This document shows, piece by piece, positions 1-29,638 of a stretch of 29,638 bases of DNA. How positions within the stretch are numbered: position 1 is the stretch's first letter; every line of letters starts with the position of its first letter. This stretch comes from Bdellovibrionota bacterium (GTDB taxonomy: Bacteria; Bdellovibrionota_C; UBA2361): contig JBILDU010000032.1 of NCBI GenBank assembly GCA_044352465.1, positions 1 to 29,638 of the forward strand, in the 5' to 3' direction. A program made the translations under genes and the position numbers. The notes beneath the pieces were generated by a model. That model was not told the DNA's origin. It worked only from the letters and a program-made list of their open reading frames with translations, and ran no database searches.

Positions 1-456
1 GAAGAGGGTGGGGATACAAATGCGCTGCCGTCGTATGAGCGCATCCTCGCGCCGCTCGCTCATCCGGAGATGAAAGCACTCGCCGAAACCCACGGACTCT
101 CGATCGATGACGTGCGTGATTGGTCGACCCTGCGCCTGGTTCTTAATTCGTTTGGATGGCTCGCTCGCCGGGTCGGCGACAGCACAGTCCCGGAATCGTC
201 CGTCGTGCTCGCCGTGCTCCAGGTCGGCAGCGGAGCCCCCGGGGCAAATGCGCTGGGACTCGTTGGTGAACGTGGTTTGGTGCCGATTCGTGCCTCGCAC
301 CTCGAGTCGGTGTGGGGGCGGAGTTGGCGTCACCGCCTACCGCTGGTGGAACGGGTGCGAATGGCCGCGGATCTCAACGATTTCGACAAGCTGCTCAAAG
401 GGATCGACGAAAGAGAAGAGGAGCTTCATCGAGCGTCATCAACCGGTATGGTGTAA
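1..456 (+). CDS. 5'-truncated protein, operon partner of the coupling protein; weak resemblance to the DotM/IcmP (TrbA) C-terminal domain
   Basis: Frame 1 is open from base 1 (EEGGDTNALPSYERIL...) to TAA 454-456, with a 6-nt gap to the next ATG. DWSTLRLVLNSFG...RRV...PESSVVLA loosely recalls the DotM-family DRxLWYxLNxxGR...E motif. The function is inferred. Confidence 0.6.
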   Translation, partial: EEGGDTNALPSYERILAPLAHPEMKALAETHGLSIDDVRDWSTLRLVLNSFGWLARRVGDSTVPESSVVLAVLQVGSGAPGANALGLVGERGLVPIRASHLESVWGRSWRHRLPLVERVRMAADLNDFDKLLKGIDEREEELHRASSTGMV

Positions 457-462
457 GGGGCT

Positions 463-2622
463 ATGGCACGCGAGTATAAACGAACCGACTTTGAGAGAGC
501 GCGCCGTGACGAGCGCCAGCGCGCGCTTACCCGGGCCGCGGCAGCATCAGCCGGCACCCTTGGTCTCGCCGCGACCCCGCTGCTCGCGCAGATCGACCCA
601 AGCCTCCTGTTTACCCTCGGTGCCATCCCGGCTATCGCGCTCGCCGGAGCGACCAAGACCGTTTTCGGGCAGGTATGTCTCGATCGCGAGCGGGAAAGGG
701 AGATCGAACAACGCGGCGGACGCCGGGTGCTCGGCATGCCCCCGGCTCGGAACTGCTTCGCGGAGGCGCTGGAGGATGCGCGCCGTCGCGGTAAAAACAT
801 GATCGACAAATACCTCGTCGGCTTCGAACTCGATACGGGGAAGCCCCTCTGGGTGAGCGATGACGAGATGTGTAGCCACGGGTGCGTTTTTGCGAAAACC
901 GGCGTCGGGAAAACGTTGTGGTTGGAGTCGCTTATCTTTCAGCAGCTCGCGCGTGGTCGTGCGAGCGGGTGCACCTTTATCGATGCAAAGCGCGACTCCG
1001 GTGTGCTGGCGCATCTGATCTTGATGGCGCTCGCTACGGGGCGGATCGAAGACCTGATCGTGATCGACCCGTTCGAGAGTCTGCACTGCTACAATTTCGT
1101 GCTGACGAATCAACGCGCCGACGTGAAAGCGCGTAAAGTACTGCGGGCCGGCTTGCCGCCGACCTCCGATCAAAGTGTGACCAAACACTACGACCGTCTC
1201 GCCGCTGACTCGATCTATCGGATGGTGCGGGCGATGGAGAGCTTTGGTCTGGCATGGTCGATGCGCGATATCGCGGTGGCGTTGTCGGCTTTCAATATCG
1301 CCTACCCGCATCTGCGCGGCATGCTCCATCGGGTGGGGGCGCGTCAAGCCATGGTTGAGCTCGGGCATCTCGCGTCGAGCTATCGAACAGCCAAAGGAAC
1401 CCTTGATTCTGCCCGGATTACCGACAACCTCCGGGGAATCGCCTCCGAGCTTCATGCGATCGCCGGCAGCGAAATGGGACAGGTCTTTTGTACCCAATAT
1501 TCTGATTTAGTTCTCACCGATGCGATTTTGCGGGGCAAAATCATCTACTTTATGTTGCCCCGTCTGGAAGAGGCGGAGAGCGCCGCGCGCATGGTGAAGG
1601 TGTTCCGCGAAGATTTAGAGGTTTCCATCGGGGAGATTACGTCCTCGCGCCATCACCATCTCGAGGACCCTCATCTTGTCGTCATCGACGAGGGGTCCTC
1701 GACCTTCGGACCTACCTGGGCGAACCTCTTCGAGCTAGCTCGGAAAGGACGCTTTTCGCTCCTCTTCGGTGCCCAATCGACCGGTGGTTTGACCGATGCC
1801 TCGGTAGGGTTAAGCGAGGCGTTCTATGAGCGGGTCATGGCGAACGTGAACCTCAAAGTCATGATGCGGATCGGCGATAATCGGACCGCCACCGACATGA
1901 CCGAATGGTTCGGCAAAGTCACGACGACGAAGAAATCGATCGGTGCAGGTGTCACGACAGGGCGCACTGCACACATCATGCGGGGTGCCCTTGATCTGAG
2001 TGCCCGTACGAGCGGCGGAGAATCACAATCGATTAGTATCTCAGAAGATGAAACTGATCTGGTCAGCGCCGAAGAGCTGAAACACGAGATGTCGGCCGAG
2101 AAGGGGCTCGCGTGGTTTGACCTTGGTGACGGGCGGATCGTCAAGGGGCGATCCTTTTGGTTTAACGCCGAACTCCCCGAGACGTGGGAGGGGCGCGAGT
2201 TCATCACCCACCTCGAGCGACTCGAGAACGACGAGATCGGGCTGGCCGAATGGGTTGATGAGCAGATCCTATCGATGGAGCGACGTGAAACTGAGTCGCA
2301 GTACACCCCACGGAGGGAGGATGGGACTTCGCCGACCACCCTGAACGAGCCGAGGGCGGGGACACCCAACGAGCGCACCGAGACAACCCCAGAGCCAACC
2401 GGTCCGTTTAAGCTCAATTTGATGCCGCGGGGACTCAAACCTCGTGGAGCGGTTACAGCTCTGCCGAAGGGGGGTGGGGCGGCGCCTGAGGTTCAGGATT
2501 CTCCGCCGGTGGCGGAAAAGAAATCAGCGCCGAGCGCCCCCGCTGAGCCACCAACCAAACCGCCGACCGGTGGTTCAAAGAGTGGCCCCGCCAAGCCGCT
2601 CATCCGGCGCGGAGGTAAGTAG
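463..2622 (+). CDS. Type IV secretion coupling protein (TraD/TrbC/DotL-like P-loop ATPase)
   Basis: AAGGGG RBS. Two N-terminal hydrophobic segments, LVGFELDTGKPLWV, Walker A HGCVFAKTGVGKT, FIDAKRD, DAILRGKIIYFMLP, Walker B LVVIDE, ARKGRFSLLFGAQS and NVNLKVMMRIGD, all typical of TraD/TraG-family coupling proteins. Pro/Gly/Lys-rich C-terminal tail. Confidence 0.88.
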   Translation: MAREYKRTDFERARRDERQRALTRAAAASAGTLGLAATPLLAQIDPSLLFTLGAIPAIALAGATKTVFGQVCLDREREREIEQRGGRRVLGMPPARNCFAEALEDARRRGKNMIDKYLVGFELDTGKPLWVSDDEMCSHGCVFAKTGVGKTLWLESLIFQQLARGRASGCTFIDAKRDSGVLAHLILMALATGRIEDLIVIDPFESLHCYNFVLTNQRADVKARKVLRAGLPPTSDQSVTKHYDRLAADSIYRMVRAMESFGLAWSMRDIAVALSAFNIAYPHLRGMLHRVGARQAMVELGHLASSYRTAKGTLDSARITDNLRGIASELHAIAGSEMGQVFCTQYSDLVLTDAILRGKIIYFMLPRLEEAESAARMVKVFREDLEVSIGEITSSRHHHLEDPHLVVIDEGSSTFGPTWANLFELARKGRFSLLFGAQSTGGLTDASVGLSEAFYERVMANVNLKVMMRIGDNRTATDMTEWFGKVTTTKKSIGAGVTTGRTAHIMRGALDLSARTSGGESQSISISEDETDLVSAEELKHEMSAEKGLAWFDLGDGRIVKGRSFWFNAELPETWEGREFITHLERLENDEIGLAEWVDEQILSMERRETESQYTPRREDGTSPTTLNEPRAGTPNERTETTPEPTGPFKLNLMPRGLKPRGAVTALPKGGGAAPEVQDSPPVAEKKSAPSAPAEPPTKPPTGGSKSGPAKPLIRRGGK

Positions 2623-2636
2623 CCCGGGTTTTTATT

Positions 2637-2792
2637 ACTGGACCTCGTTTTATTTGAGCTGGCAGATAAACGAACGGTGTTTTCTTGGCACTTTAATTTT
2701 GAAAGTGTAATCAAAGTATTATAATACTGCTGTCCAGTCGGCCGTGATGGGTGCTCGGCGCTCACACCGTCCCCGAAATAGCGGTTTGGGGA
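2637..2792. repeat. Cluster of inverted repeats in an AT-rich intergenic spacer
   Basis: ACTGGAC 2637-2643 / GTCCAGT 2732-2738 encloses TCGTTTTATTTG 2645-2656 / CAGATAAACGA 2663-2673, CACTTT 2689-2694 / AAAGTG 2702-2707 and the perfect palindrome AGTATTATAATACT 2715-2728. Two more hairpins lie at about 2739-2769 and 2770-2792. Confidence 0.7.
2699..2725 (+). promoter_or_regulatory. Possible sigma70-type promoter for the 2833 ORF
   Basis: TTGAAA 2699-2704 and a consensus TATAAT 2720-2725. The spacer is only 15 bp, and both boxes overlap inverted repeats. Confidence 0.4.
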
Positions 2793-2832
2793 AGGTTTTA
2801 ATCCTCTCTATATCACTGAGGGTCTGAAGGTT

Positions 2833-3318
2833 ATGTACGCAGGTGGAGTGACATTTTCGATTAATAAGTCGTTCGGCAGCCTTCAGCTCGTGCCTGAATC
2901 GACCGGCATGCGAGTGTACTACGTTCCGATCGTGAACGGGGTCGAAGCGGCCGATTCGCCCGGTTTCCTTAATCTCCTGATTCCGCTCGACGCGATCGGT
3001 GGCTTGTGGGCAACAACCCGAGCCTTCCTCTACGGAGTCGAGTCGCTCGATGAAAACGTCATCCTCCAGGGTGGGGACACCGAGGGTGATTCCGATATCC
3101 TTATCAAGTTGTATCGCGACAAACCCCGCGGCCAACAAGGCCGTCTGAGTGGTGAAGAGACCTGTTGGTTGAGATTGGTGACGGGGCGAACCGAAGAGGA
3201 ACGCCGCCGCATTAAGCTTGGACCTCGCGATCTCCTTTGTCTCGAGCTCGCCTGCAACTCGGTGATGATGTTAGCCACCGAGCATCAGACCCACCAGCCA
3301 CGGATTCTCGGGGCCTAG
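2833..3318 (+). CDS. Hypothetical protein, candidate Whirly-fold ssDNA-binding protein
   Basis: 161-aa ORF with GAAGG upstream. FSINKSFGSLQLVP resembles Whirly (F/Y)SIYKGKAAL(S/T)VEP, IPLDAIGGL resembles LSVTEIGSL, and the hydrophobicity suggests two strands-then-helix halves. The CDS is likely; the fold is inferred. Confidence 0.65.
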   Translation: MYAGGVTFSINKSFGSLQLVPESTGMRVYYVPIVNGVEAADSPGFLNLLIPLDAIGGLWATTRAFLYGVESLDENVILQGGDTEGDSDILIKLYRDKPRGQQGRLSGEETCWLRLVTGRTEEERRRIKLGPRDLLCLELACNSVMMLATEHQTHQPRILGA

Positions 3319-3570
3319 GCGAGGGGCGTTCGTAAGTCCCTCTACCGTACACTTTTCAGCACTGCCGTGCTCGTCTGACTATCGATGAGCGCCCTCATGC
3401 AGGGAGGCCACGATGGTGCAAAAACTTTCGGGCCGGAGTCCCAGTGCGAAATTCGGGCGAGAGCTCTTTTGAGAGGAGCTTCGCAGCGGTATCCTCAGAT
3501 ATAGCTGTGTCGGCCTTCTCTTGCGGGTTAGTATCGAGCGGCGACGAAATTTAATTAAGCCGGGCTGTGT

Positions 3571-4566
3571 GTGAACGAATCATCGGAGACCAAATTTTTT
3601 TTCGAGCTCACCCCGGAGCGGATCCTCGATGCGGTTGAGGAGATCGGCGTGCGGTGCACCGGCCGGTGTCTGCAGCTCAACAGCATGGAGAATCGGGTGT
3701 ACGAGGTTGAGATCGAGCTTGATGCTGCTCCCGTCTCTCCGGCCGAACGTTTCCGCATCGTAAAGTTTTATCGTCCCGGCCGCTGGAGTAAGGAGCAAAT
3801 CGGCGAGGAGCACCGTTTTCTGCTCGACCTCAAACGGGCCGAGATCCCCGTCGTGGCTCCCCTTGAATTCCCCGATGGCTCCACTCTACGGCGGGTGGGC
3901 GAGCTCGAGATATACTACGCGATATTCCCTAAGGTTGGTGGGCGTTCCCCCGATGAACTTGATGGGGAGCAGCTCATGTGGCTGGGGCGCTTACTTGCGC
4001 GTATCCATACGGTGGGAGCGCAGCAGGAGGCGACGCAGCGCCTTCGACTCAATCCCGCGACCTACGGAATTGATAATCTCAAATACCTGATCGACTCCGG
4101 CGTAGTACCTCGGGAGAGTCAGGCGGCGTATCGTGGGGTTGTGGAGCGTCTGTGCACCCTTGTAGAGCCTTGGTTTCACGAGGTGAAGACCCAGAGAATT
4201 CATGGCGATTGCCACTTAGGCAATATCCTCTGGGGTCGGGAAGGCCCGTTCTTCGTTGATTTCGATGATATGGTTGTGGGCCCGTGTGTTCAGGATGTCT
4301 GGCTTATCGTGCCCGGAAGGGATGAGCAGCAGTTACAATCGTTGCTGTCCGGTTACGAGCTCATGCGTCCGTTCGATCGGAATTCGCTGCGTCTCATCGA
4401 GCCACTCCGAGCCCTGCGTTTCGTTCATTTTAGCGCCTGGATAGCTCGGCGGTGGCACGATCCGGCGTTTCAGCGGGTGTTTCCGAATTTCGGTTCGGGG
4501 GGGTATTGGGGAGAGCAGCTCGCGGATCTCAACGAGCAATTGTCGATTATCTCAAACGGTTGGTAA
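3571..4566 (+). CDS. srkA: Stress-response Ser/Thr protein kinase SrkA/RdoA (YihE), APH-like fold
   Basis: LNSMENRVY, VKFYRPGRWS, EEHRF, catalytic IHGDCHLGNILW, DFDD, IEPLRALR and WIARRWHDPAF. GTG start. Confidence 0.93.
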   Translation: MNESSETKFFFELTPERILDAVEEIGVRCTGRCLQLNSMENRVYEVEIELDAAPVSPAERFRIVKFYRPGRWSKEQIGEEHRFLLDLKRAEIPVVAPLEFPDGSTLRRVGELEIYYAIFPKVGGRSPDELDGEQLMWLGRLLARIHTVGAQQEATQRLRLNPATYGIDNLKYLIDSGVVPRESQAAYRGVVERLCTLVEPWFHEVKTQRIHGDCHLGNILWGREGPFFVDFDDMVVGPCVQDVWLIVPGRDEQQLQSLLSGYELMRPFDRNSLRLIEPLRALRFVHFSAWIARRWHDPAFQRVFPNFGSGGYWGEQLADLNEQLSIISNGW

Positions 4567-4707
4567 GTGGTTTGACGACGCTCATGGTGGGAACCTCAGC
4601 GACACGACAGACCGAAGCGAAATCACGGGCAGCGATCTCTTCGATGTGCTAATCTTTTTTGTTTGAACGTGGGCTGTTGAGCCGAATGACGAATGGAGGG
4701 GGCGGCT

Positions 4708-5964
4708 GTGTCTTTTGATAGTAAGATAGTGCGGGTCGCGTGTGGAGGTCTCTTCGCCCTCGCTGTTGAGGCGAATTCCTCTGACGTGGCTTTTGCCGCG
4801 AGCGGTACCGAAGTGACCGTTGATGAGGTGTGGAGTATCGCGGTATCTCACAGTCCGGCCCTACAGAGAGCAGGCGCTGCCGGTGCGGTAATCGCCGCAG
4901 AGGGGCTGACCGCCGCTGCGCTGCTCGATCCTAGTCTTGAGGGAAAAGCGGAGTGGCCCACGGGGAGTCACGCCCCTGAGACCAAAAACGAATATGAGGT
5001 CAGCGTTGCCCAGCCGCTTCGGCTGGGTGATCTTACCGGAGAGCGGGGGAAGCTCGGACGAATCACTCAAACGTTCAGTGAACAGCAAGCGCACCAAGAA
5101 CGGCTCAAGGTGTTTTTTGAGGTTGAGGAGCTCTTTGCCGAGATCGCCGCACTTGAGGGGCTGAAGCCCGGTCTTTTGAAAAGTGGTGCGCGGGCCCGGC
5201 AGGTTTTGAATCGCTTGCACCATGGGTCAGCTCTGTTGTCTCTTCAAGGGAGTGAGCGCGCCCTCATTGAGGCAGAGGGCGAAGCGTTGATCGGAGCTGA
5301 GATAGCGCTCTTGGGTGAGATCTCGGAGCGGCGGGCGGCGCTCGAGAGGCTTATCGGGGCGCCGCTTCCTGAGGGTGCGCTGCAGCAGCCGAAACTTGGG
5401 GAGCCGCTTGAGTCGCGTGCATTTATCGCTGCCGTGAAGGATTCGCCGGAGGGGCTCGCGCGGCGATTGACGGTGCAGGCGGAGCGCGCGGAGCGACGGC
5501 TGGCGCTGACCCGCGTTGAACGGGGGGGAGTGCTCTCTCCTCGCCTGGTGTATCGTCGCAGCGATGATGGCACCGATTTTTTGGGCTTTGCGCTCGAAGT
5601 TCCCCTGCCGGTGTGGGGTGCCTCGCGAGGGGAGCAGGTGGTGCACGAGAGTGAGCGTGCGGCGGCGCTCACGGAGCAGCGTTTCGTGGAGTCCCCGGCG
5701 TTCGAGCGATATCTTACCGCGCTGGTGGTCGGATACGGGGAACGGCGGCGGCACGCTGACGTGGTGCAGAAAAAAATTATTCCGGCGCTCGTTCGCGCGG
5801 CGGACGCGGGGGCCAAAGAGCTTCAAGCAGGGCAGATCTCGGTGGCGCAGTTTATCGCGCTCGTGCGGGATCTCCATGAGCGCTCGCGCGAAGGGGTCGA
5901 AGCGTATCTGACAGCGCTACGAATCGGAACTGAACTTCGTCTGCTACAGGGGGATGGGGTATGA
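4708..5964 (+). CDS. TolC/CzcC-family outer membrane efflux channel
   Basis: First gene of the RND operon. Signal-like N-terminus, HSPAL, EVSVAQPLRLG, FALEVPLPVW and GQISVAQFI. GGAGG at 4695-4699 favours GTG 4708 over ATG 4693. Overlaps the next gene (ATGA). Confidence 0.82.
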   Translation: MSFDSKIVRVACGGLFALAVEANSSDVAFAASGTEVTVDEVWSIAVSHSPALQRAGAAGAVIAAEGLTAAALLDPSLEGKAEWPTGSHAPETKNEYEVSVAQPLRLGDLTGERGKLGRITQTFSEQQAHQERLKVFFEVEELFAEIAALEGLKPGLLKSGARARQVLNRLHHGSALLSLQGSERALIEAEGEALIGAEIALLGEISERRAALERLIGAPLPEGALQQPKLGEPLESRAFIAAVKDSPEGLARRLTVQAERAERRLALTRVERGGVLSPRLVYRRSDDGTDFLGFALEVPLPVWGASRGEQVVHESERAAALTEQRFVESPAFERYLTALVVGYGERRRHADVVQKKIIPALVRAADAGAKELQAGQISVAQFIALVRDLHERSREGVEAYLTALRIGTELRLLQGDGV

Positions 5965-7424
5965 GAGTGGTTTTATCTATCGCGGTTGTAATCGTCGCGC
6001 TGATGGTGAGCAATATTACACCGGCATCAGCGGGTGGGGGACATCTCCACGGCTATTCTGGGGGGCGCGACGATGGGGGCGAAGAGCCGGTCGTCCTCTT
6101 AGGGAACGACGCCATCGCGAACCTCGCCATCAAAACGATCAAGGTCTCTGCCGCACCGCCGATCGGAGCGCGATTGAGCGGGGTGATTGAGCGTCTTCCC
6201 GATGGCATCGTCACCGTATCAGCTCCGACCGGTGGTGCCATTACCAAAGTCAGCACGCGTCCTGGGGAGTCGGTAAAGCGGGGCCAGGCGGTTGCTTTCT
6301 TCTCCCCCTTTCAGGTCGGCGCAGGCGCGTTTCCCCTCCTCGCGCCGATCGATGGGGTTGTGGCGAGTATCGGTGCTCCTCTAGGTGCAGGGCGTGAAGC
6401 GGGGACCGTATTGTTCACGGTGATCGATGCGCAACGGGTCGGCCTCGTGGCTCCTGTCATCGGCAGCGACCGTGTTAATCTCAAAGTCGGAGACTCGGTC
6501 CCCGTACTCGTTCGTGGAGATGCTCAGCCTTTTCAGGGGAGGATCTACCTGATTGAGCAGGGGGGCGCAGATGTCTCAGTAGTCGGACGGATCGTTGTCG
6601 AGCTTTTACCACGCGAGGGAGCCCTCCCCACCCTTGGGGCGGTCGGTTCGCTCATCCGTCCCGGTGAAGGGGCTGCCCGTGTTTTTCCGCTCCCTCGTGA
6701 GGCCGTGGTTGGAAATGTGATCAAACCGGTGGTCTTCGTGCGACGTGGAAATAGGTTCGTGCGGCGCGACGTAGTTGTGGCGCGTGACCTCGGGGAGATA
6801 ATTGAAATCGAGCGTGGACTCGCGGAGGGAGAGCCCGTCGTGGTGAAGGGGGCGTACCAAATGAATCTAGCGCGGAGCGATTCCCCGGAGAAACTCACCG
6901 TCGGACCCCACGAGGGGGTCGTGACCACTTGTTCGTCGACGAATGCTCCCAGCTTTTTTGCTGAGATCAAGCTGCACGACGATAAGGGTGACATCGAAAT
7001 ATGGCTCGGCAAGACCGCTGATTTCAAAGAGTCGCACCGCATCCCACCGACAGCGAAAGTTGCCCTGGGGTTCTCTGAGCAGGGGCGGTCGGTCGACCTG
7101 GCGGTGCGCGACCTCCGGTCGAACCTGGACGAGGACGGCACTACGCGCCTTAAAGACGGAGTAACCGATTATTTTATCTTTCCGGGCGAAACCGGAAGCG
7201 ATGCGCGGTGGCTTCAAGGTGGGGAATTTATCGATGAGGTGATTCTCACGGTAACGCACTCGGGTGAAAGCAGCGTGTGTGAGGTGGTTACTCTCATACC
7301 GCATAGTCATGGAGCTGCCGCCCACTCGCATGGTGAGGTGGAGGATAGTCACGAACATGCCCACGATGATCATGGGCATTCTCACGATCACTCGCACGAT
7401 CACGGAGGGGCGCATTCGCATTAA
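5961..7424 (+). CDS. CzcB/CusB-type periplasmic adaptor fused to an extra C-terminal domain and His-rich tail
   Basis: Signal peptide, lipoyl halves VSAPTGG...PGESVKRGQ and LLAPIDGVV, LPREAVV, and IEIERGLAEGEPVVVKGAYQ. An extra domain starts at GPHEG (6903). 15 of the last 40 residues are His. Confidence 0.87.
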   Translation: MRVVLSIAVVIVALMVSNITPASAGGGHLHGYSGGRDDGGEEPVVLLGNDAIANLAIKTIKVSAAPPIGARLSGVIERLPDGIVTVSAPTGGAITKVSTRPGESVKRGQAVAFFSPFQVGAGAFPLLAPIDGVVASIGAPLGAGREAGTVLFTVIDAQRVGLVAPVIGSDRVNLKVGDSVPVLVRGDAQPFQGRIYLIEQGGADVSVVGRIVVELLPREGALPTLGAVGSLIRPGEGAARVFPLPREAVVGNVIKPVVFVRRGNRFVRRDVVVARDLGEIIEIERGLAEGEPVVVKGAYQMNLARSDSPEKLTVGPHEGVVTTCSSTNAPSFFAEIKLHDDKGDIEIWLGKTADFKESHRIPPTAKVALGFSEQGRSVDLAVRDLRSNLDEDGTTRLKDGVTDYFIFPGETGSDARWLQGGEFIDEVILTVTHSGESSVCEVVTLIPHSHGAAAHSHGEVEDSHEHAHDDHGHSHDHSHDHGGAHSH

Positions 7425-7427
7425 TCG

Positions 7428-10400
7428 ATGATCGATCGAATCATTCAATTAAGTCTCCATCGCCGGGCGCTCGTCCTCACGGTAGCGCTCGCCCTTTTCG
7501 TCTATGGTCTCGTCGTTGGACGCACGATCCCGATAGATGTTTTCCCTGATCTCAATCGCCCGCTGGTCACGGTGCTGACCGAGGTTCACGGTCTCGGAGC
7601 GGAGGAGATCGAAACTCAGATTACCGCGCCGCTGGAGCTGTCAATTAACGGTGCTCCGGGTGTCGCGCGGGTCCGTTCCGCTTCGAGCCAGGGAATTTCG
7701 ATTATTTGGGCGGAGTTCGATTGGTCCACCGAGATCTTTAATGCCCGGCAAGTAGTGACCGAGCGGCTCCAACAGGCCCGCCCCCTTCTTCCTGCGGATG
7801 TGACCCCGGCTCTGGGGCCGATCTCCTCGATTATGGGTGAGATAATGCTCATCGGAGTCACCGGCGATGGGGTTACCCCGACGGAGGTTCGGACCTTTGC
7901 TGAAACGGTGGTTCGACCCCGTCTCCTCGCTATCCCCGGCATCTCGTTGGTCTCAGTTATCGGTGGCGAGCGGCAGCAGTATGAAGTCGCTCCAAGTCTG
8001 CCGATGTTATATGCACAGGGGCTAACACTCGATGACATCGTGGTGGCGGTGCGTGAGGCGAACGGTGCCGCTGCCGGAGGTGTTATTCCGAGTGGGTATC
8101 GGGATGTACCGGTCCGCGGAGTGGGAAGACTGCAGGGGCGAGGAGATCTTGATGCGCTGGTGATCTTCAAGGAGCACGGGGGGGGTCGGCAGTCCATTCC
8201 CCTCCGTCAGATAGCCACGATCGCTGAACGTGGGGATCCGGCTCGGCGCGGTGATGCCGGGGTCAACGGTGTTCCGGGGGTCATCTTAAGTATCCAAAAG
8301 CAACCGCAGGGCGATACGATCGCGTTAACAAAGGCAGTTGAGCGTGAGCTCCAGCTCCTGCAGGGGAGTCTCCCCGCCGGAATCAAGATCAAAAGCGATC
8401 TGTTTCGTCAGGCGGAGTTCATCGAACGCTCGGTGGCGAACGTCATTCACGCCCTCGTCGTTGGGGCACTTCTTATCGCCGTCGTATTGATTCTTTTCCT
8501 CATGAACGCGCGGACGACGATCATCACGCTCGTCACTATCCCGCTGTCCCTCGGCCTCACGGTCATCGTATTTCACTGGTTAGGTCTCTCAATCAACACC
8601 ATGACGTTGGGGGGGCTTGCCATCGCCATCGGCGAGCTTGTGGACGACGCTATCGTCGACGTGGAGAACGTCTTTCGGCGCTTGAAAGAGAACGCGGCCC
8701 AGACGGAACCTCGACCGATTCTGCTGGTGGTCTTTGAGGCCTCCCGCGAGATTCGAAATTCGATCGTTATTGCAACAGCGATCGTCATCACGGTTTTTAT
8801 CCCGCTCTTCTTTCTCTCAGGGATTGAGGGACGGATCTTCCAGCCACTTGGCGCTGCCTACGTTATAGCGATCCTCGCGTCGCTCTTGGTTGCGGTGACC
8901 GTCACCCCGGTCTTATGCGCCTACCTTTTGAAACCCGAAAGGGCGCGAGGCCTCGAGACTGATTCGAGGTTGGTGATAGTATTGAAGGCGGCCCATCTGC
9001 GCCTCCTCGGCCATGTACGGGGGCGGTATTCTCTGTGGGTTGGTGGCACCGTTTTAGGTTTTATCGGAGCGCTGCTCCTCTCATCGCAAGCGGGACGGGA
9101 GTTTTTGCCACCATTTAATGAGGGGTCTCTTACCATCAACGTCGCACTCCCCCCGGAGGCCTCACTTGGAGAGGCGAGTCAGTTAGGGAGTAAGGTCGAG
9201 CAGGCTCTTCTCGCCGTCCCCGAGGTCGTATCGACCGGGCGGCGCACGGGACGAGCTGAGCTCGATGAGCACGCCCAAGGGGTGAATTCCTCTGAGATTG
9301 AGGTCGAGCTACGTCGCTCCGAGCGGTCGCAACGTGAGGTGCTGGCGGATATTCGCTCGACCCTGGGCCGATTTCCGGGTGCCGAGGTCGATGTGGGGCA
9401 GCCTATCTCTCATCGCATCGACCACATCCTCTCCGGTGTCGAGGCGCAGATCGTCGTCAAGATCTTTGGACCCGATCTTAATGCCTTACGGACTCTTGGC
9501 AGGTCGGTCGTAGAGATCGGACGGGGTGTGGAGGGGTTGGTGGATCTGCGGGTAGAGCCGCAGGTACTGGTGTCGCAACTCGAGATTAAGCCGCAGCGGG
9601 AGGTAATCGCTACCCTTGGTATCTCGACTCGCGATATCGTGGCGACGGTCGATCACGCTGTTGGTGGAGATCCTGCCACCGAGATCGTTTCGGGTGCTCG
9701 GCGTATTCCGGTCGTGGTCCGCCTCCCCGAAGTTTACGATAGTTTCGGCGCTGAGATTAAAGGGGTGCCGGTTCGGACCGGCCAGGGTACCCTCGTCCCG
9801 CTCGAGCGGGTGGCGACCTTTGAGTCGGTACAGGCACCGAATCTTATCGGTCGCGAGAACGGCTCGCGTAAGCTTGGGGTCTACGCGAATGTCGCGGGCC
9901 GAGACCTGGGAAGCGTGGTTCAAGAGTGGCAAAAACGGCTCGCAGCCGAGCTCACCCTTCCCCCCGGATATCTGATCCGTTTCGAGGGGCAGTATGAGAG
10001 TCAGGGGGCGGCCACGCGGGTTCTATGGATTCTCGGGCTCCTCGCGATTCTCGTTGTTGGGGTCATCCTGCTTTCGCACTACAAGAATCTTCGTTACGTC
10101 GGACAGATACTCATGAGCGTTCCTTTCGCGGCGATCGGGGCTCTTCTTGGGGTGTATCTGACCACCAATGTCTTTTCGATCGCGAGCCTGGTGGGTCTTA
10201 TCACCGTGACGGGTATAGCCACCCGAAACGGGGTTATGATGATCGATCACATCGTGCATCTTACCGAGGTTGAAGGGGCGCCACGTAATTGGGAGACGCT
10301 CTGCCGAGCGGCGCAGGAGCGACTCGTTCCGGTGCTGATGACCGCTCTCACCGCGATGCTGGCGCTGGTCCCGATCTTGGCGGCCCCGCATGAGCCGGGA

Positions 10401-10523
10401 AGGGAACTGCTCTATCCCGTGGCTGTGGTTATCTTCGGCGGGCTGTGTACGGGGACAATCCTGAACCTCGCTCTTACCCCCGTCCTTTTTGGGGCGTTGT
10501 CGGGATGGAGTCGCCGTTCGTAG
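7428..10523 (+). CDS. CusA/CzcA-family heavy-metal efflux RND permease
   Basis: 1031 aa. PIDVFPDL, EEIETQITAPLE, TM4 GELVDDAIVDVEN, EGRIFQPL, EFLPPFNEG, RLVPVLMTALTAMLALVP and PVAVVIFGGL. Confidence 0.95.
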   Translation: MIDRIIQLSLHRRALVLTVALALFVYGLVVGRTIPIDVFPDLNRPLVTVLTEVHGLGAEEIETQITAPLELSINGAPGVARVRSASSQGISIIWAEFDWSTEIFNARQVVTERLQQARPLLPADVTPALGPISSIMGEIMLIGVTGDGVTPTEVRTFAETVVRPRLLAIPGISLVSVIGGERQQYEVAPSLPMLYAQGLTLDDIVVAVREANGAAAGGVIPSGYRDVPVRGVGRLQGRGDLDALVIFKEHGGGRQSIPLRQIATIAERGDPARRGDAGVNGVPGVILSIQKQPQGDTIALTKAVERELQLLQGSLPAGIKIKSDLFRQAEFIERSVANVIHALVVGALLIAVVLILFLMNARTTIITLVTIPLSLGLTVIVFHWLGLSINTMTLGGLAIAIGELVDDAIVDVENVFRRLKENAAQTEPRPILLVVFEASREIRNSIVIATAIVITVFIPLFFLSGIEGRIFQPLGAAYVIAILASLLVAVTVTPVLCAYLLKPERARGLETDSRLVIVLKAAHLRLLGHVRGRYSLWVGGTVLGFIGALLLSSQAGREFLPPFNEGSLTINVALPPEASLGEASQLGSKVEQALLAVPEVVSTGRRTGRAELDEHAQGVNSSEIEVELRRSERSQREVLADIRSTLGRFPGAEVDVGQPISHRIDHILSGVEAQIVVKIFGPDLNALRTLGRSVVEIGRGVEGLVDLRVEPQVLVSQLEIKPQREVIATLGISTRDIVATVDHAVGGDPATEIVSGARRIPVVVRLPEVYDSFGAEIKGVPVRTGQGTLVPLERVATFESVQAPNLIGRENGSRKLGVYANVAGRDLGSVVQEWQKRLAAELTLPPGYLIRFEGQYESQGAATRVLWILGLLAILVVGVILLSHYKNLRYVGQILMSVPFAAIGALLGVYLTTNVFSIASLVGLITVTGIATRNGVMMIDHIVHLTEVEGAPRNWETLCRAAQERLVPVLMTALTAMLALVPILAAPHEPGRELLYPVAVVIFGGLCTGTILNLALTPVLFGALSGWSRRS

Positions 10524-10715
10524 TCCTTTTCAAAATTATTTCCTACCCATTGAAAAATCGCTGCGAGTTGAGATTCGGCCTCCAATAGTCACCGAGACAC
10601 CAGATATCCCTTTGATACTGCATCAAAAATAGGGTAATTGTCCGAGGACATGAGTGCGGCGGCGACGTTAATCAGAGCATCCGCCGGTCTCATTTTTTCC
10701 ACGGCGTAGGGATGT

Positions 10716-13700
10716 ATGGCTGAGCGTCTTTCGTTTCGTTTATTCACGATTTGCACCGTGTTCGTTCTCGGCTTCTTCGTTGGAGCGGCCCCCCGCGTCG
10801 CTCACGCCGCACCGGTGCCGAACGTTGCGCTACAGGTTGAGGCAGCGACACTCCTCAACGACTATACCGACCTTTTCGTATCTTTTACGAATACCGGCGA
10901 CGCACTCGGTTATTACCCGATGATCGAACTTAAACTCCCGGCGGGGCTCGAGTGCGATGCGACGTGTCGGTCAAACATCAAGATCACCAACCTCGAAGGT
11001 GCGCCGGTGACGCTCTCTGCGTTTGGGCCCGCGGGGTCGAATACGACCTTCGCAAATCCGGTGACGGGTAACCCGGTAGCGGTAACAACCGGTCAGTCGG
11101 TACTCTTTATCTCGCTGCCGGTTGGAAGCGTTGCCCCGAATGAGCCGGCCATCACCTATTTCGTACCTGCCACGGTGAATTCGAACGCTCCGCTCGGGGT
11201 ACAACTTCCGGTGACTGCGACGGCGGTTTTTGCCCTCGGTAGTGTGCCTAATGGGGTGCGCGGTGCCTGCTCAGCAGGCGGAGTGGATACGCTCTGTACC
11301 GCAGCGACACCTGTCAACGTGACTCCGGCAGCGCTGACTCTCTCAAAGAGCATCGAGAATCTGTTTGATGGGGCGACCTCGACGGGCCCTAGTTACCCGC
11401 GTCGCTTCAAAGTTGAGGTCCTCGTGGCGGAAGGGGAAACCGCCACGACGGTCGCGGTGAGCGATACCTTGCCTGACACCTTTGTCTTTACCGCGTTGCC
11501 AGGTGTCGACTGTAAAGCAAGCCCCGGCAGCTTGACGTTTACCCCCGAGCTGGGAGCCGGTGATAGCTGCGCTTTTACCGGAGATGCTACCGGGGGCGGG
11601 GTCGTCACCGTTACCTTTGCGAGCGTCACCGGCGGTCCGGCCATCGACCGAGAGATATCCTATACCGGCTTCGTCCAGGAGTTCGCCGGAGGAAGTGGGG
11701 GACCGATAGTGCCTCCAGCGACGGGAGCGACAACCACATCCACAAACTCCGCCGTGGCGAATTACTTTTTTGATCCGGGAACCGGCTCGACTGCGTTCGT
11801 CAGCCCGACCGAATCGACGACGCTGACCCACAGCTCGCTCTATACGACGAAATCGGTCAGCAACACGACGACCGGAGGGACAACGGGCAAGCCGGGGGAT
11901 ACCCTGACCCACACTTTGATTTACGATATCTCCGATTACTTCTCGTTCGACGATCTCGATATCCTCGACACGATCGGAGACGGCCAAACCTACGTCCCTG
12001 GCTCGCTTGAGGTCGCTGTTTTTGAGGGGTCGACGACGGCGACAACCCGTTCAGAAGCCGACCTTGCGGCGGCCACCGGCAACCCGCTGCAGCCGATTAC
12101 GAAGGACGGGACAACGGGAGAAACGACCATTGAGCTTGCCCTCTCCACAGCCCTTATTGCGGCTGCACCGAATGGGTTCGGTGCCGCGGATGGGGTCCTG
12201 ACAGGTGCGGATGACCTCGGCGCTGGTACGCCGACCAGAGTCGTCATCACCTATCAAACGATCGTCGACGAGGAGTTTACGGGGCCGGTCGTCGGCACCC
12301 CCGCTGTTGACGGTGGCGACGTCGTCACCAATACGATGAGCGCCAACTTTCAGATCGTGGGCACGACCAATCGGGTGACGAGTCAGTCGACCGCATCGAT
12401 GGTGATTACCCCGATTCAGGCGCTTCAAAAGACTATCGAATTTGAGAACGGTGCTCCAGTCACGAGTTTGCCGATCACCGTGAATCCAGGCGAGACGGTG
12501 ACCTTTCGTCTTGCGTTCACCATTCCCACCGGTGACGTCGAAGGGTTGGAATTGAAGGATTTCGTGCCATCACCCCTTTTTGACCCCACCGATCCAACGG
12601 CGAGCGGTAGCCCCTCCAACTTTATCTTTGATGCGACTCCGAGCGATGCTGCTCCAGCTTCGGGTCGTGTCCATTTGACCACCGCGAGTGCCCCGGTTAC
12701 CCCCATCATTACGACCAACGGCGCTGAGGATTCGCTTACTTTCTCGTTCGATAACGAGAGCACTGTGACGAGTGCGCCTCTTTTTATCGAGCTTCTCTTC
12801 ACGATGACCGCCACAACCAATCCACTTGCCAACGACCTTCTGTTGGTGAACGTAGCCTACCTCACTCAAAAAAGTAGTCAGAGTTCTACCCCGGTGAATC
12901 AACTTTCCGCGGTGGCGTCGCTCCTTACAGATGAACCGAAACTTGTTGTTCGCAAATTCGCCCAAGCGGTGGTCTCGGGAACTGGTGCGATATCGGGGAG
13001 CGGTGCAAACGCAAACTTCTCGAACATATTGCCGGGAGCGCGGCTCCGCTTTCAGGTCGAGATCGAGAACGTCGGTGACTACGATGCATTCGACGTATCG
13101 CTGGAAGACGTCCTTCCGGTAGGTCTCACCCCGGTCCCGGCGACGATGACCTTCTCGAACTGCGCGACTCTGGGAGGGACCGCCGAGACCTCCGCGGGAA
13201 GCCGGTTTAGCGCCACCGGTATGGATATTCCGGACGGGCAGACCTGTACGATTCGCTACGAGGTGGACCTTGATGCTACCGCTCCTTTTGGGGGAATAAT
13301 CACGAACACCGCCGTCGTGAGGTATGCCTCTGCCATCGGGGGGCCGCTTTTCTCGCCAGAGTCGGAGATCGCGACCACCACAGCGATATCGCCGAGCCTC
13401 ACCAAGACTTTCGTTGCGGGGAGTAGTTCCGATAGCTCGACGAGTGGCACGAATCTTCGTCCGGGTGAGAGCGCGGAGTTCGAAGTGACGGTCTCGGTTC
13501 CCCCTGGTACCGCTGAGTCGTTCACGATTCGGGAGCGGGACATCGCGAGCGGGGGTACGTCGAGTAACTTTTTTGAAAATTTTACGACGGGGACGGTTAT
13601 CTTCCCGAGTATCGAATCGAATCCAGCGTGTGGTGGTCTCTTCAACTTTGTTGGTAATACAAACGTCTGCTTTGAGCTCAACCCAAATTCGACTCAGACT

Positions 13701-16286
13701 CAGTCCAGCGCGACGATCCATCGGGTGAACCTCGGTAATCTCACCAACTCGGCGGGATCGAATCAGTCGTTCAGTTTTCGCTACCGTGCCACGGTGCGGG
13801 CTGGCTTGACCCCCGGCGCGTACACCAATCGGGCTGATGTCGAATGGGTCACGAAGAACGCCAACGTGGATGGGCAGACATCGCAGCAGAAAACCTCGTT
13901 GACGGCCACCGCTGGTTTTACGGTCGTTCGTCCAACGTTGGCCTTGCAAAAAAATACCTTGTCCACCCCGCCGCTTCGATTCGGTGATAGCGCGGAATAT
14001 GTCGTGACCCTCACGAATACCGGGACAGCGACTGCTCACGATGTGGCGAATATCGTCGATACCCTCCCGGTTGGACTCGGCACGGCAACCCTCGTGAGCG
14101 CTCAGCTCAATGGGGTCTCCGTCACCGGGGCCGCTGGTTTTAGCTTCACCCAGAGTGGGCAGCAGCTTACCGTGACGGTGCGGAACCTCTCGGGGCAAGC
14201 CCGCCTTGCCGCGGGCGATGCATATGTGGTGCGCTATTCGGCACCACTTACAACGACGGTCACCGGGGGCACCGCGGCGCTTATCAACACGGTGGGTGTT
14301 GCCAGCTACGCCACCGGGCCGATCGACGGTGGTCCGCGGGAGACTTTAACGAATATCCCACCGGCGAGCACGACGCTCACCGTCGATAGTAACAACATCT
14401 TCGGTCGGGCCGTTTTTGCGAAGGAAACCGCGGGTTCAACGACTCAGAACGGTGTGAGTGGTGTGACGGTAGTGATCGTTGGTACTGCTTTCACCACAAC
14501 TACCGATTCGAATGGAAACTTTACCTTCCGCGGAGTGCCTGACGGGACCTACACGATTCGGGCAACCTCAGTTTTTGGTGATGTTCTCGGCAATGAGAGC
14601 GTTACTGTGACAAACGCCGATGCGCATAACGTCGTCTTTCAGGCGCGGCCACGGATCGTTCTTACCAAGAGCACCTCAACCGTTGGTCCCGTGGTCCCAG
14701 GGCAAAATATCGATTACACTGTGACGCTCCAAAACGTGGGCAATTATCCAGCATTCCAGGTGGCGGATATCGAGGATAACCTCGCCACGGGGCTTGGAAC
14801 GGCTTCCGTGCTGACCGCGACCTACCAGGGGAGCAGCGTCACCGGAGTGGCTGGCTTCGCGCTTTCACAGACCGGTAGTGCCGTCACGATTACGGTGCGT
14901 AATCTGGCGGGGCTACCCCAGATAGATGTGGGGGACACCTTTGCTGTTTCGTACCGCGTGCCGGTCTTAAGTTCGTTGCCGGTCGGGGAGATAACCATTC
15001 CCAATTCCGCGTCGATTGCGAGCTATGCCACCACGGCGAGCACCGGTGCCTCGACTGAAACGTATCTTGATGTGCGGTGTGGCGAGGTTACCTTGACCGG
15101 CTCTCATTATACCTTAAGCGGTCATGTCCGGATTGAGGGACTTACCACGGGTATTCTAGGGTCAACGATTGAGATCAACGGGGTTGGTATCTCAACCTCC
15201 ACCACGACCGACAGCGCAGGTTTCTATATCCTGACCGGTCTTCCCCCAGGGACGTACACGTTGACGGCGCGTACCCCCGCGGGTGATCTCATCGAGACCC
15301 GCACGGTGACTATAACGAACGCGAGTATCCTCGATGAGGATTTCGCTCTCGACATGGTCATTACGGTCTCCAAATCGTTTGATCCAGCCTCGATAGGGTT
15401 CGGCGAGACCTCGACTCTGACGATTACCCTCGCCAATACCTCAACTGAGCTGGCTGCCTCTGCAGTTGCCTTTAACGATATCTTTCCGGCCGAGATGAGA
15501 ATCGCCGCAGGCGCGATTGTTTCAAATACGTGCGGTGGGACCGTCACGGCGGATGAAGGCACGGGAGGGCTTCAGCTTGCTGGCGGGGCCCTCGCGGCCT
15601 CGGGTGCGTGTGAGATCACCGCGACCGTCACGGCAACTGCGTCGGGTGATAATACCATTTCGAACGGCGCTGGCTCCGCGCAAACCGGCCCTACAGGACC
15701 GTCGAGTAACACGGCGACCCTCACGGTCGGAGATGATCCCGCGTGTGTGACGTCGTCGCTTGCAGCGCCTCTCAACGCGATGAACCTACGCGCCCAACGG
15801 TTGAAACGTACCTTGAACGAAGCGATTTCGCTGCGCCGACGCTACGCGGCAGCGGGTTTTTGTAAAGCTGCGGATAACGGGTGCCTCGTTTGTTCCCCCG
15901 GTCGTCGGCAGTGTTTGAACGTGTGCCGTCTCCCCTCGGCCAAGGGTGACCGGAAAAAACTGGAGCTCGGCAGTAAATTACGTCTCCAGATCAACGGAGC
16001 TACCCGACACGGGCTCGAACCGGCGACGTTCGCGGCTGCCTGTGTCGTGACCCGAGACTGTGCGTCGAAGACTCTCTCAACGCCGGTGTCCCGGATATCA
16101 TCGGCTGGTGAGGCCTTACAGGGACTCGTTCATGACGTACTGGATAGCTGTTGCCTCAGGACCGCGCGCGCGCCGGCGCAGCTCAGGCAACGCCGCGCGG
16201 CGCTCCGTCTCGCCGCTAACCGAGATGCTATGCGACTGATGCGGGATATGGCGAGGTATCCGAGCCCGGTCTTGGTCTGTCAGTAG
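10716..16286 (+). CDS. Giant secreted adhesin-like protein: DUF11/isopeptide-forming domains, two carboxypeptidase-regulatory-like domains, Cys-rich basic C-terminal domain
   Basis: Signal peptide ending AHA-A. Thr/Ser/Gly-rich. Repeated LxKx...PGxxxxY/F...DxLP...NxA motifs. TTTDSNGNFTFRGVPDGTYTI and TTTDSAGFYILTGLPPGTYTL. Confidence 0.88.
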   Translation: MAERLSFRLFTICTVFVLGFFVGAAPRVAHAAPVPNVALQVEAATLLNDYTDLFVSFTNTGDALGYYPMIELKLPAGLECDATCRSNIKITNLEGAPVTLSAFGPAGSNTTFANPVTGNPVAVTTGQSVLFISLPVGSVAPNEPAITYFVPATVNSNAPLGVQLPVTATAVFALGSVPNGVRGACSAGGVDTLCTAATPVNVTPAALTLSKSIENLFDGATSTGPSYPRRFKVEVLVAEGETATTVAVSDTLPDTFVFTALPGVDCKASPGSLTFTPELGAGDSCAFTGDATGGGVVTVTFASVTGGPAIDREISYTGFVQEFAGGSGGPIVPPATGATTTSTNSAVANYFFDPGTGSTAFVSPTESTTLTHSSLYTTKSVSNTTTGGTTGKPGDTLTHTLIYDISDYFSFDDLDILDTIGDGQTYVPGSLEVAVFEGSTTATTRSEADLAAATGNPLQPITKDGTTGETTIELALSTALIAAAPNGFGAADGVLTGADDLGAGTPTRVVITYQTIVDEEFTGPVVGTPAVDGGDVVTNTMSANFQIVGTTNRVTSQSTASMVITPIQALQKTIEFENGAPVTSLPITVNPGETVTFRLAFTIPTGDVEGLELKDFVPSPLFDPTDPTASGSPSNFIFDATPSDAAPASGRVHLTTASAPVTPIITTNGAEDSLTFSFDNESTVTSAPLFIELLFTMTATTNPLANDLLLVNVAYLTQKSSQSSTPVNQLSAVASLLTDEPKLVVRKFAQAVVSGTGAISGSGANANFSNILPGARLRFQVEIENVGDYDAFDVSLEDVLPVGLTPVPATMTFSNCATLGGTAETSAGSRFSATGMDIPDGQTCTIRYEVDLDATAPFGGIITNTAVVRYASAIGGPLFSPESEIATTTAISPSLTKTFVAGSSSDSSTSGTNLRPGESAEFEVTVSVPPGTAESFTIRERDIASGGTSSNFFENFTTGTVIFPSIESNPACGGLFNFVGNTNVCFELNPNSTQTQSSATIHRVNLGNLTNSAGSNQSFSFRYRATVRAGLTPGAYTNRADVEWVTKNANVDGQTSQQKTSLTATAGFTVVRPTLALQKNTLSTPPLRFGDSAEYVVTLTNTGTATAHDVANIVDTLPVGLGTATLVSAQLNGVSVTGAAGFSFTQSGQQLTVTVRNLSGQARLAAGDAYVVRYSAPLTTTVTGGTAALINTVGVASYATGPIDGGPRETLTNIPPASTTLTVDSNNIFGRAVFAKETAGSTTQNGVSGVTVVIVGTAFTTTTDSNGNFTFRGVPDGTYTIRATSVFGDVLGNESVTVTNADAHNVVFQARPRIVLTKSTSTVGPVVPGQNIDYTVTLQNVGNYPAFQVADIEDNLATGLGTASVLTATYQGSSVTGVAGFALSQTGSAVTITVRNLAGLPQIDVGDTFAVSYRVPVLSSLPVGEITIPNSASIASYATTASTGASTETYLDVRCGEVTLTGSHYTLSGHVRIEGLTTGILGSTIEINGVGISTSTTTDSAGFYILTGLPPGTYTLTARTPAGDLIETRTVTITNASILDEDFALDMVITVSKSFDPASIGFGETSTLTITLANTSTELAASAVAFNDIFPAEMRIAAGAIVSNTCGGTVTADEGTGGLQLAGGALAASGACEITATVTATASGDNTISNGAGSAQTGPTGPSSNTATLTVGDDPACVTSSLAAPLNAMNLRAQRLKRTLNEAISLRRRYAAAGFCKAADNGCLVCSPGRRQCLNVCRLPSAKGDRKKLELGSKLRLQINGATRHGLEPATFAAACVVTRDCASKTLSTPVSRISSAGEALQGLVHDVLDSCCLRTARAPAQLRQRRAALRLAANRDAMRLMRDMARYPSPVLVCQ
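13929..15350 (+). repeat. Intragenic tandem duplication of a DUF11 + carboxypeptidase-regulatory-like module (13929-14645, 14646-15350)
   Basis: Both units share GLGTA, GxSVTGxAGF, TxTVRNLxG, ASYAT, TTTDSxG and GTYT at equivalent positions. The period is about 239 aa. Confidence 0.8.
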
Positions 16287-16384
16287 AAATTCGGCCGGCG
16301 AAGTTGCGTCCGTCGGAGTTGGGGTGACCAGCGGGGTGCTCGAAGCGGGGCCCGTTGAGGTGGATATTATTGGGGAGGATCGTC

Positions 16385-16828
16385 GTGCAGCTTCTCTTAT
16401 CGTTTCTCGTGGCCCTCGTCGGGGCTGGAACCGTATTTCAAACGGCGATGAACGCCCAACTGCGTGCCTCCTTGGGGCACAGCTTGCTGGGTGCAGCGAT
16501 TAACTTCGGGGTCGGACTCCTCGTCCTCGGCCTGATGATTGCCCTCATGCGAGTACCGCTGCCCGCCCCACAGGTGCTCGGTACGGTGCCCCCGTGGGCG
16601 TGGTGTGGCGGAATACTCGGCGCAAGCTTTGTCGCAGTCGTTGCCTTTGCGGGCCGGGAACTCGGGGCGCTCGTCGTTGTGGGTGCGGTTGTTGTCGGAC
16701 AAGTCGTAGCATCGATTCTCATCGATCACTACGGGTGGCTGGGATTTCCCGAGCGCGCCCTCTCCCCCACAAAAATTTTGGGGTGTGTCCTACTTATCGG
16801 TGGTTTTGTGATGTTGAAGCGGGGATAA
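16385..16828 (+). CDS. DMT-superfamily inner membrane transporter, YdcZ/DUF606 type
   Basis: QTAMNAQL, AAINFGVG, PPWAWCGGILGA and GQVVASILIDHYGWLG. GGAGG precedes GTG 16385; the ORF track starts at 16355. Confidence 0.9.
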   Translation: MQLLLSFLVALVGAGTVFQTAMNAQLRASLGHSLLGAAINFGVGLLVLGLMIALMRVPLPAPQVLGTVPPWAWCGGILGASFVAVVAFAGRELGALVVVGAVVVGQVVASILIDHYGWLGFPERALSPTKILGCVLLIGGFVMLKRG

Positions 16829-16872
16829 CGCTCTGAGACCCCGGTTCTTTCACCCCACGGAGCGACAAATCC

Positions 16873-19026
16873 TTAAAGATTTGTCGCCGTATGGAAGGTT
16901 GTGCCGGTCTCGGACCGCTTGACGATGCCGGGTGCCGGGGCAAAACGCTCACCGAACTTCCGGTGCAGTTCACCGAGCTTGAGCGCGAGTTTTTGAGCTC
17001 CGAGAGTGTCCGCGTAATAGAGCAGCCCTCCGCGAAAGGGTGGAAAACCGAAGCCCATAACCGAACCCAGGTCGATCTGGTTTGCGGCATCAGCACCGGG
17101 AGTTCCGGCGACCCCCTCATCAAGGCATCGCGTCGCCTCGTTGATAAGGCTTAACAATAGTCGATCGAGAATAATCTCCGGAGCAGCTCCCGTGACGGCC
17201 GCCTTCTCTATTGCCAGAAGCTTGCGGAGTTCCGGATTGACCGAGGCGGTATTCTCCTGGAAATCGTAGAAACCTCCACCGGATTTCCTTCCCTTGCGAC
17301 CCTGATTAACTAGAATTTTGGCATAGCCCGGCCCCGCCATCCGAGTCCCGTACCCCTGCGTCATGATCTCAGATACGTGGGCTGCCACGTCGAGTCCGAT
17401 CTCATCGAGGAGTCTGATGGGCCCCATCGGCATTCCGAAAGCGAGTGCGGCGTTGTCGATATCTTGGACCGCATAACCATCGGCGATGAGGAATGCAGCC
17501 TCATTGAGATAGGGGGAGAGGATCCTATTGACGAGGAAGCCTGGGACGTCGTTAACGATGATCGGAAATTTGCCGAGTTTGGTTGCGAGAGCTGCCACCA
17601 CCAAAGCAGTTTTATCGCTCGTTGCCTGACCCCGAATGATCTCAACGAGTGGCATCTTTTCGACCGGATTGAAGAAATGCATCCCAACGACCCGCTCCGG
17701 CGATGGGATCGCAGAGGCGATCTCGGACACCGATAGAGAGGAGGTGTTCGTGGCGATAATCGCCTCAGGAGCCACCACTTTGGCGAGGTCCCCGAGCACC
17801 TTTTTCTTCAGGCCGATGTCCTCAAAGATAGCTTCGATCGCGAAGTTTGCATTGGCGCTATTCGGTGAATCTTTGGTGGTTGTCTCGATACGGTTGAGGA
17901 TAAAGCTTCTCTCTTGCTCCGTCAGCGACTTTGATTTGGCTAAGCCCTTTCGAATGTGGTCGAGTCCGTGCTTGAGGGAGGCTTCAGAGGTATCTTTGAG
18001 GATCACCCCACACTCGCTGCGAGCGAGCGCCCCGGCGATCCCCGCTCCCATCGCTCCCGCGCCAACCACCACTGCGTTCAGCGACTCGACTGCTTTTTTG
18101 CCGGCCTTCCCTAATCCTTTGGCCTGTTCGGTGAGAAAGAAGAGGTTCACCAGGCTCTTACTCTCTGGAGTAACGACCAGTCGACCAAGCTCCCGAGCCT
18201 CGAAGTCGAGACCGGCTTTCATCCCTTGCCCAAGACCGTAGACGGCGGCTTCGAGGGCGGCGGGTGGAGCTGGATAGAAACCTTTGGTCTCCTTGCGCAC
18301 GGAGGCCGCCGCTTGTCGGCGGACAAACCCCCGTCCCAAAGCTGTGAAGGTGAGAAATTTGGTCTTGAAGTCGAGCGGGCGCGCACGTAGCTCAGAATTG
18401 CCCAGCGCTAACGCCTCAGCGCGGGACAATAGGGTCTGCGGCGAGACGATTTCGTTCACGAGCCCGTAGCGGAGCGCTTGCTGGGCCTTTAGCGTCTTAC
18501 CGGCGAGGATTATATCGAGCGCTCGCGGTAGTCCAATCAGGCGTGGCAGGCGTTGGGTGCCACCGAAACCGGGGAGAATCCCGAGCTTAACCTCGGGGAG
18601 TCCGATGGTCGTGCTCTTGGTATCGGTGCACAGCCGATACTTACATGCGAGCACCAGTTCACACCCCCCGCCGACGCAGGGACCGCTAATCGCGGCTACT
18701 GTTATGCATGGTAGCTGCTCGATAAGATCAAAGATTCGCTGGCCTTCCTTTGCGAGCTTCTCCCCGATCGCCGGATCCGTTACTGCCGCTATCGCATTGA
18801 TATCCGCTCCCGCGGTGAACATCTCCATACTGGGGCCAGTCAAAATAACCCCCTTTGGTGGCGTTGCGGCAAACCTTTCAAGGATCGCCTTGAGGCTCGC
18901 GATCCGTTCGAACGTAAGGGTAACGACCCGCTCCTCCGGCGTCCCGAGCCTGATGAGTGCGGCACCGCTTTCAAGAATCTCGAATTGGGAGAGCCCCATC
19001 TTACCCGCCACCGCTGCCTCGTTCAT
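16873..19026 (-). CDS. fadJ: Fatty acid beta-oxidation multifunctional enzyme (enoyl-CoA hydratase / 3-hydroxyacyl-CoA dehydrogenase)
   Basis: [79 protein letters not shown] and [16 protein letters not shown]. Confidence 0.92.
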
Positions 19027-19059
19027 CCCATCCTCCCTAAAAATTCGTTTCGACGTCCC

Positions 19060-22000
19060 TCATGCTTTCCGGATACCGAGGTGCATCATGTGACCGTTGA
19101 TATCGACCGCAATCATCTCTGTATCCACGTCGCCGCTTGCGCCCACAAAGTCCACGCTCCGGGCCAAGCACTCTCGCGCTATCATGGCTCCGTGTGTCTC
19201 GACCGCGCTTTGAATTGCCCCGTCGCCCCACACTCTCAGGTAGATGTGGTCACTGATCTCAAAGCTGAGATTTTTACGTTGCTTCTGGACTACCGAGACG
19301 ATCTCCCGGGCGTTCCCTTCGGCGACAAGCGTCGGTGTCAGCTCCGTTTTAAGCGCTACAGTGACCCTTCGCCCCGAGCGCGCCACGAGTCCCGGCTTAG
19401 CTTTATGCTCGACCCCGAGATCCCCCTCGACTAGTTCGATCGATTCAGCGCCCAAGTTAAGGCTTAGTTTTCCACTCGACACAAAGGTCGAAATTTCAGC
19501 GGGACAGAGTTTCTGAATAGCACTGTTGAGGTCCTTCATGCGGTTGCCAAACCGGGGCCCGAGGACCTTCCAGTTCGGCTTGATCGAGAAATCCACGAAT
19601 TCGGCTGCGTTCTCAACCAGGATAACTTCCTTCACATTGACCTCTTCGGCGAGCGATTCCACGTGCCGATGGAGGCGTTTCCCGAGAGTGCTGTCAGAAG
19701 GGGTTACCATCAGCTCGCTGAGAGGTTGTCGTACCTTCAAATCATGTTCGGTGCGGAGAGCCCGGGCCAGCGCTGCCGCTTCCTGGATCGCCGCGACTTC
19801 CTCCTCGAGCTCACGCTCCTCGGCCCACCGGTCGGCCGACGGCCACTCCGACAGATGCACACTCTCCGGTGCTGTAGGCTCGAACGAACGCACCAGATTC
19901 TGATAGATCGTCTCGGCAACGAACGGAGCGAGTGGGGCTATCACTTTGCTCAGAGTGACCAGCACCTCGTAGAGAGTCGCGTAGGCACTGCCTTTGTCGG
20001 CGTCGTTCTCGGAGCGCCAAAAACGCTTCCTCGACCGCCGAATGTACCAGTTCGAGAGCACGTCGATAAAGTCGCGGATAGCGATTGCAGCGGTGGCGAT
20101 ATCGTAAGCTTCGAGTCCTTTCGTGACATCCACCAGCGTTGTTCGCAGCGCCGAGAGGATCCAACGATCGAGCTCACTCCGCTCCGTACCCCGCTCCGCC
20201 CCGGGGGCCCACTTGTCGAGGTTCGCGTACGTGACAAAGAAGCTGTAGCAATTCCACAAGGGGATGAAAATCGTGCGCAGCGCTTCGCGGGGAAGTTCGT
20301 CCGAGTATCGTTTCGGAAGCCACGGATTCGAGTCGTAGAAAGTCCACCGCACCGCATCGGCACCGAATTGCTCGATAAGGGGGAGGGGAGCGATGACGTT
20401 CCCCAGGCTCTTCGACATCTTTTTCCCCTGAACATCGAGAACATGCTCAGTGCAGATGACGTTCTTAAACGAGGATCTTCCCGCAACGAGACAGCTTGCG
20501 GCGATCAGTGTGTAGAACCATCCACGGGTTTGGTCGATCGCTTCACAGATAAAATCCGCTGGGAATTGTGACTCGAAGAGCTCCTCTGAGCCTGGCTTTG
20601 CCGGATAACCGAATTGCCCCCACGGCATAATGCCCGCGTTGAACCAACAATCAAGGACGCCCACCTCGCGGCGGTAAACCTCACCATCTTTTTTAATTTC
20701 GATGTCGTCGACAGTTGAGATGTGGAGATCGAAATTCTCCCCAATTTGTTGGCCAGTCGAGCGAAAATAGGCACCCAGGGAACGCAGCTCGGCCACCGAA
20801 GCTGGGCAGAGCTGATTGCTCGGGTTCGACGTGCTCGTCCAGATATTGATTGGGCTTCCCCAATAGCGTTCCCGCGAAATCGCCCAATCAACATTGTTTT
20901 CAAGCCAGTTTCCGAACCGTCCATCCCGAATATGGGGCGGTTGCCAGTGGATCTTCGCGTTCTCGGCGAGCATCGTTTCTTTGAGTGCGGTCGTCTTGAG
21001 GAACCACGACGATTTGGCGAAATACATTAATCCGGTTTTGCACCGCCAGCAGTGCGGATAGCTGTGTTCATGGCGGTACTTATCGAAGAGGAGACCGCGG
21101 GCGGCGAGATCCTTGACGATGTCGACATCGAACCCTTCCTCGCGGAAGAAGCGCCCTTGGAATGGGCCACAATGAGGTCCGCAGTGACCGTCGGCAAGGA
21201 CATGTTGATTTTGAACGAGTCCGTACTTTTTGATGAGCCTAAAATCATCCTCGCCGTACAACGCGAGATGCACAACGCCGGTCCCATCGTCCGTCGTGAC
21301 ATATTCATCAGGCACGACAACATGCATCTTTAGGTTCTGTGGGTTTGGTACCTGGGCCGAAAAATCCCACAACGGCGCGTAGCTTTTTCCCACCAGGGCC
21401 GATCCAGGGAAGGTCTCGACAACGGTGTAGTCTTTGCCCAGAGCTTTTTTATTCTTCTCAAGGAGCGCCGATGCGAGAATAAGAAATTCAGGGCCTTTTG
21501 CTCCCAGGACCTGCACCTTCGAGTACTCTATCTCTGCACCAACACACAGAGCCACGTTCCCAAGGAGGGTCCAAGGTGTCGTTGTCCATGCGAGAATAAA
21601 TGTTTGTGGAGCATCGCTCAGTGCAAACTTGGCCGTGATCGTCAGGTCCGTCACGTCTTGGTACCCTTGCGCTACCTCGTGAGACGAGAGCCCGGTACCA
21701 CATCGAGCGCAGTACGGAACGATTTTGAAATCTTTGTAGAGGAGCTTTTTATCGAACGCCTGACGCATGACCCACCAGTCGGACTGGATGAAGTCGTTGC
21801 TCATCGTGAGGTAGTCGTTCTCGCAGTCGAGGAATCGCCCGAGCCGACGAATTGCGTCGACCCAATCACTCCGAAAACGCAGCACGGTATTCCGGCAGTG
21901 CTCGATGAATTTGTGGGTGCCGAACTTTTCGATCTCGACTTTCCCCGAGAGCCCGAGTTCCGCCTCGGCGGTGAGCTCAACCGGTAGCCCGTGGGTGTCC

Positions 22001-22266
22001 CAGCCAGCCTTCCGAAGCACGGTGTATCCCTGCATCGTTTTGAAGCGGGGCCAGACGTCCTTTAATGAGGACTGCATGATGTGCCCGATGTGGGGGCGTC
22101 CATTCGTCCCCGGCGGACCATCGTAGAAGACAAAGTTCTTGCCGAGTCGGCTCACCCGCTCGGTCTTTTTAAAGATATCCCGCTCCTCCCAGAATTTGAG
22201 GATAAGGTGGTCGTTTTTCGAAAAATCGATCGAGTTTGGAGCTGGTTGAAAAGACTTGGACTGCAT
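19060..22266 (-). CDS. ileS: Isoleucine--tRNA ligase, type 2 (IleRS2)
   Basis: [47 protein letters not shown] and KMSKS. The C-terminus EGNAREIV...QKQRK lacks the IleRS1 Zn finger. ATG 22266 is preferred over 22308. Confidence 0.97.
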
Positions 22267-22496
22267 ATCGGTTGAAAATTTCCTACCCCGCGACGATACC
22301 GCCCCCACAACCAGTTATCAATAGCTTACCTTCACCTCCAAGTCTCAGAGACCTTGCGTAAGCGATATACGCGATTTGACGGCCCGCTCGAGACCTTTTG
22401 GGCCCAACCCGGCCCAATCACCTTTTTGGGCAATGCGCTCCCCCTGACTTTGAAGTAAGATCTTCAATTACGTTTTTACTAAGCCACTGTTCTACT

Positions 22497-23771
22497 GTGA
22501 AAGTCCTGATCTGGAATCAAGATTGGTTGGCGGCGGAGCTTCGCGCGGCTGGGCACACCGTTACAACGATGGGTTATGCGGCACACCTTGATGTGCAGCT
22601 TGATAGCCCTATCATTCATATCGATAAGGCCCTCCAGAAGATCCCCGGCGGCGACAGACCTGACCTCATCCTCGTCCTCGATAACAGTGCTCCGCTGGGG
22701 CTCGATGGTCTCGAGTCAACCGATATTCCGACGATCTTTTACTCCGTCGACACACACCACCACTCGGAGCTTCACATCCAGCTGGCGAAGGTTTTCGATG
22801 CCACATTCGTCGCCCAACGCGACTACATACCGTCATTCGAGGCTGCCGGAGTCAAAACCCATTGGCTCCCCCTTTGGCCATCACGTGAGGTAACCCCAAT
22901 CGAACCAAAGCAGTATGGGGCGGTATTTGTCGGAACACTTAATCCCAAGCTGAACCCTGACCGAGTAAAGTTTTTTGATGCTCTGAAAGAGGAGGTCCCG
23001 CTTCTCTGCATGACGGGGAGCTGGGGGGAGATATTTGACCGCAGCGAGATCGTGATCAACCAGACAGTGAAGGGCGATCTGAACTTCCGTGTTTTTGAGG
23101 CGATGTGCTCGGGTGCTGTGCTCCTCACTGAGAGAGCGTCAAACGGATTGCTCGACCTCTTCAATGACGGAGAGCATCTCGTCACCTACACAAAAGGTGA
23201 CGTTAAAGAAGCAGTCAGCCGTATCCGCGAATTGCTTGCCGACAAGGTTAAGATGCAGCGAATTGCAGCGGCGGGGCGTGCCGAGATCCTCCGGCGTCAC
23301 CGCTCCATTCACCGACTCGGCGAGGTGATGGCTATTGCTGAGAGATTAGAGAAACGTCCGCGTGGCGGCATGCACCTGCCGTTAATGTTTAATTTTAGCT
23401 CGCTCGGCCGGCGACTCATTAGATTGAGCCCCAAACTGGCCGTCCACGCTCTATCGATCGCGCTTAAACACGCGGAAGAGGCTCTTGAGAAGGGGGAGAA
23501 ACTTCTCCCGCCACATGATCTATTTTTGATCGGAGCAGCGATACGTCTCGACCATCTCGTAAGAAGCGACGGGGGGCTCCGACTGATTGAGCGATTCGCC
23601 GAACGATTTCCTGAGCTTCAGGCCTTACAGCTCGCCATTATTCGGGAGCACCTTAACTCGGGGCGGATCGACAAAGCCACTGAACTAGCGCGAACCCACT
23701 TCACGAACGAGCCTCTCAGCGTGTTCAAAATAGCTGAGGATGTGGTTACTCCCTTACTGGGCGATCCCTGA
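22497..23771 (+). CDS. Glycosyltransferase, CgeB/YkvP-like, with helical C-terminal extension
   Basis: FYSVDTH, FVAQRD, AVFVGT and IVINQTVKGDLNFRVFEAMCSGAVLLT...LFNDGEHLVTY...IAAAGR. The probable start is GTG 22497. Confidence 0.85.
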   Translation: MKVLIWNQDWLAAELRAAGHTVTTMGYAAHLDVQLDSPIIHIDKALQKIPGGDRPDLILVLDNSAPLGLDGLESTDIPTIFYSVDTHHHSELHIQLAKVFDATFVAQRDYIPSFEAAGVKTHWLPLWPSREVTPIEPKQYGAVFVGTLNPKLNPDRVKFFDALKEEVPLLCMTGSWGEIFDRSEIVINQTVKGDLNFRVFEAMCSGAVLLTERASNGLLDLFNDGEHLVTYTKGDVKEAVSRIRELLADKVKMQRIAAAGRAEILRRHRSIHRLGEVMAIAERLEKRPRGGMHLPLMFNFSSLGRRLIRLSPKLAVHALSIALKHAEEALEKGEKLLPPHDLFLIGAAIRLDHLVRSDGGLRLIERFAERFPELQALQLAIIREHLNSGRIDKATELARTHFTNEPLSVFKIAEDVVTPLLGDP

Positions 23772-23930
23772 AATTACGATCGCCCCCTCTTTTTTACCCA
23801 ACGGTCACTTGATGTAGCCATCATCGGAAGCTCTTTGAGTGGCGCCGCCGTAGACGCTTGGGCGTACTCGTCTGTGTGTCCTTCGCTTTAATGAATCAGC
23901 GATGTAGCGCGAGTGGTACGGTTCTGTTCT

Positions 23931-24986
23931 CTACCGGCGCCCACCACCACCACGGTGTCCCCCAAAACCGTGCCCGCGGACCGAACTTCCAGAGGAGCGC
24001 CCATGGGGCCGAGACGCCGACGCGCCTGATCGCTCGGCTCCCTGCCTGTGTCGGCCGTCCGATGGGCTCACCCGATGCGAGGGCACGCGCAATGAGGCTC
24101 GACTGTCAGGGGCTGGGCCGTGGGGGAGTGGCCGGGGACCGCCACCGTGATGGTGCTGCTTCCACTCGGAGTGCCTGCGGTCAAGATCGTGTCGATGTTT
24201 GGCCCAGTCCTTGTGGTGTCGATGACCGTAATCGTAGGCGTGGCCCCATCGCTCATGGCGGTAGTCATACCAGCGGCGATGGACCGGGCCACCATACCAA
24301 AATCCAGGCCCGTAGAATGGTCCGCCGTAATAGTAATAATCGTCGTGATCAAGTGCTGAGGCAAGCGCGAAGCCAAGGCCGAAAGTTGCAATCGGAGCCC
24401 AGAATGTAGACGCATCAGCCACCGGTCGCTCGTAGATCACCGTTGCCGGCGTTGATGGTATATAGACCTCGTTAGGATCGGTCGGCTCAATACGAATCGT
24501 GGACAGCTCCCCTCCAGGCCCCTCCTCGAGAACGGTCTGATACCCCGAGCTTTTAAGGTTGCCTTGCGCGATCGCTCGGCGTCGCAAGCTCTGAATGCTT
24601 GCCCGAAGCTCATCAGGACTCGTGGTGAAAGCGGTACCGAGTCGAATGGTTTGGTCGATGTCGTCAGCAAGCCCCGTGAGAATCGTTGGATAATTGGCCA
24701 CATATTTAACCGAACGCTCCCAAGGTTGCTGAGGTATCTGACTCGGCGCCCCTCCTCGTTGCAAGAAGAGCGCCGCATCGAGAATTTGGTCGGGAAAGGT
24801 GGCGGCGGTCAGAACACGTTGAAGAAGAGGATCGGGATAGAGCGCTATCGGAGCAGCAAGATCTTCCAGTTCGGCCCGAGAAAGAGGCTCGGTTGGCAGG
24901 GTGGTATTCGGAGCGCGACTTGCACAGGCGCTGAGAACGAAAGCTACCGTAATGACGATGAGACCAAAAGCCGCCCGCGGGAACAT
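23931..24986 (-). CDS. DUF3300-domain lipoprotein with low-complexity His/Arg/Gly tail
   Basis: Lipobox LSAC, ELEDLAAPIALYPDPLL, LGTAF, IQSLRRRA..QGNLKS and IRIEPTDPNEVYIP. Confidence 0.87.
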   Translation of the reverse strand: MFPRAAFGLIVITVAFVLSACASRAPNTTLPTEPLSRAELEDLAAPIALYPDPLLQRVLTAATFPDQILDAALFLQRGGAPSQIPQQPWERSVKYVANYPTILTGLADDIDQTIRLGTAFTTSPDELRASIQSLRRRAIAQGNLKSSGYQTVLEEGPGGELSTIRIEPTDPNEVYIPSTPATVIYERPVADASTFWAPIATFGLGFALASALDHDDYYYYGGPFYGPGFWYGGPVHRRWYDYRHERWGHAYDYGHRHHKDWAKHRHDLDRRHSEWKQHHHGGGPRPLPHGPAPDSRASLRVPSHRVSPSDGRHRQGAERSGASASRPHGRSSGSSVRGHGFGGHRGGGGRR

Positions 24987-25136
24987 CTTCCCCTCCCTCT
25001 GCAGAGAGACAGTCAGGTGCGATATTATCCGCTGCTTTCGATTCCGCTGTGACTGGGCTCAGTCGAAAGTGGACCATCAACTATTTCAGCCTGGGGAGCC
25101 GGCGAATCGGGTGACAGAGGCCCGAAAAACCTCAGA

Positions 25137-25943
25137 TCATTGGGACTCGCGGAATCGAGTAAGTTGACTTACATGACGGTAGAGCATCGACAGATACACT
25201 CCAAGCAATACAACGACCGTCCCCAAACTCATCCACATGAAAAGAGAAACCAGTTCGTCCGCCGTCCAGCCGAACTCGCGTATGAGGCGATCCATATCGC
25301 CGCTCGATTCGCTGCCCTCCCCAAAAATACGATTAAAATCGATAAAAGCACCGAGCGGAAGTTGACTTGCGTCCCTGCTCGCTTGGAGCCATCGGTGTAG
25401 AGCGGAGGAGAGCGCTCCAGCACCGATCACAAGAAAAAGGTAGCGATTCACCCGCCAGCGGAAAAGCTGCGGCATCGGCTGAAAAAATATGATCAAGAGG
25501 AAGGCACCTAAGACCAGCTCGCCCCCCTGTCCGGCAAGGATAGCAAATTCATCGGCCCATTGACGGGGGACTACCCAACTGAAGAGGAGGAGCAATGGAG
25601 CAAGCGCAATCGGTATCGAACCGAGAAGGTAATAGCCCGAGCGCCACGCTCCCCAGTGCCACCCCCCGCCCAGCAGGAGCAAGCCGCCGAAGGTGTAAAT
25701 TGAGGGTTCGGATTGCAAAGGCACCGTGAACCCGAAAGTCGGCACCGCGATCCGGCTACTGAGTATAAACCCAATCGCATGCCCGACCTCATGGACAGCC
25801 ATCGAGCATAACCAAACAAGGATGCTGAGCAGCGGTGTGGCGGCGCAGGCGACACTCCCGACAAGAGCGATGGGGACTATGAGGAAGTCAAAGGCCTGGG
25901 TGGGGGATACTTCAGAGGTGCTGTCAGGACGGACAAGTGACAT
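25137..25943 (-). CDS. Polytopic membrane protein, M50-like zinc metallopeptidase
   Basis: HEVGH (HExxH) next to a TM helix, several hydrophobic segments, and a downstream GDMD as candidate third ligand. Confidence 0.7.
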   Translation of the reverse strand: MSLVRPDSTSEVSPTQAFDFLIVPIALVGSVACAATPLLSILVWLCSMAVHEVGHAIGFILSSRIAVPTFGFTVPLQSEPSIYTFGGLLLLGGGWHWGAWRSGYYLLGSIPIALAPLLLLFSWVVPRQWADEFAILAGQGGELVLGAFLLIIFFQPMPQLFRWRVNRYLFLVIGAGALSSALHRWLQASRDASQLPLGAFIDFNRIFGEGSESSGDMDRLIREFGWTADELVSLFMWMSLGTVVVLLGVYLSMLYRHVSQLTRFRESQ

Positions 25944-26144
25944 GGAGACAAAGAATGCGACGAGCCAAATTCATAGAGAACGCCTTCGCGTTACCTCGCG
26001 GGGCAACTCTCCGGCGCGCGAGTCGATATGTCCGACGGATGATCGTGAGCCCACTCCGAATAGCCCGGCGATAGAAGAGTGCGAACAAAAGGGCGGAACC
26101 TCTATCCTCGCTGCCGTATCCTGCCGCCCCCCGGGGGAGGGCTA

Positions 26145-26178
26145 AAGGGAGACGCCGAAGGTACTCAACGCCCCCCTT
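26145..26178 (-). terminator. Hairpin after the 26187-26519 gene, probable terminator
   Basis: On the minus strand AAGGGGGGCGTTGA pairs with TCGGCGTCTCCCTT (14 bp including G-U pairs), 8 nt after the stop. The U tail is short. Confidence 0.55.
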
Positions 26179-26186
26179 CTTTTTCA

Positions 26187-26519
26187 CTAAGAGAATTCGA
26201 GCTTCAGATCGTCTTCGCAGAAGTCAAAAGTCGCAGTTTCAGACTCCGTACCCCCTTTGTACTTAGCCTTCACCTGCTGCTCACAGCCCTGTCCGTCGGT
26301 GCTCTTATCCCAGGCCATCGTACCCTCCCCACCGGGCGCAACCCCAGCACCGAGATCAAAGCTACCCCAATTCTTACCGTCCTCCGACACAAGAAGCTCG
26401 GTAATCAGCGAATCGGTCTTATTCAAAACCTTGAACGTGTACTGATCCTCCTCTGCTTGAGCACTGAAAGCCTGTGATACGAGGACAAGCGCCAACGCAT
26501 AAATCGATTTAGTTCTCAT
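26187..26519 (-). CDS. Small secreted beta-rich hypothetical protein
   Basis: Signal peptide ending AQA-E, GAGGG RBS, FKVLNKT..ITELLVS..GKNWG, two Cys. Confidence 0.8.
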   Translation of the reverse strand: MRTKSIYALALVLVSQAFSAQAEEDQYTFKVLNKTDSLITELLVSEDGKNWGSFDLGAGVAPGGEGTMAWDKSTDGQGCEQQVKAKYKGGTESETATFDFCEDDLKLEFS

Positions 26520-26897
26520 TTTCCCTCACTTCGATGGTTAGATCGCCCGAGCGATCTGCAATACAGACATCGTGATATTTACATCGACGTTTCGTTAGAG
26601 CAATCCCGATTGTGGGGTAACTTAGCGCCCCAACATCAGCGCTCACCCACCCGATGATTCGAATTTTGTTGGATTCATAGAATGAGATAGCGCCCCCTCT
26701 CCTTGAGCGTAAAGGAGCTGTTCTTTATGGCCTCAAACTGCGCCACTGTCGTTGGCGCTCGTTTGCCTGTCAATGCTTAGCTTTATGCGGAAAAGGGTGA
26801 GGACCGTTCCTCTTACGCCAGAGGAGTAGGCCGGGCCGGGAGAGCGAGGAGGGGGAGAATAGCGCTCCACGACTTGATGAGTGGTGGGGGCCGGGAG

Positions 26898-27176
26898 TTG
26901 ATTTCCTTCGAGCATTTTAATCGCGGCTTTGATTTTGGCGCGAACGCAACGATCCTCTTCGCCGCCAAAGATCCCTAAGAATCCTAACCGGGCTTTAAGG
27001 GGCGTAATCGCACGTTGGTCACCGATCTCCCCAAGCGCCCGGGCCGTCTCCCTCGGAACATTCCCATCTTTTAGCGCCTCAATGAGCGAAGGTACGGCGG
27101 GAGAGCCAATACATACAAGCGCCCGAGCTATAACCAAAAGTCGTGTACGCCGGTCGAGAAGCAGCCGCGTGAGCGG
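26898..27176 (-). pseudogene. HEAT/PBS-lyase repeat gene remnant (3' end), copy 1
   Basis: PLTRLLLD...ARALVCIGSPAVPSLIEALKD...ARALGEIGDQRAITPL...LEGN. An in-frame TAG lies just upstream and there is no convincing start. CAA sits where copy 2 has TAA, so the ORF reads through to 26733. Confidence 0.7.
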
Positions 27177-27580
27177 CTAGCCTCTTAAGGAGCGAGCGGC
27201 ATAATCTGCTGTTGACTTAAACGTAATGATCATCAGCAGCGGAGGACGCTGTGGAAAAAGGTACAGTTGTTGAGCTTAATGGGTAGTTGCTATCAATCCT
27301 ATGTAGACTCGCTTCCCAGCGTAGAGTACACATTCTGCGTTCATGCCTTCCTCCATGTCAAAAAATAATCAGTTTTTCAGCCACTAATTCGATTACCTCT
27401 GACTGGAGGAATATTCTCTCCTTACGCCTCGACTTCTACATAGCAACTAAACACCACTCAACTCGGAACTGTGACTTCGCCGGCCTAGGGGAGTTGCTTG
27501 AAGTCGGAGGTCGCATAGGAGTATTCTTGGCTTCATGCAGCCATCGCGCTGTCATCGCATGAACGTTATAGGCGCCTTTA

Positions 27581-28087
27581 ATGATCTTTGAGTTTCTCGA
27601 GGTAAACCAAATCCCGTTCCGACGAGTGGACCATCCGCCGGTCTTCACCTGTGAGGAAGCGGATAGATTGGTTCCCTTCCTTCCAGGCGCGAAGACGAAG
27701 AACCTATTTCTTCGCGACGGTAAGGGGCGCAAACATTTCCTAGTAGCTGTATCTGCTGACAAAAGCGTCGACCTCAAATCCCTCTCGATGACTCTTAAGG
27801 TGTCCGGTTTGAGTTTGGCCTCGTCCGAGCGGCTCGCGAAATATCTTAAGCTAACTCCTGGCTCAGTGACATTGCTTGGCGTGATTAATGATCGCGCGAA
27901 AGAGGTCGAGGTGGTTATCGATGAAGATTTGTGGGCGCAGGACGCGTTGTTGTGTCATCCACTTGAGAACACAAGCACGTTATCGATCGATAGGGCTTCA
28001 TTAGCGAGTTTTTTCGAACTTACTGGGCATGTGCCACGGATTGTTTCGGTGCCGTCGAGAATTGTGATACCGCCCAGAAACTCGTAG
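27581..28087 (+). CDS. prdX: YbaK/ProX-family aminoacyl-tRNA deacylase (PrdX-like)
   Basis: DHPPVFTCEEA, KNLFLRD (conserved Lys), PGSVTLLG, CHPLENTST and FFELTGH. Confidence 0.88.
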   Translation: MIFEFLEVNQIPFRRVDHPPVFTCEEADRLVPFLPGAKTKNLFLRDGKGRKHFLVAVSADKSVDLKSLSMTLKVSGLSLASSERLAKYLKLTPGSVTLLGVINDRAKEVEVVIDEDLWAQDALLCHPLENTSTLSIDRASLASFFELTGHVPRIVSVPSRIVIPPRNS

Positions 28088-28154
28088 CGCTGAAGAGCTC
28101 AGCGTATCTGCTGCGTAATGCTTGGCGGGGTCTAATCCGCATTAGTCAGAGTAG

Positions 28155-28505
28155 TGGTTTCGGCCCAATTTCGAGGAATGCAGGACGAATACTACTCAGT
28201 TAAAGGTTCCGTATACCGATTACAAATCGTTTAAGTCCACAAGACCCATAGCGGCGGCGGTGGCGGTGAACGACCGAAATGAGTACGTGGTTGTGGGCGG
28301 TGAGTTCTCAAAAAATCCACGTAAAACCGGAGGCTTTTTTGTCTACCGAGGAAACTCCATCTGTGTGCCGTATGATTCGCTCTTAAAAAAGATGGGAAGG
28401 AAGGATAAAGCGTTCCCGGCCGGGATAAATTATAAGGGCCAGATACTGATGATCGCCCATATGAAGAAGAGGTTCAGAACGTTTCTACTAACGCCAAGGG
28501 AGTAG
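28155..28505 (+). pseudogene. C-terminal remnant of a HAF-type extracellular repeat protein
   Basis: AVAVNDRNE..VVG, PAGINYKGQI and terminal TFLLTP match the usual end of HAF-repeat proteins. In-frame stops at 28143 and 28152; no signal peptide. Confidence 0.55.
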
Positions 28506-28507
28506 GG

Positions 28508-28534
28508 CGGGAAGGGGGGCGCCGTTCCTTCCCG
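28508..28534 (+). terminator. GC-rich hairpin after the HAF remnant
   Basis: CGGGAAGG...CCTTCCCG stem 2 nt after the stop. No clear U tail. Confidence 0.45.
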
Positions 28535-28593
28535 ATAGCGACCTCTTTAGCCCTTGATTTCAATACGTCGCCCGCTACTCTGGAGACTTTTTG

Positions 28594-28622
28594 TTGCTTA
28601 TAGTATCATCGCCTGATATCAT
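28594..28622 (+). promoter_or_regulatory. hicAB promoter with overlapping operator-like palindrome
   Basis: TTGCTT 28594-28599, a 17-bp spacer and an extended -10 TGnTATCAT 28614-28622. Inverted repeat TATCA-N5-TGATA at 28604-28618. Confidence 0.7.
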
Positions 28623-28628
28623 TTATTT

Positions 28629-28898
28629 ATGGCATCGAAGCACCTCAAAACGTTGCAGGCGGTCTTCGATACACCGGTTCGCTCGAGCATTCAGTGGAGG
28701 GACATCGAGAAGATGCTTCTTGCTCTTGGGGCTGAGATTTCGGAGGGGGGCGGTTCCAGAGTTCGAATAGCTCTCAACGAAGTCCGTGCGGTCTTCCACC
28801 GACCGCACCCACGAAAGGAGACGGATAAGGGTGCTGTTGTTTCGATGAGGCGATTTTTAATGGCTGCGGGAGTTACGCCAGAGGAGGACAGCCTATGA
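28629..28898 (+). CDS. hicA: HicA-family toxin (mRNA interferase)
   Basis: IQWRDIEKMLLALGAEISEGGGSRV and FHRPHP. ATGA overlap with hicB. Confidence 0.93.
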   Translation: MASKHLKTLQAVFDTPVRSSIQWRDIEKMLLALGAEISEGGGSRVRIALNEVRAVFHRPHPRKETDKGAVVSMRRFLMAAGVTPEEDSL

Positions 28899-29206
28899 AG
28901 TACAAAGGTTATGAGGCAGTTGTATCCTTTGATGAAGACGCAGAGATTTTTCACGGTGAGGTCATTAACACCAAAGACGTGATCACGTTTCAGGGAAAGG
29001 CGGTCGATGAGCTTAAAAGAGCTTTTCGCGAATCGGTAAAAGATTATCTCGCATTCTGTAAAGCGAGGGGCGAAAAGCCGGAGAAACCCTTCTCTGGGAC
29101 GATTTTGATCCGCATCGATCCATCGCTACACCGAAAACTCTCCACTGCTGCAAAAAAGAGAAAGCTCAGCCTTAATGCCCTTATTCAAGAGCGACTTGCG
29201 GGGTGA
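28895..29206 (+). CDS. hicB: HicB-family antitoxin with C-terminal ribbon-helix-helix
   Basis: MKYKGY, FHGEV...DVITFQG..VDEL..AFRESV.DYL and PEKPFSG...RIDPSLH...SLN. GAGGA RBS. Confidence 0.95.
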   Translation: MKYKGYEAVVSFDEDAEIFHGEVINTKDVITFQGKAVDELKRAFRESVKDYLAFCKARGEKPEKPFSGTILIRIDPSLHRKLSTAAKKRKLSLNALIQERLAG

Positions 29207-29220
29207 GTGAGGAAGGGAAG

Positions 29221-29254
29221 AAAAGCGCCCGCACCACTCATCCAGTGGTGCGGG
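29221..29254 (-). terminator. Intrinsic terminator of HEAT remnant copy 2
   Basis: Perfect 11-bp stem CCCGCACCACT 29228-29238 / AGTGGTGCGGG 29244-29254, followed on the minus strand by CGCTTTTCTT. Confidence 0.75.
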
Positions 29255-29266
29255 GGGGAAGGAAAG

Positions 29267-29464
29267 TTAATTTCCTTCGAGCTTTTCAATCGCCTCGATC
29301 AGTTCGGTTCGGACGTAGCCTTCTTGCTCCCCATTAAGCTGCTCTTTAAGGGGAGTAATAGCGCTCTTGTCACTGTTCTCCCCCAGAGCCCAGGCCGCCC
29401 TCCGCCGAACCCACTTATCCTCATCCTTCAGCGCCTCGATGAGCGCAGGCACGACGCTGTCCGG
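29267..29464 (-). pseudogene. HEAT/PBS-lyase repeat gene remnant (3' end), copy 2
   Basis: PDSVVPALIEALKDEDKWVRRRAAWALGE...AITPL...LEGN*. In-frame TAG at 29486-29488; no RBS before GTG 29452. Confidence 0.7.
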
Positions 29465-29509
29465 CTGGCGTGAGGTTTGGTTGCGCTAATCAGGGACAGC
29501 AGGCCAAGG

Positions 29510-29638
29510 TTATGGTGATCCGCTGACCAAAACGTTAAGCACAAGCAGAATAAGGGCAGGGAGCATCTGAAACAGATTGTCCCCGATGCGAAAGCGCACG
29601 AGGACCCCGAACACCATCAGCAGAGCTAAGCTTGCGGC
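29510..29638 (-). CDS. DoxX-like membrane protein, C-terminal part (runs off the window)
   Basis: Not in the ORF track. My minus-strand translation is AASLALLMVFGVLVRFRIGDNLFQMLPALILLVLNVLVSGSP*, matching the DoxX-like LxLLM...VRxRIxD...PA ending. Confidence 0.7.
   Translation of the reverse strand, partial: AASLALLMVFGVLVRFRIGDNLFQMLPALILLVLNVLVSGSP

What the first reader, a model, noticed from the sequence alone, without database searches (positions are those of the whole stretch)
1..3318. Candidate undescribed type IV transfer module: DotM-like + TraD/DotL-like coupling ATPase + hairpin array + Whirly-like protein
Seen: a coupling ATPase tightly linked to an upstream ORF, followed by an inverted-repeat-rich spacer and an orphan ORF, directly next to ordinary chromosomal genes (srkA, RND pump). 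No relaxase, integrase or att site is visible on this side. Known: dotM-dotL (icmP-icmO) and IncI trbA/trbC form the coupling complex of type IVB systems, which move either DNA or effector proteins. Inference: this is the end of a divergent, possibly domesticated type IVB-like locus with an unusual ssDNA-binding partner. The left part of the locus is outside the window.
Basis: partly seen in the sequence, partly recalled or inferred. Interest (0 to 1): 0.78.

Follow-up and report, generated by a model that had tools for sequence, protein, structure and literature searches.

The report
Chromosomal type IV secretion coupling module
These three genes are one end of a conjugation-like secretion machine that has become a permanent chromosomal feature of a whole uncultured branch of Bdellovibrio-like lake bacteria; it is paired with a protein folded like plant single-stranded-DNA binders, and what it transports is unknown.

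Summary
The genes are real. Window 1-3318 holds the C-terminal 151 aa of a ~690-aa membrane protein (ORF1), an intact TraD/DotL-branch coupling ATPase (T4CP, 463-2622) and a 161-aa protein (ORF3, 2833-3318) whose confident model has a Whirly fold.

The window is a whole contig. The missing left part lies on contig C101: the ORF1 N-terminus and a divergent operon u149-u145-TraE-TraK-TraB-TraV-u163-TraC plus six conserved genes.

This is not an ICE or plasmid. In the genome's GTDB phylum (124 species genomes), mostly one match per genome:
- TraC: 121/124.
- T4CP: 114/124.
- ORF1: 113/124.
- ORF3: 114/124.

Identity falls with taxonomic distance. Five relaxase families are absent from this genome and found in 0-19 of 124.

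ORF1 and T4CP are adjacent and lost together in 9 genomes. ORF3 and TraC stay in most of these.

- The machine is F-like, not type IVB.
- ORF1 shows no detectable DotM, MobH or other homology.
- The "hairpin array" is not supported or conserved.

Best reading: the substrate-receptor arm of a host-owned, relaxase-less T4SS, substrate unknown. The scan reported the same system before in other genomes (e1-3347700, e1-4842167). My three literature searches found no paper on it.

The parts
1..456 (+). ORF1, C-terminal 151 aa of a ~690-aa inner-membrane protein that always precedes the coupling ATPase. The N-terminal ~490 aa lie on contig C101:1476->1, and about 50 aa fall in the gap between the contigs.
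   Evidence: Full-length homologue L002:1904-3976 (690 aa). Hydropathy and the AF2 model (pLDDT 83.1) give an N-terminal helix, a helical loop domain, a helical hairpin, then a ~500-aa cytoplasmic part. No family match. Found in 113/124 phylum genomes.
463..2622 (+). Type IV coupling protein (T4CP), 719 aa. It has an N-terminal hydrophobic segment, intact Walker A (GVGKT) and Walker B (VVIDEG) motifs, a TraG-D_C domain and a basic Pro/Lys-rich C-terminal tail (pI 10.1) with a conserved short motif.
   Evidence: Found in 114/124 phylum genomes, nearly all with one match, at 59-92% identity. Nearest plasmid relatives are <=30% identical, apart from a solitary Leptolyngbya copy.
2623..2832 (.). 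Spacer, variable in length and sequence among relatives. It holds a promoter-like site (2699-2728) and a terminator-like hairpin (2770-2792). It is not a conserved repeat or hairpin array.
2833..3318 (+). ORF3, 161 aa, cytoplasmic, (beta4-alpha)x2 Whirly/PUR-type fold. It belongs to a small unnamed family confined essentially to this lineage.
   Evidence: No Pfam, NCBIfam or PDB-sequence match. Found in 114/124 genomes, 72/73 high-quality. 619 'hypothetical' homologues. Only 28 representatives among 1.84 billion clustered proteins.
3571..4566 (+). srkA-like kinase: the first ordinary chromosomal gene and the right border of the locus in this genome. Not part of the system.
   Evidence: 3.4e-117. 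It is a neighbour only in the closest relative L002.

Best explanation
Window 1-3318 is the substrate-receptor arm of a host-owned, vertically inherited, relaxase-less type IV secretion system. The system descends from F-like conjugation machinery and is fixed in the chromosome of an uncultured Bdellovibrionota-affiliated phylum.

Shown:
- The arm (ORF1-T4CP-ORF3) is transcribed divergently from a conserved operon that encodes the envelope channel and its motor: TraE, TraK/VirB9-like, TraB/VirB10-like, TraV lipoprotein and TraC/VirB4. Lipoprotein, bPH, SH3 and M23-peptidase genes follow.
- All parts are mostly single-match core genes of the phylum.
- ORF1 and T4CP are always adjacent, probably translationally coupled, and are lost together.

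Inferred:
- ORF1 is a membrane-anchored partner that forms the inner-membrane receptor platform with the T4CP hexamer. This is analogous to DotM with DotL, but without detectable homology.
- The ATPase recruits substrates and hands them to the TraC-powered channel.
- No conserved relaxase exists, so the cargo is not a conventionally nicked plasmid strand. Most likely it is proteins, possibly nucleoprotein, delivered to other cells or the exterior as part of this lineage's way of life.
- ORF3 is a cytoplasmic accessory that, by its fold, binds a single-stranded nucleic acid or acts as an adaptor. It works with the machine rather than strictly with the T4CP.
For: Locus structure:
- The ORF1 N-terminus and the Tra operon lie on C101. 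The same 17-gene order is seen in L026, L006, L012, G107, G011 and G039.

Fixation in the phylum:
- TraC 121/124 (73/73 high-quality), T4CP 114/124 (69/73), ORF1 113/124 (69/73), ORF3 114/124 (72/73), mostly one match per genome; where two are listed they are pieces of one gene on different contigs.
- T4CP identity is 92% in the same genus, 65-80% in the same order and 59-68% in other orders.

Chromosomal setting:
- Flanks are housekeeping genes: srkA, RND efflux and IleRS in the window; GcpE on C101; IleRS again beside L026.
- GC is 0.56-0.63 against a genome mean of 0.574.
- No tRNA or integrase in the window.

Relaxases in 124 genomes:
- TrwC 6, TraI_2 0, PF03432 19, MobA_MobL 1, Mob_Pre 2. 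This genome has 0 of all five.

ORF1-T4CP pairing:
- 6-nt gap.
- Both are absent in the same 9 genomes, with three exceptions: 2 genomes have T4CP only and 1 has ORF1 only.
- In G041 and G042 the pair is cleanly missing and ORF3 sits beside the u149 gene.

Other points:
- The T4CP is intact. Its Walker motifs and most of the soluble domain are invariant in 22 sequences.
- ORF3 fold. ORF3 linkage: 41 of 54 assessable loci.
Against: - No substrate, effector or signal was identified, and nothing shows secretion.
- ORF3 is acidic overall (pI 5.2), which is unusual for a nucleic-acid binder.
- ORF3 is kept in 7 of the 9 genomes that lack ORF1 and T4CP. In some genomes it is unlinked: it lies on other contigs in G036-G038 and G040, and next to parB in G001. 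So its tie to the T4CP is not obligatory.
- TraC persists in 8 of the 9 genomes without a T4CP, so the channel has a T4CP-independent role in some lineages.
- ORF1 has no detectable similarity to DotM, so its 'receptor partner' role rests on linkage and topology only.
- Relaxase families other than the five searched, or a novel one, are not excluded.
- All genomes are MAGs, and the lifestyle of the lineage is unknown.
Confidence: 0.6

Rival explanations
1. A nucleic-acid-handling T4SS. The machine takes up or releases DNA or RNA without a canonical relaxase, in the manner recalled for Helicobacter ComB (uptake, no T4CP) or the Neisseria GGI (ssDNA release). ORF3 would be the cytoplasmic single-strand binder that receives or delivers the strand.
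For: - The ORF3 model matches only single-stranded-nucleic-acid binders well: StWhy2 Z 12.4, MRP1/2 12.3, PBF-2 11.5, Pur-alpha 7.2, with the next row at 5.8. Foldseek gives the same top families.
- ORF3 stays with the Tra operon in genomes that lost the T4CP. This fits a T4CP-independent uptake mode.
- ORF3-like domains are fused to TIR domains in 3 of 12 representatives scanned, as expected for a ligand-sensing module.
Against: - Fold does not prove ligand. ORF3 is acidic (pI 5.2).
- No competence-type partners were examined.
- 114 of 124 genomes do keep a T4CP, which the ComB-type uptake system (as recalled) lacks.
- No relaxase or other pilot protein is known for export.
Confidence: 0.25
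2. ORF3 is not part of the secretion system. It would be a lineage-specific housekeeping nucleic-acid-binding protein (nucleoid, repair or RNA metabolism) that merely sits next to the T4CP in many genomes.
For: - It is as universal as any core gene (72/73 high-quality genomes).
- It is present in T4CP-less genomes, and in the reduced family f22 it is far from TraC and beside parB.
- It is separated from the T4CP by a variable spacer that carries its own promoter-like and terminator-like sites.
Against: - It lies 45-406 nt behind the T4CP in 41 of 54 assessable loci, spanning lineages whose T4CPs are only ~60% identical.
- When ORF1 and T4CP are deleted it remains at the Tra operon's divergent promoter (G041, G042).
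- When it has moved it often stays within 5-15 kb of Tra genes (G039, G057, G047).
Confidence: 0.25
3. An ordinary mobile element: the end of an ICE or plasmid conjugation module whose relaxase, oriT and integrase lie elsewhere.
For: - The gene order relaxase-position gene / T4CP / traL-E-K-B-V / traC mirrors the IncC plasmid pTC2: mobH-traD ... traL-E-K-B-V-A ... traC.
- Sporadic relaxases do exist in some genomes of the phylum.
Against: - The parts are near-universal, mostly with one match per genome, and identity tracks taxonomy across 36 families.
- Flanks are housekeeping genes.
- This genome has none of five relaxase families.
- ORF1 is not similar to MobH (hhalign probability 0.4%).
- The nearest plasmid TraC is only 23-31% identical.
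Confidence: 0.03

Closest known systems
F-type (MPF_F) conjugative T4SS, especially the SXT/R391/IncC sub-type (traI/mobH-traD, traL-E-K-B-V-A, traC)
   Same: - TraE, TraK, TraB, TraV and TraC homologues occur in the same order.
- The T4CP scores best against SXT_TraD and aligns with IncC TraD over 363 columns (hhalign E 6.4e-5).
- A large gene directly precedes the T4CP, as mobH precedes traD in pTC2.
   Different: - All scores are far below the curated cut-offs: TraC 189 bits against 567, SXT_TraD 65 against 366.
- The gene before the T4CP is a membrane protein unrelated to MobH.
- No pilin or TraL was recognised. TraU and TraH are absent in 0 of 5 genomes searched.
- No relaxase.
- It is chromosomal, single-copy and vertically inherited rather than mobile.
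Dot/Icm type IVB coupling complex (DotL/IcmO-DotM/IcmP with IcmS, IcmW, LvgA, DotN) of Legionella
   Same: - The best solved relative of the T4CP is DotL (6sz9, E 1.4e-12).
- A membrane-anchored partner gene lies directly upstream.
- The T4CP has a C-terminal extension. A small acidic protein is encoded next to it; the composition of the DotL complex is recalled, not tested.
- It is a lineage-wide, relaxase-less, host-owned system.
   Different: - The channel genes are F-like, not DotC/D/F/G/H.
- ORF1 is ~690 aa and shows no sequence or fold match to DotM.
- ORF3 has a Whirly fold, not the fold of the known adaptors.
Whirly / PUR / MRP superfamily of single-stranded nucleic-acid binders (PBF-2/p24, StWhy2, AtWHY1-3, Pur-alpha, trypanosome MRP1/2)
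   Same: - Two beta4-alpha repeats.
- VIA Z 11.5-12.4 over 125-132 residues at rmsd 3.0-3.3.
- Foldseek E 2.3e-4, TM 0.59.
   Different: - 9-17% identity and no Pfam Whirly hit at E <= 1.
- It is bacterial and acidic.
- Oligomeric state and ligand are untested.
- It is linked to a secretion ATPase.
Lineage-wide domesticated T4SSs (Rickettsiales rvh, Legionellales Dot/Icm; recalled) and DNA-uptake/release T4SSs (Helicobacter ComB, Neisseria GGI; recalled)
   Same: Chromosomal, vertically inherited and not self-transmissible. A subset of genomes runs the channel without a T4CP, as ComB does.
   Different: It has a different ancestry (F-like minimal set) and a different host lineage (free-living lake MAGs of 1.2-5.3 Mb). 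The cargo is unknown.

Membership tests
Type IV coupling protein (VirD4/TraD/DotL superfamily) | P-loop NTPase with Walker A and B motifs and the TraG-D_C / TraM-recognition region | tested here: met
   Pfam TraG-D_C 1.2e-6 (28.9 bits, cut-off 22). GVGKT and VVIDEG motifs are present and invariant in 22 sequences.
Type IV coupling protein (VirD4/TraD/DotL superfamily) | N-terminal membrane anchor | tested here: inconclusive
   Only a weak hydrophobic segment at residues ~30-60 by Kyte-Doolittle (score 1.5). No dedicated predictor was available.
Type IV coupling protein (VirD4/TraD/DotL superfamily) | Homology to an experimentally solved T4CP | tested here: met
   IcmO/DotL 6sz9_A, E 1.4e-12, two aligned stretches (120-202, 337-490). 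IncC TraD, hhalign E 6.4e-5.
Type IVB (Dot/Icm, MPF_I) secretion system | Channel built from DotC/DotD/DotH/DotG/DotF-type parts with DotO/IcmB and DotB ATPases | tested here: not met
   The linked operon is TraE/TraK/TraB/TraV/TraC by Pfam. The VirB4 scores best as TraC-F-type at 8.4e-56. No Dot/Icm family appeared in any scan.
DotM/IcmP (T4CP partner) | Sequence or fold homology to DotM | tested here: inconclusive
   No Pfam or NCBIfam family. The profile of 33 sequences gave 0 hits at E <= 10 against all PDB chains. Foldseek best E 0.25. VIA gave only generic helical bundles and an HD-like middle domain at Z ~8. The model was searched whole at 690 aa, which weakens single-domain matches.
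DotM/IcmP (T4CP partner) | Membrane-anchored protein encoded directly upstream of, and co-inherited with, the T4CP | tested here: met
   6-nt gap. Adjacent in 62 of 70 loci; 6 of the other 8 have no upstream DNA. Co-absent in 9 genomes. TM helices.
F-type (MPF_F) T4SS | TraE, TraK, TraB, TraV and TraC core | tested here: met
   Pfam TraE 6.5e-6, TraK_N 3.2e-4, TrbI 4.2e-14, TraV 3e-4, TraC_F_IV 1.5e-15. NCBIfam hits are all below the curated cut-offs.
F-type (MPF_F) T4SS | F-specific pilus and mating-pair genes (TraA pilin, TraL, TraW, TraU, TraN, TraF, TraH, TraG) | tested here: not met
   TraU 0 of 5 and TraH 0 of 5 genomes. No pilin or TraL was recognised among the conserved small genes. 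Only a weak TraG_N-like protein exists at a separate locus, in 3 of 5 genomes with 1 over the cut-off. TraW, TraN and TraF were not searched.
Conjugative element (ICE or plasmid) | Relaxase plus oriT; integrase and att sites or a replicon; patchy distribution | tested here: not met
   Five relaxase families occur in 0-19 of 124 genomes and none occurs in this genome. No integrase or tRNA in the window. The core genes are near-universal, mostly with one match per genome.
Whirly family (Pfam PF08536) / PUR superfamily | Two beta4-alpha repeats forming the Whirly fold | tested here: met
   AF2 pLDDT 89.4, pTM 0.83. VIA Z 12.4, 12.3 and 11.5. Foldseek E 2.3e-4.
Whirly family (Pfam PF08536) / PUR superfamily | Sequence membership | tested here: not met
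   0 Pfam families at E <= 1. 0 PDB sequence hits at E <= 10. The profile search gave only noise.
Whirly family (Pfam PF08536) / PUR superfamily | Tetramer formation and binding of single-stranded nucleic acid | not testable with these tools

The most novel reading that the evidence does not exclude
The system is a new functional class of T4SS. In it, a relaxase-independent channel works with a dedicated Whirly-fold single-strand binder to move nucleic acid, for example importing DNA or RNA from prey or neighbouring cells, or exporting it. ORF1 would be a new type of T4CP-bound receptor or processing subunit that replaces the relaxosome.
Probability: 0.18. Interest if true: 0.9.

Novelty: new variant of a known kind. 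Interest (0 to 1): 0.72.

Why it matters
Type IV secretion systems fixed across a whole lineage are known mainly from obligate intracellular bacteria, where they inject effectors.

Here an F-like machine is a near-universal chromosomal gene set, mostly with one match per genome, across 36 families of uncultured, apparently free-living lake bacteria affiliated with the largely predatory Bdellovibrionota. That argues it is central to how these organisms live.

Two of the three window genes have no known relatives:
- ORF1 is a new T4CP partner.
- ORF3 is a bacterial Whirly-fold protein.

They offer concrete, expressible handles to find out what the machine carries. The natural loss of the ORF1-T4CP pair in some lineages, with the channel and ORF3 retained, is a ready-made comparative experiment.

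Tried and rejected
- Complex prediction, T4CP residues 90-719 with ORF3: no verdict (scores 0.00 and 0.16, mark 0.32). It counts neither for nor against binding.
- The look-up of sequencing runs: 20 DNA holders (lake and freshwater metagenomes) and no RNA holder listed, so expression could not be examined.
- The protein-atlas search on full-length ORF1: no usable hit.
- ORF1 against other partner proteins:
  - Pseudomonas megaplasmid helix-hairpin-helix protein that precedes its T4CP: hhalign probability 0.2%.
  - IncC MobH relaxase: probability 0.4%.
  - The idea that ORF1 is a degenerate MOBH relaxase came from the weak HD-like fold match (Z ~8). It is not supported, and no H/D metal motif is among the invariant columns.
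- DotM likeness of ORF1: no support.
- Hairpin array, oriT or small RNA in the spacer: no repeats, weak fold z-score, no Rfam hit, no conservation. A script that also computed fold z-scores for all spacers timed out, and that part was dropped.
- T4CP tree: the careful search did not finish, so only the quick tree was used. Outgroup branches are saturated, so no rooting claim is made.
- Literature:
  - Three searches ('Bdellovibrionota' + 'type IV secretion'; 'Oligoflexia' + 'T4SS'; 'Whirly' + 'type IV secretion' + 'bacterial') gave 8, 13 and 3 papers.
  - I read only the search listings, plus passages of PMC12428579 (terms in the reference list only) and of bioRxiv 10.1101/2023.03.20.533568 (unrelated VirB/VirD4 plasmids).
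  - None describes this system. Papers outside the held library were not searched.

Full report
OBSERVATION

The window is the whole 29,638-base contig C140 of a 170-contig, 3.13-Mb MAG (94.9% complete, 0.41% contamination). Its first 3.3 kb carries three + strand ORFs:
- 1-456, open at the 5' end, 151 aa.
- 463-2622, 719 aa.
- 2833-3318, 161 aa.

ORF1 ends in TAA at 454-456. The ATG of the second gene follows after 6 nt, with a GGGG just upstream.

The 719-aa protein is a type IV coupling protein (T4CP):
- Pfam TraG-D_C, 1.2e-6.
- NCBIfam SXT_TraD 3.9e-18, TrbC_conju 1.5e-14 and TOL TraD 9.4e-8, all far below the curated cut-offs.
- Best solved relative IcmO/DotL (6sz9), E 1.4e-12.

ORF3 and the ORF1 fragment have no Pfam, NCBIfam or PDB-sequence match. 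Downstream come srkA (3.4e-117) and an OEP/HlyD/AcrB efflux set. Other chromosomal genes follow, including IleRS. There is no tRNA and no integrase domain in the window.

The spacer 2623-2832 is not a hairpin array:
- 0 inverted repeats.
- Fold z = -1.84, with 9 of 200 shuffles folding as well.
- One terminator-like and one promoter-like site.
- No Rfam hit.

THE REST OF THE LOCUS

Homologues of the T4CP were found in 70 loci of MAGs labelled Bdellovibrionota, Oligoflexia, Deltaproteobacteria or similar.

ORF1:
- In those loci ORF1 is the end of a 620-740-aa gene directly upstream of the T4CP, in 62 of 70 loci.
- Six of the other eight loci have no upstream DNA. Two are too divergent for the 151-aa query.

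ORF3:
- It lies 45-406 nt downstream in 41 of 54 loci that have at least 1.5 kb after the T4CP.
- It lies 2-6.7 kb away in 4 loci and is not in the flank in 9.

Upstream, on the other strand, lies u149-u145-TraE-TraK-TraB(TrbI)-TraV-u163-TraC.

In the window's own genome this part is on contig C101:
- ORF1 residues 1-490 run from C101:1473 to 1.
- The Tra operon occupies C101:1649-9095.
- It is followed by a lipoprotein, a 149-aa protein, a bPH_2 protein, an SH3 protein, an M23 peptidase and a 134-aa protein. Five of these six also give matches behind TraC in distant members; the 149-aa protein matches only in part or not at all.
- GcpE lies beyond them.

So the locus is about 17 genes long, is split by an assembly gap inside ORF1, and is flanked by housekeeping genes on both sides.

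DISTRIBUTION

The genome's phylum, as held by the tool, has 124 species genomes in one class, with 36 families and 64 genera.

| Gene | Genomes with a match | High-quality genomes |
|---|---|---|
| TraC | 121/124 | 73/73 |
| T4CP | 114/124 | 69/73 |
| ORF1 | 113/124 | 69/73 |
| ORF3 | 114/124 | 72/73 |

- Nearly all genomes have one match. Where two are listed, they are pieces of one gene on different contigs.
- T4CP identity to the window is 92% in the same genus, 65-80% in the same order and 59-68% in the other orders. TraC behaves alike, from 96% down to 57%. This is the pattern of vertical descent.
- Relaxase families are sporadic: TrwC 6/124, TraI_2 0/124, PF03432 19/124, MobA_MobL 1/124, Mob_Pre 2/124. 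This genome has none.
- The nearest plasmid TraC proteins are F-type at 23-31% identity. 1,286 records matched, all below 60%.

This refutes an ICE or plasmid. It supports a host-owned machine.

ORF1 AND THE T4CP ARE A UNIT

- Ten genomes lack the T4CP at E <= 1e-20. Five of them were re-searched at E <= 1e-3, and none had a match.
- Eleven genomes lack ORF1.
- Nine lack both: G041, G042, G058, G116, G118, G119, G001, G002 and G004, at 70-97% completeness.
- Two fragmented genomes have only the T4CP. One has only a partial ORF1.
- In G041 and G042 (94% and 97% complete) the pair is cleanly missing, and ORF3 sits directly beside u149.
- Eight of the nine keep TraC, and seven keep ORF3.

The channel and ORF3 therefore have a role that does not need the T4CP in some lineages.

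THE PROTEINS

T4CP:
- The Walker A and B motifs and most of the soluble domain are invariant in 22 sequences.
- The last ~100 residues are basic (pI 10.1), low in complexity, and contain a short conserved motif.

ORF1:
- The full-length homologue L002 gave an AF2 model with pLDDT 83.1.
- It has an N-terminal helix, a helical domain, a hydrophobic hairpin, then about 500 cytoplasmic residues.
- Foldseek found nothing at E <= 0.001.
- VIA gave generic helical bundles (Z up to 9.9) and an HD-domain-like middle part (YhaM, Z 8.1), both within the range the tool calls common.
- A 33-sequence profile hit no PDB chain.
- It is not similar to IncC MobH or to the protein preceding the T4CP on Pseudomonas megaplasmids.
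- 'DotM-like' therefore holds only for position, topology and co-inheritance.

ORF3:
- 35 homologues are 52-96% identical.
- The AF2 model has pLDDT 89.4 and pTM 0.83, with two beta4-alpha repeats.
- VIA: StWhy2 Z 12.4 (rmsd 3.0, 132 aligned), MRP1/2 Z 12.3, PBF-2 Z 11.5, Pur-alpha Z 7.2. The next row is 5.8.
- Foldseek: PBF-2 E 2.3e-4, TM 0.59.
- The family is small. 619 homologues are all 'hypothetical' with no Pfam domain. Only 28 representatives exist among 1.84 billion clustered proteins.
- Three of 12 representatives scanned carry an N-terminal TIR_2 domain.
- ORF3 is acidic (pI 5.2).

TYPE OF MACHINE

- The VirB4 scores best as TraC-F-type (8.4e-56). TraE, TraK and TraB match F-type models weakly.
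- TraU and TraH were not found in 5 genomes.
- A TraG_N/VirB6-like protein of ~1,100 aa sits at a second conserved locus: own contig C62; G057; G047; and four tandem copies in G011, one of them over the Pfam cut-off.
- The gene order resembles IncC pTC2: mobH-traD, then traL-E-K-B-V-A, then traC.
- It is thus a stripped-down F-like system, not type IVB.

MECHANISM

Shown: linkage, co-inheritance, intact motifs, folds, and the absence of five relaxase families.

Inferred:
- ORF1 and the T4CP form the inner-membrane receptor that feeds the TraC-powered TraE/K/B/V channel.
- Without a conserved relaxase, the cargo is most likely protein, possibly nucleoprotein.
- ORF3 is an accessory that binds single-stranded nucleic acid or acts as an adaptor.

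I put 0.6 on this reading. I put 0.25 on a nucleic-acid uptake or release machine with ORF3 as the strand binder. I put 0.25 on ORF3 being an unrelated housekeeping protein, which overlaps with the other readings. I put 0.03 on a mobile element.

WHAT IS RECALLED, NOT TESTED

- The composition of the DotL complex.
- ComB lacking a T4CP.
- The Neisseria GGI.
- Rickettsiales rvh.
- The HD signature of MOBH relaxases.
- Whirly tetramers.
- The MPF nomenclature.

NOVELTY

Three literature searches and the passages read showed no description of this system. The library does not hold most subscription-journal papers.

Earlier reports of this scan (e1-3347700, e1-4842167) describe the same system in other genomes and reach the same main reading. 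My counts were made independently and agree: TraC in 121 genomes, F-like core, no relaxase, ssDNA-binder-like fold.

New here:
- The joint loss of ORF1 and T4CP with ORF3 retained.
- The negative tests of ORF1 against DotM, MobH and the megaplasmid partner.
- The TIR fusions.
- The second TraG-like locus.
- The Leptolyngbya T4CP.
- The finding that the spacer is not a conserved element.

LIMITS

- All genomes are MAGs.
- No expression data could be found.
- The complex prediction gave no verdict.
- ORF1 domains were not folded separately.
- TraW, TraN, TraF and other relaxase families were not searched.

Noticed in passing
L093:15734-17803 (Leptolyngbya boryana plasmid pLBX, NZ_AP014640.1): A solitary T4CP 61% identical to the window's (residues 89-632) sits next to a protelomerase gene on a 505-kb linear cyanobacterial plasmid. 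It has no ORF1, ORF3 or Tra genes nearby. In a quick tree it falls inside the Bdellovibrionota-like clade (clade SH-aLRT 100, inner placement weak at 80) on a long branch. This suggests transfer out of this lineage.
   Followed up: partly
P0242, P0244, P0248 (representatives found with the ORF3 profile): The ORF3-like Whirly-fold domain is fused to an N-terminal TIR_2 domain (E 7e-22 to 2.5e-24) in 3 of 12 representatives scanned. Two others (P0247, P0249) carry an unknown ~190-aa N-terminal extension.
   Followed up: partly
G000:C62 about 1700-6500 (minus strand); L096:4684-10876; L097:3760-10213; L098:4616-18089: A second conserved locus encodes a ~1,100-aa TraG_N/VirB6-like membrane protein, preceded by ~400-aa and ~600-aa unknown proteins. 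G011 has four tandem paralogues, one over the Pfam cut-off.
   Followed up: partly
L074 (G042:C16), L075 (G041:C54), L076 (G116:C3): These genomes lack ORF1 and the T4CP but keep the whole Tra operon. ORF3 lies directly (G041, G042) or 1.7 kb (G116) beyond the u149 gene. This is a natural deletion of the coupling pair.
   Followed up: yes
L084:8112-8519 and L083:10783-13506 (G001, 1.2-Mb genome, family f22): In the most reduced family the ORF3 homologue (37% identity) lies between an ABC-transporter binding-protein gene and parB. TraC stands among housekeeping genes with only one unknown 403-aa neighbour.
   Followed up: partly
L072:9120-13076 (own contig C101): Six genes downstream of TraC encode a lipoprotein, a 149-aa protein, a bPH_2 protein, a coiled-coil SH3 protein, an M23 peptidoglycan peptidase and a 134-aa protein. 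Five give matches in the same order behind TraC across the phylum, while the 149-aa protein matches only in part or not at all. They may be the machine's cell-wall module.
   Followed up: partly
window 5961-7424: The membrane-fusion protein of the RND set ends in a long His/Asp-rich tail, suggesting a metal-efflux pump.
   Followed up: no
window 10716-16286: A 1,856-aa protein with DUF11, CarboxypepD_reg and DUF7933 repeats. It is probably a large surface protein.
   Followed up: no
window 28895-29206: A HicB-family antitoxin-like ORF near the right end of the contig.
   Followed up: no
window 19060-22308 and L026:14481-17678: Isoleucyl-tRNA synthetase lies within 17 kb of the locus here and 2.3 kb from it in a relative with 70% T4CP identity. 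This suggests a conserved chromosomal neighbourhood.
   Followed up: no
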